From NCBI GenBank assembly GCA_009844885.1, contig VYAQ01000316.1, forward strand, positions 21,168-85,167: a stretch of DNA of 64,000 bases. The letters are read 5' to 3'. Within the stretch, counting starts at the first letter, position 1. Every line of letters begins with the position of its first letter. Shown here one piece after another: positions 1-64,000 of this stretch. The translations under genes and the position numbers were made by a program. Below the pieces are notes generated by a model that was not told the origin of the DNA, did no database searches, and saw nothing but the letters and a program-made list of their open reading frames with translations. Source of the stretch: Gemmatimonadota bacterium (lineage in GTDB: Bacteria; Gemmatimonadota; Gemmatimonadetes; Longimicrobiales; Gaopeijiaceae).

Positions 1-622
1 CCTCGTGCGCCACCTTCAGGCCCTCGAGGATGTCGGTCTCCGGAACCTGAATGGCTCCCCCCTCGACCATCACGATCGCGCTTGCCGAGCCCGCCACGAC
101 GATGTCGACATCGGCATACTCGAGCTGCAGGAAGGTGGGATTCACCACCCAGTTGCCCTGTATCCTCCCGATGCGCACCGACGCCACCGGGGTGCGGAAC
201 GGGATGACCGACGTGTTGAGCGCCACGGACGCGCCAATCAGCGTAAGCACGTCGGCATCGTTTTCCTGGTCGGCGCTCAGGACCTGAGCGTGGATCTGGG
301 TCTCGTGAAAGAAGCCGTTCGGAAAGAGCGGGCGCAGGGTGCGGTCCGTCAGCCTGGAGGACAGGACCTCCTTCTCCTGAGGCGCGCCCTCGCGTTTGAA
401 GAACCCGCCGGGGATCTTTCCGGCCGCGTATGCTTTCTCGCGGTATTCCACGGTAAGGGGGAAAAAGGGGAGATGGGTCGGCCTGTCCTGCACGGTGGCC
501 GTCACCAGTACTACGGTTTCGCCGAATTGGACGAGGCAGGCCCCGTGCGCGAGCCGGGCCATGCGGCCCACCTCGAGGACCAGCCGCCGACCGGCGAACT
601 GTCGTTCGATTCTGTCTGTCAT
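1..622 (-). CDS. pnp: Polyribonucleotide nucleotidyltransferase (PNPase), N-terminal part; gene continues beyond left edge
   Basis: Hand translation of the minus strand from ATG 622..620 gives MTDRIERQFAGRRLVLEVGRMARLAHGACLVQFGETVVLVTATVQDRPTHLPFFPLTVEYREKAYAAGKIPGGFFKREGAPQEKEVL, the first RNase-PH-like domain of PNPase. It lies directly downstream of rpsO as in the conserved rpsO-pnp pair. It is absent from the ORF track because no stop lies inside the window. Confidence 0.9.
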   Translation of the reverse strand, partial: MTDRIERQFAGRRLVLEVGRMARLAHGACLVQFGETVVLVTATVQDRPTHLPFFPLTVEYREKAYAAGKIPGGFFKREGAPQEKEVLSSRLTDRTLRPLFPNGFFHETQIHAQVLSADQENDADVLTLIGASVALNTSVIPFRTPVASVRIGRIQGNWVVNPTFLQLEYADVDIVVAGSASAIVMVEGGAIQVPETDILEGLKVAHE

Positions 623-748
623 TTTCTCTTCCGGGATTGCCGCAGAGAACCTGCGGCGAAGGTGGGCTGCGGCACTACCGGTGCGGGGCTGCCCGATGGG
701 GCACCGCGTCGCGCCGATGGCGGAAGGACGCTTCCATGTCCGCGCCGG

Positions 749-1009
749 TCAATGGCGCAGCCCGAGGTCTTTGATCAATTCGCGGTATCCGTCCAGATCG
801 GTCCGCTTGAGGTACTCGAGGAGCCGGCGGCGGCGTCCAACCATCTTCAGGAGGCCACGGCGGCTGTGGTGGTCGTGCTTGTGGGCGTCGAAATGGCTGC
901 GCAGGTGATTGATCCTGGCAGTGAGAAGGGCGACCTGGACCTGGGTACTGCCGGCCCCGTTCTCGTGGGGCTGGTACTTGCCTACGATCTCTTGCTTGTC
1001 GATACCCAT
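749..1009 (-). CDS. rpsO: 30S ribosomal protein S15
   Basis: 86-aa [74 protein letters not shown], a full-length S15 signature. Confidence 0.97.
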
Positions 1010-1063
1010 TCTGTTCCCGTGTCTTCTCTTCCCGTCTCTTCCCCATTTCTCGGACAGCCTTTA

Positions 1064-1092
1064 AACATAGTCGATGCCGAAACGGCACACAA
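1064..1092 (-). promoter_or_regulatory. Candidate sigma-70-type promoter for rpsO (TTGTGT-17 nt-TATGTT)
   Basis: On the minus strand, TTGTGT (1092..1087), a 17-nt spacer and TATGTT (1069..1064) lie about 55 nt upstream of the rpsO ATG in the 140-nt ribF-rpsO gap. Found by eye only; the promoter consensus of this lineage is unknown. Confidence 0.25.
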
Positions 1093-1149
1093 CTGCAACT
1101 TCGGCCCCAGGTTGAGCGCGGCCTACCGGCGGAGAAACCGGACCGGATT

Positions 1150-2106
1150 TCAAGTCACCGGTACCGGGAACAAGCGACGCTCCAGGAGCTTCCGGGTGTG
1201 CGCCACGTCGCCCCGCATCTGGTCTGCCAGGGCCGCTGCCGAAGCGAACGCTACCACCGGGCGCAGGTATTCGATCATGTCCACGTGGATCGTCTGCCCG
1301 CATAGATCGGCGTTGAAATCGAGCAGGTGCACCTCGACGGAAGCGCTGGCGTCCGGGAACGTCGGACGTTCTCCGATATGGAGCGCGCCCATGAATCTGC
1401 CCTGGGGCACGGTGGCGAAACACGCGTAGATGCCCTGGGCGGGGATGAGTTTGTCGGTCCCCGCAACGTGGAGGTTGGCGGTCGGAAACCCCAGATCCTG
1501 TCCTCGCCCGTCTCCCCGGACAACGGTGCCGCTCAGGGAGTACGGCCGACCCAGCCAGCGGTTGGCATCCGCCAGCCGCCCTTCGAGGAGCGCCCGCCGA
1601 ATCGACGAGGACGAGACCGCGGCGGGGCCGGATTGGACCGCTTGCACGACATCGAGTTGAAACCCCCGTTCGGCGGCGATCGCACGGAGCGTATTGACGT
1701 CCCCGGATCGTCCTCGTCCGAAGCCGTGATCGTACCCGATGACGAGATGACTCATCCCCAGCCGCCGCACCAGGACTTCGTCTACGAACCGGCGCGGCGA
1801 GAATTCGCGAAGCTCGGGCGTGAACGCCAGGAAGACCAGGTAATCGAGCCGGCTGGATGCGAGAACGGCCTTCTTCTCGTCCGGCGTGGTCAGCAGCGGT
1901 GGTGCGGCTTCGGGTCGTACCACCCGCAGCGGATGCGGATCGAAGGTAACCAGGACACTGCGCCCGCCCCGCGCCGACGCCCGCTCGCAGACTTCCTCCA
2001 GGACCCGCCAATGCCCCCGGTGGACTCCGTCGAACGTACCCACGGTCACGACGACGGGACAATCGTCCCGCGGGAGCCCGGAGCGTCTCGACCGAATCAC
2101 CGTCAT
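1150..2106 (-). CDS. ribF: Bifunctional riboflavin kinase / FMN adenylyltransferase
   Basis: The start is placed at internal ATG 2106 (MTVIRSRRSGLPRDDCPVVVTVGTFDGVHRGHWRVLEEV). The GTFDGVHRGH motif is followed by the riboflavin-kinase C-terminal domain (GRPYSLSGTVVRGDGRGQDLGFPTANL). ATGA overlap with the truB stop at 2103-2106. The 447-aa track ORF is an over-extension. Confidence 0.9.
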   Translation of the reverse strand: MTVIRSRRSGLPRDDCPVVVTVGTFDGVHRGHWRVLEEVCERASARGGRSVLVTFDPHPLRVVRPEAAPPLLTTPDEKKAVLASSRLDYLVFLAFTPELREFSPRRFVDEVLVRRLGMSHLVIGYDHGFGRGRSGDVNTLRAIAAERGFQLDVVQAVQSGPAAVSSSSIRRALLEGRLADANRWLGRPYSLSGTVVRGDGRGQDLGFPTANLHVAGTDKLIPAQGIYACFATVPQGRFMGALHIGERPTFPDASASVEVHLLDFNADLCGQTIHVDMIEYLRPVVAFASAAALADQMRGDVAHTRKLLERRLFPVPVT

Positions 2107-2984
2107 GCCCCCGGTCTCCCGGGCTCGTGGAAGACCTTTCTGGGCTGAAGCACTCCGTCGCGAACCGCCCCGACCGCCACCAGCTGTTCGCCCGGCAGTA
2201 CGAAGATGGCCGCGCTTCGGTCGGGCACGTCCCCACGGATCCGCCTCCCGTCGGCCAGCTTCGCCGCCTCCTCGACACCGACATTTACCCGCGGCAGATG
2301 CGACAGGGCGGACACGGCCCCGACCCAGGCTTCCTGCCGCGGCTCTCCCGCCTCGACGGAAGCGAGCGATGCCGCGTGGCGCACATGGAGCGACCCGACC
2401 CGGGTCCGGCGCAGCTCCGCGAGGTGGCAGGACGTCCCCAGCCGCTTGCCGAACTCGACCGACAGCGACCGCACATAGGTGCCGCTGGAGCATGCAACCC
2501 GAACGAGCACCCGGGGCGGCACATAGTCGAGGATCTCGAAGCTGCCGAGCGTTATCTGCCGGGGACTGAGCACCACGCGCTCACCCCGGCGCGCGCGCCG
2601 GTGGGCCGGTACTCCGTCGACCTTCACCGCGGAGTACACGGGTGGCACCTGGCTCATGCGGCCGACCATTCCGGCCGCGGCCGCCTCCAGCTGCTCCCGC
2701 TTCAACGAGGTCCAGTTGTCGTCTTCGGCGATCCGCACGCCGTCGCGGTCGTGTGAATCGGTGGCCGCGCCGAGCCGGGCGGTCGCCCGGTAGGTCTTGT
2801 CAAATCCCACGAGGTACTCGAGCAGGCGGGTCGCCTTCCCCACCGCGAGCACGAGAAGCCCGGTGGCAAAGGGATCGAGCGTTCCCGCGTGACCAACCCT
2901 TCGCACACCCAGTCCCCGGCGCGCCGCTGCAACCACGTCGTGGGACGTGACCCCGGCCGGCTTGTCGACCAGAAGGAAACGCAT
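2103..2984 (-). CDS. truB: tRNA pseudouridine(55) synthase
   Basis: MRFLLVDKPAGVTSHDVVAAARRGLGVRRVGHAGTLDPFATGLLVLAVGKATRL contains the TruB catalytic-Asp motif GTLDP. An alternative TTG start at 3005 would give a TTGA overlap with the rbfA stop. Confidence 0.9.
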   Translation of the reverse strand: MRFLLVDKPAGVTSHDVVAAARRGLGVRRVGHAGTLDPFATGLLVLAVGKATRLLEYLVGFDKTYRATARLGAATDSHDRDGVRIAEDDNWTSLKREQLEAAAAGMVGRMSQVPPVYSAVKVDGVPAHRRARRGERVVLSPRQITLGSFEILDYVPPRVLVRVACSSGTYVRSLSVEFGKRLGTSCHLAELRRTRVGSLHVRHAASLASVEAGEPRQEAWVGAVSALSHLPRVNVGVEEAAKLADGRRIRGDVPDRSAAIFVLPGEQLVAVGAVRDGVLQPRKVFHEPGRPGA

Positions 2985-3001
2985 GGCACCCGGCACAGCC
3001 T

Positions 3002-3367
3002 TCAAGGTTCGTCCGGCCCGCCGCCGGGAGGCATCACATCGCGCAGTATGGCTTCGATCCGCCGACCGTCCTCGATCGTCGTATCACGCTGAAACCGCAG
3101 CTCGGGCACGCGCCGGATCCTGAGTTCGCGCCCGAGCACCGAACGCAGAAACGGCGCCGCGCGTCCGAGCGCCGCCAGAGTGCGGTCCTGTTGATCCAGC
3201 GAGCCGTGGAGTTCGACGTACACGCGGGCCAGCCACAGGTCCTCGGTCACATCCACCCCGGTAACCGTCAGCGACCCCACGTCGGGATCGCGAAGCTGGT
3301 ACTGGATTCTGGTCGACAGTTCCCGGCGAAGCTGCTCCCCCAGGCGTGAAAGACGCCGGCCGGACAT
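3002..3367 (-). CDS. rbfA: Ribosome-binding factor A
   Basis: Internal ATG 3367: MSGRRLSRLGEQLRRELSTRIQYQLRDPDVGSLTVTGVDVTEDLWLARVYV. The size (~121 aa) and position after infB are typical. The start overlaps the stop of the upstream DUF503 gene (TGATG). Confidence 0.88.
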   Translation of the reverse strand: MSGRRLSRLGEQLRRELSTRIQYQLRDPDVGSLTVTGVDVTEDLWLARVYVELHGSLDQQDRTLAALGRAAPFLRSVLGRELRIRRVPELRFQRDTTIEDGRRIEAILRDVMPPGGGPDEP

Positions 3368-3645
3368 CAGTACCGCTCGGTCGAGTTGGCAACCACCACC
3401 GCGCCCCTCGCGCCGGCCACGCGGCGGTCGACCGACTCCAGGATCGAATCGGCCTGCGCGGCGTGCGCCGCCAGGAAGGCCACCGAGATCCGGGCTTGAT
3501 TGCGCGCGTCCTGAAGTCCCGACTCGACGACCGACACGTTCATCCGCGCGAGCCTGTCCTTGAGCGAGCGCAGGACGGACCGTTTCTGCTTCAGCGAGGA
3601 CGACCCCGGCATGGACAGATCCCAGGTAGCCACTGTGACGACCAC
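3367..3645 (-). CDS. DUF503 (YlxP-like) protein
   Basis: GTG 3645: VVVTVATWDLSMPGSSSLKQKRSVLRSLKDRLARMNVSVVESGLQDARNQARISVAFLAAH. This resembles the DUF503 pattern (hLPgshSLKeKR..l+sl.d+l+..fnvSvaE) and sits in the conserved slot between infB and rbfA. The exact start is uncertain. Confidence 0.7.
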   Translation of the reverse strand: MVVTVATWDLSMPGSSSLKQKRSVLRSLKDRLARMNVSVVESGLQDARNQARISVAFLAAHAAQADSILESVDRRVAGARGAVVVANSTERY

Positions 3646-3680
3646 CGAGGGCCGCGGGGCCGCTGCGGTCCGGGGTTCGC

Positions 3681-6470
3681 TCAACCCCGCTCGGCGCCCG
3701 CCAAGGTGCGGGCAACCTCCTGCACCTGGTAGGTCTCCACGACGTCGCCCACCTTCAGATCGTTGAAGTTTGCGATGCCGATCCCGCATTCGAAGCCTTC
3801 CTTCACCTCCCGGACGTCCTCCTTGAAGCGCCTTAGCGATCCGATCTCACCGTCGTAGATCACAACGCCGTCGCGGATGACGCGTGCGTGGCCGCCGCGC
3901 TGCACCACGCCCTCCACGATGTAGCTTCCGGCAATGGTGCCGACGCCGCGGATCTTGAAGATGACCCGGGCCTCCGCCGCCCCGACGACGCTCTCGCGCC
4001 GCTCGGGCGCCAGGAGTCCCTCGAGCGCGGCCCTGACGTCGTCCACCGCCTCGTAGATCACGTCGTAGACCTGGATGTCGACGGCTTCGCGCGACGAAGC
4101 CTGGCGTGCCAGTGCGTCCGGGCGGACACGGAAACCGACGACGACCGCGCCGGCGGCGAGCGCGAGCATCACGTCGGACTCGTTGACCGCGCCGACGCCG
4201 CGATGGATGATCTCCACCTGCACCTCCTGCGTCGACAACTGCTCCAGGGCGTCGCAAAGCGCCTGGACGGACCCGTCCACGTCGCCCTTGACGACCAGGC
4301 GCAGCGTCCCGACGTCACCCGCCGCCAGCAGCTGCGTGAAGTCGCCGAGCTTGATGCCCCGCTGCTTGATGCGCAGCTGTTTCTCCCGGTCGAGCCGCTG
4401 CCGGTTGGCGGCGATGGAGGCTGCCTTGTCGGCTCCCATCACCTGGAGCACGTCACCGGCCTGGGGTACTCCGGCCAAACCGAGTATCTGCACCGGGATC
4501 CCCGGGCCCACGGCGTCGACGCCCTGGCCGCGTTCGTCAAGCAGCGCGCGCACGCGGCCGTCGTGCAGTCCCACCACGAAGCTGTCCCCGACACGCAGGG
4601 TTCCGCTCTGCACGAGAATCGTCGCCAGGGGTCCCTTGCCGATGTCCAGTTCGGCCTCGACCACAGTACCCACGGCGTCGCGGGCCGGGTTCGCCTGGAG
4701 TTCGAGGATCTCGGCCTGAAGGAGAACTTTTTCCAGCAGGTCGTCCATGCCCTCGCCCGTCTTGGCGGACACCTCCGCAACAAGTGTCTCTCCGCCGAAG
4801 TCCTCGACCGTAACCTCGTGTTGGAGCAGGTCCTGGCGGACCTTGTCGGCATTCGCGGTGGGCAGGTCGATCTTGTTGATGGCGACCACCATGGGAACGC
4901 CGGCGGTCTTCGCGTGGCTGATCGCCTCGACCGTTTGCGGCATCACCGCGTCATCGGCGGCGACGACGAGAACTACCAGGTCCGTGACGTCCGCGCCACG
5001 TGCGCGCATGGCCGTGAATGCGGCGTGCCCGGGCGTGTCGAGGAACGAGATGGTGCGGGCGTCGTCGAGTTCGACGTGATACGCGCCGATGTGCTGGGTG
5101 ATGCCTCCGGCCTCGCCAGCCACGACGTTGGTATCGCGGATCCAGTCGAGAAGCTTGGTCTTTCCGTGGTCCACGTGCCCCATGACGGTCACGACCGGTG
5201 GGCGCGGACGCAGATCCGCGGGATCGTCCTGCTCGGCCTCCGCCTCCGACGGGGGCAGATAGTCGGTCTCGCGAACCGCGGTAAAGCCGAATCCTTCGAG
5301 CAGCAGTTCGATCTGATCGAAATCGAGCCTCTGATTGATGGTGACCATAAGGCTCATGTTCTTGAACGCCCACCCGATGATCTCGGTCGGGGAGACGTCC
5401 ATGAGCTCCGCGAGTTCGGCGACGGTGAGGAATTCGTTGACGCGTACGGTCCGTGCCTCGACGGACCTGGCCTCGGCGGCCCGTTCCTCGGCCGCAACCC
5501 GCTCCTCCTTGGCCGCGGCCACCGCACCCTTCCCCTTCTTGCGCTTCCTCTTGCCCCCCTTGATCTCGGCCATGACCCGCTGGATGTTCTGCCTCGCCAC
5601 GTCGCGGTCGGCACCCTTGCGGCGGCGGCCTTTCTTGCGCGCTCTCTTGCGACGGCCGTCCGACGTATAGCCTTCCGCCTGGATCCGCACGCGCCCGCCG
5701 GGACCCGCACTTGCGGCAGGCTCGGGTTTGCCCGCAGCGGCAGGCTGCGCAACGCCGGGCCGGTCTCGCGCGCGGGTCGGCTTGAAGCCGGTGCGGGCGG
5801 CAACGGGCGGCTCGGGCCGGGGAAGCGCGGCGTCCGCGTCCGCGGCGGCGTCCGTTCCGTCCACCAGTGAAAGCTCGGGTTCGGTTTCGGGGATCTCGGA
5901 TACCGCCAACTCGCCTTCTTCGGCCGGACTCTCGGCCGTGGGGACCCCCGGGACATCGTCCACCGGAGCTGCAGCGGCTGCAGCGGCCGGTTCATCGGCC
6001 GACGGCGCTTCAGGCCTCTGGACCTCCGTCCCCTCCGCAGTCTGCACGGACTCGGCTTCGCGGGGCTCGGCCGCTTCCACAGGTTCAGTCGCGGACGCCT
6101 CCGGGGCGGTGGCAGCTTCCAGTGTGGCAGCCGGGGCCGCCCCGTCGGTGGCGGCCTCGTCGGCGGCAACCGCGTCTTCCGGTGCCTCCGCAACCGCCGT
6201 TTGCGGCTCGACCGTGGCACGGCGGCGAGAGGGTACCCGCCGACGGCGGCGGCTCACCGGCCTCCGGGCCTTGACCGCAGCGCTCATCACATCGGCGGCT
6301 TCGCCGTGACCCGCCCTGCGTTCCCGCTCGAGACGCGTGCGTATCAGGGCTACGTCAACGTCCCTGATCGGGGCGTCGGCGTGGCCCACACGCACCCCCG
6401 ACTCCCGCAGAAACCTCAGGAGCACATCGGCATTGACCTTGAGGTCCGTCGCCAGTTCCTTCACCCGCAT
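3681..6470 (-). CDS. infB: Translation initiation factor IF-2
   Basis: Start ATG 6470 ([21 protein letters not shown], the IF2 N-terminal domain). The GTPase motifs [13 protein letters not shown] and NKID are present, and an A/E/P-rich low-complexity linker is followed by a K/R-rich block. The start overlaps the nusA stop by 1 nt. The 1041-aa track ORF is over-extended. Confidence 0.93.
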
Positions 6471-7816
6471 CAGGCCGGTCCACCCCCTCCGCCCGCTGGC
6501 TCCTCGCCGGAGCGAGCGGACTCCGAGTCGACCACGGTGAGGTCTTCGATCAGGGCGAGGAGCCGCGCTGCCGCGTCCTCGGTCACCCCGTCGACGGCCA
6601 GGAAATCCGCGCGGTCCAGGTCGATGATGTCGAGGAAGCTGTCGTAGCCGGCCGACGCCAGCGCGTTCAGCGTCGATGCGTCCAGCGAAAGCTCGCTCAG
6701 CGGGAAGTCGGCCGTTTCGTATGAATCCGCTTCTTCCTCCACGAACAGCGACATGTCGGCGCCGCGTTCCAGCCACTCGCGCGAGCCGTAGAGATCGATC
6801 TGCCATCCGATCAGCTGAGATGCCAGGCGCACGTTCTGCCCGTTCCTGCCGATTGCAAGCGAGAGCTGGTCCTCGTCGACGATGGCCGTGACGACCTGCC
6901 GCGCGGAATCCGAGACGACCTTTGCCACACGGGCCGGCGCCAGCGCCCGCCGTGCGAAAATCTCCGGGTCCGGATGCCAGGGCACGATGTCGATCCGCTC
7001 GCCACCCAATTCCGAAACCACGGCCTGCACCCTCGACCCCTTGAGACCCACGCAGGCCCCCACCGGATCGATGGATTCATCGCGGCTGTGTACAGCGATC
7101 TTGGTCCGGCCCCCGACCTCCCGGGTCAACTCCTTGATGTCGACGATCCCCTGCTGGATCTCGGGCACCTCCAGGTTGAACAGGGCGGCCACGAAGAGCG
7201 GGTCCGAGCGCGAGAAGATCAGACGGGGACCCTTTGGAGTCTCATCGACCTTCTTGAGCACGGCCCGTATGGATTCGCCCTGCCGGAAGCGTTCACGGGG
7301 GTTCTGCTCCTTCCACGGAATGATCGCCTCCGCCTCTCTGGTGCGGTTGAGAAGCAGGACGATCTTGCCGCGCTCGATCTGCTGTACCTCACCGGAGAGC
7401 AGGTCGCCGACCCGATCGGTGTACTCGTCACGGATACGCTGACGCTCGCCCTCGCGGACCAGCTGCACGATTCGCTGCTTGGCCGCCATGACGGCGTTGC
7501 GCCCGAACTCGGAGAAGTCCACGGGGATCTCCATAACGTCGCCGACCTCGTAGGTGGGATCGTCCCAGCGGGCCTCCTCGACGGAAATCTCCGACGACTC
7601 GTCCTCGACCGTTGCGACCACCCGCTTGAGCACCAGCATGTCGATCTCGCCCGTGCGCTGGTCCACATCGATCTCGGTGTCGACGTTGGCGCCGAATATC
7701 CGGGCCAGACCGGCGTGGATGGCCTCCTTGACCAGCACGTCCACCTCGTCGGAATCGAGGTCCTTCGCCTTGGCGATTGCACCGACCGCCTGACCGATCA
7801 GGGAGGAGTCCGTCAT
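6470..7816 (-). CDS. nusA: Transcription termination/antitermination factor NusA
   Basis: MTDSSLIGQAVGAIAKAKDLDSDEVDVLVKEAIHAGL, followed by S1 and two KH regions (GACVGLKGSRVQAVVSELGGERIDIV; LSLAIGRNGQNVRLASQL) and a C-terminal HhH-like acidic repeat. ATG 7816 forms an ATGA overlap with the rimP stop. Confidence 0.95.
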   Translation of the reverse strand: MTDSSLIGQAVGAIAKAKDLDSDEVDVLVKEAIHAGLARIFGANVDTEIDVDQRTGEIDMLVLKRVVATVEDESSEISVEEARWDDPTYEVGDVMEIPVDFSEFGRNAVMAAKQRIVQLVREGERQRIRDEYTDRVGDLLSGEVQQIERGKIVLLLNRTREAEAIIPWKEQNPRERFRQGESIRAVLKKVDETPKGPRLIFSRSDPLFVAALFNLEVPEIQQGIVDIKELTREVGGRTKIAVHSRDESIDPVGACVGLKGSRVQAVVSELGGERIDIVPWHPDPEIFARRALAPARVAKVVSDSARQVVTAIVDEDQLSLAIGRNGQNVRLASQLIGWQIDLYGSREWLERGADMSLFVEEEADSYETADFPLSELSLDASTLNALASAGYDSFLDIIDLDRADFLAVDGVTEDAAARLLALIEDLTVVDSESARSGEEPAGGGGGPA

Positions 7817-8334
7817 CGTGCATTCCATTCATGGACCAGGCGCGCATTCGCAACGCGTGAACGCGGAACCTCGATTTCGTGGCCACCGCTCAGCCGCATG
7901 AGGATCGACCCGGCACTCTCCTTATCACCCGCAAACCCCAGCAGCGTCCCCTCGATTCGCGAGGCACCCCCCGAAATCGGTTCGGTTCCCTGCACGGCGA
8001 TCTTCCGCCCGCGAAACCGGCGAAAGTCCCGAGCGCGCGTAAGGGGACGCTCAAGCCCCGGCGACGAAACCTCGAGCACGTAGCGATCGGGTATCCTGAC
8101 ATCCGAATCGAGCCACGCTTCCATCCCACGGCTCACCGCCGTGCAATCGCCGAGGGAGACCGGCCGGTCCAGGGTGGAACGTTCCACGCGAAGCCTGATG
8201 ACCGGACGATGAGCGCGCCCCGCCCACTCGACCTGTACCAGATCGTACCCCAGGCGGAAGAGTCGCTCCTCGAACTCCCGCTGAAGCTCGGCCCGGCTTG
8301 CGTTCACGTCTTTCACCCTTTCATCAACGGACAA
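7813..8334 (-). CDS. rimP: Ribosome maturation factor RimP
   Basis: RLGYDLVQVEWAGRAHRPVIRLRVE...VLEVSSPGLERPLTRARDFRRFRGRKIAV matches the RimP pattern (SSPGl-RpL). It occupies the first position of the nusA-infB operon. The track start at 8334 is TTG; in-frame GTGs at 8316 and 8307 are alternatives. Confidence 0.85.
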   Translation of the reverse strand: MSVDERVKDVNASRAELQREFEERLFRLGYDLVQVEWAGRAHRPVIRLRVERSTLDRPVSLGDCTAVSRGMEAWLDSDVRIPDRYVLEVSSPGLERPLTRARDFRRFRGRKIAVQGTEPISGGASRIEGTLLGFAGDKESAGSILMRLSGGHEIEVPRSRVANARLVHEWNAR

Positions 8335-8360
8335 AAAAAGCGGGGGATGCCATCTCCCCC
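8335..8360 (-). terminator. Possible intrinsic terminator after murA
   Basis: The minus strand reads GGGGGAGATGGCATCCCCC GCTTTTTTTGT. That is a 6-bp GC stem (8360..8355 pairing with 8347..8342), a 7-nt loop, then a run of 7 T (8339..8333). It is the only long T-run I noticed in this GC-rich window and sits between the murA stop and the rimP start. Confidence 0.45.
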
Positions 8361-8424
8361 ACTTGGAAAGGCCGCAGCGGCCCGTCAGCCACCAAGGTAT
8401 TATAGCTGTGACGGAGTTCGCCGG

Positions 8425-9702
8425 TCAATCACGACGTTCGATGCTTGCTCCAAGGGCTCTGAGACGCTGGTCGATCCTCTCGTAGCCCCGTTCAATCTGG
8501 CCTACGTTGCGGATCCAGCTCTGACCGGTTGCGCCCAGCGCGGCAATCAGGATCGCCATGCCGGCACGGATGTCCGGGCTCTCCAAACGCGTGCCCCGCA
8601 GTTGCGAAGGGCCGACGACGACCACGCGATGCGGGTCGCACAGCACGATGCGCGCACCCATGGATACCAGCTTGTCGGTAAAGAACATGCGCGATTCGAA
8701 CATCTTCTCGTGAATCAGGATGGTTCCGCGCGCCTGCGTGGCCGCGACGACCGCGATCGACGTGAGGTCCGCGGGAAACGCGGGCCACGGGCCGTCGTCC
8801 ACCTTCGGCAAGTGCCCGAAGGCATCCATCCGGATCACTGGTTCCTCGCGCCCGTCGACGATCAGGTCGCGTCCGTCCACCCGACACTCGATTCCGAGTC
8901 GCCGAAAACCGATGAGGATGGAATCGAGATGGTCCAACGGCGCATCCTCGATCACCAGCCTGCTCCTGGTGGCCGCGGCGAGGCCGATGAACGACCCGGT
9001 CTCCACGTGGTCCGCGCCAATCGTGTAGTCGGCTCGCCCCAGTGAAGACGCGCCGCGAATGACCAGGTTGGAAGTCCCGATTCCGGATATGCTTGCCCCC
9101 ATCGCGTTCAGCAGATGGCACAGATCCTGTACATGGGGCTCGGCCGCAGCGTTCCTGATGACCGTCTCGCCGTCGGCCAGGGAGGCGGCCATGACGGCAT
9201 TCTCGGTGGCGGTCACGGAGGGCTCGTCGAGGAACATGTCGGCGCCGACCAGGGAGTGGGCGCGGATATCGAGGCCGGAAGAGGTCTCGACCTCCGCCCC
9301 GAGTGCCCGGAATGCAAGCAGGTGCGTGTCGAGACGGCGGCGCCCGATGACGTCGCCGCCTGGCGGGGGGAGCGACAGGGAGCCGAAACGCGCGAGCAGG
9401 GGTCCGGCCAGCAGAATCGATGCCCGGATGCGTTCGGCCAAGGCCGGGTCGAGTTCGCCGGCGATGGCATTGGCGGCATCGACCCTGACCTCGTTGGCTC
9501 CGGTCCACGTGATGTCGGCACCCAGCGAATCCATGATTTCAAGCAGGGTGGCAACGTCACGGATGCGGGGGACGTTGCGAACGGTGACGGGCTCGGCGGA
9601 CATCATGGTCGCGGCAAGCACCGGGAGGGCCGCGTTCTTGTTCCCGCCGGGACGGATGGTCCCGCCCAGTTCCCGTCCGCCGCTCACGATGAATGATGGC
9701 AT
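8425..9702 (-). CDS. murA: UDP-N-acetylglucosamine 1-carboxyvinyltransferase
   Basis: ATG 9702: MPSFIVSGGRELGGTIRPGGNKNAALPVLAATMMSAEPVTVRNVPRIRDV. Canonical MurA N-terminus and length (~425 aa). An upstream ATG at 9744 is a less likely start. Confidence 0.93.
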   Translation of the reverse strand: MPSFIVSGGRELGGTIRPGGNKNAALPVLAATMMSAEPVTVRNVPRIRDVATLLEIMDSLGADITWTGANEVRVDAANAIAGELDPALAERIRASILLAGPLLARFGSLSLPPPGGDVIGRRRLDTHLLAFRALGAEVETSSGLDIRAHSLVGADMFLDEPSVTATENAVMAASLADGETVIRNAAAEPHVQDLCHLLNAMGASISGIGTSNLVIRGASSLGRADYTIGADHVETGSFIGLAAATRSRLVIEDAPLDHLDSILIGFRRLGIECRVDGRDLIVDGREEPVIRMDAFGHLPKVDDGPWPAFPADLTSIAVVAATQARGTILIHEKMFESRMFFTDKLVSMGARIVLCDPHRVVVVGPSQLRGTRLESPDIRAGMAILIAALGATGQSWIRNVGQIERGYERIDQRLRALGASIERRD

Positions 9703-9786
9703 GGGTGGAAGATACCGCTGGATCGGTTCCCGCTGAAGGCCCATATTTGGCCGGGACCCGCAGCGACTTCATCCGGTGGCCACGCA

Positions 9787-10314
9787 ATGTCATTGCACCT
9801 CGCAACTGTGCTTCAGGATACGACGGTCGTCACGCTCGCCAGGGACGGGATCGGCCTGGTTTCGGCGTGGATGACCGTCGGGATCGGCGTGGCGTTCGTG
9901 GCCATCCTGATCGTTCTCCTCCTCGTTCTTTCCGAATTGCGGCTTCTTTCCCGCACCTGGACCACGTTCCTGAACACGACCACCGAGCGGGCCGTCCCCC
10001 TGGTAGAGCACGCCAACAGCGCTGCGCGGAACCTGGACCGGATCACCGAGGTCGTACGCTCCGAGGTAGACCGTTTCGATGGCGCGGTCGGCGAGGTCGC
10101 TGATGACCTCGGCCGGGCCTCGGCCGAGGTGAAGCGTCGTGTGGCAGACCTTTCGGCCCTGCTCGACCTTGCCCAGTCCGAGGCCGAGGATGCGGTGCTG
10201 GACGCAGCTGCCGCCGTCAGAATGCTGCGGCAGGGTACCGCGCTGCTGCGAGGCCGGGGCACGCCGGCGGACGATGGCGCCGAAGCACCTCCCGCTGGCG
10301 GCGACGACGCCTGA
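9787..10314 (+). CDS. Hypothetical membrane protein, DUF948-like (N-terminal TM helix plus coiled-coil)
   Basis: A TM segment (MTVGIGVAFVAILIVLLLVLSEL) is followed by a helical region rich in A/E/R/L/D. There is no clear SD. The true start may be the internal ATG at 9871, directly before the TM helix. Confidence 0.55.
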   Translation: MSLHLATVLQDTTVVTLARDGIGLVSAWMTVGIGVAFVAILIVLLLVLSELRLLSRTWTTFLNTTTERAVPLVEHANSAARNLDRITEVVRSEVDRFDGAVGEVADDLGRASAEVKRRVADLSALLDLAQSEAEDAVLDAAAAVRMLRQGTALLRGRGTPADDGAEAPPAGGDDA

Positions 10315-10385
10315 CCCGGCAGTCCGCGGACAGATCCGCCCGAGCACGGAGAGCGGCGAGGCGGCAGGCCGGCAAGGCGCTGGAG

Positions 10386-12679
<2,294 letters not shown>

Positions 12680-12683
<4 letters not shown>

Positions 12684-13957
12684 GGGCCGTCGCGCCGTGG
12701 CGGGTCCCCTCCACGATCGCTGTGACCGTGCGTCTCCGGCGCTCGCGGAAGGCGTGCCTGAAACGTCACACCTCGCTCGCCGCGGTCCACCAGCTCGAGC
12801 TTTCCACGGTGAACGCCTTCGACGATTCGTCGTGTCAGGGTCAGTCCGACGCCCCAGCCACCGGACTTGGTGGTCACGCCCGGGTCGAACAGCCGGTCGC
12901 GGATCTCGAAGGGCACTCCCGGGCCCGTGTCCCTGATCTGGAGTACGACCCACCTCTCCTCGGCGGGCCGGGCGGAAAGGGTGATCGAGCCCCCTGTGCC
13001 CGCCATCGCGTCGAGCGCGTTCTTTACGACGTTCTCCAGGGCCCACGCCAGGAGCACCTCGTGCCCGAGAATGTCGGGCAGGTCGTCGGGGACCTGGACG
13101 TGCAGCGCCACGCCGGGCCCCAGGCGAGGCAGCCGCGCCTCCATGTAGGTGCGCAGCTCGGCAATCACATCGCGGAGCGAAACACGTCTCAGCTCCGGAT
13201 CCCTCCCGATGAGTTCGAAGCGCCGGCTCACGCGCTCCAGGCGTACGAGGTCCTCGCCGATGGCCGCGGCGATTTCGAGTTGGCGCATGTCACCGGGACG
13301 CTCGGTCGGGGACAGTCCCAGCACCTCCACCCATCCCTGCAGTGAACTGATCGGCGTGCCCAGCTGGTGGGCGAGCTCGCGAGCCATCGCCGTCCACGCC
13401 TGTTCGGCGGCAGCGCGACGCTGGTACCGGAAGACGGTGACCGCCAGCAGCACGGTCAGCAGCAGGCCCGACGCCCACAGGAAGGGCATCCACTGGAGCC
13501 GCGTGGCCTCGGGCGTGATGCCGTAGTGGACCAGCTGGCTCGTCGGGTCGCCCACCGGGGGGTTGCGGGCATCGAGTTCGTCGGCATAGCGGAGTATGCG
13601 TTCCACCTCGTCGGCCGTGGGGGGATCCGCGACCTCGAACGGCAGGTTGGCCGAGGTGTTGTACTGGCGGCCCGGCTCGGATGTGACGACGAAGGGAACC
13701 CCGAGTGCCACGAGTTCGCGTTGAAGGTTGGTGAGGGCCGTCAGTTCGGCACCCGTCTCCTGGCTCGTCAATCCCCGCTGCACCTGGGCGTAGATTCGTG
13801 TAAAGGTCTCCGCGTCGGCCTGGCGGGAGCGCACGATCTCCGCGGTGTACACCAGGTACCAGACCAGCAGGGCAACGAAGAGCACGGCCAGGGCGATGGG
13901 CCAGGTTCGGGCCCTGGCTCCGGCGGTTCCCTTGGTAAGACCTCTTCGCCTGATCAT
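12680..13957 (-). CDS. Sensor histidine kinase (2 TM, periplasmic loop, HisKA plus HATPase_c), no cognate regulator adjacent
   Basis: H-box ARELAHQLGTPISSLQGWVEVL, N-box LENVVKNALDA, G-boxes DTGPGV and GGWGVGLTLTRRIV. TM helices WPIALAVLFVALLVWYLVY and FLWASGLLLTVLLAVTVF. Confidence 0.85.
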
Positions 13958-13996
13958 CCGATCTCTGTCCCTGTGGGCGTCGCCGGCCGTTCGGTA

Positions 13997-15280
13997 CTAC
14001 TCCCCAGGTCGGATCTCCCTGAATCCGACGACCGGAGCAAGAACCTCCGGAAGCCGGATCGAACCGTCCGGCTGTTGATACGTCTCGAGGAGTGCGACCA
14101 TCAGCCTCGGCAGCGCCAGTGCCGAACCGTTGAGCGTGTGCACGAATTCCGTTCCCGCGCCCTGTGCCCGCCGAAACCTGATGTTCGCGCGGCGCGCCTG
14201 GAAGTCGCTGAATGTGGAGCAGCTCGAGACCTCCAGCCACTGGCCGACCCCCGGAGCCCAGACCTCCAGATCGTAGGTGAGGGAAGCCGAAAACCCGAGA
14301 TCTCCGGAAGCGAGCAGGACGACCCTGTAAGACAGGCCCAGGAGTTCCAGCACCCTGGCCGCTTCTCCGGTGAGCTCTTCGAGCGCAGCCGGTCCCGCCT
14401 GAGGCGTCTCGAAGCGAACGAGCTCGACCTTGTCGAACTGGTGGACCCTGAGCATCCCCCTCGTGTCCTTTCCTGCCGCTCCCGCCTCCCTGCGGAAGCA
14501 GGGCGAATACGCCACGTACTTGCGAGGCAGCGCATCGCCACGGAGGATCTCGCCGCGGTGCAGGTTGGTGACCGGAACCTCCGCCGTGGGGATCAGCCAT
14601 AGACCGTCCGGCCGTGTCACATACGACTCCTCGGCGAACTTCGGAAGCTGGCCCGTCCCGGTCATGGCGTCCTGCTTGACCAGATAGGGGACCCGCAGTT
14701 CACGGTATCCGTGCTCGACCGCGTGCAGTTCGATCATCCAGTCGATCAGGCGCCGTTGCAACGCGGCCCCGCGGCCCTGGAGGACGTAAAACCCGGATCC
14801 CGAAACCCTGCCGCCCGCGGCAAGATCCAGGATGCCCAGCGAGGAGCCCAACTCCCAGTGCGGCCTCGCAGCGAAGGGGAGGCGCGCCGGCTGGCCCCAG
14901 TTCCGCACAATCCGGTTGCACTCCACGCCGCCTTCGGGCACTCTGACGTCCGGGAGATTCGGAAGGACCGCCAGCGCGCCGGCGATCCAGTCATCGGCCT
15001 CGGCCACTACCGCATCCAACTCGCCGATGCGCGCGCCGACCTCGCGCATTCGCGCAATCTCGTCCGACGCATCGCCGCCCTCGCGCTTCGCCTCGCCGAT
15101 GCGCTTCGAGACCCTGTTTCGCAGGGACTTGAGCTCGTTGACCTCTCCCAGAGCCTCACGCCTCCCCCGGTCGCGTTCGAGGAGCGCGGCAACCGATTCG
15201 GACGCGCTCGCCAAACCCCGGCGCGCGAGGGCGGCGGTCGCACCGTCCGGGTCGCGGCGCAGTCGCCTGATGTCCAGCAT
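13997..15280 (-). CDS. serS: Serine--tRNA ligase
   Basis: MLDIRRLRRDPDGATAALARRG, an N-terminal coiled-coil arm, and class-II core motifs (FRREAGAAGKDTRGMLRVHQFDKVE; TLNGSALALPR). Confidence 0.95.
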   Translation of the reverse strand: MLDIRRLRRDPDGATAALARRGLASASESVAALLERDRGRREALGEVNELKSLRNRVSKRIGEAKREGGDASDEIARMREVGARIGELDAVVAEADDWIAGALAVLPNLPDVRVPEGGVECNRIVRNWGQPARLPFAARPHWELGSSLGILDLAAGGRVSGSGFYVLQGRGAALQRRLIDWMIELHAVEHGYRELRVPYLVKQDAMTGTGQLPKFAEESYVTRPDGLWLIPTAEVPVTNLHRGEILRGDALPRKYVAYSPCFRREAGAAGKDTRGMLRVHQFDKVELVRFETPQAGPAALEELTGEAARVLELLGLSYRVVLLASGDLGFSASLTYDLEVWAPGVGQWLEVSSCSTFSDFQARRANIRFRRAQGAGTEFVHTLNGSALALPRLMVALLETYQQPDGSIRLPEVLAPVVGFREIRPGE

Positions 15281-15324
15281 CGCAGTCGCTATTCGTCGCC
15301 GTGGAGCCCGCCAGCGGGTCCCGA

Positions 15325-15882
15325 CTAGTCGGGGGGAATCAGGTCGCGGCTGTTGCAGATGCGGCTCATGTCGAACTGAAACCGCACCGTCCCGGCGGCG
15401 ACGTCGGTACTAAGCGGCTCGATCTTGCCATAGTAGTTGCAGATCGTGCCGAAGGTGCCCCGGTGCCGCCTGGTGCGGATCACGTAAATCCGCCCGGCGA
15501 CGATCGGTACGGGAGCATCCGATACGTAGCGGGCGGTGTCCTCCGGAGCCTCGATCGCCGAAGCGAAGGTCTCTCCCTCCATTACCGCCAGCGCCGCTTC
15601 GGACGGGATCCCCAACGCGGCCGCCGGCAGCCACACCAACGCCCCGTCGCGCCTGTCCACCGCGATGTCCCAATCATCTCCGGTCGTGGGCGCCTCGATC
15701 CGCACGGCGCGCCGCAGATGGAAGTCGAACCCGGAGACAAGGTTGGGCTCCGGGAGGGACAGTGCGTAGAGGCGCACGGTGTCCGGATCTTCCACCCAGC
15801 GGATCAGAAACGGGTTGTCGTCGCAGGCCACGAGAACACCGGCGGCACCAAGCACCACGAGGCCGAGATTGCGCATCTTCAT
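15325..15882 (-). CDS. Hypothetical lipoprotein
   Basis: Signal peptide with lipobox MKMRNLGLVVLGAAGVLVAC-DDN. I do not recognise a family. Confidence 0.55.
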   Translation of the reverse strand: MKMRNLGLVVLGAAGVLVACDDNPFLIRWVEDPDTVRLYALSLPEPNLVSGFDFHLRRAVRIEAPTTGDDWDIAVDRRDGALVWLPAAALGIPSEAALAVMEGETFASAIEAPEDTARYVSDAPVPIVAGRIYVIRTRRHRGTFGTICNYYGKIEPLSTDVAAGTVRFQFDMSRICNSRDLIPPD

Positions 15883-16041
15883 GCGTGAATTCTACCCGGC
15901 GCGGTTCCGGAGTCAACTCCGATGCGCGCGCCCGTTCGTTGACTTCGTACAGTGCCGCAACTAGGTTCGGCGACCTTGGGCGAGTCCTTGACACGGCTCC
16001 CGGATGCGGGAGATTCCCGGCCCCGTTGCCTTAAGGATCAC

Positions 16042-17127
16042 GTGACCTCGAACACCTCCGTCTGGGTAACCGTCCTGGCCGGCGGTGCCGGCACACGGTT
16101 CTGGCCCCTCAGCACCTCGCTGCGCCCCAAGCAGCTCTTGAGCCTCGCAGGGGGGCGGCCTCTCATCGCGGACACCCTCGAGCGCGTGCGCGGGCTGGTG
16201 CCACGAGGCAACATCCGGGTGTTGACCGGCACGCACCTCGCGGAGCCGATCCGCCGCGCCACAGGCCTCGGCGATGAGGCCATCCTGGTCGAGAGCCGCG
16301 CACGGGGAACGGCACCCGCGCTGGCCAGGGCGGCCTGGGAGATTGCCCAATCCGATCCCGATGGCGTCATGATCTCCCTTCATTCCGACCACCTGGTCTC
16401 GCCGGCCGCCCGCTTCCGGGAGATTCTCGCGGCCGCCGCCGACATCGCGCGGCGGAAAGATCTCCTGATCACCGTGGCGGTCCCCCCGGACCGTCCCGAA
16501 ACCGGCTATGGCTACATCAGGCCCGGCGAGGCGTTGAGCACGCCCGGGGGGCACGCCGCCTACCGGGTCGCCGCCTTTGTCGAAAAGCCCGGTCCCGAGG
16601 ACGCGGCCCGATACGTCGCGGACGGCTATCGCTGGAACTCGGGCATCTTCGTCTGGAGGGCTGCGTTCTTCCTCGCCGAGCTCGGGACCCACGCGCCCGG
16701 GATCGCCCGTGCACTGCCCGCGCTAGAGCACGGGGACATCGCCACGTTCTTCGATCTAGCGGAAGCCATCAGCGTGGACGAGGCGCTACTGGAGCGCAGC
16801 ACGAGGGTCGCCGCCATCGACGCCACCTTCGATTGGGACGACATCGGCGGCTGGGAGGCGGTCGCCCGGCTGAATCCGCCGGACGCCGACGGCAATGTCC
16901 GCGTGGGTGAAGCGCACGTCGCGGGGAGCAAAGGCAACATCGCGTTCGCGGAGTCGGGCCGCGTGGTGCTGTTCGGCGCACGGGACATGCTCGTGGTGCG
17001 GACCGAAGACATCACGCTGGTAATGCCCAGGTCGGAACTGGTCCGCCTGAAGAGACATCTGACAGACCTGCCGGAACGATTCACGCGCACGACCGACGAC
17101 GGGGGTGCCGGACCCGATTCACCGTAA
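16042..17127 (+). CDS. manC: Mannose-1-phosphate guanylyltransferase
   Basis: GTG 16042 is preceded by AAGGA (16033..16037): VTSNTSVWVTVLAGGAGTRFWPLSTSLRPKQLL, the nucleotidyltransferase GxGxRxxPLS motif. Length ~361 aa. The track ORF starts 90 nt earlier. Confidence 0.85.
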   Translation: MTSNTSVWVTVLAGGAGTRFWPLSTSLRPKQLLSLAGGRPLIADTLERVRGLVPRGNIRVLTGTHLAEPIRRATGLGDEAILVESRARGTAPALARAAWEIAQSDPDGVMISLHSDHLVSPAARFREILAAAADIARRKDLLITVAVPPDRPETGYGYIRPGEALSTPGGHAAYRVAAFVEKPGPEDAARYVADGYRWNSGIFVWRAAFFLAELGTHAPGIARALPALEHGDIATFFDLAEAISVDEALLERSTRVAAIDATFDWDDIGGWEAVARLNPPDADGNVRVGEAHVAGSKGNIAFAESGRVVLFGARDMLVVRTEDITLVMPRSELVRLKRHLTDLPERFTRTTDDGGAGPDSP

Positions 17128-18335
17128 TGCCTCGCCGCCTCTTCCTCTACGACGACGCCATCGCACGCGAATGGCAGCCGTTTGCCGCGACCCGCCCGAT
17201 CGGCGAGCTCCTGTTCGGCACCGCGACGCTGCGCGCACGCGCGGAGGCCCGGCTGGGGCTTGTCTGCGAAGCCCACGTCGCCGCCGAGCCGCTGCTCCAC
17301 TTCGAGGAGCCGGGCGCGCCGCCGTGTGTCATCGCCGGGGCCGAAGAGGCGCGCGGTGACCGCGTCTACCTGTCGAGCCGGTTCGTTCCCGACGAGCACG
17401 TCGCCCTGGACTTCGAGGAACCGACCGTCCTGCTCGGCGACACGGGCCCCGTCGGCGCGTGGCTGCCCGACGGCGAGTCCTTCCCCACCACGGCTCTGGC
17501 CGGCCGCTGGCCCCGTTGGCCCCGATACCGGGTCGGTGGCGCGCTGCTCGGCTCGGCGTGGGAGCTGATGGCGTCCAACCCCGGGCGCATCAAGGCCGAC
17601 GCTCACCGTTTCCCGGATCAGGGAGTCCCGTCGGGCGTGCACCGGCTCGGTGCCGGGCACGTCGCGGTGTCCCCCGAGTCGCAAGTCGAGCCCGGCGTGA
17701 TTCTGGACACGACCGACGGGCCGGTGATCGTGGACGCCGGGGCCCGCGTGCAGGCGCCCTGCAGAATCGTCGGGCCCGCATACCTGGGGATTGGTGCGAT
17801 CCTGCTGGGAGGGGTCGTGGCGCATTCGGGCATAGGGCCGGCGTGCAGGATCCATGGGGAGGTTCGGACCACCGTCATGCTCGGTTTTTCCAACAAGGCG
17901 CACGAGGGGTACCTGGGCCATGCGATCGTGGGGAAGTGGGTGAACCTGGGCGCGATGACCACAAACTCCGATCTCAAGCACACCTACCGTTCCGTGAGAT
18001 CCAGGGTCGGAAGACGAACGATCGACACCGGACTGACAAAGGCCGGGTGTCTGGTGGGAGACCACGTTCGTACCGGGATCGGAACGCTCATCAATACCGG
18101 TACGGTCATCGGAGCGGGTACCAGCGTGTACGGAGGAGAGCTCGTGTCCGGATGGGTACCGCCGTTTTCGTGGGGTGCCGCTGGCGCATGGGCGGAGTAC
18201 GACATCGAACGGTTCATCGCCACGGCGGCGACGGTCATGGCACGCAGACGAGTCGAAATGACCGCACGCATGCGCAGGCACTGCCGCACGGTGTTCGCGG
18301 CGACCGCCCCCTCCCGATCGAAGATGGAGCGCTGA
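17127..18335 (+). CDS. Putative sugar nucleotidyl/acyl-transferase with left-handed beta-helix (hexapeptide repeats)
   Basis: The C-terminal half shows hexapeptide-repeat periodicity (IGPACRIHGEVRTTVMLGFSNKAHEGYLGHAIVGKWVNLGAMTTNSDLK...VGDHVRTGIGTLINTGTVIGAGTSV). The start overlaps the manC stop (TAATG). Confidence 0.7.
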   Translation: MPRRLFLYDDAIAREWQPFAATRPIGELLFGTATLRARAEARLGLVCEAHVAAEPLLHFEEPGAPPCVIAGAEEARGDRVYLSSRFVPDEHVALDFEEPTVLLGDTGPVGAWLPDGESFPTTALAGRWPRWPRYRVGGALLGSAWELMASNPGRIKADAHRFPDQGVPSGVHRLGAGHVAVSPESQVEPGVILDTTDGPVIVDAGARVQAPCRIVGPAYLGIGAILLGGVVAHSGIGPACRIHGEVRTTVMLGFSNKAHEGYLGHAIVGKWVNLGAMTTNSDLKHTYRSVRSRVGRRTIDTGLTKAGCLVGDHVRTGIGTLINTGTVIGAGTSVYGGELVSGWVPPFSWGAAGAWAEYDIERFIATAATVMARRRVEMTARMRRHCRTVFAATAPSRSKMER

Positions 18336-18339
18336 CAGC

Positions 18340-19161
18340 GTGCAGTTCTCGGTTCTGGGAAGCGGGAGCCGAGGCAACTCGGTGCTCGTAAGCGCCGGCG
18401 AGGTACACGTTCTTGTCGATGCGGGCTTCAGCGGACGTGAGCTCACCAACCGGCTTGCACTGGTCGGCGTCGAACCCGCCGCCATCTCGGCCATTGTGTT
18501 GACGCACGAACACGGTGATCACACCCGGGGCGCCGGAGTCTTCGCGCGCGCCCACGGCACCCCGCTGCTCATGACGGAGGGGACGCGCCTCGCGTGCCGG
18601 AAGCTGTTTCGCGGTAACGAAGCGATCCAGAGCTATCGCGCCGGGTATCCGGTCGACATCGAGCGGTTGAGAATCGACCCCTTCATCACGGTCCACGATG
18701 CTGCCGACCCCGTGGCGGTCGCCGTGACCGACTCGGGGACCGGACTTCGGCTCGGCATCGCTACCGACCTGGGCAAGCCCACCGTGCAAATTCGCCATGC
18801 CCTCCGCGGGTGCGACGCCCTGATCGTGGAATCCAACCATGATGAGGGAATGCTGTGGTCCGCCGGATACCCGCCCGCGGTCAAGGCAAGAATCGCATCC
18901 AGCCACGGTCACCTCTCCAACCGTGCAGCCGCCGATTTCCTGGCGGAGACGTTCCATCCCCACCTGTCCGTGGTTGTCCTCGCCCACCTGTCCGAGGAAT
19001 CGAACACGCCGCGGCTGGCAAGAGCGGCCGCGGCGCGCGTGTTGGCACAAAGAGGCTTCAGGGGTTTGGTCGAAGTCGCGCTGCCGGACCGGCCGACTTC
19101 GGTGTTCGATCTGGCGAAGCTGCGGGAACAGGCCGGGCCGCCCCAGTTGTCGCTCTTCTAA
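18340..19161 (+). CDS. MBL-fold metallo-hydrolase
   Basis: MQFSVLGSGSRGNSVLV...IVLTHEHGDHTRG contains the HxHxDH motif. GTG start 4 nt after the preceding stop. Confidence 0.85.
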   Translation: MQFSVLGSGSRGNSVLVSAGEVHVLVDAGFSGRELTNRLALVGVEPAAISAIVLTHEHGDHTRGAGVFARAHGTPLLMTEGTRLACRKLFRGNEAIQSYRAGYPVDIERLRIDPFITVHDAADPVAVAVTDSGTGLRLGIATDLGKPTVQIRHALRGCDALIVESNHDEGMLWSAGYPPAVKARIASSHGHLSNRAAADFLAETFHPHLSVVVLAHLSEESNTPRLARAAAARVLAQRGFRGLVEVALPDRPTSVFDLAKLREQAGPPQLSLF

Positions 19162-19164
19162 CGT

Positions 19165-20511
19165 CTAGAGCCCGAAGAAGCGGAGCAGGTCGTTCCCCAG
19201 GGCCCAGACCATGATCCCGACGATCACATAGAAGCCGATTTGCCCCCAGCGCACCCGCTGCTTGACCCCCAGCTTCTCCCCGCGCACGAACTCGATGCCG
19301 AGAAAGACCATGTGCCCGCCATCGAGCGGCGGGATGGGCAACATGTTGAGGATCGCGAGATTGATGCTGAAGAACGCCATGAAGCCCAGAAAGGTGCTGA
19401 GTCCGCCAGCAGCGGCCGCTCCGGAAAACACCCAAATCGTACCGATGGAGCCCACCGACCTCGGCGACTCGTTGAGCGTCACCAGGTTACGCAGAAAGCG
19501 GAGGATCGCCGCAGTGACCTCCGTGGTCCGCGCCGCGCCGAACGAGACGGCCTCGCCGAATCCGAGCGACACGGTGCGCAGTGGCGGCGGCTCTTGCAGA
19601 ATCCCCAGCATGCCGCGGCGCTCCCCGGCGCGTTCGCCTTCGACATCATCGAGCACCACCATCCGGGTCAGATTCGCGTCACCGCGCAGGAGCCCGATCT
19701 CCACGCGCTCCCCCGGACGCGCGCCGAGTTCCCGGGTCATCTCCGCCCAACTGCCGACCGGCACGCCCGCCACATTGGTCACTCTGTCACCCTGTTCGAT
19801 CGCGGCGCCCGCCGCCGGCGTTCCCGGCTGGACACTCCCCACCACCGGATCGCTCCAGTACTGCAGCGACCCGGCGAGTGCCCGACGGTCATCCTCGTCC
19901 GCCGGCACGATCAGGTCGAAGACGCCCTGCGGGGATTCGGTGACCACGGTGAGCGGTCCCGGCGCACTCTCCTCGAACGCCCGCTGAATCTCATTCCACG
20001 AATTGGGGCGGACTGCGCCGATACTGACGATCGAAGCCCCCGGGACGATATCGGCCAACGCCTCGGCCCCGGCCGGCAGGGTGCCCTCGTTCACATCCAT
20101 GACCCGGGTGACGGCTGTTTCCTGGAGCCCCCATGCGGCCGCCACCAGCGTATACAGGAAAAACGCAAAAATCATGTTCATGATCACGCCGGCCGAGATC
20201 ACAACCGCACGCGCCCAGACCGGTTGCGCGTCGAAGTCGCCGCGACCGGGCTTCTTCCCGCCTCTGGCCGCACCTCCCTCCAGGTGCTCCAGGACCTCGT
20301 CCTCCATCCCCTGCATCTTGACGTAGCCACCCAGAGGGATGGCCGAGAGCACGTATTCCGTGTCGCCCCTGTGGAATCCCCACACGCGCGGGCCGAGGCC
20401 GATCGAAAACCGCTGGACCGCAACCCCTACCGACTTGGCGGCCCAGAAATGGCCAAGCTCGTGTACGAAAATCAGCACACCGAGCAAAACCACAACGGCC
20501 AGCAACGTCAT
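19165..20511 (-). CDS. rseP: RIP metalloprotease RseP (site-2 protease)
   Basis: FVHELGHFWAAK (HExxH), a PDZ region and the C-terminal LNMLPIPPLDGG motif. ATGA overlap with the dxr stop. Confidence 0.9.
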   Translation of the reverse strand: MTLLAVVVLLGVLIFVHELGHFWAAKSVGVAVQRFSIGLGPRVWGFHRGDTEYVLSAIPLGGYVKMQGMEDEVLEHLEGGAARGGKKPGRGDFDAQPVWARAVVISAGVIMNMIFAFFLYTLVAAAWGLQETAVTRVMDVNEGTLPAGAEALADIVPGASIVSIGAVRPNSWNEIQRAFEESAPGPLTVVTESPQGVFDLIVPADEDDRRALAGSLQYWSDPVVGSVQPGTPAAGAAIEQGDRVTNVAGVPVGSWAEMTRELGARPGERVEIGLLRGDANLTRMVVLDDVEGERAGERRGMLGILQEPPPLRTVSLGFGEAVSFGAARTTEVTAAILRFLRNLVTLNESPRSVGSIGTIWVFSGAAAAGGLSTFLGFMAFFSINLAILNMLPIPPLDGGHMVFLGIEFVRGEKLGVKQRVRWGQIGFYVIVGIMVWALGNDLLRFFGL

Positions 20512-21665
20512 GCTCGATTCATCCTTTCCACTTCGGCGGCCGCACGTCTGCGCGCGGCCCGGTCCGCCCCGAGTACCTCGTCAAGCGTCGTCGCCGACCG
20601 GCCTGCCAACGCCTCCAGCGCGGCCTCGACGACTTTTGGCATACCGGTGAAAGTAACGATTCCCTTCAAAAAAGCTTCAACAGCCACCTCGTTGGCCGCG
20701 TTGAACACCGCCGGAGCCGCACCGCCGGCACGACCCGCATCCACGCCCAGCCGGAAGAGCGGGAAGCGCGCTTCGTCCACGGGCTCGAAGGCCAGAGGCG
20801 AAGCCGTGCACGGATCGAAGCTGCGGAGCGCCGGATCCGGCAACCGCCGGGGCCAGGTCAGTGCGTGCAGAATCGGGAGTTCCATGGTGGGCTGACCCAT
20901 CTGGGACAGCACGGACCCGTCGACGAACTCGACGAACGAATGGACGATCGAGGTCGGGTGCACTACCACGTCGATGCGATCATAGGGCAGCCCGTAGAGA
21001 AAGTGCGCCTCGATCACCTCGAGCGCCTTGTTCGCGAGCGTTGCCGAATCGATCGTGATCTTGGCGCCCATGTCCCACGTCGGATGCCGCAGCGCCATCG
21101 TCGCGTCCGCCCGTTCCAGGTCATCCGCGGACATCCTGCGGAACGGGCCCCCGCTTGCCGTCAGGATGAGCCGTTGAATCTCTTCCCGGCGGGCCGAGCC
21201 GACGCATTGCAGGATCGCGGAATGCTCGCTGTCCACGGGGACCAGCTCGCCCCCGCCCCGCTCGGCCGCGCGAAGGACGAGGTCGCCCGCCGCCACGAGC
21301 GACTCCTTGTTGGCCAGGGCGCACCGCTTCCCGGCTTCCAGGGCGGCGATGGTGGGACGCAGGCCTGCGGCGCCGACGACGGCGTTCACCACGATGTCGA
21401 CATCCGCGAGCCGGGCAAGCTCCACGATCCGGTCGGCTCCGGTGCGCCATCCACGCGCCGCAAGACCCGGGCGCTCCTCCAGGGCCGCGGGATCGGCCAA
21501 TGCCACGTGCCGTGCTCCGAACTCGGCCGCCAGCGCTTCCAGCGCGGCGACCGATCGCCGTGCGGACAGCGCCACCACGCTGAACCGCCGCGGATGGCGT
21601 CGAATCACGGAAAGCGTGGAGCGACCCACCGAGCCCGTCGCTCCCAGAAGGGCGATGCGCCTCAC
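20508..21665 (-). CDS. dxr: 1-deoxy-D-xylulose 5-phosphate reductoisomerase
   Basis: RRIALLGATGSVGRSTLSVIRRHP...LANKESLV...DSEHSAI...HPTWDMG, the diagnostic Dxr motifs. GTG start. Confidence 0.95.
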   Translation of the reverse strand: MRRIALLGATGSVGRSTLSVIRRHPRRFSVVALSARRSVAALEALAAEFGARHVALADPAALEERPGLAARGWRTGADRIVELARLADVDIVVNAVVGAAGLRPTIAALEAGKRCALANKESLVAAGDLVLRAAERGGGELVPVDSEHSAILQCVGSARREEIQRLILTASGGPFRRMSADDLERADATMALRHPTWDMGAKITIDSATLANKALEVIEAHFLYGLPYDRIDVVVHPTSIVHSFVEFVDGSVLSQMGQPTMELPILHALTWPRRLPDPALRSFDPCTASPLAFEPVDEARFPLFRLGVDAGRAGGAAPAVFNAANEVAVEAFLKGIVTFTGMPKVVEAALEALAGRSATTLDEVLGADRAARRRAAAEVERMNRA

Positions 21666-21672
21666 CGTCCCG

Positions 21673-22545
21673 TCATCCGGTCAACTGCGTCAGCACGAGC
21701 AGGACGTACGCCAGCGGCAGGCTGAAGAAGAGCGCGTCGAATCGGTCGAGCACGCCTCCATGACCGGGCAGCAGCGTCCCCGAATCCTTGACCCCGGCCT
21801 CGCGTTTGAGCAAGGACTCGGCAAGGTCGCCCAATTGGCCACCGACGCCCAGGGCAAGTCCGACGAGTGCCCCGATGGCCGGCGACACGGGAAAACTGGC
21901 GAGATCGCGCATGACGAGTCCGGCAAGGGCACCGACCACGACGGCCGCGGCCAGCCCCGCCACCCCGCCCTCCACCGTCTTCCCGGGGCTGACCCGTGGC
22001 GCCATCCTGGTGCGCCCGAAACGCTTCCCGGCGAAGTACGCCGCCGTGTCGGAGGCCCAGATCACGACCAGCGGGTACAACACCAGCAGCCGTCCCTCCA
22101 GGGGGTCACGGGCACCCGCAGCCATGGAGTCCGGAAGATGGCGCAGCAACACCGCGAAGGCGAGGGTCCCGCCCGTGTAGAGCACCCCCGCAACCGTCGC
22201 CGTCACGGACAACAGGGGCGCATCCGCGGTACCGCGCCGCGACACGGCGACGACCAGTGCCGCGATCACAAGCGCCAGCAGCAGAGCGAGGGCGCGGTCC
22301 GCCCACGCACCGAATGTGGGTTCGTACGCGGCCAGGAGCACGAGCATCGACGCCGCGGGAATGCCGAGCCAGCCGACGGGACGTCCGCCCGCGACCCTGG
22401 CGAGCGCCTGGAACTCCAGGGCGGCCACGCCCGCCAGGACGGCCAGCAACCCTCCGAGATACCAGCCGCCGGCATGGATCGCGAGGAGCGCCACCGGGAC
22501 GCCGACAAGCGCCACCGCGAATCTGGCGCGGAGTTCGGCAGACAT
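21673..22545 (-). CDS. cdsA: Phosphatidate cytidylyltransferase
   Basis: Internal ATG 22545 (MSAELRARFAVALVGVPVALLAIHAGGWY). Multi-TM protein with the CTP-transferase signature SLLKREAGVKDSGTLLPGHGGVLDRFD. The track ORF is over-extended. Confidence 0.85.
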   Translation of the reverse strand: MSAELRARFAVALVGVPVALLAIHAGGWYLGGLLAVLAGVAALEFQALARVAGGRPVGWLGIPAASMLVLLAAYEPTFGAWADRALALLLALVIAALVVAVSRRGTADAPLLSVTATVAGVLYTGGTLAFAVLLRHLPDSMAAGARDPLEGRLLVLYPLVVIWASDTAAYFAGKRFGRTRMAPRVSPGKTVEGGVAGLAAAVVVGALAGLVMRDLASFPVSPAIGALVGLALGVGGQLGDLAESLLKREAGVKDSGTLLPGHGGVLDRFDALFFSLPLAYVLLVLTQLTG

Positions 22546-22570
22546 CACGCGGCCCCGAGCAAGCGGACGG

Positions 22571-23314
22571 TCATCGGGTGGAGACTCGTCCGAAACGCCG
22601 TTCCCGGCGCTGGTAGTCCAGGATGGCTGCGAACAGGTCCTCCCGCCTAAAGTCCGGCCATAGCACCGGGGCGACGTGAAACTCGGTGTACGCCAGCTGC
22701 CAGAGCAGGAAGTTGCTGATCCTGAGCTCTCCGGAGGTGCGAACAAGGAGATCCGGATCCGGAAGCCCGTGCGTGAAGAGCATTCGTTCGACCGTGTCCT
22801 CGCCGATCGCTTCCGGGTCAAGACGTCTGCGGCGAACCTGCTCCGCCAGACGACGGACCGCGCGAACGATCTCCTCTCGTCCCCCGTACGAGACCATCAG
22901 GTTGAGCCGTAGCACCGCCCCACCCCGGGTCGCGTTCTCCATCAGCTCCACGGCCGCTCGCGCCGCTGAGTCGAGACGCGAGACCTCGCCCAGTACCCGG
23001 ACCTCGACACCGTGGCCGGCGAGTTCTTCGTGCTCGGACTCGGCGTACGCGCCGAGAAGTTGCATTAGCGCATCGATTTCGGACTGCGGCCGCTTCCAGT
23101 TCTCGGTCGAAAATGCGAAGAGCGTGAGGATCTCGACTCCTGCTTCACAAGCCCCTTCCACGGCCTCTCGGACCGCCTTCATCCCCTCCCAGTGCCCCGC
23201 GTGCCGGGGAAGCCCCCGTCCGGATGCCCACCTGCCGTTGCCATCCATGATGACCGCGACGTGGCGCGGCACGCGCCCTTGTGCCCTGATCAGGGACAGC
23301 GGGTCAGCCGCCAT
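22571..23314 (-). CDS. uppS: Di-trans,poly-cis-undecaprenyl-diphosphate synthase
   Basis: HVAVIMDGNGRWA...LTLFAFSTENWKRP...RTSGELRISNFLLWQLAYTEF. Confidence 0.93.
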   Translation of the reverse strand: MAADPLSLIRAQGRVPRHVAVIMDGNGRWASGRGLPRHAGHWEGMKAVREAVEGACEAGVEILTLFAFSTENWKRPQSEIDALMQLLGAYAESEHEELAGHGVEVRVLGEVSRLDSAARAAVELMENATRGGAVLRLNLMVSYGGREEIVRAVRRLAEQVRRRRLDPEAIGEDTVERMLFTHGLPDPDLLVRTSGELRISNFLLWQLAYTEFHVAPVLWPDFRREDLFAAILDYQRRERRFGRVSTR

Positions 23315-23350
23315 GGACAGGTTGGAGCGGGAGTGCGCTCGTCGCGTGTC

Positions 23351-23902
23351 TCAGATCGCCATCACCTCCTTCTCCTTGACGGAAAGAAGGTGATCGATCC
23401 TGCTGACGTATTCGTCGGTGAGTTTCTGCACGTCGGTCATGGTGCGGTGAGCCTGGTCCTCGCCCACCTCGTTCGCTCGCAACCGCGCCTTCACACGTTC
23501 GTTCGCCGCTTGCCTCGCACGCCGTATCGACACGCGGCCTTCCTCCGCCATCTTGTGCAGAATCCGAACATACTGCTTGCGGCGTTCCTCGCTCAGGGGC
23601 GGAATCGGCACCCGGATGATGGTGCCGTCATTGGAAGGGTTGAGACCCAGGCCGGCTGTCAGCACCGCCTTCTCGATCGGCCCGATGAGGGACGGGTCAA
23701 ACGGCTGCACCACCAGTAGGGACGGGTCCGGCGCGTTTACCGTCGAGACCTGATTCAGCGGCATCCTGCTGCCATATGCCTCCACCCGGACGGAGTCGAG
23801 GATCGAGGGGACGGCCTTGCCTGTGCGCACCGTCTCGAATTCGCGGCGGATCGCCGCAACGGAGGCGTCCATTCTGCTTTTCGCTTCGTCCACCAGTGCC
23901 AC
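23351..23902 (-). CDS. frr: Ribosome recycling factor
   Basis: FETVRTGKAVPSILDSVRVEAYGSRMPLNQVSTV...IPPLSEERRKQYV. GTG start. Confidence 0.95.
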   Translation of the reverse strand: MALVDEAKSRMDASVAAIRREFETVRTGKAVPSILDSVRVEAYGSRMPLNQVSTVNAPDPSLLVVQPFDPSLIGPIEKAVLTAGLGLNPSNDGTIIRVPIPPLSEERRKQYVRILHKMAEEGRVSIRRARQAANERVKARLRANEVGEDQAHRTMTDVQKLTDEYVSRIDHLLSVKEKEVMAI

Positions 23903-23942
23903 GCCGAGCTCCTTCCGCGCGATCCGACAATGATTCCGTGAA

Positions 23943-24665
23943 CTAAGATACCAGCGTTCCGACTCGCCTACCCTGTATCGCTCTGCGGACCGCCCCCTGG
24001 GCGTCGAGATTCAGCACGATGATCGGGAGGTCGTTCTCGCGGCAGAGGGACACCGCCGCCGCGTCCATGACCCGCAGATCACGCCTGACGACCTCGTGGT
24101 ACGAGATTTCCGGGATGAACTCGGCCGCCGGGTCGCTGGCGGGATCCGCGCTGTACACACCCTCGACCTTCGTGGCCTTGATGACGATGTCCGCATCCAT
24201 CTCGATGGCCCGCAGAACCGCTGCCGTGTCGGTCGAGAAATAGGGATTCCCGGTACCTCCGGCGAAGATGACGATTCTTCCCTTTTCCATGTGCCGAAGC
24301 GCCCTGCGCCGGATGTACGGTTCGGCCAGCTGCGGCATCCGGATCGCCGTCATGACGCGGGTCTCGACCTCCCTCCTTTCGAGCAGATCCTGCACCGCCA
24401 GCGCATTCATGATCGTGGCCAGCATCCCCATGTAGTCCGCGGAAACCCTGTCCATTCCGCGCTGACTGGCGATGGCGCCGCGCACGATGTTGCCGCCTCC
24501 GATGACCAGCCCCAGCGATACGCCGAGACCGTGGATCGCACGGATCTCGTCGGCGATGCCCTCCACGGTCCTTGGATCGATGCCGAAGCCGCGTGATCCC
24601 GCGAGAGCTTCGCCCGAGAGCTTCAGGAGTACGCGGCCGTAGCCCGAACTCCTCCGGTCGCTCAC
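23943..24665 (-). CDS. pyrH: UMP kinase
   Basis: [22 protein letters not shown]...GGGNIVRG...[13 protein letters not shown]. The start is set at GTG 24665; GTG 24710 is an alternative. The track start at 24773 would overlap tsf. Confidence 0.9.
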
Positions 24666-24738
24666 GCCGCGGGATCCGGTCGACTCGCGTACCGGAAGTC
24701 CGGCCGGCACACAATCCGCGACGCCCCCATCGAGACCC

Positions 24739-25332
24739 CTATCCTCCGATCCTGAAGCGCGCAAAGCGTGCAACTCGGACGTTCTCGCCGGTCTTTGCGG
24801 ACGTCTCGGTAATCAGATCACCGACGCTCTTGTCCGGGTCCTTTACGAAGGCCTGTTCCAGGAGAACGCTCTGCCTGTAGAACTTGGCCATCTTGCCCTC
24901 CACGATTCGATCGCGAATGTGTTCGGGCTTGCCTTCGCGGGCGACCTGATCGGCAAAGATCTTCCGCTCCCGCGCCACTACCGCCGAATCGACGTCCCCG
25001 GTCGCGACGGCCAACGGATCGGACGCGGCGACGTGCATCGCGACATCCCGCGCGAGCGTCCTGAACTCGTCCGTGTTCGCCACGAAATCGGTCTCGCAGT
25101 TGAGTTCCACCAGGACGCCGATGCGGCCCCCGTGGTGAATGTAGCTGGCCACGACCCCCTCGTTGACCGCGCGATCGGCCCGCCTGGCGGCCTTCGCTTC
25201 CCCTTTGCTCCGCAACAGGTCGATGGCGGCTTCGATATCGGCGCCGGTCTCCTGCAGCGCGCGCTTGCAGTCCATCATACCCGCGCCCGTGCGGTCGCGG
25301 AGTTCCTTTACCAGTTTCGCGGCAATCGTCAT
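24739..25332 (-). CDS. tsf: Elongation factor Ts (short ~197-aa form)
   Basis: [44 protein letters not shown]...[10 protein letters not shown]. Confidence 0.93.
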
Positions 25333-25392
25333 TTCCGGGTCTTTCTGGGTCGCGTCACGGACCGTGCGGGCCGGCGCTCTTGTGAGAGAACC

Positions 25393-26292
25393 TCAGCCGC
25401 TCTCGTTCCCGGCGTCCCCGGGTTTGGAGGCCGAGTCACCATCGCCGGACTTTCGCACCTGCGCGATGGCCTCGGGGCGCGGACGGCGTCGGCGAGGTCT
25501 GCGCCTCACTTCCCTGACGTCCGCGGACTTCTCACCGGTCTCGGTCGAGTAGGTGGTGGCTTCCAGCTCCGCCTGCCGACGCAGCTGCTCGTCGGGCACC
25601 TCCCGCCGCGCCGTTTCGATCGCATCCGCGATCTGACCGGCGATCAGGCTCACCGAGCGGATCGCGTCGTCGTTCCCGGGGATGGGATAGTCGATCAGTT
25701 CGGGATCCACATTCGTGTCGGCGATGGAGATCACGGGGATCCCGAGCCGATGGGCCTCCCGCACTCCGATGATCTCGCGCTTCGCGTCCACGACGAACAC
25801 CGCGCCGGGCAATCGCACCATGTCGCGGACGCCGATGAAGTACTTCTCGAGCTTGGAACGTTCGCGCTCGAGCAGCAGACGTTCCTTCTTGGTATAGAAT
25901 TCGAAGGCGTTCTCTTCCTGGCCCCGCTCCAACTCCTTCATTCGCCGAATCTGGCGGCGGATGGTCTGGAAATTGGTCAGCATCCCTCCCAGCCAGCGCT
26001 CGGTCACGTACAGCGCCCCGCACCGGTTCGCTTCCTCTTCGATGATCTGGCGCAACTGACGCTTGGTCGAAAGGAAGAGGACCTTGTCCCCCTTCAGCAC
26101 CACCCTGCGCACAGCGTCCCTGGCCTCGTTGAGGCGGTCCAGCGTCTTGCGCAGGTCGATGATGTGGATCCCGTTGCGCTCCCCGAAGATGAACGGACGC
26201 ATCTTGGGGTTCCAGCGCCGGGTCTGGTGGCCGAAATGGACACCAGCGTCGAGCAACTCGGTCAGTCCTACCTGGTTTCCCGCAGGATTCAT
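25393..26292 (-). CDS. rpsB: 30S ribosomal protein S2 (with basic/acidic C-terminal tail)
   Basis: [35 protein letters not shown]...PGAVFVVD...[10 protein letters not shown]. Confidence 0.95.
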
Positions 26293-26305
26293 TCGAATGC
26301 GCCGC

Positions 26306-26701
26306 CTATCGCTTGCTGAACTGGAAGCGCTTGCGGGCCTTGGGGCGGCCCGGCTTCTTGCGCTCGACTTTGCGTGCGTCCCGGGTCAGCAGGCCGCTTT
26401 CGCGCATGCTCGACCGGACGTCTTCATCCTGCGCGACCAGGGCCCTCGCGATGCCCAGACGGATCGCGTCGGCCTGGCCGGTGAGCCCGCCGCCGCGCAC
26501 CCGCACGCTCACGTCCAGACTGCCCTCCGATCCGGCCACTCGCAACGGATCCTCGATCCGCATTCGGTGGGCAGGTCTCGGGAAGTAGTCCTCGAGCTCG
26601 CGACCATTGATGGACCAAAGTCCCCGCCCCGGGCGGAGGACCACGCGGGCGACGCTGGTCTTCCTGCGTCCCACCGCCTGTATCGGCTGGTTGTTGGCCA
26701 T
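26306..26701 (-). CDS. rpsI: 30S ribosomal protein S9
   Basis: ATG 26701: [25 protein letters not shown]...[19 protein letters not shown]...[25 protein letters not shown]. The 313-aa track ORF is over-extended. Confidence 0.95.
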
Positions 26702-26718
26702 TGCGACTCCGTGGCGGT

Positions 26719-27150
26719 TCAGATTTCCAGGGGCTTCGGGTGCTGGCCCTGATGCGGATGTTGCGCACCCGGGTAGACGCGGAGCTTTTTGCGCACGACC
26801 CGCCCCAGCCTGTTTTTCGGGAGCATCCCGCGAACCGCCAGCTCGATGACTCGATCGGGGAACCGTTCGAGCATCGTGGAGAACGGGATGTGCTTGTCTC
26901 CGCCCATGTAGCCCGAGTGGCGGAAATACGTCTTCTGCTCTGCCTTGCGCCCGGTGAGCACCACCCGCTTGGCGTTGATGACGATGACGTGGTCGCCCGT
27001 GTCCAGATGAGGGGTGTATATGGGCTTGTGCTTGCCCCGCAGGATACGCGCCACTTCGGTGGCGAGGCGCCCCAGGGGCTTGCCCTCCGCGTCGACCACC
27101 CACCATGTGCGGCGGATGTCTTCCCTCTTGGGAGTTATGGTCTTCGTCAC
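26719..27150 (-). CDS. rplM: 50S ribosomal protein L13
   Basis: GTG 27150: [60 protein letters not shown]. Confidence 0.93.
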
Positions 27151-27279
27151 AGTTCCCGTTTCCCGCGATACTGAAGCCGCTCCCACGCTCCCGGGGGAAA
27201 CGGCTCGAAAAAATCCACAGCATGGAAAGGTATCCGTGCCAGGCCACCGTGTCAACGCGCGTTTCGACCCCCGAACCGA

Positions 27280-28131
27280 CTAGTCGGAGAAGGACTCCAG
27301 CACGCGTCTTCTGGAAGCGTGGCGGAGGTGGCCCAGGGCCTTCTCCTTGATCTGACGCACGCGTTCACGCGTGACGCCCAACAGCTCCCCGATCTCCTCC
27401 AGGGACCTGGGCTCCTCTCCGCCGAGACCGAAATAGAGTCGCAGAATCCTCGCCTCCCGCTCGGCCAGGGTGCCGAGCACCTTCCTCAGAGATTCGGTGA
27501 GCAGCCTCTCGTAGGTCCTTTCGTCGGGCCCTTGCGACATCCGGTCGGGGATGTAGTCGATCAGGCGGCCATCCTCGCCAGGCACGATCGGCGAATCCAG
27601 TGACACGGGCGAGCGGGTGAGCGTGAGCGTCCGCTCCACCTCCTCCGGGGTCAGGTCCAGCCCCCGCGCAATCTCGTCCGGAGTGGGCTCGCGGCCCAGC
27701 TTCTGTAGGCGCGCCGCCCTGTATTTCGCGATCCGATGCAGCGTTGCCACTCTGTTGAGCGGCACACGGACGATTCGGCTTTGCTCGGCGAGGGCCTGCA
27801 GGATCGCCTGCCGTATCCACCAGACGGCGTAGCTGATGAACTTGATGCCCCTCGTCTCGTCGAATTTGTGTGCAGCCCGGATCAGGCCAATGTTCCCCTC
27901 GCTTATGAGGTCGGACAGCGGAACGCCCTGGTTCTGGTACTTCTTCGACACCGATACAACGAACCGCAGGTTCGCGCGCACGAGCTTGGTCAGGGCCTCC
28001 TCCTCGCCCCGCCTGATGCCCTGGGCGAGCCGAGCCTCCTCTTCCCGATCGATCAGCGGGTACCGGCTGATTTCCTGAAGATACTGGTCCAGCGAGTCGT
28101 CCAGGGGTCGGGATTGCCCGGTAAGGCTCAT
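27280..28131 (-). CDS. rpoD: RNA polymerase sigma-70 factor, short (283 aa) RpoD/SigA-like form
   Basis: Regions 1.2-4.2 are all present: LDQYLQEISRYPLI..., ANLRFVVSVSKKYQNQGVPLSDLISEGNIGLIRAAHKFDETRGIKFISYAVWWIRQAI, and region 4.2 LEEIGELLGVTRERVRQIKEKAL. From memory it closely resembles the ~287-aa primary sigma factor of Bacteroidota. The symbol assignment is tentative. Confidence 0.85.
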   Translation of the reverse strand: MSLTGQSRPLDDSLDQYLQEISRYPLIDREEEARLAQGIRRGEEEALTKLVRANLRFVVSVSKKYQNQGVPLSDLISEGNIGLIRAAHKFDETRGIKFISYAVWWIRQAILQALAEQSRIVRVPLNRVATLHRIAKYRAARLQKLGREPTPDEIARGLDLTPEEVERTLTLTRSPVSLDSPIVPGEDGRLIDYIPDRMSQGPDERTYERLLTESLRKVLGTLAEREARILRLYFGLGGEEPRSLEEIGELLGVTRERVRQIKEKALGHLRHASRRRVLESFSD

Positions 28132-28256
28132 CAGTCGTCTCTCGCTCAGGGACCACGGGACTGCGGTGTTGGACCGGCCGCAGGGTCGGTCCGAGGGTGC
28201 CCTGGAATGTGCGCCCCGAACCGCAAGTCCGAAAGGCCCGGATCGCGCAAGCGCGG

Positions 28257-29615
28257 CTAGCCGCGCTGCAGACCGTGCCTTTCGATCTTCTTGTAGAGGT
28301 TCGAACGGGGCATGCCCATTCGGCGCGCGGCCTCCGAGACATTCCAGTCGTGATCCCTCAGTTTCCCCGCGATGAAGGCCTTTTCGGCGGCCTCCTTGAA
28401 TTCGCTGAGCGTCTCCAGAGCCATCATGTCCCCCGGCACACCGGTTTCCGAATCACCCGGCCGCACGAGCGCATCCACATCGGTGCGCTCCACCGAATCA
28501 CCCCCGCTCAGGATCATGAGACGGGCCACCGCGTTCTTGAGCTGGCGCACGTTGCCCGGCCAGTCCGAATCGACCAGGGCTCCCAGCGCGCCTTCAGTGA
28601 ACCGCTTGTAGGTCACCCCGTAGCTTCCGGGCACAAGGTCCGCAAAGTGCGCCACAAGCATCGGAATGTCCTCGCGGCGCTCTCTGAGTGGCGGAACCCG
28701 AATTGTAACCATGTTGAGACGGTGCAGGAGGTCCTCCCTGAAGTCCCCCTTCTCGATCTGGTCGTACAGATCCTTGTTGGTCGCAGCGATCACGCGAACA
28801 TCCACGGACGCGGGCCGCGCGCCTCCAACCGGTGTGATGTCGCCCCCCTGCAGCGCCCGGAGCACTTTGGCCTGGGCCGCGAGGGACATGTCCCCCACCT
28901 CATCGAGGAAGAGCGTGCCGCGATGGGCCTGCTCGAACTTGCCCTCACGGTCGGCGACCGCACCGGTGAACGATCCCTTCACGTGCCCGAAGAGTTCCGA
29001 CTCGATCAGCTCCGAAGGGATGGCTGCGCAGTTCACCTCCACAAACCGCTGTTCGGCCCGCGCCGAGCGCCGGTGCAACGCCTTTGCGGTAAGTTCCTTG
29101 CCGGTCCCGTTCTCGCCGGTGATCAGGACGGGCGCATCGGTCGCGCCGACCTTCTCGATGTCGCGCAGGATCTGCCGGATCGCCGACGATGCACCGACGA
29201 TGCCGTGGTGAATCTCGATTTCGCTCGTGAGGCGTTCGACACTGTCGGACAACCCCCTGACCATGAGCGCGTTGCGCAACGTCACCAGCAGCCGGTTGGT
29301 GTCGAGGGGCTTCTCGAGGAAATCGAAGGCCCCCTTGCGTGTGGCCTCGACGGCGGTGCCGATGGTGCCGTGTCCCGATACCATGACCACCACCGCAGCG
29401 GAATCCGCCTCCCGGATCCGCTCCAGGACCTCCAGCCCGTCCATCTTGGGCATCTTCACGTCCAGGAAAACGACATCGGGGCGGAAGTCCGGATAGTCGA
29501 TCAGGCCACTCGGCCCGTTGGGCGACAGATGTACCCGGTGTCCCTCGTACTCGAACAGTTGCTTCAGCGCGACGCCGACCGATTCCTCGTCGTCGATGAT
29601 GAGAATCCTTGCCAT
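28257..29615 (-). CDS. Sigma-54-dependent response regulator (NtrC family: REC + AAA+ + Fis-type HTH)
   Basis: MARILIIDDEESVG...DVVFLDVKMPKMDG (receiver domain). Walker A GENGTGKE, a GAFTGA-type loop (GSFTGAV), Walker B TLFLDEVGD, and a C-terminal HTH WNVSEAARRMGMPRSNLYKKIERHGL. Confidence 0.9.
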   Translation of the reverse strand: MARILIIDDEESVGVALKQLFEYEGHRVHLSPNGPSGLIDYPDFRPDVVFLDVKMPKMDGLEVLERIREADSAAVVVMVSGHGTIGTAVEATRKGAFDFLEKPLDTNRLLVTLRNALMVRGLSDSVERLTSEIEIHHGIVGASSAIRQILRDIEKVGATDAPVLITGENGTGKELTAKALHRRSARAEQRFVEVNCAAIPSELIESELFGHVKGSFTGAVADREGKFEQAHRGTLFLDEVGDMSLAAQAKVLRALQGGDITPVGGARPASVDVRVIAATNKDLYDQIEKGDFREDLLHRLNMVTIRVPPLRERREDIPMLVAHFADLVPGSYGVTYKRFTEGALGALVDSDWPGNVRQLKNAVARLMILSGGDSVERTDVDALVRPGDSETGVPGDMMALETLSEFKEAAEKAFIAGKLRDHDWNVSEAARRMGMPRSNLYKKIERHGLQRG

Positions 29616-30250
29616 GGCTCCGACTCCAGGTTTTCCCCCGGCCCGTCAGGCGCGGACCGGCGCGAGCCGCCCGTCATGGTCTGCGTCCCCTTGAGAGCCA
29701 CCCCGTGAACGTTCGCATACCGAGGCCCGTCAGGGAACAGGCTGCTCTGCACAATGTGGACGGCTTCAACCCTGAACCATTCGGCTCCCAGGGAGAGTTC
29801 AACTCCTCGTTGCCTGCCCCGTCGAGTACCCGGCGGACGGCGTCCGCGCTTCGTCCTTCCGATCGTGAGGTGCGGCCTGAAGGCCCGACGCTCCGCGGCG
29901 AATCCCTCGCCGGCGAGTTCCCGGTCCAGCAGATCACGCATTCGCACCAGAGGATCCGCCTCCAGTCCCACCCAATGGACGCGCGGCGCGCCTCGCCGGG
30001 GGAAGGTGCCGTTGCCCGCCAGACGCGCCCGAAACGGGGGCTTCGAGGCCAGCGCCTCCGCGGCGCGCACCAGCCTGGGCAGCGACGCGTTTTCGATGTC
30101 GCCCATGAAGCGGAGCGTGACATGGTACCGATCGGGAGGGATCCAGCGGACTCCGGGGGTCGCGTCGCGCAGTGGCGCCAGCGCGTTCCAGAGCCGCTCC
30201 CTGACCGTCTCCGGCGGCCAGACCGCGAAGAAGACTCTCCGGCCTGTCAA
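29564..30250 (-). CDS. thpR: RNA 2',3'-cyclic phosphodiesterase (2H family, LigT/ThpR) with ~45-aa C-terminal extension
   Basis: Two HxT/S motifs (YHVTLRF and PHLTIGR) in RVFFAVWPPETVRERL... The proposed TTG start at 30250 forms a TTGA overlap with the upstream stop. The 3' end overlaps the first 52 nt of the response-regulator gene. Confidence 0.72.
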   Translation of the reverse strand: MTGRRVFFAVWPPETVRERLWNALAPLRDATPGVRWIPPDRYHVTLRFMGDIENASLPRLVRAAEALASKPPFRARLAGNGTFPRRGAPRVHWVGLEADPLVRMRDLLDRELAGEGFAAERRAFRPHLTIGRTKRGRRPPGTRRGRQRGVELSLGAEWFRVEAVHIVQSSLFPDGPRYANVHGVALKGTQTMTGGSRRSAPDGPGENLESEPWQGFSSSTTRNRSASR

Positions 30251-31428
30251 GGAACCGGCACCGCCACCGGCTTGAGGATCGTGTCCACCGCGCTCACCGC
30301 GGCTTCTACGTCCTCCTCGCTGGACGCCCAGCCGAGCGAGAACCTTACGGCGCCGCCGCCGGCTGTACCCAGGATCCTGTGTACCTCCGGCGCGCAGTGC
30401 AGCCCGGCCCTCGTCTGGACCCGGTGTTCGCGGTCCAGGCGTCCGGCCAGCGCCGCGGCGTCCATCGACTCCGCCTTGACAGTCACGACCGGCACTCCGT
30501 CCGGCGCCCACGGCGACAGCATCGTGACGCCCGGGATCCCCGACAGCCCGTCGAACAACTTGCCCTTCAGGGCCATCTCGCGAGCGTGGATCGCCCGCGT
30601 GCCGGCTTCAGCGAGGAACCGGCACCCCGCCAGGAGCCCCGCGATTCCGGGCGAATTGCCCGTCCCTGCCTCCAGTCGGTCGGGCATGGCCTTGGGCATT
30701 CGGCGGCGGCGCGAGTCACCGCCGGTGCCCCCGCAGAGCAGCGACCGGCATTCCAGGCCTTCCCTCACCCACAACCCCCCCGTCCCCTGCGGACCCAGGA
30801 GCCCCTTGTGACCCGTGAAGGCGATCACGTCCGCCTCCGGAGAGGCGGAAGGCGGCAGGTGGCCGGCCGACTGCGCCGCATCGGCGACGACAACCGCGCC
30901 GGCGCCGCGAGCGGCCGCGGCGAGCGGCTCGACCGGCATTCGCGTGCCAAGCACGTTCGACGCGACGTTGACCACGAGCACGCGCGCTCCGTCCAGGAGC
31001 CTGACGGCCTCGTCCATGTCGACGCTCCCGTCGGGGCTGCCCGACAGCATTCGAACTTCCACACCCATCGAGGCTGCGAGGTAGTGCGCGGGCCGGAACA
31101 CGGCGTTGTGGTCGTACTGGGAGATGACCAGGACGTCGCCTTCGTCCAACAGGCCCCAGAGCGCCGTGTTCAGAGCGTGCGTGGCGTTGTGCATGAAGGC
31201 GATGCGTCCGGGGTCCCCGGGCAATCCCAGCAGGCGTGCCAGGGCGCGGCGGCAGCGAAACGCGATCCGCGCGGCCTCGGTGGCCCCGGAGTGTCCCCCT
31301 CTTCCCGGCGTGCAGCCGTTTCCCCGCAGGAATTCCGCCACCGCCGCCGCAACTTCGGGCGGGCGCACCGCCGACGTGGCGGCATAGTCCATGTAGTGAT
31401 TCGCGCGGTCCATCCCTGACGAGTGCAT
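30247..31428 (-). CDS. Class-V aminotransferase-fold PLP enzyme, cysteine desulfurase-like
   Basis: ATG 31428 (alternative 31413): MDYAATSAVRPPEV...DAAQSAGHLP...FTGHKGLLGPQGTGGLWV (PLP lysine)...RAGLHCAPEVHRILG (active-site Cys loop). Confidence 0.85.
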   Translation of the reverse strand: MHSSGMDRANHYMDYAATSAVRPPEVAAAVAEFLRGNGCTPGRGGHSGATEAARIAFRCRRALARLLGLPGDPGRIAFMHNATHALNTALWGLLDEGDVLVISQYDHNAVFRPAHYLAASMGVEVRMLSGSPDGSVDMDEAVRLLDGARVLVVNVASNVLGTRMPVEPLAAAARGAGAVVVADAAQSAGHLPPSASPEADVIAFTGHKGLLGPQGTGGLWVREGLECRSLLCGGTGGDSRRRRMPKAMPDRLEAGTGNSPGIAGLLAGCRFLAEAGTRAIHAREMALKGKLFDGLSGIPGVTMLSPWAPDGVPVVTVKAESMDAAALAGRLDREHRVQTRAGLHCAPEVHRILGTAGGGAVRFSLGWASSEEDVEAAVSAVDTILKPVAVPVP

Positions 31429-31546
31429 CCGCTTGAGATTCGCCTCCACCGGCGCCCACGGCTGTTCCGCAAGCTCCTCGGGCTCGTTTTCCCGTGCACT
31501 GCTACGATGGCAGGCTAATGCCGGGACGGGCCGGCAAACAAGGGCG

Positions 31547-33073
31547 TCACGTGCCGCGGCCCGGAGACATCCGGTGAAGTCCCGACCGCAACCGCAGCGC
31601 CTCCGCGACCTGAGGCGCATCGATGAGATCCCTGCCCCCGAGATCAGCGATCGTGCGCGCGACGCGCAGGGTACGGTGCACGGCACGCGCGGACAACTGG
31701 TAGGCAGCGACCCCGGCTTCCAGCAATTCGGCCCCTGTGTCCGACAGCGCACAGAATCTCAGTACATCGCGCGAGCGCATCATGGCGTTGCATGCCAGCG
31801 CGTCGCCGTGGCGGGCGGTCTGGCGCATCCTGGCCTCCCGGACGTGGTCGCGGGCCGCCTCCGTGCCCCAGGCCGGCACCCCGTCCCCCGCCGTGAGTTC
31901 CCTCCAGGTGACCGGGGGCATCCGGACCTGCAGATCGATCCTGTCCAGGAGGGGGCCCGAGAGGCGTGACCTGTAGCGGGCGATGTCCCGGTCCGCGCAG
32001 ATGCAACCCTCGCCGTCCAGTCCGCACGGGCACGGATTCATTGCCGCGATCAACTGGAAACCGGCCGGAAAGGTGACCGTGTGACGAACGCGCGCAATGC
32101 GGACACAGCCGGACTCGATCGGTTGCCGCAGCGTTTCGAGCACTCGCCGGCTGAATTCCGGCAGTTCATCGAGAAACAGTACCCCGAGATGCGCCAGACT
32201 GATCTCGCCCGGACGTGGCGGATTGCCTCCCCCGATGAGCCCTCCCGCCGAGATCGTGTGATGTGGCGCCCGGAAGGGTCGCCGGGTCTTCACGGGCCGA
32301 TCCCGGCTCAGGAGTCCGGCAACCGAATGTACCCTGGTGACCTCGAGCGACTCGGCCTCCCGCAACGGCGGGAGCAGTCCGGCAAGCCGCTTGGCGAGCA
32401 TCGTTTTCCCCGCGCCGGGCGGGCCCGCCATGAGGAGGCTGTGCCCGCCTGCGGCCGCGACCACCAACGCCCGCTTCGCCAGATGCTGGCCGCGGACATC
32501 CTCGAGGTCGGGAAGCGCCGGAGGGGGTCTCGCTGCGCCATCCGGAACAGGGAGCGGATCACGTTCTCCCCGGAGAATCCCCACAGTCTCTTCCAGCGAG
32601 GACACCGGCACCACCTCCACTCCCGGCACGGCAGACGCCTCGCGGGCGTTGCCCGCCGGCACGAAAAGGCGGCCAGTCCCTTCGGATCGGCAACTCATGG
32701 CGAGTGCAATCGCGCCCCGCACCGGTCGCACCGAGCCGTCGAGTCCCAGTTCACCGACGAAGGCAGCGTCGGCAGTCGCGTCCGCCGGCACGTGGTTCTC
32801 GGCCACCAGCAGCGCCACTGCGATCGGGAGGTCGAACCCCGAGCCCGACTTCGGAAGGTCCGCCGGCGCGAGGTTGACCGTCACGCGTCGGGGAGGAAAC
32901 GACAGCTCGGCCTGCGCGAACGCCGCGTAGACGCGCTCCTTTCCTTCGCGCACCGCACCCGCCGGCAGGCCGACGACCGTGAAGATGGGCAGTCCGTTGC
33001 GGACCTTTACCTCTACCCTGACCGGCTGTCCCTCGACGCCGTGCACCCAACAGGAATGAACGACTGCCAGCAT
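31547..33073 (-). CDS. comM: YifB/ComM family Mg-chelatase-like AAA+ protein
   Basis: ATG 33073: MLAVVHSCWVHGVEGQPVRVEVKVRNGLPIFTVVGLPAGAVREGKERV. Lon-like N-terminal domain, Walker A GPPGAGKT, and LFLDELPEF. Confidence 0.9.
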   Translation of the reverse strand: MLAVVHSCWVHGVEGQPVRVEVKVRNGLPIFTVVGLPAGAVREGKERVYAAFAQAELSFPPRRVTVNLAPADLPKSGSGFDLPIAVALLVAENHVPADATADAAFVGELGLDGSVRPVRGAIALAMSCRSEGTGRLFVPAGNAREASAVPGVEVVPVSSLEETVGILRGERDPLPVPDGAARPPPALPDLEDVRGQHLAKRALVVAAAGGHSLLMAGPPGAGKTMLAKRLAGLLPPLREAESLEVTRVHSVAGLLSRDRPVKTRRPFRAPHHTISAGGLIGGGNPPRPGEISLAHLGVLFLDELPEFSRRVLETLRQPIESGCVRIARVRHTVTFPAGFQLIAAMNPCPCGLDGEGCICADRDIARYRSRLSGPLLDRIDLQVRMPPVTWRELTAGDGVPAWGTEAARDHVREARMRQTARHGDALACNAMMRSRDVLRFCALSDTGAELLEAGVAAYQLSARAVHRTLRVARTIADLGGRDLIDAPQVAEALRLRSGLHRMSPGRGT

Positions 33074-33296
33074 GAACCCCTCCGTATGGCTGAATCGACC
33101 GGCTTCTGCGCGAACCGTGGACTGGACGCACGAAGGGTATTCCCGCAACGGGGGCGCTGGCATGGCTGAAACGGCCAGATTCAAGGACCCTCCGGTGCGG
33201 GCGGGGGGGATATGAGGGCCGACTGTGCGCGGGGGGCTGGCGAAACGCGTTGCAAGAGTGCAAGTTGGTCGGGTTTTTGACCGGGAGAATACACTG

Positions 33297-34433
33297 ATGA
33301 CAATCGCTATCCTGGCTGAGAGCCAACCGGGTGAACGCCGGGTCGCCTTCGTGCCCGACGTCTCGCGGCAGTACCGGAAGCGGGGCTGGGACCTTCGTAT
33401 CCAGGCCGGCGCCGGCGTCGGCGCCTCCTTCCCGGACGCGGACTACGCGGAGGTGGAGACCACGGTGGTGCCGGACCGCGACGCCCTGCTCGACGGAGCC
33501 CGCGTCGTCCTCAAGGTGCAGCCTCCTTCGCCGGAGGAGGTCGGCGCGCTGCCCTCCGGGGCCGTGCTGGTATGCCACCTCAACCCGCTGGGTCCGACCG
33601 ACGCCATCGAGGCGCTGGCGGACCGGGGCGTGACCTCGTTTGCGGTCGAACTGATCCCGAGGATCACGCGGGCGCAGAAGATGGACGTGCTGTCCTCGCA
33701 GGCGACGGTGGCGGGCTACAAGGCCGTTCTGATGGGCGCCGACGCCATGACGCGGTTCCTTCCCATGCTGACGACCGCGGCGGGCACGGTCCGTCCGGCA
33801 AAGGCGCTCGTCCTGGGCGCGGGGGTGGCCGGACTCCAGGCCATCGCGACCGCGCGCCGCCTGGGAGCGGTGGTCTCGGCGTTCGACATCCGGCCCGCCG
33901 TGAAGGAGCAGGTACAGAGCCTCGGCGCGAAGTTCCTGGAGGCCGCGCTGGATGAGAGCTCCGAAGACGAGGGAGGCTACGCCAAGGCGCTCTCCGAGGA
34001 GCAGCACCAGCGCGAACTGGAGTTGATCGCGGCCAACATCAGGGACCAGGACCTGGTCATCACGACGGCACAGATCCCGGGCAGAGCCGCCCCCGTGCTC
34101 ATCACGGAGGAGATGGTTGCAAGCATGCGGCCCGGCAGCGCGATCGTCGATCTCGCCTCCGAATCGGGCGGCAACTGCGAGGTCACGGTGGCCGGCGAGT
34201 CGGTCGACCACGGCGGCGTGACCGTGATGGGGCCGACGAACCTGCCGGCCGAGCTGCCCTTCCACGCCAGCCAGATGTACTCCCGCAACCTGGCCAGCTT
34301 CGTGGACGACCTCTTCGACGATGAGGGAGAGATCGACTTCGACGACGAAATCACCGCCGCCACCTGCGTCACCCACGGCGGCGAAATCAGGAACGAACGC
34401 GTCAGAGCGACGCTGGCGTCCGCTACGGAGTGA
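33297..34433 (+). CDS. pntAA: NAD(P) transhydrogenase subunit alpha, part 1 (dI)
   Basis: ATG 33297 with GGGAGA 8 nt upstream: MTIAILAESQPGERRVAFVPD... Rossmann motif LVLGAGVAGLQAIATARRLGAVV. Confidence 0.9.
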   Translation: MTIAILAESQPGERRVAFVPDVSRQYRKRGWDLRIQAGAGVGASFPDADYAEVETTVVPDRDALLDGARVVLKVQPPSPEEVGALPSGAVLVCHLNPLGPTDAIEALADRGVTSFAVELIPRITRAQKMDVLSSQATVAGYKAVLMGADAMTRFLPMLTTAAGTVRPAKALVLGAGVAGLQAIATARRLGAVVSAFDIRPAVKEQVQSLGAKFLEAALDESSEDEGGYAKALSEEQHQRELELIAANIRDQDLVITTAQIPGRAAPVLITEEMVASMRPGSAIVDLASESGGNCEVTVAGESVDHGGVTVMGPTNLPAELPFHASQMYSRNLASFVDDLFDDEGEIDFDDEITAATCVTHGGEIRNERVRATLASATE

Positions 34434-34440
34434 CGAACCC

Positions 34441-34719
34441 ATGGGTGAACTGCTGATCCTGCTGTACATCTTCGTACTCGCCACCCTCGCCGGGAAGGAG
34501 GTGATCTCGAAGGTCCCCCCGACCCTGCACACACCGCTGATGTCCGGCGCGAACGCGATCTCGGGCATCGCCATCATCGGCGCCCTGGTCGTCACCGGTG
34601 CCGCCGACCAACCGTGGGTGAAGGTCCTCGGAACCGCGGGAATCGTGATGGCGACGATCAACGTGGTCGGCGGCTTCATGGTGACCGACCGCATGTTGCA
34701 GATGTTCCGGAAACGCTGA
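34441..34719 (+). CDS. pntAB: NAD(P) transhydrogenase subunit alpha, part 2 (membrane dII-a)
   Basis: 92-aa three-TM protein MGELLILLYIFVLATLAGKEVISKVPPTLHTPLMSGANAISGIAIIGAL. Confidence 0.88.
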   Translation: MGELLILLYIFVLATLAGKEVISKVPPTLHTPLMSGANAISGIAIIGALVVTGAADQPWVKVLGTAGIVMATINVVGGFMVTDRMLQMFRKR

Positions 34720-34726
34720 GGTCAAC

Positions 34727-36157
<1,431 letters not shown>

Positions 36158-36205
36158 TGGCGAGGCCTGGCCTGTAGGGGACCCGGTTTCGCGCCGCGGC
36201 TGGAC

Positions 36206-37636
36206 TCAGCCCGTCACCGCCCCGACGCCGGCGCGCAACGCCTTCCACGTCGAGTCGACATGTTTCGCACGCGTGTGGATGTTGCCGATCGCGAAGCGCA
36301 GCCACATCTCCCCGTCGATCTCCGTCTGTGCCAGAAAGGCGGTCCCGCTCCGGTTGACGTGATCGATGAGCGCGAGATTGAGGGCGTCGCGCCGCTTGCC
36401 GTCGGCGGCGGCCGGCGCGTGGCGCAGGACGACCAGCGAAAACGGGGTTGGACGCCAGCGCTCCCAGCCCGGTTCGGCGTCGACCCTTTCGGCGAGCCGC
36501 CTGGCGAGGGCAATGTGGCGCGCCAGATGCGCGCGCAGACCCTTCTGGCCGAAGTACCGCATGACGAACCACAGCTTGAGGGCGCGGAACCGACGGCCGA
36601 GCGCCAGACCGTGGTCCATGAGGTGCGTGACTCCCTGCTCGCGCGTTTCCAGGTACGCCGGCGTCAGGGAGAAGGCGGCGCGCAGCGCGGCCGGGTCGCG
36701 GACATAGAGGACCGAGCAGTCGACCGGGGTGAAGAGCCACTTGTGCGGATTGATCACGATCGAATCCGCGCGCTCCCAGCCCGCGAAGTGGGCAGCCATG
36801 GTCGGCAGCGCGGCCGCCACGCCGGCGTAGGCCGCGTCCACGTGCAGCCAGATGCCCCGCTCCGCCGTGACCTCGGCGACCCCGGCGATCGGATCGACCG
36901 CGTTGATCGACGTGCTTCCGATCGTCGCCACCACCGCAAGGGGGCGACATCCTGACGCAGCGTCACGGTCGATCGCGTCGGCGAGGGCTGCCGGGTCCAT
37001 GCCCCGCTGTGGACCCGTGGCCACCACGCGTGCGCCTTCGCGGCCGAGACCCAGCGCGTGCACTGCCTTCAGCACCGACGAGTGAGCCTCGGCGGTCGTA
37101 TACACGCGTCCCGGCGGCCCTCCGGCCAGACCCCGCTCCCGGGCCTCGGGCAGCAGTTTCTCCCGTGCCGCGGCCAGCGCGGAAAAGGTGGAGGTGGAAG
37201 CGGTATCGTTGATCGTGCCGATGAAGTCCGGCGGCAACCCCAGGAAGCCGCGCAGCCAGTCCAGGGTGACCTCTTCCAGCTCCGTTGCCGCGGGGGAACT
37301 CTTCCACACCATCGCGTTGACGTTGAGCGCCGCGGCGAGCAGCTCCGCCAGAATCCCGGGACCCGATCCGGAGATCGCGAAGTACGCGAAGAACGCCGGA
37401 TGATTCCAGTGCGTGACGCCGGGCAGAACCACCCCCTCGAAGTCCCGGAGCAGCGCTTCCATCGTCTCGCCGGTCTGCGGCGCCTCGCTTCCGAGCGCAT
37501 TGCGCACCTCGCCCGGCTGGACCCTGGCCAGAACCGGGTACTCGTCGATCCCCGCCAGATAGTCGGCGACCCAGTCGACAAAGCGGTGGCCCGACTCGCG
37601 GAACTCGCCGGGAGGCATCCCGCCCGGTGCGGGCAT
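36206..37636 (-). CDS. Pyridoxal-dependent (group II) aromatic-L-amino-acid/tyrosine-type decarboxylase
   Basis: FRESGHRFVDWVADYLAGIDEYPV...VTHWNHPAFFAYFAISGSGPGILAELL...SIVINPHKWLFTPVDCSVLYV (PLP-lysine motif N-P-H-K-W). Confidence 0.88.
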   Translation of the reverse strand: MPAPGGMPPGEFRESGHRFVDWVADYLAGIDEYPVLARVQPGEVRNALGSEAPQTGETMEALLRDFEGVVLPGVTHWNHPAFFAYFAISGSGPGILAELLAAALNVNAMVWKSSPAATELEEVTLDWLRGFLGLPPDFIGTINDTASTSTFSALAAAREKLLPEARERGLAGGPPGRVYTTAEAHSSVLKAVHALGLGREGARVVATGPQRGMDPAALADAIDRDAASGCRPLAVVATIGSTSINAVDPIAGVAEVTAERGIWLHVDAAYAGVAAALPTMAAHFAGWERADSIVINPHKWLFTPVDCSVLYVRDPAALRAAFSLTPAYLETREQGVTHLMDHGLALGRRFRALKLWFVMRYFGQKGLRAHLARHIALARRLAERVDAEPGWERWRPTPFSLVVLRHAPAAADGKRRDALNLALIDHVNRSGTAFLAQTEIDGEMWLRFAIGNIHTRAKHVDSTWKALRAGVGAVTG

Positions 37637-37639
37637 CGT

Positions 37640-38254
37640 CTACCCTCGCTGCGGGACCACGATCCGCCGGCCCTCCGCCTGGAGTGTGCGGATCTGTTCG
37701 CAAACCTCGTTCAGGTCGTCGGCATCGAGGGGGGCCGGAACACCCGAGTCATGGATCAGGCTGAAGAACAGGAGGTCCGTGTGGCCGACGCTGGCCTGCG
37801 TCACCCCGATGTCGACGGCCCGGTTGAGGTGGAGGATCTCGCGAAGCGGCAACCCATCCTCGGTTCTCGGGGGAGGACGCTCGAACATCATCCTCAGGAT
37901 GACTTCCCGCAGCAGCTGGAATTCCTCGATCACTTCGCCGGCGGAAAGCCCGCGCCGGGCGGCCACTGATCCGAAGAGTTCGGCACCTTCCGACCAGAGC
38001 GGCAGGATCTGGGCCCGGTAGGCGCTGAGCATGCCGGGCAGAAAGGACACCAGCCCGCGGCAGAGCGGCCTCGCGACCGGACGGACGTCCCTCGCCCAGG
38101 ATTCGCCGTTCGCCAACAGTCCCGACGCCCAGCGCTCGGCGATCCCCGGAGAACGCTCGTCGATCCACCCTGCAATGCCGACGGGAACGGGAAGGGTACG
38201 TCCGCTTGCCCGCGAGTTCGAATCGCCGGGCCGGGCTGGAGTCATCTGAAGCAC
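37640..38254 (-). CDS. Hypothetical protein (helical; no family recognised)
   Basis: 204-aa ORF. Its stop lies 3 nt before the decarboxylase start and its start lies 39 nt after the giant kinase stop, so it fits operon packing. The track start is GTG 38254, with an in-frame ATG at 38245. Confidence 0.5.
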   Translation of the reverse strand: MLQMTPARPGDSNSRASGRTLPVPVGIAGWIDERSPGIAERWASGLLANGESWARDVRPVARPLCRGLVSFLPGMLSAYRAQILPLWSEGAELFGSVAARRGLSAGEVIEEFQLLREVILRMMFERPPPRTEDGLPLREILHLNRAVDIGVTQASVGHTDLLFFSLIHDSGVPAPLDADDLNEVCEQIRTLQAEGRRIVVPQRG

Positions 38255-38293
38255 AGGATCATTCTACTCTCGCACGACCGGGCCGCCAAGGTC

Positions 38294-41200
38294 CTAATGC
38301 CGCTCCTCCGCCTGCGGATCATGCACCTGCAGACCGATTCTCACACGGGTGCCCCGGCCGACCTTGCTCTGAACGTCCACCGTACCACCCCACGAATCGA
38401 CGAGCCGCTTGGCAATCGCGAGCCCGAGACCGGTTCCCGTGGACCGCGTCGAGAACTGCGGCTCGAAAATACGTGGGAGCAGCTCGTCGGGGATGCCGGA
38501 CCCCTCATCCTCCACGATCACCGCCACTATTTGCGACCCGTCCGATGGCTCGACAGCGCCGATGCGCACCACGCCGCCGCCAGGCATCGCGGCCCGCGCG
38601 TTCTCCAGCAGGTTGAGCAGGACCTCCTTGAGTTCGTCCGGGCGCGCGACAACCCGAGGTAGCGTGGCCGGCAATTCGCTTTCAAAACGAATCGCGGTTT
38701 CGCCACCGCCCTGGTAAAGGTTCAGGAGTTCCCTGATCACCTCGCCCGGGTCGACCGCGACCAGCGGGCCCGCGTCGGCGGCGCCGGGCGACGCCAGCCG
38801 GGAGAAACCACGCGCGATCGAGGCGAGCCGGTCGATCTCGCCCAGTATCGCGCCCACGTTCCTGTCCAGGATTCGGCCGAAATCGCTTCTCCTGTCGTTC
38901 CACGCACGCCGCAGATGCTGCACCGAGAGCTTGATCGGCGTCAGCGGGTTCTTCACCTCGTGGGCGACCTGCTTCGCCATTTCACCCCAGGCCAGAATCC
39001 TCTCGCTGCGGAGTTCATCGGTGACGTCCTCGAGATTGACCACAACGCCGCCCCCGCGGCCCTCCTGTACGATGCGCCTGGCTCGCACCTGGATTCGCTT
39101 GCCGCCCCATCTGAAGTCCCCATCCGCCTCCACGGAACCGCTCCGCATGTAGCCGTCGAGCCACGCAGCCAGTTCCGCCGCGTACTTGCCCGCTCGTGGC
39201 ACGGGCTCGCCGGTCACCAGGGACGTTGCCAGCAGCGACTCCGCACGCGGGTTGGCCACGGTCACGTGCCCGGTCGGGTTCACCGCGATCACCCCCGTGG
39301 CCGCTTCCTCCACGATCGCTTCTGTGCGCCTCGTCGTCCGCAACAGCTCCTGGCGCGCGTCGTCCAGGCGCAGCACCATGCGGTTGAACGCCGCGAAGAC
39401 CGATCCGAACTCGTCGACGCGGTCCTCCGGCAGGTGCACGGCCAGATTGCCGCTCCCCACCCGCTCGGAGGCCACCTGCAGTGTCTGGATCGGCCGCGTC
39501 AACGCCCTGCCCACGAAGAGGGCGAGTCCCAGCGACAGAATCGGGCCGAGCACGATGGCGAATCCGAGCAGGTCGGCGACGTCCCGCCGGCGCAACGCGG
39601 CCGCACCCGCCCGCAACGGGACCGGAGACGCCACGATGTCGCCATCGGGCAGGCGTCTGTGCGCGATCACGTAGCGCCAGTCGCCGAGGTTCTCCACCTG
39701 GGTCGCCCGGAGTCTCTGCCGTGTTTCCAGCGCATCGTAGATGTCGGGGTCCACCCACCCCTCGTAGAGCCCCAGTTCGATCAGCTCATCGACCGAGCCG
39801 CCCACGAGCTCACCCTCGCGGTATTCCAGCAGATCCGCGCCCACGCGCCGCGCCAGCAACTCCATCGACCCACCCTCCTCCAGGTATGCCTCGGCGATCT
39901 GCGCGACCACCCGCTCCGCCAGTGCCGTGGCGGTGCGTTCCGAGGCACCGGCCAGCGTACGATAGGCGAGCGTGCCAAAGAGCACATTGGACAGGATGAA
40001 GAACCCGAAGAGCGTGAGGGTCACCCGTGCGCGGAACGACGTGAGCAGACCCCGCCAGTCGACTCGCGCCGGAAGCCTGAATCCCAGGATGGTGACGCTG
40101 AGCAGCCACAGGGCCGAGAACACGGCGAGACCGAGAGCCATCAGCAATGTCGCCCGCGCCAGCATGACCGAGAGGTTGGGGATGCTGATGGTATAGAAGA
40201 CCGAATACGGGCCGTCGGGGTATTGAGCCACACCTTCGGCCCTCCACCCTTCCTGGTTGCGTCTCCATTCCACCTCCCGCGCCCCTTCCGCATCCTGACC
40301 CGGAGGGGTCTGGACCAGCGTCAGGAACTCCTGGTCGCCCTCCTCCTCAACCGAGGCGAACAGCGGACCTAGGGGTGACGGCGCGTCGATGGTGCGCCTC
40401 GGGGGAATGGTCCCGGTCACGAGCCGGCCGTCGGCCAGTGAAACGGCGATGAGGTGGTGGACGTCGAGGTCGTCCGGATCATGGTACTCGCCCGTCCCGG
40501 CCGACCGGAGTTGGGGGAGGAGGTCGACAACGACATCCGGACGGTCGCCCTTGACGCCCAGCCGCAGTTCCTGCACGGGGACATCGTCCGCCGACCACAA
40601 CGTCAGGAACATGGCGGTTCCCCTGCCGGCGAGGTCGCTGCCGACCCAGGCCTGGTACATCATCTCCACGTCTCCGGCGCCCGCCCGGTCCAGCGAATCG
40701 ATCTGCTCCGCAAAGCGCTCCAGCAGCGGTTCGACACCCGGTTCCGACGTGACGCCGAGACGTCGCATCTGCTCCTCGGCGATCGTCATGCGCGCCTCCG
40801 TGCGCATTGACCACGTGAACGGCAGAACCGCGGTTGCGGACAACCAGAAGGAGCAGAACCAGTGGAGGTACGACTGTGGACGGAATCCCCCGAGTCCACG
40901 AGCCACCGCCACCGCGGGTACGCCCCACAGCGCCGCCAGCAGCGGAGCGACGGCAGGTCCGGTCCGCACGGCGATGGCCACCAGGATCCCGAGTGCACCG
41001 GCTGCCGCGAGGCCAAGCGCCACGAACCCGGGTCCGCCCCCCGCCCCGGCTCCGGGGCGCCAGGCGAGCGCGACCGACCCAACAACGGCCAGGATCATGG
41101 CGACAGTGGTCTGGAAAACGATCCAGCGGCCGTCCGTAGTCCCCATGAGTTCCGGCGATGCGCTTCCCTCCATCCACGCGAGGACCAGCGGAAACAACAC

Positions 41201-42364
41201 GGCCACCACCAGCGGCGGGGCCCACCCCCCGATTCCCGGACGCCATCTCGGCAGGGTCAGCACGGCGGCCGGCATGATCGCGATGCACAGCAGAACGACA
41301 CGCCCCAGTGTCAGCGGCACCGGGCCGAGAAGCGCGAACGTGGCCGGATCCACCAGCTCCGGCCTTCTGAACAGCCCGTCCAGGGGCAGCACGGCTGCAC
41401 CGATTCCCAGCATCGCGACCGAGTACGCGAGGTTGGCCCTCGGGACGCCGAAGGACAGGACAAGCCACACCAGCGCAGCGAGCGCGGCGACAATCCTGGC
41501 CCAGCGACCCCGCTCCTCCGCGCGCCGCACGTCCTGTGCCGGCTCGTCGATCGTGATGCTGAGGAGCGTCTCGTCGGGCCATCCGAAATCGAATACGCCC
41601 GGTCCCGATGTCCGGTCCGAGCGCGAGATCCTGATCCGCTCGCCGGTCTGTTCGCGGAAGCGGGACGAAAAATCACCCAGCCCCGAGGCGAAGAACTCCG
41701 GCAGGTCCGAACGGACCAGCACCGCCACCACCGCCGTACCGCGGGCTTCCGGGAGCATCCTGGTGAAGTACAGGTACGAGAACAGCGGCGTCCCCGCATA
41801 CGCATACCGCCCCATCTGCGCGAGAACATCCTTCGGGAGCCGGCCCTGATGACTCCCCTCCCAGGCAAGCAGCCCGCCATCGGAACCGATGACGGCCGCC
41901 GCGGTCATCCCCGTGTCCTCCAGCAGGGTCCGAAGCGAGTCCTGCAGAGGCCCGTCTCCAACGTCCACCGAGGCGGCGCGCGCCAGCCGGTCTACCGTGG
42001 CATCGCCCTGGACCACCAGCGCGTCGAACTCCGCGGCCAGCTGCTCGGCGACGCTCTCGCGCCGCTCCTCCCAGTACTGGTCCCAGCCTTCGGCAAAGCG
42101 ACGATCGGCGGCGTCTCCCAAAAAGCCGGCGACCACACCCGCGGAAAGCAGGACGACCGAGATGCCGTGGCGCCAGCCGCCCTGCTTCCCTACGGCGGCC
42201 CACGACAGGAGCAGAGCGGCGGCCGCGAGCAACCAGGTAGTGTCGAGGCGCGTCCACACGACAAGACAGAAGAGCCCCGCCCATAGAAGATGGCCGGCGG
42301 ACTCCGACCTCTCCGCGGAGGTGTTCCGGCCGGTCACGGGCTGCGGGGCTCCGGCGAGTCCCAC
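38294..42364 (-). CDS. Very large (1356 aa) membrane sensor histidine kinase, NtrY-like C-terminus (HAMP-PAS-HisKA-HATPase_c)
   Basis: The C-terminal third contains a HAMP region (LTRPIQTLQVASERVGSGNLAVHLPEDRVDEFGSVFAAFNRM), a PAS-like segment, the H-box WGEMAKQVAHEVKNPLTPIKLSVQHLRR (His codon ~38962..38960), N-box LLNLLENA, and G-boxes EDEGSGIP and GTGLGLAIAKRLV. The N-terminal ~850 aa contain at least three clusters of TM helices separated by soluble segments. GTG start at 42364. Confidence 0.85.
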   Translation of the reverse strand: MGLAGAPQPVTGRNTSAERSESAGHLLWAGLFCLVVWTRLDTTWLLAAAALLLSWAAVGKQGGWRHGISVVLLSAGVVAGFLGDAADRRFAEGWDQYWEERRESVAEQLAAEFDALVVQGDATVDRLARAASVDVGDGPLQDSLRTLLEDTGMTAAAVIGSDGGLLAWEGSHQGRLPKDVLAQMGRYAYAGTPLFSYLYFTRMLPEARGTAVVAVLVRSDLPEFFASGLGDFSSRFREQTGERIRISRSDRTSGPGVFDFGWPDETLLSITIDEPAQDVRRAEERGRWARIVAALAALVWLVLSFGVPRANLAYSVAMLGIGAAVLPLDGLFRRPELVDPATFALLGPVPLTLGRVVLLCIAIMPAAVLTLPRWRPGIGGWAPPLVVAVLFPLVLAWMEGSASPELMGTTDGRWIVFQTTVAMILAVVGSVALAWRPGAGAGGGPGFVALGLAAAGALGILVAIAVRTGPAVAPLLAALWGVPAVAVARGLGGFRPQSYLHWFCSFWLSATAVLPFTWSMRTEARMTIAEEQMRRLGVTSEPGVEPLLERFAEQIDSLDRAGAGDVEMMYQAWVGSDLAGRGTAMFLTLWSADDVPVQELRLGVKGDRPDVVVDLLPQLRSAGTGEYHDPDDLDVHHLIAVSLADGRLVTGTIPPRRTIDAPSPLGPLFASVEEEGDQEFLTLVQTPPGQDAEGAREVEWRRNQEGWRAEGVAQYPDGPYSVFYTISIPNLSVMLARATLLMALGLAVFSALWLLSVTILGFRLPARVDWRGLLTSFRARVTLTLFGFFILSNVLFGTLAYRTLAGASERTATALAERVVAQIAEAYLEEGGSMELLARRVGADLLEYREGELVGGSVDELIELGLYEGWVDPDIYDALETRQRLRATQVENLGDWRYVIAHRRLPDGDIVASPVPLRAGAAALRRRDVADLLGFAIVLGPILSLGLALFVGRALTRPIQTLQVASERVGSGNLAVHLPEDRVDEFGSVFAAFNRMVLRLDDARQELLRTTRRTEAIVEEAATGVIAVNPTGHVTVANPRAESLLATSLVTGEPVPRAGKYAAELAAWLDGYMRSGSVEADGDFRWGGKRIQVRARRIVQEGRGGGVVVNLEDVTDELRSERILAWGEMAKQVAHEVKNPLTPIKLSVQHLRRAWNDRRSDFGRILDRNVGAILGEIDRLASIARGFSRLASPGAADAGPLVAVDPGEVIRELLNLYQGGGETAIRFESELPATLPRVVARPDELKEVLLNLLENARAAMPGGGVVRIGAVEPSDGSQIVAVIVEDEGSGIPDELLPRIFEPQFSTRSTGTGLGLAIAKRLVDSWGGTVDVQSKVGRGTRVRIGLQVHDPQAEERH

Positions 42365-42410
42365 TTGGACATAGGCCTGACCCCTTCCTTTTGCCGTTAT
42401 TGTTAATCTA

Positions 42411-43142
42411 ATGGATCACGACTTTCCTTCGCGCAGAACGCCGTGGTTTGCGGGCAGCCTCCTCACTGCCGTCGCCGCAACCGTCCTGGCGTTCTGGGTG
42501 CCCGGCGGAGAGCTCCCGGGACAGCAGGTGGACCGGGGGCGCTTCCGACTGTTCCTGGACGGCTCGGAGATGGGAACGGAGGACTTCACGATCCAGCGGA
42601 TCGGTTCAGGAGAGGCCCAGGAGACGCTCGCACGCGGTGCAGTAAGAATGAACGATGGCCGTGTCGTCACGACGATCCTGCGGACCGTCGGTCCAGCCAT
42701 GGCGTTTTCCGAGTACGCCGCGATCGTCAGGGGCGCCGATACGCTCGAAGTTCGCGTCCTGAATGCGGGCGATCGACTGCGGCGAGTCACCGTCGCGCCA
42801 TGGGGCGAGGAGGAACAGGAGTTCAGGGCGAGCGCGCGAACGATGATCTTCGATGCCGGGGTCGCCCACCACTATTTCGTCATCGGCGGCTTCCTGGCGC
42901 GCGGGACCGCCGACATGACGCTCCACGCATTCGAACCACGATCCGAAAGGGAAGACTGGGCCGCGGATCTGGACATCGGGTCCGAGACCATCACGCTGCA
43001 GGGTGAGCAGGTGGAAGCGACCCGGGTGCGGATCGTGTCCGGCGATCAGGTCCGGACGGTGTGGTTCGACGGGAGCGGCAGGCTCGTGCGGGTGGAGGTG
43101 CCGACGGACGGCTTCGTCGCGCAAAGGGAATACGGGGGTTGA
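42411..43142 (+). CDS. Hypothetical secreted protein
   Basis: 243-aa ORF with a signal-like N-terminus (RRTPWFAGSLLTAVAATVLAFWVPG) and a beta-rich composition. No SD; ATG in an AT-rich context. Confidence 0.5.
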   Translation: MDHDFPSRRTPWFAGSLLTAVAATVLAFWVPGGELPGQQVDRGRFRLFLDGSEMGTEDFTIQRIGSGEAQETLARGAVRMNDGRVVTTILRTVGPAMAFSEYAAIVRGADTLEVRVLNAGDRLRRVTVAPWGEEEQEFRASARTMIFDAGVAHHYFVIGGFLARGTADMTLHAFEPRSEREDWAADLDIGSETITLQGEQVEATRVRIVSGDQVRTVWFDGSGRLVRVEVPTDGFVAQREYGG

Positions 43143-43254
43143 ACCAAACGGGCACCTGAGCCGTAGACCGAAACTGGAAGCGTGCCGACCGCGTATGGGG
43201 TTCGGCGCGTGCAGGATCCCTGCCAGGGGTCCCGATGAGACGAGGGAGGAGATC

Positions 43255-44784
43255 GTGGTGGACAAGCGGATGGTGTTCCGGGCCGGATGGCCGGCGTGGA
43301 TTCTCGTGGCTCTCGTGGCGGGTACCGCCTTTGCGTCGCCCTTGCGCGCGCAGGACAGGCTTTCCGCCTCGCTGACCCTGGAGGAGGCGCTCCGGGTGGC
43401 GCTGCGCAACAACCCCGGCGTGCAGGCGGTCCGGAACGACCTGCAGGTCGCAAACTGGAACCTGACCTCGGCCTATGGCTCCTGGCTCCCCTCGGCTTCG
43501 CTGAGTTCTTCCCTCTCCTGGCAGGGGGCGGGCGAACAGCGGTTCGGGAGCATCACCGCCGATCAGCTCGGCTTTCAGGATCAGCCCTCCTTCCTGTTCA
43601 GCTCGTACAACGCCGGCGTGAACTTCTCGATGGACGGGCGCAAGCTGATGGCTCCCGGCCAGGCCCGCAGATCGCGCGACGCCACGCAGGCGCAGATCCG
43701 CAGCACCGAGGCAGCGCTCCGTCTGGGGGTTACGAAGGCATACCTCGAGGTGTTGCGCCAGGGTGAGGGTCTGACGCTTGCCGAGCAGGAACTCGAGCGG
43801 GCCCGGATCAATCTGCGGCTCGCCCAGGGACGCCAGGAGGTGGGATCCGGCAACGCCATCGACGTCAGGCAGGCGGAAGTGAACGTGGGCCGCGCGGAAG
43901 TCACCCTGATCCAGTCGCGCACCGGCGTGCAGACGTCCCGAATACGGCTCCTTCAGCAGATCGGTGTGGACCTGAACGCCGAGCCGACACTGGCGACGAC
44001 GTTTTCGGTGACCCAGCCGGAATGGACGCCCGGGGATCTCTATCAGGCGGCGATCGGCAACAACCCCGATCTTCAGGCGATGCGGGCGCAGGAGGAAGCC
44101 TCCCGCTACGACGTGAGCATCGCCCGCTCATCCTACTTCCCCAGCCTGTCCGTGTCGGCGGGCTGGAGCGGTTTCACCCGGCAGGCCAGCAGCACCGCCG
44201 GCCAGGAGGCGCAGGCGATCGCCGCCGGGACGGCCAGGGTGCAGCAGTGCCTGGCGCTGAACGACCTCGTCTCACTCCTTCCGAACCCTCCGGTGCCCCA
44301 GGATTGCAGCCTCCTGGCGACTCCCGAGTCCGCGATCGAGGCCATCCGGGCCGAGAATCAGGCGTTTCCGTTCAACTTCACCAGCCAGCCGCCCTCGGTT
44401 GGCCTGCAGGTCTCGATCCCGATATTCCAGGGGCTTGGCCGCCAGAGGGAGCTGGAGAGCGCCCGTGCCCAGTTGAACGACAACCGGTTCCGTATCCGGG
44501 AGCAGGAGCTGGCCTTGCGCGCGGATATCGAGTCGAGCGTCGCGCTGGTCCGCACCGCCTACGAGAGCGCCCTTATCGAGGAGCGCAATCAGGCGCTGGC
44601 CGACGAGCAATTGCGCCTGGCGCAGGAACGATACCGCCTGGGGTTTTCCAACTTCATCGATCTGGTGGAAGCGGAGACGGTGAAGGCGCGAGCCGACCGG
44701 GAGCGTATCGTGGCGATATTCATCTATCACGACGCAGTCGCCGACCTCGAAGCGGTCGTCGGCATGCCTCTAAGGAATCCATAA
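43255..44784 (+). CDS. TolC-family outer-membrane efflux protein
   Basis: GTG 43255 lies 5 nt after GGGAGGAG (alternative ATG 43270). Signal peptide WILVALVAGTAFASPLRA-QD. OEP repeats LTLEEALRVALRNNPGVQAVRNDLQVA and LYQAAIGNNPDLQAMRAQEEA. Confidence 0.85.
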   Translation: MVDKRMVFRAGWPAWILVALVAGTAFASPLRAQDRLSASLTLEEALRVALRNNPGVQAVRNDLQVANWNLTSAYGSWLPSASLSSSLSWQGAGEQRFGSITADQLGFQDQPSFLFSSYNAGVNFSMDGRKLMAPGQARRSRDATQAQIRSTEAALRLGVTKAYLEVLRQGEGLTLAEQELERARINLRLAQGRQEVGSGNAIDVRQAEVNVGRAEVTLIQSRTGVQTSRIRLLQQIGVDLNAEPTLATTFSVTQPEWTPGDLYQAAIGNNPDLQAMRAQEEASRYDVSIARSSYFPSLSVSAGWSGFTRQASSTAGQEAQAIAAGTARVQQCLALNDLVSLLPNPPVPQDCSLLATPESAIEAIRAENQAFPFNFTSQPPSVGLQVSIPIFQGLGRQRELESARAQLNDNRFRIREQELALRADIESSVALVRTAYESALIEERNQALADEQLRLAQERYRLGFSNFIDLVEAETVKARADRERIVAIFIYHDAVADLEAVVGMPLRNP

Positions 44785-44791
44785 GAACGAC

Positions 44792-46063
44792 ATGAGAACC
44801 AGAACCAAGGTGATGATCGGGACCGGGATCGCGGTCCTGCTGGTCCTGGCCGCCGGGCTGAGCATGAACGGCCGGCGCCAACAGGGAATCGAGGTCCGGA
44901 TCGAGACCGTTGACAGGCGCGACCTGGTGGCGACCGTCACGGCCAGCGGCAACGTCCGCGCGCGCCGAAAGGTGGATATCAGTTCGGACATCTCCGCGCG
45001 AGTGGCGGAGCTGCTGGTGGACGAAGGCGAGGACGTGGAGGAAGGACAGGTGCTGCTGCGCCTCGACCCCACGCGCTACCAGGCGGCGGTCAACCGCAGC
45101 CGGGCGAATCTCAGCCAGTCACAGGCCCAGGTGGCGCAGGCACGAGCGAACTACCTGCGCGCGGAGAGGGAAGCGGAACGCCTCGACTCGCTGCACGCCC
45201 GCGAGCCGTTGCTGGTAAGCCGGCAGGAGGTCGACAACGCGCAGACCGACCTGGAAGTCCAGCGGTCCCTCCTCGAGTCTTCGGAATTCGGGGTCAACCA
45301 GGCCCGGGCCGCCCTCGAAGAGGCTAGCGACCAGCTCGCCAAGACCATCATCACCGCACCCATGGCGGGCCGGGTTACCCGTCTCAACGTCGAAGAGGGC
45401 GAGACGGTGATCGTCGGCACGATGAACAACCCGGGCAGCCTGGTGCTGACGGTATCGGATCTCTCCGTGATGGAAGTCGTCCTCGAAGTGGACGAGACCG
45501 ATGTGCCCGAGATCACCCTGGGCGATAGCGCCACAGTCGAGCTGGACGCGTTCCCGGATCTGGATTTCCCGGGGGTCGTCACCGAGATCGGCAACAGCGC
45601 CATCCGTCCGCCGTCGCAGGCCGCCGGCACGGGACAGACGCCGACCATCGACTTCGAGGTGGTCGTGACCCTCGACAGTCCGGAGGTCGAGCTGCGCCCG
45701 GATCTCTCCGCCACCGCCGAACTGATCACCGAGACACGCGTCGATCAGTTGAGCATTCCGATCATCGCGCTTACCCTGCGCGAACCGGACGCCGAGGACG
45801 ACGACGAGCGCGCGGGCGACGGCGACGGCGAAGTGCCCGATCCGATCGAGGGAGTCTTTGTGATCCGGGATGGCGAGGTCACCTTCACGCCGGTCGCGGT
45901 CGGAATCGCCGGCCAGGAGTATTTCGAGGTGATCTCCGGGCTGTCGCTCGGGGACTCGGTCGTCAGCGGACCCTATCAGGTCGTCCGAACCCTGGAGGAC
46001 GGAGATCAGGTTCGGGCGGACGAGAGCGACGATGCGGACGACACGCGGGACGAGCAGGGTTGA
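44792..46063 (+). CDS. Efflux periplasmic adaptor (HlyD/MacA-type membrane fusion protein)
   Basis: N-terminal TM helix, a coiled-coil hairpin, lipoyl/beta-barrel motifs (VDISSDISARVAELLVDEGEDVEEGQVLLRLD; ITAPMAGRVTRLNVEEGETV) and an acidic C-terminal tail. Confidence 0.88.
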   Translation: MRTRTKVMIGTGIAVLLVLAAGLSMNGRRQQGIEVRIETVDRRDLVATVTASGNVRARRKVDISSDISARVAELLVDEGEDVEEGQVLLRLDPTRYQAAVNRSRANLSQSQAQVAQARANYLRAEREAERLDSLHAREPLLVSRQEVDNAQTDLEVQRSLLESSEFGVNQARAALEEASDQLAKTIITAPMAGRVTRLNVEEGETVIVGTMNNPGSLVLTVSDLSVMEVVLEVDETDVPEITLGDSATVELDAFPDLDFPGVVTEIGNSAIRPPSQAAGTGQTPTIDFEVVVTLDSPEVELRPDLSATAELITETRVDQLSIPIIALTLREPDAEDDDERAGDGDGEVPDPIEGVFVIRDGEVTFTPVAVGIAGQEYFEVISGLSLGDSVVSGPYQVVRTLEDGDQVRADESDDADDTRDEQG

Positions 46064-46095
46064 CCGTGACACTTCGCAACAATCGAGTCGTCTGA

Positions 46096-47337
46096 ATGCA
46101 GTTCCTCGAGGGCGTGCGCCTGGCCTGGGAGCAGATCCGCACCCAGAAGCTGAAGAGCTTCTTCACCCTGCTGGGTGTGATCGTGGGCGTGATGTTCCTC
46201 ATCCTCGTGGTGAGCATCGTGGAGGGAACGGACCGCTACATCCGCGGCACCCTCACCGAAAGGGTCATGGGCGTGAACACCGTCCGGGTGGGCAGGATGC
46301 CCAGAGAGGCGGTGGATCCCTCGCCCGAGCAGTGGAGGGCATGGGCCCGTGCGCCGCGATTGACCTTCGACGACCTGGAGTATCTTCGCGACAGGATCAC
46401 GCTGTCGGCGACGATCGGAGCACAGTCCGATGCCGGAGGGGAGCTCGAATCGGACACCGGGCTCAAGGTCGAGAACGTGAACATCGTTGGTGCGTCGGCG
46501 GAGATCTTCGAGATCCGCAACTGGAATGTCGAACGCGGCCGGGCGTACACAAGGCATGAGGCCGACCAGGGCGCGCCCGTGGTTGTTCTGGGCAAGGCCA
46601 CGGCCGAGGTCCTCTTCGAAGGTCTCGATCCGGTCGGCAGGACGGTGCGGCTTCGCGGCTTTCCCTTCCGGGTCGTGGGCGTTCTGGAGGAGCAGGGATC
46701 GTTTCTGATCGTTTCCCTGGACAACCTGGCTATCGCTCCGGCGCGCTCGCCGGTTCAGAGATTCGTCAATCCGCACGGCATCGTAGACGAGATCATCATC
46801 AAGGCCGATGCCCCCGAACTGGTCCTGCCCATCCATCAGGAGACCGTCGAGGCCATGCGCCTGAGACGCCGGCTGAGACCCGCGGACCTGGACAATTTCG
46901 CCGCCGAGACTACGGAATCCTCCCTGGCCTTCTGGGACAATATCAGTCAGGTCCTGTTCCTTGCTCTGCCCGGGCTGGTCGGCATCTCGCTTGTCGTGGG
47001 CGGAATTGTGATCATGAACATCATGCTGGTATCGGTAATGGAGAGGACGCGGGAGATCGGCATTCGCAAGGCCATTGGCGCCCGTCGCGGCGATGTCCTG
47101 GTCCAGGTCCTCATCGAGAGCGCCACCCTCTCGGCCGTCGGTGCCGCGATCGGGGTGGGCATCGGAATCGGCCTGACCATCCTGCTGGGTGCGCTGACCC
47201 CCCTGCCGGCGGCCGTAGCTCCCAAGTGGATGGCCCTCGGCGTCGCACTCGGCGTCGGCGTGGGCGTGGCCTCGGGCGTGTATCCGGCCTCCCGCGCGGC
47301 CAGACTCGACCCTGTGGACGCGCTGAGGTACGAATGA
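46096..47337 (+). CDS. MacB-type ABC transporter permease (MacB_PCD + FtsX), no fused ATPase
   Basis: Starts directly with TM1 (LKSFFTLLGVIVGVMFLILVVSIVEG), followed by a large periplasmic domain and the FtsX motif ERTREIGIRKAIGARRGDVLVQVLIESA. Ends LDPVDALRYE. Confidence 0.9.
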   Translation: MQFLEGVRLAWEQIRTQKLKSFFTLLGVIVGVMFLILVVSIVEGTDRYIRGTLTERVMGVNTVRVGRMPREAVDPSPEQWRAWARAPRLTFDDLEYLRDRITLSATIGAQSDAGGELESDTGLKVENVNIVGASAEIFEIRNWNVERGRAYTRHEADQGAPVVVLGKATAEVLFEGLDPVGRTVRLRGFPFRVVGVLEEQGSFLIVSLDNLAIAPARSPVQRFVNPHGIVDEIIIKADAPELVLPIHQETVEAMRLRRRLRPADLDNFAAETTESSLAFWDNISQVLFLALPGLVGISLVVGGIVIMNIMLVSVMERTREIGIRKAIGARRGDVLVQVLIESATLSAVGAAIGVGIGIGLTILLGALTPLPAAVAPKWMALGVALGVGVGVASGVYPASRAARLDPVDALRYE

Positions 47338-48650
47338 CCCGGCGAGGCGGGAGCGGAGCCAGTGCGCCGAACGGAAAGCCGGCAGCACCCGGTCACGTGC
47401 TGAGCGAGAGCGTCCGCGTAGCCTTCGACGCACTGCGGGCCAACTGGATGCGGACGACACTGGCAGTGTTGGGTGTAGGAATCGGGGTCGGCGTCGTCGT
47501 CACCGTAGCCGCGATGGTGAGCGGAATCCGCCGCGAGGTCATGGAGATTTTCGAGGCGTCCGTGCCGGGCAGCTTCACGCTCATGCCTTTCGACTTCACC
47601 AACGTCCGGATCGCCGCCGATGGCTCGGGGCGACCGCCGTGGTGGGATCGGCCCGAGATCAGCAACCGGGAGATCCGAAGGGTTCAGACTCTGCCCGGGG
47701 TGGCGGAAGCCAACGCCAGGTATGAATTCGGTGCGACGATGCGTTATGAGTCGGACTGGGTCCGGGGAATCCAGTGGGTCGGCAACTCGAGCGGATGGGC
47801 GACTTTTACCGGAGGGGATTTCATCGCGGGCAGGGACTTCACTCCCGCCGAGGTCGCCCAGGCCAGAGGCGTGGTCGTGGTATCGGAAGAGCTGGCGGAA
47901 ACGGTCTTCGGAGAGCTGGATCCGATTGGAAAACGCGTGCGCGTCAATGCGGGCCGGAGAGCGGCAAACGAGCAGTTCACCGTAGTCGGGGTCTTCAGGC
48001 CCATCGACAATCTCTTCGGCGAGGTTGCGGGCAACTTCGCGGTGGTGCCCTTCACCGCGGCGGACAAGCGGCTCAAGGCCCGTACGCGGTGGAACTTCAT
48101 GATGGTCCAGGTCGCCCCTCGGGACGACGTGGAAACGAGCGAGGTCGAAGACCAGGTCGTTTCGGCGCTCCGCTCGATGCGGGGACTCGGACCCGCCGAC
48201 GAGAACAACTTCGCCGTCATCCGCAGCGAGCAGATCATAGACCTGTTCAACCAGTTCACGGCCATGTTCTTCATGGTGATGGTGGCGCTTTCCTCGATCG
48301 GCATGCTTGTGGGTGGGATCGGCGTGGTCGGGATCATGCTCATTTCCGTCACGGAGCGCACGCGGGAAATCGGCATCCGCAAGGCCATCGGGGCGACCCG
48401 CCGCGAGATCAAGTCGCAATTCCTGATCGAAGCGTCGCTTCTCACCGCTGCCGGGGGGGCAGCCGGGCTCCTGGTCGGATGGGGAGCCTCCGAACTGCTC
48501 GCCGCGCTCACACCCCTGCCTGCGCGGATTCCGATCTGGTCGGTGTTTGCCGCCCTCTCCGTGGCCGCCCTCACCGGGATTCTCTTCGGACTGCTCCCGG
48601 CTCTGCGTGCCTCCAAGCTGGACCCCGTCGACGCCCTCAGATACGAGTGA
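47334..48650 (+). CDS. MacB-type ABC transporter permease, second paralogue
   Basis: ATG 47334 forms an ATGA overlap with the preceding stop. Same architecture (ERTREIGIRKAIGATRREIKSQFLIEAS...LDPVDALRYE). The track ORF 47226.. is over-extended. Confidence 0.9.
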   Translation: MTRRGGSGASAPNGKPAAPGHVLSESVRVAFDALRANWMRTTLAVLGVGIGVGVVVTVAAMVSGIRREVMEIFEASVPGSFTLMPFDFTNVRIAADGSGRPPWWDRPEISNREIRRVQTLPGVAEANARYEFGATMRYESDWVRGIQWVGNSSGWATFTGGDFIAGRDFTPAEVAQARGVVVVSEELAETVFGELDPIGKRVRVNAGRRAANEQFTVVGVFRPIDNLFGEVAGNFAVVPFTAADKRLKARTRWNFMMVQVAPRDDVETSEVEDQVVSALRSMRGLGPADENNFAVIRSEQIIDLFNQFTAMFFMVMVALSSIGMLVGGIGVVGIMLISVTERTREIGIRKAIGATRREIKSQFLIEASLLTAAGGAAGLLVGWGASELLAALTPLPARIPIWSVFAALSVAALTGILFGLLPALRASKLDPVDALRYE

Positions 48651-49372
48651 GCGGGCCGCTCGATGTTCTCGCGGTCATGGCGCACCCGGATGACGCCGAG
48701 ATCTTCTGCGGCGGATCGCTGATCAAATCCGCGGACGCCGGACAGCGTACAGGCGTACTCGACCTGTCCGCCGGCGAAATGGGGTCGCGCGGCACCCGGG
48801 AGTCGCGGGCTTCAGAAGCCGCCACGGCCGCCGAGATCATGGGTCTTGCGGTACGCCGCTGCGCCGGTCTCCCCGATGCCGGGCTGTTCAACGACCTGCG
48901 CTCCCGGCACGTGGTCGCAGAGATGATCCGTGCGCTACGGCCACGAACCATCGTGACTCACTGGACCCGGGGACGTCACCCTGACCACCGTGCCGCCGCG
49001 GAACTCGCCCGGGATGCTTCCTTCCTGTCAGGGTTGCGAAACCTGCCCATCGAAGGCGAACCCTATCGTCCCCGGAAGATCGTCTATGCGCTTTCCTTCC
49101 GGGAGGATCCGGTCAAACCGACGTTCGCCGTGGACATTACGGATCAGATGGACCGCAAGATCGAGGCGCTGTCGGCCTACGGTACGCAGTTTCACGGCAA
49201 GAGCGGTATGGGCGAGGTGTTCCCGGCCGGTGACCGTCCCTTCTTCGAACAGGTCCGCAGCGTTCACGCCACCTACGGGTCGCTGATCCGCCGCCGCTAC
49301 GCCGAGATCTTCTGGACCGAAGAAATCGTCGAGAAGGAAACGCTGGGAGACCTCGGGGTCAGCACTTTCTAG
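48647..49372 (+). CDS. bshB1: PIG-L/LmbE-family N-acetylglucosaminyl deacetylase, BshB1-like
   Basis: GTG 48647 (GTGA overlap with the permease stop): LDVLAVMAHPDDAEIFCGGSLIKSADAGQRTGVLDLSAGEMGSRGT...HPDH. The AHPDD, DL-x-GE-x-G-x-x-G and HPDH motifs are typical of bacillithiol deacetylase BshB1. The 532-aa track ORF is over-extended. Confidence 0.78.
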   Translation: MSGPLDVLAVMAHPDDAEIFCGGSLIKSADAGQRTGVLDLSAGEMGSRGTRESRASEAATAAEIMGLAVRRCAGLPDAGLFNDLRSRHVVAEMIRALRPRTIVTHWTRGRHPDHRAAAELARDASFLSGLRNLPIEGEPYRPRKIVYALSFREDPVKPTFAVDITDQMDRKIEALSAYGTQFHGKSGMGEVFPAGDRPFFEQVRSVHATYGSLIRRRYAEIFWTEEIVEKETLGDLGVSTF

Positions 49373-49375
49373 CGG

Positions 49376-49396
49376 CCAGCACGGATTCGGTGCTGG
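49376..49396 (+). terminator. Small hairpin just after the bshB1 stop
   Basis: CCAGCAC-ggattcg-GTGCTGG (7-bp stem, 7-nt loop), 4 nt after TAG. No T-run follows. Confidence 0.3.
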
Positions 49397-49464
49397 ACTT
49401 CGCGCTCTGTCCGGTACGCGGGCGCTGGATCCGGCAGGGCACAACGACAAGCGGCCCATGAACG

Positions 49465-49497
49465 CCGGCGGGCTCCTCACCGTGAGGAGCCCGCCGG
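49465..49497. terminator. 33-nt perfect palindrome; likely bidirectional terminator between convergent operons
   Basis: CCGGCGGGCTCCTCAC C GTGAGGAGCCCGCCGG. The arms are 16 nt each, giving an effective stem of ~14 bp. It sits midway between the bshB1 stop (49372) and the stop of the last mini-protein gene (49545). No U-tract on either strand. Confidence 0.55.
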
Positions 49498-49544
49498 ATA
49501 CAACCGCCGTCACCGAGACGGCGTTTCCATCCCTGCCGCGCGGG

Positions 49545-49793
49545 TCACATCATCGGACCCGGTGGCGCGAACATGTCGCAGCAGTAGGGCGAGCCGACCA
49601 TACAGCGTATCGGCAGGCACAGGACCCAGGTCCCGAACTGTACCCTCCAGCGATCGTTCTCAACCGCAGCCGCAGCAGCAGCCGCGTGTTCTCCCGTCCC
49701 GGGCGCCGAGACCAGCAGTGCCGCCGCGACCGCGGCGACCTTCACGCTTCTGGCCAAAGTTGCCCCCAGGCGCTCCATCGTTTTGCCTTGCAT
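49545..49793 (-). CDS. Cys-rich secreted mini-protein, paralogue C (82 aa; C-x4-C-x6-CC)
   Basis: ATG 49793 with AAGGA 7 nt upstream: MQGKTMERLGATLARSVKVAAVAAALLVSAPGTGEHAAAAAAAVENDRWRVQFGTWVLCLPIRCMVGSPYCCDMFAPPGPMM. Signal-peptide-like N-terminus. Paralogous to the two upstream ORFs. Confidence 0.6.
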   Translation of the reverse strand: MQGKTMERLGATLARSVKVAAVAAALLVSAPGTGEHAAAAAAAVENDRWRVQFGTWVLCLPIRCMVGSPYCCDMFAPPGPMM

Positions 49794-49838
49794 GATGTCA
49801 TCCTTCTGCGGGAACAATCCCGCCGTTTGCCTTCGTGC

Positions 49839-50087
49839 TCAGAACAGGACGGGACCGCAACAGGTCGGGGCTCCGCCACATGCATAGTCGGTGCAGAACT
49901 TCCATCCGTTAAACCCGATAACCAGTTTGTGGGGCCCCGACTGCGCGCTCGCCATAGTCTCGACCAGCACGCCGCCGTCCGGTAGCGCCGGCGCGACCGC
50001 TGTCAGCGCCGCGACCAGACCCAACGCCTTCACGCCCGCGCGAATGCCCCTCGCGCGGCCTGCAACTCTTCCGAATGTCTTTTGCAT
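49839..50087 (-). CDS. Cys-rich secreted mini-protein, paralogue B (82 aa; C-x4-C-x5-CC)
   Basis: ATG 50087 with GGGAG 7 nt upstream, 17 nt after the paralogue A stop: MQKTFGRVAGRARGIRAGVKALGLVAALTAVAPALPDGGVLVETMASAQSGPHKLVIGFNGWKFCTDYACGGAPTCCGPVLF. The track start at 50150 would overlap paralogue A. Confidence 0.6.
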   Translation of the reverse strand: MQKTFGRVAGRARGIRAGVKALGLVAALTAVAPALPDGGVLVETMASAQSGPHKLVIGFNGWKFCTDYACGGAPTCCGPVLF

Positions 50088-50104
50088 TTCCTCTCTCCCT
50101 CTTG

Positions 50105-50347
50105 TTAGAAGCGCGGATTGTCGTAACAACACCAACCGTACCCCGGGCAACTACCCCAACAGATACCAATCTTCCCAAGCCAGAACACCTGTTCGCGCAC
50201 ATGGCGACTTGCCTCGGCTCCGGCCCCAACGGGCGTTGCCTGAACCCCCACAGCCGGTGCACCCACCGAGAACGCGACTGCCGCGCCCATGACCGCGGCG
50301 CGCATCAACGAGGCGCGGCGCGAAAGACGTCTTCTGCCTTTCTTCAT
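50105..50347 (-). CDS. Cys-rich secreted mini-protein, paralogue A (80 aa; C-x3-C-x5-CC)
   Basis: ATG 50347 with GGAG 7 nt upstream: MKKGRRRLSRRASLMRAAVMGAAVAFSVGAPAVGVQATPVGAGAEASRHVREQVFWLGKIGICWGSCPGYGWCCYDNPRF. Strongly basic n-region (RR-containing) followed by a hydrophobic h-region. TAA stop. Confidence 0.65.
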   Translation of the reverse strand: MKKGRRRLSRRASLMRAAVMGAAVAFSVGAPAVGVQATPVGAGAEASRHVREQVFWLGKIGICWGSCPGYGWCCYDNPRF

Positions 50348-50380
50348 TTTGGAACTCCATTCCTTTCAAGTGTCAAAGTC

Positions 50381-50409
50381 GAGTCGAGGAGCGTCCGCGT
50401 CCTCGACTC
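50381..50409 (-). promoter_or_regulatory. 10-bp stem-loop overlapping the stop codon of the thioredoxin-like gene, upstream of the mini-protein genes
   Basis: GAGTCGAGGA (50381..50390) and TCCTCGACTC (50400..50409) are exact reverse complements around a 9-nt loop. The TGA stop at 50410..50408 overlaps the 5' arm on the mRNA. Only a UUU follows the hairpin. Confidence 0.4.
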
Positions 50410-50968
50410 ATCGTACTGCGTCCATCGCAAGGCTCTGGACGAACCCTGCCAGATCGAGCGAATCCCCCGCCGAACGCCAGATCTCGGCCTCGCTTGCCGG
50501 CACCACCGCTTCGATCACCCCGGCCTCGTTCGTGATGTAGAACAGAGTCGGCTCCGCTCGTCCGAACGCTCGGACGTAGTCGGATCGGCTGCGCACGTCG
50601 ATTCTTGCCGAAATCCGCTGAGAACCGAGAAACCCCGCAACCAGATCGCGGTCCGCGTCGCCGTTCTCGCCCACCGCCACTGCGACCACCTCGAACTGCT
50701 CGCCCAACCGATACTGGAGGGCACGCACCGTCCTGGCAGGATCGGTGAGCGTGCACCCCAGGCACTCCCGGGCGTCGAATACCCACACCAGCGCCGGACC
50801 GCGTCCAGGGAACTCAAGACCCGGCATGGCGTCGCCGACGCCGGGGACACGGCCGTCCCGCGGCGAACATCCGGCAGCCATCCAGGCAAGAAGGAGCGTG
50901 GCTGCAGCCCGGTGCAGGGCGAATGCAGTCGAGCAGATGCGGCGGCGGCGTCCGACTGACCACCTCAT
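50408..50968 (-). CDS. Thioredoxin-fold CxxC protein, probable periplasmic lipoprotein (TlpA/redoxin-like)
   Basis: ATG 50968 forms an ATGA overlap with the propeller stop. MRWSVGRRRRICSTAFALHRAAATLLLAWMAAGC-SPRDG (signal plus lipobox-like Cys). Beta-strand ALVWVFDAR followed by ECLGC (CxxC). A later cis-Pro-type segment reads AEPTLFYITNEAGVIEAV. Length 186 aa. Confidence 0.7.
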   Translation of the reverse strand: MRWSVGRRRRICSTAFALHRAAATLLLAWMAAGCSPRDGRVPGVGDAMPGLEFPGRGPALVWVFDARECLGCTLTDPARTVRALQYRLGEQFEVVAVAVGENGDADRDLVAGFLGSQRISARIDVRSRSDYVRAFGRAEPTLFYITNEAGVIEAVVPASEAEIWRSAGDSLDLAGFVQSLAMDAVR

Positions 50969-52116
50969 GGCTCGAGACCACCCTTCCAACGCGCCACAAG
51001 CCACCGATTCGGCAGCACCGACGCGGGATCATCGAAGTAGAAGAGCCCCTGCTCCACGGCCAACAGCTGCGGCATGTTGGGCGCACCCAGCAGTTGCTGC
51101 CCCGTCCGGTCGATGATCAGCAGATCCCATACGGCATCCGTACCTCGCGACTGCATGGACGTCACCACCAGGTTGCCGTCATCAAGAACGGACACCCGTA
51201 CCACCTGGGTGAACCGGTCAAACGGGTCAGCGCCAGCGTCGGCATCGGGGACGGTCTCCCCGGCCCTCGGGAGGGTGCCCATGGGTCTCACCATCGGAAG
51301 AGGGATTTCCTTCAGGCGATCCCCCTGGCGGCTGAACTTGTAGAGGGTGTCCGACAGGGCCCACCCCGCCCAGATCGTATCCGCCTCCAGCGCAGCGAAG
51401 GTACCCTGAAACGTGAGTGCGTAGCCGAGGGATTCCTCCGGCACCCCCATGGGGAGAAAACTGCGCTCGAGGTCCCCCGTGCGGCGGTTCCAGATGTGCA
51501 GAAGCGTCGGTGCCCCCTCGGACTGCAGCATCCCGGTCAGCAGATACCGATCTTCGCCCAGATCCAGGGCTCCCTGCACCGTAGTGATCGGAGACATTAC
51601 GATTTCCGGATCCTCCCCGGAGGCCGGAAAAAAGGTCAGCCGGGCAAGCTGCAGGTCGGCCACCACGATGCCGCCATCCAGTGTTCGGTGGGCCGTAAGG
51701 GGGAGCCGAAACTCTCCCGGCCCCTGCCCTCGGCCACCCACAACGCGCTGCAGACGCCCGTCGCTGCCATAGACGTTGACCTGGCCCTCCATCGGCTCCG
51801 CCAGCAGGAAGGTGCCGTCCCCCCCGAGAGTGACCATCGGCTGTACTGTCATGGCCTGGTCGGTCTCTTCCAGCTCAAGCTCGAGGACCACTTCGAACGC
51901 CTCGTTGAAGGCGGCCATGTCCACCAACTCCGAAGACGCGGCGGGATCGGATGCGGGCGGAGGAGGATCGGTATCGGCCGTGTCGCAGGCCGACGCAACA
52001 AGGACCAGGAGGAGACCGAGGACCTGGCCAGGGATGGTGTAGGGCTCGCCCTTGTGGCGGGCGGCGCAACAGGATCGGGTCTTCTGGCGGTTCCGGCGGT
52101 TCTCCGGCGTGAGCAT
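50965..52116 (-). CDS. Six-bladed beta-propeller (NHL-like) lipoprotein
   Basis: ATG 52116 with GGAGGGAG 8 nt upstream. Signal plus lipobox-like GQVLGLLLVLVASAC-DTAD. Repeated blade-like segments (DGTFLLAEP..GQVNVYGSDGRLQRVVGGRGQGPGEFRLP; DGGIVVADL; DRYLLTG; DGNLVVTS; LLIIDRTGQ). The track ORF start at 52236 is over-extended. Confidence 0.72.
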   Translation of the reverse strand: MLTPENRRNRQKTRSCCAARHKGEPYTIPGQVLGLLLVLVASACDTADTDPPPPASDPAASSELVDMAAFNEAFEVVLELELEETDQAMTVQPMVTLGGDGTFLLAEPMEGQVNVYGSDGRLQRVVGGRGQGPGEFRLPLTAHRTLDGGIVVADLQLARLTFFPASGEDPEIVMSPITTVQGALDLGEDRYLLTGMLQSEGAPTLLHIWNRRTGDLERSFLPMGVPEESLGYALTFQGTFAALEADTIWAGWALSDTLYKFSRQGDRLKEIPLPMVRPMGTLPRAGETVPDADAGADPFDRFTQVVRVSVLDDGNLVVTSMQSRGTDAVWDLLIIDRTGQQLLGAPNMPQLLAVEQGLFYFDDPASVLPNRWLVARWKGGLEP

Positions 52117-52304
52117 TGTTGCCGCTCCCTCCGTTCGAGGTATGGGGTGTCGGGTCGCAACCGTCCGCACCCCTCGTGGCCTGCGGGAGAGTCCCTCAGG
52201 GGTGGGCGGGTGCGTTTCGGCGTGACCCAAGATCACCCGGCCTGTGGGTCAAGGGGATAGCTGGATGGGACAATCGACCGCAAAGCCCGTTACAGAGGTC
52301 CCGA

Positions 52305-52324
52305 AAGGGGCCCAGGCGCCCCTT
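52305..52324 (-). terminator. Possible terminator after the phosphomannomutase gene
   Basis: The minus strand reads AAGGGGC-GCCTGG-GCCCCTT followed by TCGGG. A 7-bp stem and 6-nt loop begin 4 nt after the TGA at 52331..52329. This would separate the nuo/pmm transcript from the propeller operon. Confidence 0.4.
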
Positions 52325-52328
52325 CACC

Positions 52329-53699
52329 TCAGATGTGCACCCCCTCCTGGCGGAGCCAGTCCTCCATCGTCGCCCGGATCTGCCGCAGACGCTTCGCGCT
52401 CGATGCCTCGAATCGCGCCACGATCACGGGTTGCGTGTTCGAAGCACGGATCAGACCCCATCCGTCACCGAACTGTACGCGCACACCGTCGACGGCAACC
52501 ACGTCGTAGCGGTTGCTGAAATACCGCACGGCACGCTCCACCAGCGGGAACTTGACGTCCTCGGGGACCTCCAAGCGTAGTTCCGGGGTCGCAACATAGG
52601 CGGGCAGCGCGCCGACGATCCGCGATAGTGGCCGGTCGGCGTCGGCGATCAGGGCCGCGAGTCGGCCCGCGGCATACATGGCATCGTCGAAGCCGTAGTA
52701 GTCGTCCGCAAAGCAGACGTGCCCGGAGAGTTCTCCGGCGATCAGCGCACCGGTCTCTCTCATTTTCTCCTTGATGAGCGAGTGACCGGTCTTCCACATC
52801 AGCGGCTCGCCCCCGGCCCGCGCGAACTCCTCGGGAAGGACCTGTGAACACTTCACGTCGAAGACCAGGCGTTGCCCGGTCCCTCTGCGTTGCAGGATAT
52901 CCAGGCCGAAGAGCAGGAGGAGGATGTCGCCCCGAACGACGCGCCCCCGGTCGTCCACCACGCCGATGCGGTCCGCGTCGCCGTCGAAGCCGATGCCCGC
53001 ATCGGCCTCGTGCCTTCGCACCTCGGCGATCAGGTCCTGAACATGCTCGTCGACTGTCGGGTCCGGATGGTGGTTGGGAAAGGTCCCGTCCGACTCGCAG
53101 TACAGAGGAATCACTTCCAGACCGATGGCTTCCAGCAACTGTGGCGCGACGACCGAACCCGTGCCGTTGCCGCAGTCGACGACGACCTTCAGCGGACGTG
53201 ACAACCGGAAGCGGGCGGACACGTCGGCCACGTAGGCAGGGAGTGGATCGACATCCTCGACGGACCCTGTCCCGACGGCCAGATCGCGCTCCAGAATGCG
53301 ACGCCGCAGGCGCTGGATGCCGTCGCCGTGCGTGGACGCCTTGCCCATGGTCATCTTGATGCCGTTGTACTCCGGCGGATTGTGAGAGCCGGTGATCTGT
53401 ATGGCTCCGTCCGTCCCGAACCGGTATTCGCTGAAATAGGTGACGGGGGTCGGGACCGTGCCCAGCTGAAGGACGCTGCATCCGGCTGATCTCAGGCCCC
53501 GCACCAGGCTGGCCGCCAAGCCCGGGGACGAGGGTCGGTTGTCTTCCCCCACGGCAACGCGCGGCGCCTCACCGGGCAGCCGCGAGCGCAGTTCGGAACC
53601 GTAAGCCCTGCCGACAGCGTCCGCGACCGCAGAAGTCAGATCCTCGCCCACGACGCCCCGGATGTCGTACTGCCGGAAGATGTGCTCGGACAGCTGCAT
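52329..53699 (-). CDS. Phosphomannomutase/phosphoglucomutase
   Basis: FRQYDIRGVVGEDL...IQITGSHNPPEYNGIKM (phospho-Ser loop)...GFDGDADRIGVVD (Mg site)...GELSGH. Confidence 0.9.
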   Translation of the reverse strand: MQLSEHIFRQYDIRGVVGEDLTSAVADAVGRAYGSELRSRLPGEAPRVAVGEDNRPSSPGLAASLVRGLRSAGCSVLQLGTVPTPVTYFSEYRFGTDGAIQITGSHNPPEYNGIKMTMGKASTHGDGIQRLRRRILERDLAVGTGSVEDVDPLPAYVADVSARFRLSRPLKVVVDCGNGTGSVVAPQLLEAIGLEVIPLYCESDGTFPNHHPDPTVDEHVQDLIAEVRRHEADAGIGFDGDADRIGVVDDRGRVVRGDILLLLFGLDILQRRGTGQRLVFDVKCSQVLPEEFARAGGEPLMWKTGHSLIKEKMRETGALIAGELSGHVCFADDYYGFDDAMYAAGRLAALIADADRPLSRIVGALPAYVATPELRLEVPEDVKFPLVERAVRYFSNRYDVVAVDGVRVQFGDGWGLIRASNTQPVIVARFEASSAKRLRQIRATMEDWLRQEGVHI

Positions 53700-53725
53700 C
53701 GCGGCCCGGTATCCGCGGACGAGAC

Positions 53726-55237
53726 TCAGGGGCCCGCGGCGGCCGCGGCCCCACCCACGGCCTCACGAAGACCATCGACCGAAGCCGCCGCCAGATCCAG
53801 GGCGACATCGGGAAACACTCCGCCCAGAATCACCAGCGCTACCCCGATGACCAGGACGATGTGCGTCGACAGGGGCGTTACGGCCGCTACGTGCGGCCCG
53901 TCCGCTGCCTCAGGCTCTTTCATCCACATGTACCAGGCCACGCGCAGGTAGTACCAGTAGGAGACGACCGTCGTAAGGACCAAAATGACCGCCAGCACCC
54001 ACAGCCTTGCCTCGGCGGCTCCCAGCAGAAGGTAGTACTTGGCGATGAAACCCGCGGTCCCGGGGAAGCCGGCCAGGGACAGCAGAAAAACGGTCATCAG
54101 AAGACCCAGCAGCGGACGCCGCCACCCGAAACCGGTGTAGTCCTCGATCATGGAGTTGCGTTCGCTCTGGTTGCCGACGGTGACGACGATCGCGAAGGCA
54201 CCGATGGTCATGACCGTGTAGACCAGGAGGTAGAAGAGGAGTCCCGCCGCCGCCACGTCGTTCGCGGCGACCAGCGCCACCAGCAGATACCCGCCGTGGG
54301 CGATCGACGAATAGGCCAGCATGCGCTTGACGTTGGACTGCACCACGGCGATCACGTTACCCACGACCATCGTGACCGCGGCGATCCACCAGAGGATGGT
54401 CCACCACTGGTCGTACAGGCCGTCCAGGCCGACCAGGAAAACCCGGAGGAACGCCACGAACGCGGCCGCCTTGACGGATGCGGCCATGAACGCGGTGACC
54501 GGCGTCGGCGCGCCTTCGTAGACATCCGGCGTCCACATGTGGAACGGCACCGCGGACACCTTGAAGGCGAAACCGATTGCCAGCAGCGCCACTCCCGGAC
54601 CCATCAGAGCGCCCACGGCGGTTCCGCCTCGCACGGCATCGGCCACCACTGCGATATTGGCGCTCCCCGTCGCCCCGTAAATGAGCGCAATCCCGAACAG
54701 CAGGAAGCCGCTGGCGAATGCGCCGAGGAGGAAATACTTGAGGCCGGCCTCGGCCGACCGCCGGTCGCGCCGATTGAAGCCGGCCAGGGCATAGACGCCG
54801 ATGGACATGAGTTCCAGCCCCAGGAAGATCACCATCAGGTCCCGGGCCGAAGCCATGAACATCATGCCCACGGCGGCAAACAGGATCAGGGAGTAGTACT
54901 CCCCCGCCTGAAGCTTCTGGCGCGCGACGTACGGCAGGGAGACGATGATGGCGAACCCGGCCCCGAGCAGGAAGATCCAGTTCGCGAAGAGACGGAAGCG
55001 ATCGAGGGCGATCATTGCCGTGGCGGCCTCCTCGGCAACCCCGAAATACAGCCATCCGTTGGCCAGTGCCGCGAAGGCCAGCCCGGCGATCGTGAGCCAG
55101 CCGAGTTCCTGGCCCGCCCCCCCCTGGTGCTTCCTGGAAACCCCCGCAATCAGGATCCCCATGCCCCAGACGGAGAGCACCACCTCCGGCAGAAGCGCGA
55201 GCACGTAGTGGGCACTGGACGTGTAGTCGAGCAGCAC
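53726..55237 (-). CDS. nuoN: NADH-quinone oxidoreductase subunit N
   Basis: 14-TM antiporter-like protein at the last position of the nuo operon. MFMASARDLMVIFLGLELMSIGVYAL... GTG start. Confidence 0.9.
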   Translation of the reverse strand: MLLDYTSSAHYVLALLPEVVLSVWGMGILIAGVSRKHQGGAGQELGWLTIAGLAFAALANGWLYFGVAEEAATAMIALDRFRLFANWIFLLGAGFAIIVSLPYVARQKLQAGEYYSLILFAAVGMMFMASARDLMVIFLGLELMSIGVYALAGFNRRDRRSAEAGLKYFLLGAFASGFLLFGIALIYGATGSANIAVVADAVRGGTAVGALMGPGVALLAIGFAFKVSAVPFHMWTPDVYEGAPTPVTAFMAASVKAAAFVAFLRVFLVGLDGLYDQWWTILWWIAAVTMVVGNVIAVVQSNVKRMLAYSSIAHGGYLLVALVAANDVAAAGLLFYLLVYTVMTIGAFAIVVTVGNQSERNSMIEDYTGFGWRRPLLGLLMTVFLLSLAGFPGTAGFIAKYYLLLGAAEARLWVLAVILVLTTVVSYWYYLRVAWYMWMKEPEAADGPHVAAVTPLSTHIVLVIGVALVILGGVFPDVALDLAAASVDGLREAVGGAAAAAGP

Positions 55238-55240
55238 GGG

Positions 55241-56854
55241 TCAGTCCTCCCGCGCCGTAGTGGCCGGAACGCGTCCCTGTGGGCCCGGACCGGCGTCTCC
55301 CGCATACCCCGGCGGCCCGTCATCCGGTGACCCCGCCGAAGCCGAGTCCAGCGCGGCACCCGCCCCCTCGACCCTCTCCAGCACCCGTTGCACGCTCGGC
55401 TCCATCCGCTCGAGGATGGGCGTGGGATGGACGCCGATCCCGATCATGAGCGCCACCATGGGCGCCAGGATCACGATCTCCCTCCGGGACAGGTCCGGGA
55501 ACTTCCGGTTCTCCGGCTTGTCCAGCTTGTTGAAGAGGACGCGCTGAACCATCGGCAACATGTAGTACGCCGCGAATACAACGCCCGTGGCCGCCAGGAT
55601 CGCCGCCAGCGCATGAGTCTCGAAGGTGCCCAGCAGGGCCAGGAACTCACCTACGAATCCGCTGGTCCCCGGCAACCCGATCGAGGCCAGCGCGGTGATC
55701 ACGAAGGCCGTCGCGAAGAGCGGGGCCGCCCGGCCCAATCCCCCGAAGTCCTCGATGAGCCGCGTGTGGCGCCGCTCGTACATCATTCCGAGGAGCAGGA
55801 ACAGGGCGGCCGTCGAGATGCCGTGGCTGATCATGACCACCATGCCGCCCTGAAGGCCGTTGAGCGTCAGGGCGAAGATCCCGATCACCACGAACCCCAT
55901 GTGCGCCACCGACGTGTAGGCAACCAGCTTCTTGGCGTCCGGCTGAACCGCCGCCACCCACGCCGCATAGATGATGCCGACCACTCCGAGCACCAGCATG
56001 ACCGCCACGACCGTCGGGTGTTGCGCGGCGCCCGGGAAGAACGGCAGGAGGAATCTCATGAAACCATAGGTGCCCATCTTCAGCAATACCGCCGCCAGTA
56101 CGACCGAACCCGGCGTCGGAGCTTCGACGTGGGCGTCGGGCAGCCAGGTGTGCAGGGGGAACACGGGTACCTTTATGCCGAAGGCGAGCGCAAAGGCCGC
56201 GAACAGCCAAAGTTGCTCGCGCAGGCTGAGATCCGCGTTCAGGAACGCTTCGTACCCGAACGATCCGGCGCCGCCCCCGAAGTACATGTAGAGGATCGCG
56301 ACCAGCATGAGGAGCGAGCCGACCGCGGTGTAGAGGAAGAACTTCACCGCGGCGTAGATGCGTCGCTCCCCGCCCCAGATGCCCACGATGAAGTACATGG
56401 GCACCAGCGTGAGTTCGAAGAAGACGTAGAAGAGGAAGATGTCCGTGGCGAGAAACACCCCCAGCACGCCCGTCTCCAGGAGCAGCATGAGTGCGTAGAA
56501 CGCCTTGCGGCGAGTCTTCACGTACTCGAACGATCCAAGAATGGCGATCGCGCTGGTGAAGGTCGTCAACATCACCATGAAGACTGAGATGCCGTCGACA
56601 CCGAGCGCGTAGCTCACGCCCCACGACTCGATCCACGGCGTGGAGGATTCGAGCATGAACCCGCCGCCGCCCGGCTCGTAGCCCCACCAGAGACCCAGGC
56701 TGAGTACGAAAACGATGGATGACCAGGCGAAGGCGAGGTTCTTCGCCCTTTCAGGCGACGAGACGACCACGTGCGCCATGCCGACCAGCGGCAGCCATAT
56801 CAGCGCGTGGAGGATCCAGTCCTCGTACCGGAGCGATGCAAGCAGATCCGTCAT
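55241..56854 (-). CDS. nuoM: NADH-quinone oxidoreductase subunit M
   Basis: GVDGISVFMVMLTTF...FFELTLVPMYFIVGIWGGERRIYAAVKFFLYT...HTWLPDAHVEAPT. Carries a ~45-aa non-membrane C-terminal tail. Confidence 0.92.
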   Translation of the reverse strand: MTDLLASLRYEDWILHALIWLPLVGMAHVVVSSPERAKNLAFAWSSIVFVLSLGLWWGYEPGGGGFMLESSTPWIESWGVSYALGVDGISVFMVMLTTFTSAIAILGSFEYVKTRRKAFYALMLLLETGVLGVFLATDIFLFYVFFELTLVPMYFIVGIWGGERRIYAAVKFFLYTAVGSLLMLVAILYMYFGGGAGSFGYEAFLNADLSLREQLWLFAAFALAFGIKVPVFPLHTWLPDAHVEAPTPGSVVLAAVLLKMGTYGFMRFLLPFFPGAAQHPTVVAVMLVLGVVGIIYAAWVAAVQPDAKKLVAYTSVAHMGFVVIGIFALTLNGLQGGMVVMISHGISTAALFLLLGMMYERRHTRLIEDFGGLGRAAPLFATAFVITALASIGLPGTSGFVGEFLALLGTFETHALAAILAATGVVFAAYYMLPMVQRVLFNKLDKPENRKFPDLSRREIVILAPMVALMIGIGVHPTPILERMEPSVQRVLERVEGAGAALDSASAGSPDDGPPGYAGDAGPGPQGRVPATTARED

Positions 56855-56859
56855 TGGCG

Positions 56860-59049
56860 TTACCGCAGGAAGACCGTGGTGCCCAGGACCAGGAGAACGC
56901 CGACGGTCAGCACGAATGCGTACATGTTCACCTGGCCTGTCTGGAAGAGGCTCATGATCCAGCCGGCAAGACGCGCGAACTGCGCGGTGGTGTTGACGAA
57001 TCCGTCGATGATCACGTCATCGATGAACCTCCAGCACCACCTGGAAAGCCTGAGCAGTGGCCGAACGATCACGGCGTCGTAGGCCTCGTCGAAGTACCAC
57101 TTGTCGTGGAGGACCCGCCCAAGACCCGCGCGGGGGCCGGAATCGGCGGCCGCGGCGACGTATTTGCGCGTGCCCAGCAGACGGGCGCTCACCGCGACCG
57201 TGAGCGCGGCAGCCACAGTGGACGCAAGCGCCCACGAGACCTCGCCACCGCCGAGCGGCGCACTGTAGGCGGCCTCTCCGAAGCCCGCGACCTGGATCTC
57301 GGCCGCCGCGTGCGTGACCGGTTCCAGCCAGTGATGGAGCCATTCGCTCATGGGCAGCACGCCGAACAACCCCGCGAAGGACGCCTGCAGGGCCTCGGGG
57401 ACGTTGATCCAGCCGCCGAACACCGAAAGCGCGGCGAGCGCGATCAGCGGCAGGGTCATCACGCGCGGGGCTTCGTGAAGGTGAGCCGCCCCCGCCGCGC
57501 CGGTGCGATTGGCCCCGTGGAAGGTCATGATCATCAGGCGGGTCATGTAGAATGCGGTCATCAGCGCGGTGACCAGCGCGACGCCCCAGTACACCGCGTA
57601 GAGAGAGCCGAACGGGTTCGACTCGGCGCCGGCCCAGGCCGCCGTGTACCAGATGATCTCGTCCTTGGAGAAGAACCCGGCGAAGGGCCAGATCCCGGCG
57701 ATGGCCAGGGTGGCGATCCACATGAGTGCGCAGGTGAGGGGCATGTATTTCCGCAGCCCCCCCATGTTGCGCATGTCCTGTTCGTCGAGGTGCCCCTCCG
57801 CGTGATGCGCCGCGTGGTGCATGGAGTGGATGACCGCGCCGGCTCCGAGGAAGAGCAGCGCCTTGAAGAATGCGTGCGTGACGAGGTGGAAGATCGCCGC
57901 GGTGAAGGCGCCGATCCCGGCGGCGAGGAACATGAACCCGAGCTGGGACACGGTCGAGTAGGCCAGCACCTTCTTGATGTCGTACTGCTGCAGGGCGATG
58001 GTCGCCGCGATCAGTGCGGTGAGCACGCCGATACCCGCGACGACCGCCTGGCTGACCGGAGCGAGTGCGTAGAGAACCGAGGAACGCGCGACCATGTACA
58101 CGCCCGCAGTGACCATGGTGGCCGCGTGGATCAGCGCGGACACCGGCGTGGGACCGGCCATGGCGTCGGGCAGCCAGACGTGCAGGGGCACCTGCGCACT
58201 CTTCCCGGCGGCCCCCAGCATGAGCAGCAGGGTGATGGCGGTAACCGTGGCGCCGCCCGCGGCCAGTTGGCCCTCGGCTCCGGCGAAGACCTCGCCGAAG
58301 TCGAAGGTTCCGAAGGCCTGGTAGATCAGGAACATGGCCAACAGGAAGCCGACGTCACCGATTCGGTTCACGATGAACGCCTTCTTGCCCGCGTCGGACT
58401 TCTCGCGGTCGCTGAACCAGTACCCGATCAGGAGATAGCTGCAGAGGCCGACACCCTCCCACCCCACGAACATGGTGGCGTACCCCGAACCCATGACCAG
58501 CACCAGCATGAAGAAGACGAAGAGGTTGAGGTAGGAGAAGTACCGCGGATACCCGACGTCTTTCTTCATGTAGCCGACACTGAAGACGTGGATCAGGAAG
58601 CCGACCCCTGTGACCACGAGCATCATGACGGCAGAGAGCTGGTCCAGCTGGAGGGCGGCCTCGATCCGCAGGTCGCCGGTCGCGATCCAGCTCCAGTAGG
58701 AGCGGACGACGGGCTCCTGAAGATCATCGGGCATGCCGATGAAGTTCACCAGCGCCAGGGCGAACGCGAACAGCATTACGCCCGGGCCCACCAGGGTCGG
58801 CAGCCGGTGCGTCACCGGGGTCGCCGCGCCCGCGAAGGGATCCCACTCGTTTCCGCTGCGGACGGCCGCGGAGGACGCGGCCGCCGCCCGCAGCGCAAGG
58901 AATCCGTTGATCAAAAAGCCCAGGAGCGGGAGCAGCACAATCAGGCCGGGCAGCACCGGCTCCCAGGACGCGGCTTCCTGCGCCGTCAGAGGCGACATCG
59001 GCAGCGCGAGGGCCGTCACGGTCGATTCGACGGTCGCCATGGTCACCAC
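56860..59049 (-). CDS. nuoL: NADH-quinone oxidoreductase subunit L
   Basis: [16 protein letters not shown]...[29 protein letters not shown], with a long C-terminal amphipathic arm region. The track start is GTG 59049 (overlapping nuoK); ATG 59040 is an alternative. Confidence 0.92.
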
Positions 59050-59336
59050 TTCAGCACGTTGAACTTGTCCACGTTGACGGTCTCATAGTGCCTGAAGATC
59101 GATATGATGATCGCCAGTCCGACGGCCGCCTCGGCCGCCGCAACCGTCATGACGAAGAACACGTAGAGCTGGCCCTCGATCCCCGTGTAGCGGGACAGGG
59201 CCACGAAGGCCAGGTTGACGGCGTTGAGCTGCAGCTCGATGCACAGGAAGATGATGATGGCGTTCCGGCGCACGATGACGCCCAGGGTGCCGATCACGAA
59301 GAGTGCCGCGCTGAGTAGCAGAGCCGGTGTCAGCAT
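59043..59336 (-). CDS. nuoK: NADH-quinone oxidoreductase subunit K
   Basis: 97-aa three-TM protein ...[22 protein letters not shown]...[15 protein letters not shown]. Confidence 0.93.
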
Positions 59337-59337
59337 C

Positions 59338-59873
<536 letters not shown>

Positions 59874-59877
<4 letters not shown>

Positions 59878-60374
59878 TCGGAGCGCGGATCCGACGGATC
59901 CCACAGCTGGGTCACGGGATGGTCCTGCTCCATCAGGCGGTCCAGGTCGTAGACGAACCGGTCCCGGCCGTATTCCGCGTTTTCGAAGTGTTGCCCCACA
60001 TGGATCGCCTCGACCGGGCAGACTTCCTGACACATGCCGCAGAAGATGCAGCGGAATTCGTCGATCTCGTACACGATCGGGTAGCGGTTGCCCTGGTCGT
60101 CCTCGCCGCCCACCAGCCTGATGCAGTTGGCGGGACATACGGTCGGGCACAGTCCGCACGCCACGCACTTGGGACGACCATCGGCGTGCACCTCCATGCG
60201 GTGCGTGCCGCGCCAGCGGGGACTCAGCTCCGGCTGCTCCTCGGGGTATTCCAGCGTCACCTTGGTGGGCCGGACCATATGCCTGAAGGTCAGGCTCATG
60301 CCCTTGAGCGTCGCGCGCATGTACGACATTCGGCCCGCCTCCGGGCGTCTCATCACCTTGACCGATATCGCCAT
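59874..60374 (-). CDS. nuoI: NADH-quinone oxidoreductase subunit I (2x[4Fe-4S])
   Basis: Two ferredoxin motifs: CVACGLCPTVCP and CIFCGMCQEVCP. Confidence 0.93.
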
Positions 60375-60388
60375 TGTTACCGCTCCGT

Positions 60389-61687
60389 TCAGCTCGGGGG
60401 GGTCCGGCCCGCGGGGTCTGCTACGGCGCGTGGCGCTCGTGCCCGCGTGGTCCGCTTCCTGTGGGCACCGGAGATCACGCGGTCGCGGTCCACGAAGAAG
60501 AGGAATGCGAGGGTGGTGACCCCGCTCACCGCGGTCAGTACCAGGCCGTAGAGCATGCCGTAGGCCACGCCCAACTGGTCGAGAACGAGCATGGTGCCGG
60601 CGATCAGCATGATATACGCGAGAGCCGCCGGCAGAAGGACCTTCCAGCCGAGATGCATGACCTGGTCATAGCGGAACCTGGGGAGTGTCCACCGAATCCA
60701 GATGTAGAGGAGGAGGAAGAAGCCCGTCTTCACCGAGAACGCCGCCAGCGTGAGCAGCGTGATGAGCACGCTCGGGCTGGTGGGAATCGGCGCGCCCGAC
60801 TCGTCGAAGCCGCGAATCCACGCGCCCTCGTGGCGGAACATGTCGTCCCCGGGCCAGAACGGGATGTCCCACCCGCCGAAGAAGAGCGTGGCCATGAGGG
60901 CCGACGCGGTGACCACGTGCGCGTACTCGGCAATGAAGAACATGGAGAATTTCATCGCCGAATACTCGGTGTGATAGCCCGTGATCAGCTCCGACTCGGC
61001 CTCGGGCATGTCGAACGGGAGCCGGTTGGTCTCTGCGAGCGCCGAGATGAGGAAGAAGATGAACGCCAGCGACAGCGGGAAGACGAACCAGAGTCCCAGC
61101 TGCTGCTGCTTCCACACCATCTCCGTCAGCGTGACGTTGCCGGCGAGCAGCAGCACCGCGATGACGCTCAGGCCCAGCGCCACCTCGTACGAGATCATCT
61201 GCGCCGAGGCGCGCAGCCCGCCCAGGAACGCGTACTTGTTGTTCGAGGCCCATCCGGAGAGCACGATTCCGTAGACGGCGAGCGACGACAGCGCCAGAAT
61301 GTACAGGATGCCGATGGGGACATCCGCGACGATCATGTCCACCGTTCCCACCGGCGTGGGCAAGGGCGCGGCGAACGGGATCACGGCGAAGGTGACCACC
61401 GCCGGCATGATCGCGAGCGCCGGTCCCAGCACGAAGTAGAACTTCGCAGCCGTGCCCGGCATCGTTTCTTCCTTGATGATGTTCTTGATGCCGTCGGCGA
61501 TGGGCTGCAGCAGCCCGAAGGGGCCGACCCGGTTGGGTCCGAGCCGGTCCTGGATGAAGGCGGACACCCGGCGTTCCGCAAGGGTCATGTACGCGACCAC
61601 CGCCATGACGACGGTGAAGACGGCGACGACCTTCACCGCCCCGAAGGTCACGAACCAGAAGGTGGAGAGCTCCTGCATCTCACCCAT
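60389..61687 (-). CDS. nuoH: NADH-quinone oxidoreductase subunit H
   Basis: ATG 61687 lies 6 nt after GGAGG (alternative ATG 61678). YMTLAERRVSAFIQDRLGPNRVGPFGLLQPIADGIK. Overlaps the nuoG 3' end by 8 nt. Confidence 0.92.
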   Translation of the reverse strand: MGEMQELSTFWFVTFGAVKVVAVFTVVMAVVAYMTLAERRVSAFIQDRLGPNRVGPFGLLQPIADGIKNIIKEETMPGTAAKFYFVLGPALAIMPAVVTFAVIPFAAPLPTPVGTVDMIVADVPIGILYILALSSLAVYGIVLSGWASNNKYAFLGGLRASAQMISYEVALGLSVIAVLLLAGNVTLTEMVWKQQQLGLWFVFPLSLAFIFFLISALAETNRLPFDMPEAESELITGYHTEYSAMKFSMFFIAEYAHVVTASALMATLFFGGWDIPFWPGDDMFRHEGAWIRGFDESGAPIPTSPSVLITLLTLAAFSVKTGFFLLLYIWIRWTLPRFRYDQVMHLGWKVLLPAALAYIMLIAGTMLVLDQLGVAYGMLYGLVLTAVSGVTTLAFLFFVDRDRVISGAHRKRTTRARAPRAVADPAGRTPPS

Positions 61688-63290
61688 GGACCGCCTCCGC
61701 AATGAGGGCCGCGCCCCGGTCTCCGACCGCTTCCCAGGTCAGACCCTCGAAAGCTGGGTGGGCGTCCGCCAGGCGCGCGAATGCCTCCGGCGCGCTCCCC
61801 GGAGTCTCCTCGCCGCGCAGTGCCGCCACGAGCGCGCCCAGCACCAGCCAGGCGGGACGCGCCGACTCCGGTGGACGCAGGCCCTGCTGGAAACGCTGGA
61901 CGCGTCCCTGCGCATTCACGAACGACCCCTCCTCTTCTGCAAAGGTCGTGATCGGAAGGACGAAGTCGGCGTTGGCCGCCGCCGCCGTGTCGAAGGTGCC
62001 GAGATAAACGAACAGGCTCGCGTTCGCTCCGAATTCCTCGCCCTGGTCCACAAGTTCATCGCCAAGCACGATGACGACCCCGCCGTGTTCCGCCGCATGT
62101 TCCAGTCCACCCTGGCCGTCGTCGTTGCCGGCGCGCTCGAAGCCGAGCAGTTCGGCACCGTCGCTGTTGGGAACCAGATCGCGGCGACGCACCAGCAGCG
62201 GGAACCCCGGCAGGGGGACTTCGTCGGCGGCCCGGGGCGAACGGAAGACGCGCCCGGCTTCCCCGCCAGACATCTCTTCCCCCAGCGCAACCAGGCCGGC
62301 CAGCGCCTCGTTCGAGCATGTCGCCGATCCCACCAGCGCGACATCGCCCTCGGCGGCCGAGAGGCTCGCGAAGAGCAGCTCCAGCGCTTCCCTCCAGTCC
62401 GCCGCCCGCCTGTCCGATCCGCGGCCGACCGCCGGCGCCTCCAGGCGGCCGGGCCGGTTCATCCATTCGTAGTTTGCGCGCCCGTAGTCGCACATCCAGT
62501 GGCCGTTGACCTCCTGGTTCTCGCGGGGTTTCAGACGCTGAACCAGGTTGTCGCGCGTGTGAAGCTCGATATTGCAGCCGTGACTGCAGTTCGGGCAGAT
62601 GGAGGGCGTATGGTCGAGATCCCAGGCCCGGGCCTTGTGCAGGAAGTCCTTGGAGACCAGCGCGCCGACCGGACAAATGTCCACGACATTGCCAGCGAAG
62701 GACGCACCCTCGAGCCCGCGGTCGAAGAAGGTGTCGATCACCGCGCGGCTGCCCCGCTCCACCACCGTCAGCCGGGAGTCGCGGGCGACCTCGTCCATGA
62801 AGCGCACGCATCGGGTGCACATCACGCAACGGTCGCCGTAGTAGAGCACGTCGCCGCCGAAATCGTCGCGCCCGAAGACGCGCTTGGGCTCGCGCCCGCG
62901 CCCCTTCTCCCGCCCCTCGTCAAAGACGTAGTCCTGCAGCATGCACTCGCCGGACATGTCGCAGATCGGACAGTCCAGCGGGTGGTTCACCAGGTAGAAT
63001 TCGAGCACGCCCTGACGCATCCGCTTGGCGGCGGGGCTGTCGGTGTGCACGACCTGTCCTTCGGCGGCCATGGTCACGCACGAGGGCTGCAGCTTCGGCG
63101 CCCCCTCCACCTCGACCAAGCAGATTCTGCACTGCGCGGGCGCCGACAGGCCGGGGTGGTAGCAGTAGTGAGGCACCTCGGTGCCGATCGACTCGGCGGC
63201 GTGCAGCAGCGATGTGCCCCTGGGGACGGTGACCTCCTGCCCGTCCATGGTCAGGGTGACCGTCTCGGCTTTGCGACCGTTATCCGCCAT
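61680..63290 (-). CDS. nuoG: NADH-quinone oxidoreductase subunit G (short 536-aa form)
   Basis: VTLTMDGQEVTVPRGTSLLHAAESIGTEVPHYCYHPGLSAPAQCRICLVEV...HPLDCPICDMSGEC...CVMCTRCVRF, the N-terminal Fe-S cluster motifs of Nqo3/NuoG. Confidence 0.9.
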   Translation of the reverse strand: MADNGRKAETVTLTMDGQEVTVPRGTSLLHAAESIGTEVPHYCYHPGLSAPAQCRICLVEVEGAPKLQPSCVTMAAEGQVVHTDSPAAKRMRQGVLEFYLVNHPLDCPICDMSGECMLQDYVFDEGREKGRGREPKRVFGRDDFGGDVLYYGDRCVMCTRCVRFMDEVARDSRLTVVERGSRAVIDTFFDRGLEGASFAGNVVDICPVGALVSKDFLHKARAWDLDHTPSICPNCSHGCNIELHTRDNLVQRLKPRENQEVNGHWMCDYGRANYEWMNRPGRLEAPAVGRGSDRRAADWREALELLFASLSAAEGDVALVGSATCSNEALAGLVALGEEMSGGEAGRVFRSPRAADEVPLPGFPLLVRRRDLVPNSDGAELLGFERAGNDDGQGGLEHAAEHGGVVIVLGDELVDQGEEFGANASLFVYLGTFDTAAAANADFVLPITTFAEEEGSFVNAQGRVQRFQQGLRPPESARPAWLVLGALVAALRGEETPGSAPEAFARLADAHPAFEGLTWEAVGDRGAALIAEAVHG

Positions 63291-63308
63291 GGGGCTCCCC
63301 CGGGTGCA

Positions 63309-64000
63309 TCAGGCTGCTCCAACCCGCTCGCCGCGGCGGATGAGGGCCAGGTAGTCTTCGCGGAACTTCTCGATTGACGAGATGATGGGCATCGCCAGGG
63401 AGTCCGACAGGACGCAGATTGTGGTTCCGGTCATCTGCTCGGATATCTCCACCAGCGTATCAAGATCATCCTCGGTGCCACGGCCGTCCTCGATGCGCTG
63501 GAGGATTCTGGTGGCCCAGGTCGTGCCCTCGCGGCAGGGCGTGCACTGCCCGCAGGACTCATGTGCGTAGAAGTGGGCCATCCGCCGCACCTGCTTCACG
63601 ATGTCGGAGGTCTCGTCCATGACGATGACCGAGGCACATCCGAGCATCGAGCCGGCGGCTTCGACGCCTTCGTAGCACAGGGTGCACGCGCGGCAATCCC
63701 CGGCATCCATGATCGGCACGGAACTCCCGCCCGGGATAACCGCCTTGAGGGCGTGACCGCCGGGTATTCCCCCGCACACGTCCTCGATCAGCTCCATCAG
63801 CGGGAACCCCAGCGGGAACTCGTAGTTGCCGGGCTTGTTCACATGGCCGGAGACGCAGAACAGCTTGGTGCCCGGACTCTTCTCGGTGCCCCACTGGCGA
63901 TACCACTCTCCGCCGTGCCGGGCGATGTGGGCTGCGGCCGCGAGTGTCTCTACGTTGTTGATCGTCGACGGCATCCCGAATGCGCCGACCGCCGCCGGGA
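63309..64000 (-). CDS. nuoF: NADH-quinone oxidoreductase subunit F, C-terminal part; gene continues beyond right edge
   Basis: INNVETLAAAAHIARHGGEWYRQWGTEKSPGTKLFCVSGHV...ESCGQCTPCREG (N3 4Fe-4S motif). The reading frame stays open to the window end. Confidence 0.9.
   Translation of the reverse strand, partial: PAAVGAFGMPSTINNVETLAAAAHIARHGGEWYRQWGTEKSPGTKLFCVSGHVNKPGNYEFPLGFPLMELIEDVCGGIPGGHALKAVIPGGSSVPIMDAGDCRACTLCYEGVEAAGSMLGCASVIVMDETSDIVKQVRRMAHFYAHESCGQCTPCREGTTWATRILQRIEDGRGTEDDLDTLVEISEQMTGTTICVLSDSLAMPIISSIEKFREDYLALIRRGERVGAA

Follow-up and report, generated by a model that had tools for sequence, protein, structure and literature searches.

A conserved module of a propeller lipoprotein, a thioredoxin-fold lipoprotein and four-cysteine mini-proteins in Gemmatimonadota

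We analysed a 64,000-nt window, the whole stretch of DNA considered here, from an uncultured Gemmatimonadota bacterium of the order Longimicrobiales (GCA_009844885.1, VYAQ01000316.1, positions 21,168-85,167 of the forward strand). From an ORF list and direct reading of the sequence, we identified five tightly packed minus-strand genes, encoding a propeller protein, a redoxin and then three mini-proteins (P1, P2 and P3). These genes and the associated hairpins are:

50965-52116, minus strand: propeller lipoprotein, NHL/DUF5128-like and six-bladed, 383 aa, with an SD sequence and a lipobox
50408-50968, minus strand: redoxin lipoprotein of TlpA/ResA fold, thiol-disulfide oxidoreductase-like, 186 aa, with a lipobox and C69-L-G-C72
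50105-50347, minus strand: mini-protein P1, 80 aa, ending ...ICWGSCPGYGWCCYDNPRF
49839-50087, minus strand: mini-protein P2, 82 aa, ending ...ASAQSGPHKLVIGFNGWKFCTDYACGGAPTCCGPVLF
49545-49793, minus strand: mini-protein P3, 82 aa, ending ...VENDRWRVQFGTWVLCLPIRCMVGSPYCCDMFAPPGPMM
49465-49497, minus strand: GC-rich hairpin with a perfect 15-bp stem, 48 nt after the P3 stop codon
about 52304-52325, minus strand: weaker hairpin, directly after the pmm stop codon

Direct reading of the sequence agrees with the coordinates and strand that a first-pass annotation had assigned to all five ORFs, and with the signals it had described. The propeller gene has the SD sequence GGAGGGAG 8 nt before its ATG, and its stop codon overlaps the redoxin start codon (ATGA, 50965-50968); the two genes are translationally coupled. 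P1 and P2 are separated by 17 nt and P2 and P3 by 45 nt, and each small ORF has its own SD sequence (GGAG, GGGAG and AAGGA, respectively) 7 nt before its ATG. Lipobox-like sequences are present in the propeller (LVASAC) and the redoxin (MAAGC), as are the motifs GRGQGPGEF in the former and ECLGC in the latter, and every small protein has exactly four Cys.

The first-pass annotation had also placed a hairpin at each end of the cluster, and folding of both regions against shuffled sequences indicates that both are real. The hairpin at 49465-49497 has a dG of -34.3 kcal/mol (z = -3.87), and none of 200 shuffles folds equally well; the values for the hairpin at about 52304-52325 are -20 kcal/mol and z = -1.8, with 13 of 200 shuffles folding equally well. 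A T-run is absent at both, and sites found in a terminator scan were no more numerous than in shuffles. The first hairpin, which separates the module from a convergent gene for a bacillithiol-type PIG-L deacetylase, is likely where transcripts from both directions end, and the second delimits the module on its upstream side. The PIG-L gene is a conserved neighbour at the canonical locus, an adjacency that is gone in rearranged loci. An OEP-MFP-MacB-MacB operon also adjoins the canonical module and is convergent to it. This MacB-type tripartite pump is what had been annotated as an efflux operon; export of a small disulfide peptide is known for this class, hence the accompanying statement that no exporter lies nearby is not strictly true. 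Since the pump is not retained beside the module in rearranged loci, its position may be mere synteny. The reported absence of known RiPP or bacteriocin machinery from the module holds for every arrangement in the gene calls of the fetched loci and the window.

The NHL-like character proposed for the propeller is borne out by both profile and structure comparisons. In a PDB profile search, the propeller matched the NHL domains of TRIM2, TRIM71 and Brat (E about 1e-30) and BF0058 of Bacteroides fragilis (4raa; E 8e-4). An AF2 model (pLDDT 81), with a disordered segment (residues 1-61) ahead of the propeller (residues ~62-380), has Brat/TRIM2 NHL, 4raa (E 1e-10) and 3s9j as its best Foldseek matches, with virginiamycin B lyase among the weaker ones (TM about 0.44-0.55). 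We identified 111 homologues, mostly from Gemmatimonadota MAGs, and the invariant residues are E83, E84, E110, D154, R159, H207, W209, D246 and D256. The window propeller scores 15.9 bits against Pfam DUF5128 (PF17170), under the cut-off of 22.9, and the DUF5128 model is matched by 17 of 26 propeller homologues. DUF5128 and BF0058 share the propeller type and an exported or lipoprotein N-terminus with the protein described here; in the literature searched, we found no mention of DUF5128. A possible distant analogue, put forward in the first-pass annotation, is the frequent location of genes for six-bladed propeller lipoproteins of Bacteroidota beside small signal-bearing peptide genes (the NVEALA family). 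With respect to that context, the propeller family is, judging from sequence, related to DUF5128, and the mini-proteins do not match the NVEALA model.

The thioredoxin fold with CxxC that had been suggested from the redoxin's motifs is supported by an AF2 model (pLDDT 81.6), by Foldseek and by comparison with 28 homologues, which showed the CxxC to be invariant. The model has thioredoxin-fold topology, and its best Foldseek matches are YkuV (2b5x), SdbA (5um7), ResA, DsbE and TlpA-like proteins; at the sequence level, the match to Pfam Thioredoxin_2 is sub-threshold and PDB profile matches are weak (E 0.17 or worse). C34, C69, L70, G71 and C72 are invariant in the homologue alignment, and both the lipobox Cys and the CxxC are kept throughout the family; a motif scan matched 14 loci, every one of them with CL[G/T]C. 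Conservation is unusually strong in the helix that follows the CxxC (L-x-D-P-A-R-x-V-R-x-L-Q). One claimed hallmark did not survive: the 'cis-Pro' (EPTLFY) is not a conserved feature of the family, and a canonical cis-Pro is absent in two subclades. The redoxin resembles TlpA, ResA, CcmG, DsbE, SdbA and YkuV in having its CxxC at the start of helix 1 and in being membrane-anchored outside the cytoplasm, but differs from them in its very divergent sequence, in a CL[G/T]C motif whose dipeptide lacks Pro, and in that cis-Pro is not universal. TlpA-like proteins are usually reductants rather than oxidases.

P1, P2 and P3 are paralogous, with 21-34% mutual identity. By eye, their N-termini are signal-peptide-like, with a basic n-region, an Ala/Val/Leu h-region of 12-15 residues and an invariant Pro; in P1, a basic segment with RRxSLM leads into an Ala/Val-rich h-region that runs up to invariant Pro31 and is followed by a linker. 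A-x-A(Q/S/V), a candidate cleavage site, is frequent 20-25 residues ahead of the first Cys, and P2 and P3 have poor (-3,-1) sites directly after the invariant Pro. The tails (~30-40 aa) are aromatic-rich, with alternating hydrophobic and basic strands, and carry four invariant Cys, which in P1-P3 are spaced C-x3-4-C-x5-6-CC. As the first-pass annotation had supposed, the mini-proteins belong to no named family, having no match in Pfam, NCBIfam, PADLOC or the PDB. They are intact in relatives, retaining frame, length and four Cys down to 43% propeller identity; P1 orthologues are found in L001-L004, and family profile E-values reach 1e-29. dN/dS is below 1 (about 0.2-0.9): 0.16-0.49 for P1, 0.35-0.60 for P3, and 0.59-0.95 for P2, which nevertheless keeps frame, length and four Cys down to 42% identity. 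The mini-proteins evolve at 2-4 times the rate of the propeller and occur in one to three copies, a pattern that fits clients or effectors, not core enzymes.

When 1.84 billion cluster representatives were scanned exhaustively with the peptide profile (HMMER), only 26 clusters were identified. Recurrent co-occurrence of the peptides with a propeller and a CxxC redoxin had been predicted, and this is what we observed: all 36 peptide-profile ORFs in the fetched loci lie beside a propeller homologue. The order propeller-redoxin-peptide(s) is kept down to 43% propeller identity. Other loci are rearranged to peptide-propeller-redoxin beside phage integrases (L085), redoxin-peptide-propeller-peptide (L088/L089), or peptide-propeller-redoxin-peptide with an integrase nearby (L092/L093). 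Thus, the triad is kept in at least four gene orders. Three of these occur away from the canonical site on the chromosome, and two of the three are beside integrases; extra module copies adjoin integrases or IS-like repeats. Because gene calls between the triad genes of rearranged loci show the triad alone, no further gene is conserved with it. On short contigs we observed an overlapping propeller-peptide pair (L084) and an overlapping redoxin-peptide pair (L083); a lone propeller paralogue without peptides is present in L094/L095. Survival of the triad through different orders and sites argues for a functional unit rather than inherited synteny and, together with the stop/start overlap and the kept order, for the five genes being linked, as first annotated. 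We conclude that the propeller, the redoxin and one to three four-Cys mini-proteins constitute a conserved, previously undescribed module.

Our preferred reading, which we put forward tentatively, is that a split, membrane-anchored Trx and NHL redox machine binds its own Sec-exported mini-protein clients and processes their thiols and disulfides. The mini-proteins would be exported by Sec, probably cleaved, and captured in the periplasm by the propeller, acting as a substrate-binding platform. Its CxxC partner, held beside the propeller, would then perform thiol-disulfide exchange on the four Cys, most simply by forming or shuffling two disulfides per mini-protein. SdbA provides an example of a TlpA-fold enzyme that works as an oxidase of secreted proteins (PMC5112981). 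Such processing would yield small disulfide-locked peptides that act in the envelope or extracellularly; among sponge-associated Longimicrobiales, their roles might include antagonism, signalling or host interaction. Speculatively, they could leave the periplasm through the neighbouring MacB-type pump, as heat-stable enterotoxin II (STII/STb) of E. coli exits through MacAB-TolC after Sec export and formation of two periplasmic disulfides (PMC5985334). STII is likewise a small Sec-exported precursor; however, it shares no sequence similarity with the mini-proteins and uses the housekeeping DsbA, without a dedicated redoxin or propeller, and pump adjacency is lost in the rearranged loci.

The propeller-redoxin pair may be a split form of the fused architecture of human NHLRC2 and Arabidopsis SOQ1, in which a TlpA-like Trx domain is paired with a six-bladed NHL domain, the redox motif sits in the cleft between the two domains, and the NHL part is regarded as a binding platform (PMC6107167; 10.1101/2021.03.16.435614). 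The compartment in which SOQ1 works is likewise extracytoplasmic (lumenal), and the protein requires its Cys pair (PMC6107167; 10.1101/2021.03.16.435614). In contrast to these single fused chains, the module has two separate lipoproteins from overlapping genes, its redox motif is CL[G/T]C rather than CC(I/V)NC, and it lacks their nDsbD-like C-terminal domain. It also encodes candidate clients alongside, whereas bacterial NHLRC2 homologues have no conserved neighbours, and the NHLRC2 Trx domain lacks insulin-reductase activity (PMC6107167). NHLRC2 and SOQ1 were absent from the PDB profile matches and the top 50 Foldseek matches of the propeller.

Another explanation, which we consider unlikely but the strongest of the alternatives, is that the redoxin folds secreted antimicrobial or effector peptides and the propeller is the producer's immunity or resistance factor, a binder or inactivating enzyme rather than part of maturation. 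The small, aromatic-rich, disulfide-capable tails, their rapid divergence and variable copy number, the integrases or IS-like repeats beside extra copies and the narrow taxonomic range would all suit such a role, and inactivation of peptide antibiotics by propeller enzymes is known, with virginiamycin B lyase among the weaker Foldseek matches. However, dN/dS is 0.3-0.6 in all regions of the mini-proteins, and their core shows no sign of diversifying selection; a single propeller would have to serve up to three peptides as dissimilar as P1-P3; and the module contains no dedicated outer-membrane export or lysis gene. The bacteriocin locus of sublancin 168 (sunA-bdbA-bdbB) includes dedicated thiol-disulfide oxidoreductases. 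Such loci resemble the module in clustering peptide genes with their own thioredoxin-like oxidoreductase, but the module has a propeller and lacks the ABC-peptidase exporter, glycosyltransferase, DsbB-like partner and double-glycine leader.

Less probable still is a stable hetero-oligomeric periplasmic complex, comparable to methylamine dehydrogenase, in which the mini-proteins would serve the propeller as subunits or regulators and the redoxin would be their assembly factor. The mau cluster encodes a propeller heavy chain (MauB), a Cys-rich light chain (MauA) and a thioredoxin-like assembly factor (MauD). Like the module, it thus brings a small disulfide-rich protein together with a propeller of the periplasm and a thioredoxin-like factor, but the MauB propeller has seven blades and MauA bears the TTQ cofactor. 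Strict co-occurrence, overlapping genes and the predicted extracytoplasmic location of every component are consistent with a complex, and the invariant acidic, aromatic and His residues of the propeller are candidates for a binding or active site. Against this, a propeller would have one to three subunits that diverge far faster than it does. MauA is larger than the mini-proteins, Pfam matches in the module include neither amine dehydrogenase chains nor any gene of cofactor biogenesis, MauE/G-type genes are lacking, and neither a radical-SAM nor a haem protein occurs in any arrangement.

We regard as improbable a metal or redox buffer, in which the four Cys would be ligands for Cu, Zn or Fe or serve as a thiol buffer and the TlpA-like protein would keep them reduced. 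TlpA-family enzymes typically reduce the cysteines of CxxxC-type metal sites, and several peptides contain CxxxC (P1 and the L005, L006 and L008 types). TlpA itself, according to a reference cited in PMC6107167, reduces ScoI and CoxB before metallation. The bacillithiol-type PIG-L gene would fit a thiol function, but it is not beside rearranged loci; moreover, Cys spacing is variable (x3 or x4, then x4 to x7), conserved His, Met, Asp or Glu ligands are absent from the mini-protein alignments, the remaining positions being hypervariable, and paralogue number varies. Finally, the idea that the small ORFs are spurious high-GC frames or 3'UTR in a neighbourhood held together by synteny only, for which one could cite the many spurious ORFs of a GC-rich genome, the upper pairwise dN/dS value of P2 and the syntenic canonical locus of most genomes, is effectively refuted by conservation of frame, length, start context and four Cys in relatives, the profile E-values and the 26-cluster family, the four gene orders and three non-syntenic contexts of the triad, the invariable propeller adjacency, and the calling of the small ORFs as genes in independent assemblies.

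We recovered all five open reading frames that the first-pass annotation had read as a single minus-strand operon, at the following positions in the window:

52116-50965, minus strand, propeller lipoprotein ORF, 383 aa
50968-50408, minus strand, CxxC redoxin lipoprotein ORF, 186 aa
50347-50105, minus strand, mini-protein P1 ORF, 80 aa
50087-49839, minus strand, mini-protein P2 ORF, 82 aa
49793-49545, minus strand, mini-protein P3 ORF, 82 aa

The finer features described for these genes were also read in the sequence. The propeller ATG is preceded by GGAGGGAG at a spacing of 8 nt, the propeller stop and redoxin start overlap as ATGA, and each of the three small genes has an SD-like purine run 7 nt 5' of its ATG. 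Intergenic gaps downstream of the redoxin are 60, 17 and 45 nt. The propeller and redoxin begin with lipobox-like N-termini (LVASAC and MAAGC, respectively) and carry a GRGQGPGEF blade motif and ECLGC, respectively; P1, P2 and P3 each contain exactly four Cys. Both hairpins said to bracket the locus fold as described:

49465-49497, hairpin, dG -34.3 kcal/mol, z -3.9
~52304-52325, hairpin, dG -20, z -1.8

Neither hairpin has the T-tail of a canonical terminator. A promoter/terminator consensus scan found no promoters, and terminator-like sites were no commoner than in shuffled sequences. An Rfam scan of 48500-53000 gave a single sub-threshold match, to a eukaryotic IRES (17 bits), which we attribute to chance. 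Pfam scanning of the flanks agreed with the initial reading, with nuoN and phosphomannomutase upstream on the same strand and efflux genes downstream in a convergent operon:

43003-49372, plus strand, OEP, HlyD-type adaptor, two MacB_PCD/FtsX permeases and PIG-L deacetylase

No fused ATPase domain was seen in the permeases, and the PIG-L gene is of the PIG-L/LmbE type (BshB-like).

P1, P2 and P3 are paralogous (21-34% identity) and have in common M1, Pro31 and a C-x3-4-C-x5-6-CC tail. Each starts with a basic n-region, followed by an Ala/Val/Leu h-region of 12-15 residues closed by an invariant Pro, continues through a linker of 12-20 variable residues that frequently ends in A-x-A(Q/S/V), and finishes with an aromatic, alternating (strand-like) segment followed by the four Cys. 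Signal-peptide features were assigned by eye; the h-region falls short of the length that a stable transmembrane helix would need, and it resembles that of a Sec signal peptide. Members of the P1 clade (P1 and its orthologues P0112-P0134 and P0178) have a twin-arginine-like motif (RRASLM, RRAWLM, RRCWLK) resembling the Tat consensus, which is absent from the P2 and P3 clades. The export route may vary among the paralogues.

Frame, length, start context and the four Cys of the peptides are retained in all relatives aligned, including L006 and L008, two homologous loci from other genomes. We determined dN/dS across related genomes, as the first-pass annotation had proposed for the small ORFs. 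Pairwise Nei-Gojobori values, from short alignments in which dS is close to saturation for some pairs, were 0.18-0.21 for the propeller, 0.26-0.36 for the redoxin, 0.16-0.49 for P1, 0.59-0.95 for P2 and 0.35-0.60 for P3. When the peptide data were pooled by region, dN/dS was 0.33-0.60 for signal, linker and Cys-core alike. We conclude from the pairwise and region-pooled values that the peptides are coding and that selection on them is purifying, though relaxed (0.16-0.95 over P1-P3). Positive or diversifying selection on the peptide core was rejected, since dN/dS was 0.33-0.60 in every region.

A profile search of 5.8 billion proteins identified 38 members of the peptide family, and only 26 clusters reached E<=1e-3 when 1.84 billion cluster representatives were scanned exhaustively with HMMER. 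All members are 71-99 aa long, have the common design and are labelled 'hypothetical protein' in their sources. Pfam, NCBIfam and PADLOC scans of the five window proteins gave only sub-threshold matches, to DUF5128 and Thioredoxin_2. A Pfam scan of 29 family members gave only single-member chance matches (E>=0.15), and the best match of the peptide profile to PDB sequences had an E-value of 2.5. The earlier impression that the peptides belong to no named family thus held in Pfam, NCBIfam, PADLOC and PDB. Judged by sequence, the family is real, narrow and unnamed.

An analogy with the NVEALA family (PF14055) had been raised in the first-pass annotation. Neither the three window peptides nor any of the 29 members matched NVEALA in Pfam at E<=1, the NVEALA motif is not in any peptide family sequence, and a literature search for 'NVEALA' found no paper in the library searched. 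A Rhodohalobacter sp. locus (L014, 5776-8188) has a tandem pair of lipoprotein genes that belong broadly to the window propeller's family, and the downstream member of the pair is apparently split across two frames. With no obvious small Cys-rich peptide ORF beside them, the locus is uninformative on this analogy. The peptides have no double-glycine leader motif. No C39-peptidase ABC exporter, radical SAM, LanB/C/M or YcaO gene was found among called genes in the fetched loci and window flanks, either in precomputed Pfam annotation or in the flank scan, in line with the original report of no known RiPP or bacteriocin machinery. The module therefore appears to be without any class-defining RiPP or bacteriocin enzyme or exporter.

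Using tblastn with the five window proteins, we found the order propeller, redoxin, peptide(s) in loci L001-L004, with three peptides each, and in L006 and L008, with one peptide each and propellers 55% and 43% identical to that of the window. Peptide copies per module range from 1 to 3. Most family members lie at one chromosomal site, between pmm and PIG-L/MacB, and the MacB/PIG-L operon adjoins the module in all of these canonical loci. Occurrence at a single site could by itself be vertical inheritance. The triad also occurs in rearranged loci, where the MacB/PIG-L operon does not adjoin it:

L085, peptide, propeller, redoxin; contig with two adjoining phage-integrase genes
L088/L089, redoxin (CLTC), peptide, propeller, peptide
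L092/L093, peptide, propeller, redoxin, peptide; integrase nearby

Because the rearranged loci have no other called genes between the triad genes, we regard the module as self-contained. In L092 and L093, mini-protein ORFs uncalled in the NCBI MAG record flank the propeller and redoxin:

L092, 3406-3903 and 5804-6106, mini-protein ORFs
L093, 1378-1875 and 3776-4078, mini-protein ORFs

The redoxin is itself uncalled in L093, and the L092 gene set has it only in a form truncated at the N-terminus. Four-Cys genes of 70-100 aa are missed by some annotation pipelines, and the family is under-annotated. On two short contigs, the peptide start is overlapped by the redoxin stop (L083) or by the propeller stop (L084, from a Tara Oceans sample). 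A peptide-profile hmmsearch of all ORFs in all fetched loci identified 36 ORFs, every one of which (36/36) adjoins a propeller gene. Together with the triads in rearranged loci, this bears out the predicted recurrent co-occurrence of peptide, propeller and redoxin; the distribution is a lower bound, the genome-collection scan having used two peptide patterns and the best 80 loci. Gene content and arrangement argue that the triad is a functional unit, beyond synteny.

A second, degenerate copy of the module occupies L005 1-7100, in a genome that also carries the canonical one:

L005, 5689-5913, peptide gene, intact
L005, 5929-6912 and 6666-7061, propeller, frameshifted and split over two frames

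The redoxin is missing from this copy, the ORF that comes next (438 aa) is unrelated, and IS-like direct repeats 3.4 kb apart lie upstream. The propeller frameshift could be a long-read assembly error. One further propeller paralogue is solitary:

L094/L095, 1147-3802, propeller paralogue, 44% identity, peptide and redoxin absent

The variable region around it contains a RelB/YafQ toxin-antitoxin pair and an HTH + peptidase M78 (ImmA/IrrE-like) gene.

Almost all of the 111 propeller homologues that we identified come from Gemmatimonadota MAGs. When species-representative genomes were scanned, the closest relatives fell in Longimicrobiales (93% identity in L001, 91% in L004), and many of the close-relative genomes look sponge-derived, judged from sample and bin names. 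In the AF2 model (pLDDT 81), residues 1-61 form a disordered lipoprotein tether, and the propeller that follows is confident. A profile built from 26 homologues matches the NHL domains of TRIM2/TRIM3/TRIM71/Thin/Brat (E 2e-30 to 3e-9); the region that aligns is the blade formed by residues 100-179. The Foldseek ranking of the model agrees with the profile search, with NHL domains as best matches (TMt 0.67-0.74) and DUF4221 (3s9j) in addition. The short Pfam NHL model was not reported for the window propeller in the Pfam scan. Profile and model together indicate an NHL-type, six-bladed fold carrying the NHL repeat signature.

Pfam DUF5128 (PF17170) scores the window propeller at 15.9 bits (E 0.0076), against a gathering cut-off of 22.9 bits. 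The same model is matched at E<0.01 by 17 of 26 close homologues (best 3.4e-6), and distant Longimicrobiales paralogues exceed the cut-off at 27-30 bits. The solved DUF5128 member BF0058, an exported protein of Bacteroides fragilis (4raa), is matched by the propeller model (Foldseek E 1.1e-10, TM 0.54/0.58) and its sequence by the propeller profile (E 7.9e-4); the AF2 model, Foldseek and profile agree on a six-bladed fold like that of BF0058. The window propeller is therefore best described as a predicted divergent relative of DUF5128. DUF5128-type propellers are abundant in Bacteroidota and Gemmatimonadota and, to our knowledge, have no known function; none of the papers listed in a literature search concerned DUF5128, PF17170 or DUF4221.

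The redoxin has 28 homologues, none of which (0/28) has a precomputed Pfam domain. Their alignment shows invariant lipobox Cys34 and C69-L-G-C72, and a strikingly conserved helix (L-x-D-P-A-R-x-V-R-x-L-Q) after the CxxC; all 14 loci matched by a motif scan have CL[G/T]C. The AF2 model (pLDDT 81.6) has classical thioredoxin topology (beta-CxxC-alpha-beta-alpha-beta-alpha-beta-beta-alpha). Its Foldseek matches (YkuV, SdbA, ResA, DsbE, TlpA-like; E 1.7e-5 to 1e-3) place the extracytoplasmic TlpA/ResA/DsbE/CcmG/YkuV/SdbA group as its nearest structures, and model, matches and motif agree on a thioredoxin fold in which helix 1 carries the CxxC at its N-terminus. Among curated HMMs, Thioredoxin_2 reaches 16.2 bits where 27 are required, and NCBIfam gave no match. 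The redoxin thus has a predicted TlpA/ResA fold, yet lies below curated cut-offs. The cis-Pro proposed earlier varies across the family: a Pro precedes beta3 in the window redoxin and many relatives (P-T-L-F-Y, P-A-F-Y), but Thr-Gly, Leu-Ala and similar pairs substitute for it in two subclades. Most TlpA-like enzymes are reductants. Thiol-disulfide exchange is a candidate function of the modelled protein and could run in either direction.

A thioredoxin fold and an NHL propeller are also combined in NHLRC2, associated with FINCA disease, and SOQ1, associated with photoprotection. In these proteins, a TlpA-like Trx domain is joined to an NHL propeller with the redox motif in the inter-domain cleft, a conserved surface is read as a partner-binding site, and SOQ1 depends on its Cys pair as well as on a key residue of the NHL part (PMC6107167; 10.1101/2021.03.16.435614). 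Whereas NHLRC2/SOQ1 is one polypeptide with CC(I/V)NC, the window has two genes joined by ATGA, with CL[G/T]C. Since NHLRC2 is absent from the propeller's PDB profile matches and top 50 Foldseek matches, we consider the window pair an analogue, not a homologue, of NHLRC2, and the resemblance is architectural only. In its working, the module seems closest to a Trx+NHL redox machine joined to the kind of locus that pairs a secreted disulfide peptide with a dedicated oxidoreductase. Two bacterial systems bear on the second half of this comparison. SdbA has a thioredoxin-type fold and acts as an oxidase of secreted proteins; we rejected it as a direct precedent for bacteriocin folding, because that study attributes the sdbA mutant's loss of bacteriocin to CiaRH stress, an indirect effect, and SdbA stays an oxidising example of the fold (PMC5112981). 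E. coli STII is exported by Sec, acquires two periplasmic disulfides and leaves through MacAB-TolC (PMC5985334); the module is like the STII route in that a MacB-type tripartite pump adjoins it at the canonical site.

The module couples genes for what are predicted to be two lipid-anchored extracytoplasmic proteins, one with a binding-platform fold and one with a CxxC thioredoxin fold. This pair appears always to be accompanied by small, exported-looking four-Cys proteins, the solitary propeller paralogue of L094/L095 apart. We suggest that the mini-proteins are exported, probably being cleaved to peptides of ~30-45 residues, that the propeller would bind them, and that the neighbouring CxxC protein would carry out thiol-disulfide exchange on them, most simply by forming or shuffling two disulfides. 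This sequence of export, binding and exchange is offered tentatively, as possible but somewhat short of probable. Propeller and redoxin would then act as a split, lipid-anchored analogue of Trx+NHL proteins; that they are a split bacterial counterpart of Trx+NHL machines, with the mini-proteins as genetically encoded clients, we consider doubtful. Peptide release through the adjoining MacB-type tripartite pump is kept as a testable idea only, because the pump is not adjacent in the rearranged loci. In a stronger variant, the propeller itself would be a new peptide-modifying enzyme, giving a RiPP-like class matured wholly in the periplasm.

Three other readings merit consideration. Toxin or bacteriocin peptides with the propeller as immunity protein would fit the module copies beside mobile elements and the rapid peptide divergence, but diversifying selection is absent and a single propeller serves up to three dissimilar peptides, making this unlikely. 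A stable complex of the propeller with small subunits, for which the redoxin would be the assembly factor as in methylamine-dehydrogenase-like logic, is quite unlikely given the varying stoichiometry and the absence of cofactor genes; neither the peptides nor the propeller and its homologues have a Pfam match to the amine dehydrogenase light or heavy chains of the mau system. Metal or thiol buffering, with the TlpA-like protein as reductant, is improbable, as Cys spacing varies and other conserved ligands are absent. That the small ORFs are chance or non-coding is effectively refuted.

We regard the module as a dedicated redox maturation or partnering set for small exported Cys-rich proteins. 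As such it is not categorically new; new here are the propeller partner, not previously described, and the peptide family. If the proposal of a redox machine with encoded clients is true, this would be the first Trx-NHL redox machine with substrates readable straight from the genome. Having a thioredoxin-like enzyme, an NHL propeller and likely clients side by side would be a natural experiment on Trx+NHL, and what NHLRC2/SOQ1-type proteins bind and do would become more tractable by analogy. For DUF5128-type propellers there would be a first clue from gene context, and for that large family a first functional handle, namely the binding or processing of small exported peptides. The peptides would be a new small disulfide-rich exported family from an uncultured, largely sponge-associated order, and the triad a minimal three-part genetic recipe transferable to a laboratory host.

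We also observed a second, unrelated family of small exported Cys-rich proteins (CC-x7-9-CC-x2-CC-W/Y-...-DC, e.g. MRATVIALILLNVLLAIV...DCCQMQGPDPICCFECCWLTNDCDTHADCSDA) in three Longimicrobiales loci, a few kb from DUF5128-type propeller paralogues:

L047, 10881-11664, second Cys-rich family
L052, 8-960, second Cys-rich family
L009, 2820-4995, second Cys-rich family

In L047 and L052, a single-Cys redoxin-like gene (DPDC[VQ][HY]T; 46% identity between the two over a 70-residue stretch) is followed by the Cys-rich peptide and a membrane protein; an ECF sigma factor adjoins the family in L009 and L052. In an hhalign comparison of the window redoxin with the single-Cys redoxin-likes the probability was only 10%, which does not establish a link. 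These loci suggest that propeller-rich regions of their genomes recurrently house Cys-rich mini-protein modules. Another peptide locus is found in L092:

L092, 1301-1711, plus strand, lanthipeptide-like precursor ORF
L092, 2906-3547, plus strand, HELGH membrane protein

The first ORF, ending ...ELSESELEAVAGGADDEDRCWITCILWSCIGTDIDADDGE, has a Nif11/NHLP-like leader, a double-glycine motif and a Cys/Ser/Thr-rich core, and from its sequence looks like a lanthipeptide-type precursor. The membrane protein, with its HELGH metalloprotease motif, is encoded just 5' of the peptide-propeller-redoxin-peptide module.

Follow-up and report, generated by a model that had tools for sequence, protein, structure and literature searches.

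The peptide genes lie on the minus strand at the end of a five-gene operon, in the order propeller, thioredoxin-like (Trx-like) protein, peptide A, peptide B and peptide C, within a 64,000-nucleotide stretch of a Gemmatimonadota contig (VYAQ01000316.1) that was analysed as a whole and is referred to here as the window (Table 1). The three small ORFs with the cysteine layout described in the first-pass annotation are all present, each preceded at 6–10 nt by a Shine-Dalgarno-like site (GGAG, GGAGAGAGGAA and AAGGA). That annotation did not include the genomic context, namely that the peptide genes form the tail of an operon with propeller and Trx-like lipoproteins. The stop codon of the propeller gene and the start codon of the Trx-like gene overlap by 4 nt as ATGA, and a 4 nt overlap is also found at loci L003, L006 and L027. 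For peptide B we took the ATG at 50087, from which the protein begins MQKTF, and rejected the TTG at 50150 proposed by the ORF finder, because all orthologues begin MQKTF or MRKTF; peptide C begins MQGKTM.

Table 1 Features of the operon and its flank (slashes, predicted N-terminal boundaries).
Feature	Coordinates	Strand	Length	Remarks
NHL-type six-bladed beta-propeller, first module gene	50965..52116	minus	383 aa	probable lipoprotein signal …LVASAC/DTAD
Thioredoxin-fold lipoprotein, second module gene	50408..50968	minus	186 aa	predicted …WMAAGC/SPRD; CLGC motif
Peptide A precursor	50105-50347	minus	80 aa	MKKGRRRLSRRASLMRAAVMGAAVAFSVGAP…AEA/SRHVREQVFWLGKIGICWGSCPGYGWCCYDNPRF; ORF, SD site, orthologues
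Peptide B precursor	49839-50087	minus	82 aa	…VAPALPDGGVLVETMASA/QSGPHKLVIGFNGWKFCTDYACGGAPTCCGPVLF; ORF, SD site, orthologues
Peptide C precursor	49545-49793	minus	82 aa	…SAPGTGEHAAAAAAA/VENDRWRVQFGTWVLCLPIRCMVGSPYCCDMFAPPGPMM; ORF, SD site, orthologues
GC-rich 13-bp perfect hairpin	49467..49495			between peptide C end and convergent BshB1 gene

The hairpin downstream of peptide C probably ends the operon as a transcription terminator acting in both directions, judging from the predicted fold of the surrounding RNA (49440–49544, minus strand; −65 kcal/mol, z = −4.9, with 0 of 200 shuffled sequences as stable). It is absent from the list of consensus terminators because it has no T-tract; that scan gave two terminator-like matches, the number expected by chance, and the promoter consensus scan gave none. 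The only match in an Rfam scan of 49000–52600 was to a eukaryotic IRES, below threshold and spurious, and none of the five operon proteins matched a PADLOC model of known anti-phage defence systems.

Each precursor begins with a basic/hydrophobic leader and continues through a spacer of low complexity and an aromatic, amphipathic stretch that resembles a hairpin, followed by the four-cysteine framework C-x3-4-C-x4-6-CC. The spacing is C-x3-C-x5-CC for A, C-x4-C-x5-CC for B and C-x4-C-x6-CC for C. Mutual identity is approximately 25–30%. None of the three peptides has a marked cationic character. In high-GC DNA such ORFs could arise by chance and have no product, and both the GC3 of the three genes (0.65–0.76, compared with 0.8–0.9 in neighbouring genes) and the long alternative ORFs overlapping them on the opposite strand would fit this explanation. 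However, a six-frame scan, of the kind that the first-pass annotation had proposed as a control for a high-GC artefact, found four matches to C.{3,4}C.{4,7}CC in the window, against 0.33 expected from Markov-1 random windows, an enrichment of approximately 12-fold. Three of these are the genes A, B and C, and the fourth (30557, minus strand) falls in an Arg-rich stretch, CSTGCRGSRASRCCRRGRRTECRS, and is presumed to be off-frame. The cysteines are moreover invariant in more than 90 distinct sequences from several genomic contexts, dN/dS is below 1 and the genes have Shine-Dalgarno sites. The comparative data thus refute the chance-ORF explanation, to which we assign next to no probability, and the reality of the genes is established.

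A hidden Markov model built from the family singled out A, B and C (E-values of 2.6e-36, 2.9e-30 and 5.5e-29) among the ORFs of the window, all others having E > 3. Conservation of the family is equally well established: the four cysteines are retained in 27 close and approximately 26 distant homologues and, together with Met1 and a proline closing the hydrophobic region, are the invariant residues of a 44-sequence alignment, in agreement with the proposed paralogy around a common cysteine core. Conservation of the spacing in homologues, on which the earlier proposal had been made to depend, was also observed, as loop 1 has 3–4 residues and loop 2 has 4–6 residues in all 90 distinct homologous cores, 89 of which contain exactly four cysteines, although overall identity drops to approximately 20%. 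The regular expression suggested in the first-pass annotation ([FIVL]G..[WI]..C.{3,4}C.{5,6}CC) fared less well, matching none of the three peptides: the Gly and Trp before Cys1 that it took as common features vary in position, and what is fixed is the cysteine framework and a hydrophobic residue before Cys1 (I, L, V, F or M in 86 of 90 cores). The family hallmark that these sequences suggest is therefore a hydrophobic/aromatic beta-hairpin-like stretch followed by C-x3-4-C-x4-6-CC. The hairpin itself is suggestive only, because the AlphaFold2 model of peptide B (helix 6–30, disordered 34–51, strands 54–59 and 62–69) has a pLDDT of 54.

Searches of Pfam, NCBIfam, PADLOC and PDB (sequence-profile) with the peptides returned nothing meaningful, and those homologues that are named in the source databases are labelled hypothetical proteins. 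Peptides A–C thus belong to an undescribed family without coverage in these four resources and, on the comparative sequence evidence, are genuine genes and paralogues within a small family of predicted exported peptides. Cone-snail toxins of framework XVI (C-C-CC) have the same cysteine order, with the vicinal pair last, and a similar peptide size, but they are of animal origin and unrelated, and the resemblance is one of pattern, without sequence similarity. In the light chain of MADH and the gamma subunit of QHNDH a conserved Trp is converted to a quinone cofactor, and maturation genes (MauG or radical SAM) lie nearby. We rejected a small subunit of this kind, since the core has no invariant Trp, nor indeed any invariant residue besides Cys in the 44-sequence alignment, and Pfam found no MauG or radical SAM gene nearby.

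The N-terminal halves are consistent with export leaders. They contain a basic n-region followed by an A/V/L-rich h-region of 12–15 residues (Kyte-Doolittle maximum 2.1–2.6) that closes in the invariant proline, and P-x-x-G follows directly in 74 of 93 family members. A second candidate cleavage site, [AGSV]-x-A-Q, lies 15–18 residues ahead of Cys1 in 36 of 90 cores, and this site, seen as ASA-Q in peptide B, is the most conserved feature other than the cysteines. The Bacteroidetes Q-rule was considered as its explanation and rejected, as that rule is reported to be specific to Bacteroidetes and not to the whole FCB group (PMC5837995), so that the conserved A-x-A-Q is a feature of the peptide family. 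The first-pass annotation had also noted a loose twin-arginine motif in A. This holds for the A subfamily, whose orthologues carry a good RR-A-W-L-M (RRAWLMR; RRCWLK in one homologue, P0028), but does not extend to the family, given that B and C have no RR and that RR-x-hydrophobic-hydrophobic occurs in only 23 of 93 members.

The A-x-A/Q site lies approximately 15 residues beyond the h-region, which makes it uncertain whether signal peptidase I would cut there; alternatively, the N-terminus could stay uncleaved and act as a membrane anchor, followed by a linker. The peptides would then be membrane-tethered mini-domains, on a flexible linker of approximately 20 residues, which serve as a periplasmic subunit or regulator of a complex with the propeller and Trx-like proteins and are not released. 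A distance this long is atypical for signal peptidase I, the spacer between the proline and the core is itself long, of low complexity and predicted to be disordered (residues 34–51), and both partners are predicted lipoproteins, which would place all parts at the membrane surface. Yet the short, moderately hydrophobic h-regions resemble signal peptides more than transmembrane segments, P-x-x-G would suit cleavage by signal peptidase I with Gly in the −1 position, and a structural subunit is not expected to vary between one and three copies, or to fall to 25% identity when its partner retains 48%. We consider tethering unlikely.

The NHL repeats of the first gene product are established. A profile of five orthologues matched the NHL domains of TRIM2, TRIM3, TRIM71 and Thin in PDB (E 3e-18 to 5e-12, over 2–5 stretches), and a single-sequence search reached PDB NHL domains at E 1e-8; NHLRC2, to which the propeller is not close in sequence, gave no match at E ≤ 1 in the PDB sequence searches. 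Profile matches of the propeller and its paralogues to PF17170/DUF5128, six-bladed beta-propellers among the exported proteins of Bacteroides, are weak but recurrent. At 15.7 bits the window protein lies under the cut-off of 22.9, and several homologues carry the label only as weak; 113 homologue clusters were found. PDB entry 4raa, a 'putative exported protein', was also a weak match. In order of position, a 57-sequence alignment reaching down to 37% identity keeps GxGPGEF, E84, E110, D154, R159, H207, W209, D246, W249, D256 and Y259. The sole conserved Cys of the propeller is Cys44 of the lipobox, which leaves the four-Cys peptides as the one evident thiol substrate encoded by the operon.

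The polar invariants of the propeller (E, E, D, R, H, D, D and Y) could form an enzyme active site and not a passive binding face. PAL (peptidyl-alpha-hydroxyglycine lyase) is an NHL propeller with three His ligands for Zn and a catalytic Tyr and Arg. An amidating lyase of the PAL type was rejected, since a single His (H207) is invariant in the 57 sequences and the peptides have no terminal Gly. More generally, the module could be a RiPP-like pathway, in which the propeller adds, for example, a Cys-aromatic cross-link or cuts at A-x-A/Q and the Trx-like protein handles electrons. Besides the eight polar invariants, this would account for leaders whose conservation equals or exceeds that of the cores (dN 0.22–0.31 and 0.33–0.34, respectively), as in RiPPs, and for the aromatic residue that immediately precedes CC in 46 of 90 cores. 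On the other hand, we know of no RiPP enzyme with an NHL propeller, and PAL, the only catalytic NHL-type domain known to us, needs three His, of which only one is invariant here. The core offers no invariant modification site besides the cysteines, and Pfam scans of the contexts checked found no rSAM, MNIO, YcaO or similar gene beside the module. RiPPs made from Cys-containing peptides with Sec signals include the bufferins, which are products of MNIO enzymes. Precursors using Sec or lipoprotein signals are likewise known from the lipidated macrocyclic peptides of Chryseobacterium (PMC13056109). The likeness to these systems lies in small signal-peptide precursors, conserved cysteines and maturation outside the cytoplasm, whereas the module described here has another Cys framework and other partners, with no MNIO/DUF692 or partner gene nearby. 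In our assessment a RiPP-like pathway is rather unlikely.

The second gene product was recognised by its predicted structure. The AlphaFold2 model (mean pLDDT 85, above 90 over residues 41–180) gave 30 Foldseek matches in PDB at E ≤ 1e-3, all with the thioredoxin fold, headed by the extracytoplasmic thiol-disulfide oxidoreductases YkuV (2b5x, E 1.4e-5), ResA, SdbA, StoA and DsbE; for YkuV, ResA, SdbA and DsbE the probability was 1.00 and the TM-score 0.5–0.63 (target). Sequence searches yielded little: Pfam Thioredoxin_2 at E 0.014 in one of five members (16 bits against a cut-off of 27), StoA alone at E 0.8 in the PDB sequence-profile search, and no match in NCBIfam. The family comprises 81 clusters, none of them labelled by Pfam, and was found only within the propeller-Trx-peptide module. 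C69 and C72 of the CLGC motif, in the context [EAQR]-C-L-G-C, are invariant in 49 homologues and are located in the model between strand 59–65 and helix 75–91. According to the model, the product is thus a thioredoxin-fold protein with an invariant CxxC that falls below the thresholds of curated sequence families.

With TlpA, ResA, DsbE, StoA and SdbA it shares the predicted fold with extra elements, a CxxC that precedes the first helix, and attachment to the membrane; it differs in its low identity to the class (11–23%), its unusual CLGC dipeptide and the absence of the Trp that is common before the first Cys. Members of the TlpA/ResA class serve cytochrome c maturation, CuA assembly, sporulation or general secretome folding, and not a linked peptide family, as this peptide-linked protein may do. 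Because proteins of this type are usually reductants and not oxidants, the redox step may be oxidising or reducing. A reductive step would suit reduced four-Cys periplasmic peptides that bind a metal such as Cu, their thiols being kept reduced by the lipoprotein, whose nearest structural relatives are of the reductive ResA/TlpA/DsbE class. Thiolate metal sites resemble the combination of CxxxC and CC, the Tat-like motifs of a subset are typical of cofactor-loaded cargo, and MerC lies upstream in one locus. A parallel would be TlpA, which is cited in PMC6107167 as reducing ScoI and CoxB. Against this, the alignment of 44 peptides shows no conserved His or Met ligands, only four Cys; the core is very hydrophobic, aromatic and fast-diverging; no metal transporter or chaperone accompanies the module from one context to the next; and RR is absent from most members. 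Metal binding appears improbable to us.

The three-part gene linkage is established. Propeller, Trx-like and one to three peptide genes follow one another in this order in all 15 Longimicrobiales species loci found, and the module is present in seven of nine metagenome loci; of the two exceptions, one contig stops at the Trx-like start and the other (L040) continues downstream of the propeller without a Trx-like or peptide gene. In five other contexts (L027/28, L029, L030, L037 and L039) the order is peptide-propeller-Trx, and the nuo, PGM, BshB1 and MacB genes are missing. Recurrence in five unrelated contexts indicates that peptide, propeller and Trx-like protein are one unit, and the flanking genes nuo, PGM, BshB1 and that of the MacB-type pump were rejected as partners because the module occurs without them. 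MacAB-TolC exports the enterotoxin STII, and export of the peptides by the MacB-type pump in the main lineage is possible but unsupported. Other contexts hold accessory genes, including those encoding M50-like (L027) and CPBP/Rce1-like (L029) membrane proteases and a Peptidase_M78-like protein (L039); as none recurs between contexts, these were not regarded as parts of the module.

Comparison of species loci revealed that A, B and C correspond to three orthologous groups, all present in each of the nine three-copy loci, with a median dS between species of 0.4–1.0, and that deeper-branching relatives have one or two copies, which bears out the earlier impression of an old, maintained triplication. 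Identity to the window at L003, L001, L007 and L006 was 94, 83, 78 and 67% for PGM, 92, 86, 61 and 48% for the propeller, 89, 74, 53 and 38% for the Trx-like protein, and 61–83, 60–82, 36–38 and 25–34% for the peptides. Estimates of dN/dS were 0.16 for PGM, 0.13 for BshB1, 0.22 for the propeller, 0.35 for the Trx-like protein and 0.39–0.79 for the peptide cores, with leader and core values of 0.35 and 0.39 in A, 0.54 and 0.79 in B, and 0.45 and 0.57 in C. These sequence-derived estimates put the evolutionary rate of the module above that of its neighbours, with the peptides changing fastest.

Fast evolution and variable copy number could also be expected of bacteriocins, with the propeller lipoprotein as the immunity or sequestering protein of the producer. 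Lipoprotein immunity proteins exist for other bacteriocins, and at L029 a related peptide-propeller pair adjoins the CPBP/Rce1-like membrane proteases, a family often tied to bacteriocin immunity. Nevertheless, a single propeller and a single Trx-like protein accompany one to three divergent peptides (approximately 25–30% identity), which fits recognition of a common scaffold or leader better than one-to-one immunity, and the propeller gene is translationally coupled to the Trx-like gene and not to the peptide genes. It would also be unusual for a bacteriocin that the module has no conserved association with a transporter or other export system, a protease or an immunity gene. We give a toxin-immunity pair very little credence.

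A precedent for a small Cys-rich peptide with its own oxidoreductase is the sublancin (glycocin) operon sunA-sunT-bdbA-sunS-bdbB of Bacillus subtilis SPbeta, which encodes the thiol-disulfide oxidoreductases that form the disulfides of the peptide (PMC4336743). Peptide size is similar, as is the logic of two disulfides, which in our case is inferred. However, sublancin has a double-glycine leader cut by a protease-domain ABC transporter, an S-glycosyltransferase and a separate immunity gene, while the module has signal-peptide-type N-termini, a TlpA/ResA-like lipoprotein oxidoreductase and a beta-propeller as constant partner. Pfam scans of the window operon and the contexts checked found no gene for a C39-ABC transporter or S-glycosyltransferase.

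The reading that we favour, and to which we give even chances, is a three-part extracytoplasmic module with the peptides as its cargo: they would be exported, disulfide-stapled by the Trx-like protein on a propeller platform, and active extracellularly or in the periplasm. The precursors would cross the inner membrane by means of their N-terminal signals, through Sec for most and possibly Tat in the A subfamily, where the motif is found. Removal of the leader just after P-x-x-G or at A-x-A/Q would leave a product of approximately 34–45 residues. The Trx-like lipoprotein may then form or shuffle two disulfides among the four invariant cysteines, while the translationally coupled propeller lipoprotein would bind the conserved scaffold as a substrate platform. 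Outside the cytoplasm the stapled peptides might act in competition, signalling or interaction with the host in the sponge holobiont, roles which fit fast divergence and variable copy number better than a housekeeping function does. Of the nine metagenome loci, eight were recovered from marine sponges, in the metagenomes of Petrosia ficiformis and Sarcotragus foetidus.

The same pair of Trx-like and six-bladed NHL domains is found fused in NHLRC2 of animals and some bacteria and in SOQ1 of the plant thylakoid lumen. NHLRC2 is an essential protein, mutated in FINCA disease. Its active-site motif is CC(I/V)NC (PMC6107167), compared with CLGC in the module. Published work on SOQ1 describes its lumenal Trx-like and NHL domains as acting on a protein client. 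In the module, two separate lipoproteins carry one domain each and their genes overlap, a Rosetta-stone-type relation, and no cluster has the length of a fused protein among 113 propeller and 81 Trx-like clusters. Propeller and Trx-like protein might together represent a split version of these fused proteins, and a more specific proposal, which we make tentatively and regard as doubtful, is that they are a split Trx-NHL oxidoreductase whose natural, encoded substrates are the linked four-Cys peptides. No operon partner has been reported for bacterial NHLRC2 homologues, whereas here a candidate peptide substrate is genetically linked.

This linkage ties the Trx-like and NHL pair to a concrete candidate substrate that is testable in a simple heterologous system. 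If the proposal is correct, the module would be the first combination of these domains with an identifiable client, and a tractable bacterial model of the action of the pair on peptides. The peptides, which are conserved in at least 15 species of uncultured Longimicrobiales, would then be symbiont peptides of a new class, with maturation in the periplasm and an occurrence restricted to sponge-associated Gemmatimonadota; if they are released and disulfide-stapled, they would add a new scaffold of symbiont products from sponge-associated bacteria, which are widely mined for bioactive compounds. The analysis also indicates that invariant-Cys frameworks can extract genuine small genes from high-GC sequence crowded with spurious ORFs. 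Locus L029 has a second propeller of the DUF5128 type, which likewise follows a small secreted protein that contains Cys, and at this locus one propeller paralogue passes the PF17170/DUF5128 cut-off, with 23.9 bits.

In a window of 66.8% G+C, the three peptide genes A, B and C stand at the end of a unit of five minus-strand genes. All three have a Shine-Dalgarno-like sequence ahead of the start, and the spacers are short (60 nt from the upstream gene to A, 17 nt from A to B and 45 nt from B to C). For B, a longer TTG-initiated version from the ORF list was discarded, as it lacked orthologue support. In all three products a basic N-terminus leads into a hydrophobic stretch rich in Ala, Val and Leu, with Pro at its end, and an Ala/Gly/Pro-rich spacer, followed by an aromatic stretch of alternating hydrophobic and polar residues, the C-x3-4-C-x5-6-CC framework and a short tail. 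A predicted peptide model, unreliable at pLDDT 54, starts with a helix, continues through a disordered spacer and has a hairpin formed by residues 54–59 and 62–69; it agrees with this sequence pattern. The stem-loop region beyond C, which has no T-tract, is likely a bidirectional terminator of a type missed by consensus scans in high-GC genomes.

Features of the peptide locus (window positions) and of related loci in other genomes
Feature	Position	Strand	Description
Cys-pattern match	30557	-	CSTGCRGSRASRCC…, Arg-rich stretch
Large ORF	38294-42364	-	~1356 aa
Pump region	43003-48650	+	Pfam scan took in two permeases (46096-48650)
BshB1	48650-49372	+	bacillithiol biosynthesis deacetylase
Stem-loop region	49440-49544		perfect 13-bp stem and second stem; fold energy -65 kcal/mol, z = -4.9
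Hairpin	49467-49495		perfect 13-bp GC-rich stem, 3' of C, ahead of convergent BshB1
Peptide gene C	49545-49793	-	82 aa
Peptide gene B	49839-50087	-	82 aa; ATG start giving MQKTF
Peptide gene A	50105-50347	-	80 aa
Trx-like gene	50408-50968	-	186 aa; lipobox …MAAGC-S
Propeller gene	50965-52116	-	383 aa; N-terminus like lipoprotein signal, …LVASAC-DTAD
Phosphoglucomutase-family gene (PGM), nuoG-to-nuoN-type genes	upstream	-	same strand as module
Propeller cluster	L026, 1-9400		genome CBDBPR01, contig 4
Tandem cassette	L029, 505-5985		OZ244037.1
RiPP-precursor-like ORF	L027, 4301-4711	+	136 aa

The first-pass annotation had described a Cys framework common to the three paralogues, and the regular expression that it offered for this framework, which specifies more than the Cys, matches none of them. 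In all six frames of the window the Cys-only pattern has four matches where chance predicts 0.33; three of the four are A, B and C, and the fourth is taken to be an off-frame chance event. A profile of the three peptides retrieved 27 protein clusters from Gemmatimonadota metagenome-assembled genomes, all of them orthologues of A, B or C and all with the four Cys invariant, and when 1.84 billion representative proteins were searched exhaustively by profile, about 26 further, more distant peptides (75–98 aa) with the same layout came to light. In a 44-sequence alignment the sole invariant positions are Met1, the Pro closing the hydrophobic region and the four Cys. The framework itself is kept in homologues: across the 90 distinct cores pooled, loop 1 has 3 or 4 residues and loop 2 has 4–6, with exactly four Cys in 89 cores, a hydrophobic residue before Cys1 in 86 and an aromatic residue just before CC in about half. 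The peptides had no match in the curated families searched (Pfam, NCBIfam, PADLOC and PDB sequence profiles). In the nine species with all three copies, median dN/dS is 0.35–0.54 for leaders and 0.39–0.79 for cores. Together, the pattern excess, the invariant Cys and these dN/dS values show that A, B and C are translated genes. Selection on them is purifying, though comparatively relaxed or partly diversifying. Chance ORFs in high-GC DNA are excluded by the comparative data, and we give that explanation next to no weight.

Across those nine species A, B and C each form one orthologous group, with dS of 0.4–1.0, which on sequence comparison places the triplication before these species and upholds the earlier impression that it is old and maintained; deeper relatives carry one or two copies. 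The peptides diverge fastest within the locus. Identity to the window over four progressively more distant loci is 94/83/78/67% for PGM, 95/88/78/68% for BshB1, 92/86/61/48% for the propeller, 89/74/53/38% for the Trx-like protein and 61–83/60–82/36–38/25–34% for the peptides, and dN/dS ranks in the same way, from 0.13–0.16 in neighbours through 0.22 (propeller) and 0.35 (Trx-like gene) to as much as 0.79 (core of B).

The propeller orthologue profile matches the NHL-repeat propellers of TRIM2/3/71 (E about 1e-18), and the NHL-repeat criterion places the protein in that class; its match to Pfam DUF5128 ('6-bladed beta-propeller') is below threshold. For the Trx-like protein sequence searches were near-blind (Thioredoxin_2, E 0.014; StoA, E 0.8). 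Its thioredoxin fold is established by a CLGC motif invariant in 49 homologues, a confident AlphaFold2 model (pLDDT 85) and Foldseek placement of that model among the extracytoplasmic thiol-disulfide oxidoreductases YkuV, ResA, SdbA, StoA and DsbE. The protein thus shares fold and CxxC with the TlpA/ResA class, although it falls short of sequence-family thresholds. The two partner genes overlap (ATGA, shared by the Trx-like start codon and the propeller stop codon), which suggests matched production of the two proteins.

Fifteen species-representative genomes carry a close propeller relative (11 labelled Longimicrobiales and four Gemmatimonadota, Gemmatimonadetes or Gemmatimonadaceae). All 15 contain the propeller, the Trx-like gene and one, two or three peptides within the same nuo-PGM … BshB1-MacB synteny, and in this lineage synteny alone cannot tell partners from bystanders. 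The gene combination recurs where the surroundings differ, which defines the unit as peptide(s), propeller and Trx-like protein, an obligate three-part linkage. Two metagenome-assembled contigs labelled Gammaproteobacteria (L027 and L028; GCA_009836845.1 and GCA_026705045.1; 63% G+C) have the order peptide-propeller-Trx-peptide, again with a 4-nt propeller/Trx overlap, beside a phage-type integrase and a transposase-type HTH_21 gene fragment; either the module has moved horizontally among sponge symbionts or the contigs were misbinned. Other loci read peptide-peptide-propeller-Trx (L030) or peptide-propeller-Trx (L037 and L039), and in L031 the upstream genes differ. The Trx-like family was found only in the module; propeller paralogues without peptides occur in L026 and L040. 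A second locus in one Longimicrobiales genome, L029, has a peptide and a seemingly frameshifted propeller without Trx.

BshB1 converges on the peptide operon in all syntenic loci and is absent from other module contexts; since it scores above the TIGR04001 cut-off (209 bits), the organism probably uses bacillithiol. The similarly convergent MacB-type pump adjoins the module in Longimicrobiales and not in other contexts.

The leaders are built like signal peptides (n-region, h-region and helix breaker), so the precursors would be exported; P-x-x-G directly follows the h-region in 74 of 93 family members. The twin-arginine resemblance previously noted in A would apply to the A subfamily alone. 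Leader processing could occur right after P-x-x-G or between A-x-A and Gln, the latter candidate site lying 15–18 residues ahead of Cys1 in 36 of 90 cores; in B it would yield a 34-residue peptide with N-terminal Gln. The Bacteroidetes Q-rule is reported not to cover the whole FCB group (PMC5837995). That the peptide is instead an uncleaved membrane-tethered mini-domain appears unlikely, although we rank this first among the alternatives.

The Trx-like lipoprotein would carry out disulfide chemistry on the peptides, its only evident thiol substrate because the sole conserved Cys of the propeller is that of its lipobox. The propeller would be the substrate-binding partner. Ranked second is the improbable case that the propeller catalyses a RiPP-like modification; third, and doubtful too, that the peptide binds metal through thiols which a TlpA-like reductase keeps reduced. 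Up to three peptides, alike only in their scaffold, share one propeller/Trx pair, which argues for recognition of scaffold or leader and not for one-to-one immunity; a toxin with propeller immunity is quite improbable, ranking above only chance ORFs. The peptides would act outside the cytoplasm, and their fast divergence and changing copy number hint at a part in competition, signalling or interaction with the host.

Secreted Cys-stapled peptides with a dedicated oxidoreductase are of a known kind, and the addition here is the NHL propeller, with a mechanism that we infer. The sublancin operon sunA-sunT-bdbA-sunS-bdbB likewise carries its own thiol-disulfide oxidoreductases (PMC4336743). The combination of Trx-like and NHL parts resembles NHLRC2 and SOQ1, where the two are fused. 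In NHLRC2 the Cys motif sits in a cleft between the two domains, proposed by the authors of that study as a partner-binding site, and bacterial homologues have no conserved operon partner (PMC6107167); neither the fusion nor the CC(I/V)NC motif of NHLRC2 was found in our pair. A bolder reading, to which we give a fairly low probability, is that propeller and Trx-like protein form a split Trx-NHL oxidoreductase with the linked peptides as natural clients. Glycocin, bufferin/MNIO, PAL and amine-dehydrogenase small-subunit models were rejected, each for want of a defining feature here.

The conserved module is present in sponge-associated Gemmatimonadota, a genuine finding wider than the first-pass annotation saw: eight of nine metagenome-scan loci belong to two sponge metagenomes, LXNJ (Petrosia ficiformis) and LXNI (Sarcotragus foetidus), and recognised sponge and coral symbionts occur among Longimicrobiales (PMC10581226).

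Several further observations concern the surroundings. Counterparts of the pump region in related loci code for two MacB_PCD/FtsX permeases together with an outer-membrane factor and a membrane-fusion protein; the neighbours that were inspected included no ABC ATPase gene. The large ORF adjoining the pump genes in all syntenic loci probably encodes a large sensor kinase, judging from HAMP, HisKA and HATPase domains in its counterparts. The L026 cluster holds at least five distantly related DUF5128-like propeller paralogues and an HTH/Xre-type gene, with no Trx-like or peptide gene present. Directly upstream of the family peptide and propeller, L029 carries a tandemly duplicated cassette, whose first copy encodes a 142-aa protein, a CPBP/Rce1-like membrane protease, a 101-aa secreted Cys-containing protein and a 384-aa DUF5128 propeller, and whose second repeats all of these but the propeller gene; propellers may be paired with small secreted Cys peptides more widely. 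In L027, a possible NHLP-type RiPP precursor is encoded 2 kb upstream of the module by an ORF with weak matches to nitrile hydratase alpha and to the 'Frankia_peptide' RiPP precursor family. Some 130 nt upstream of the module's first peptide gene lies the gene for a membrane protein of 213 aa that has HELGH and a weak Peptidase_M50 match.
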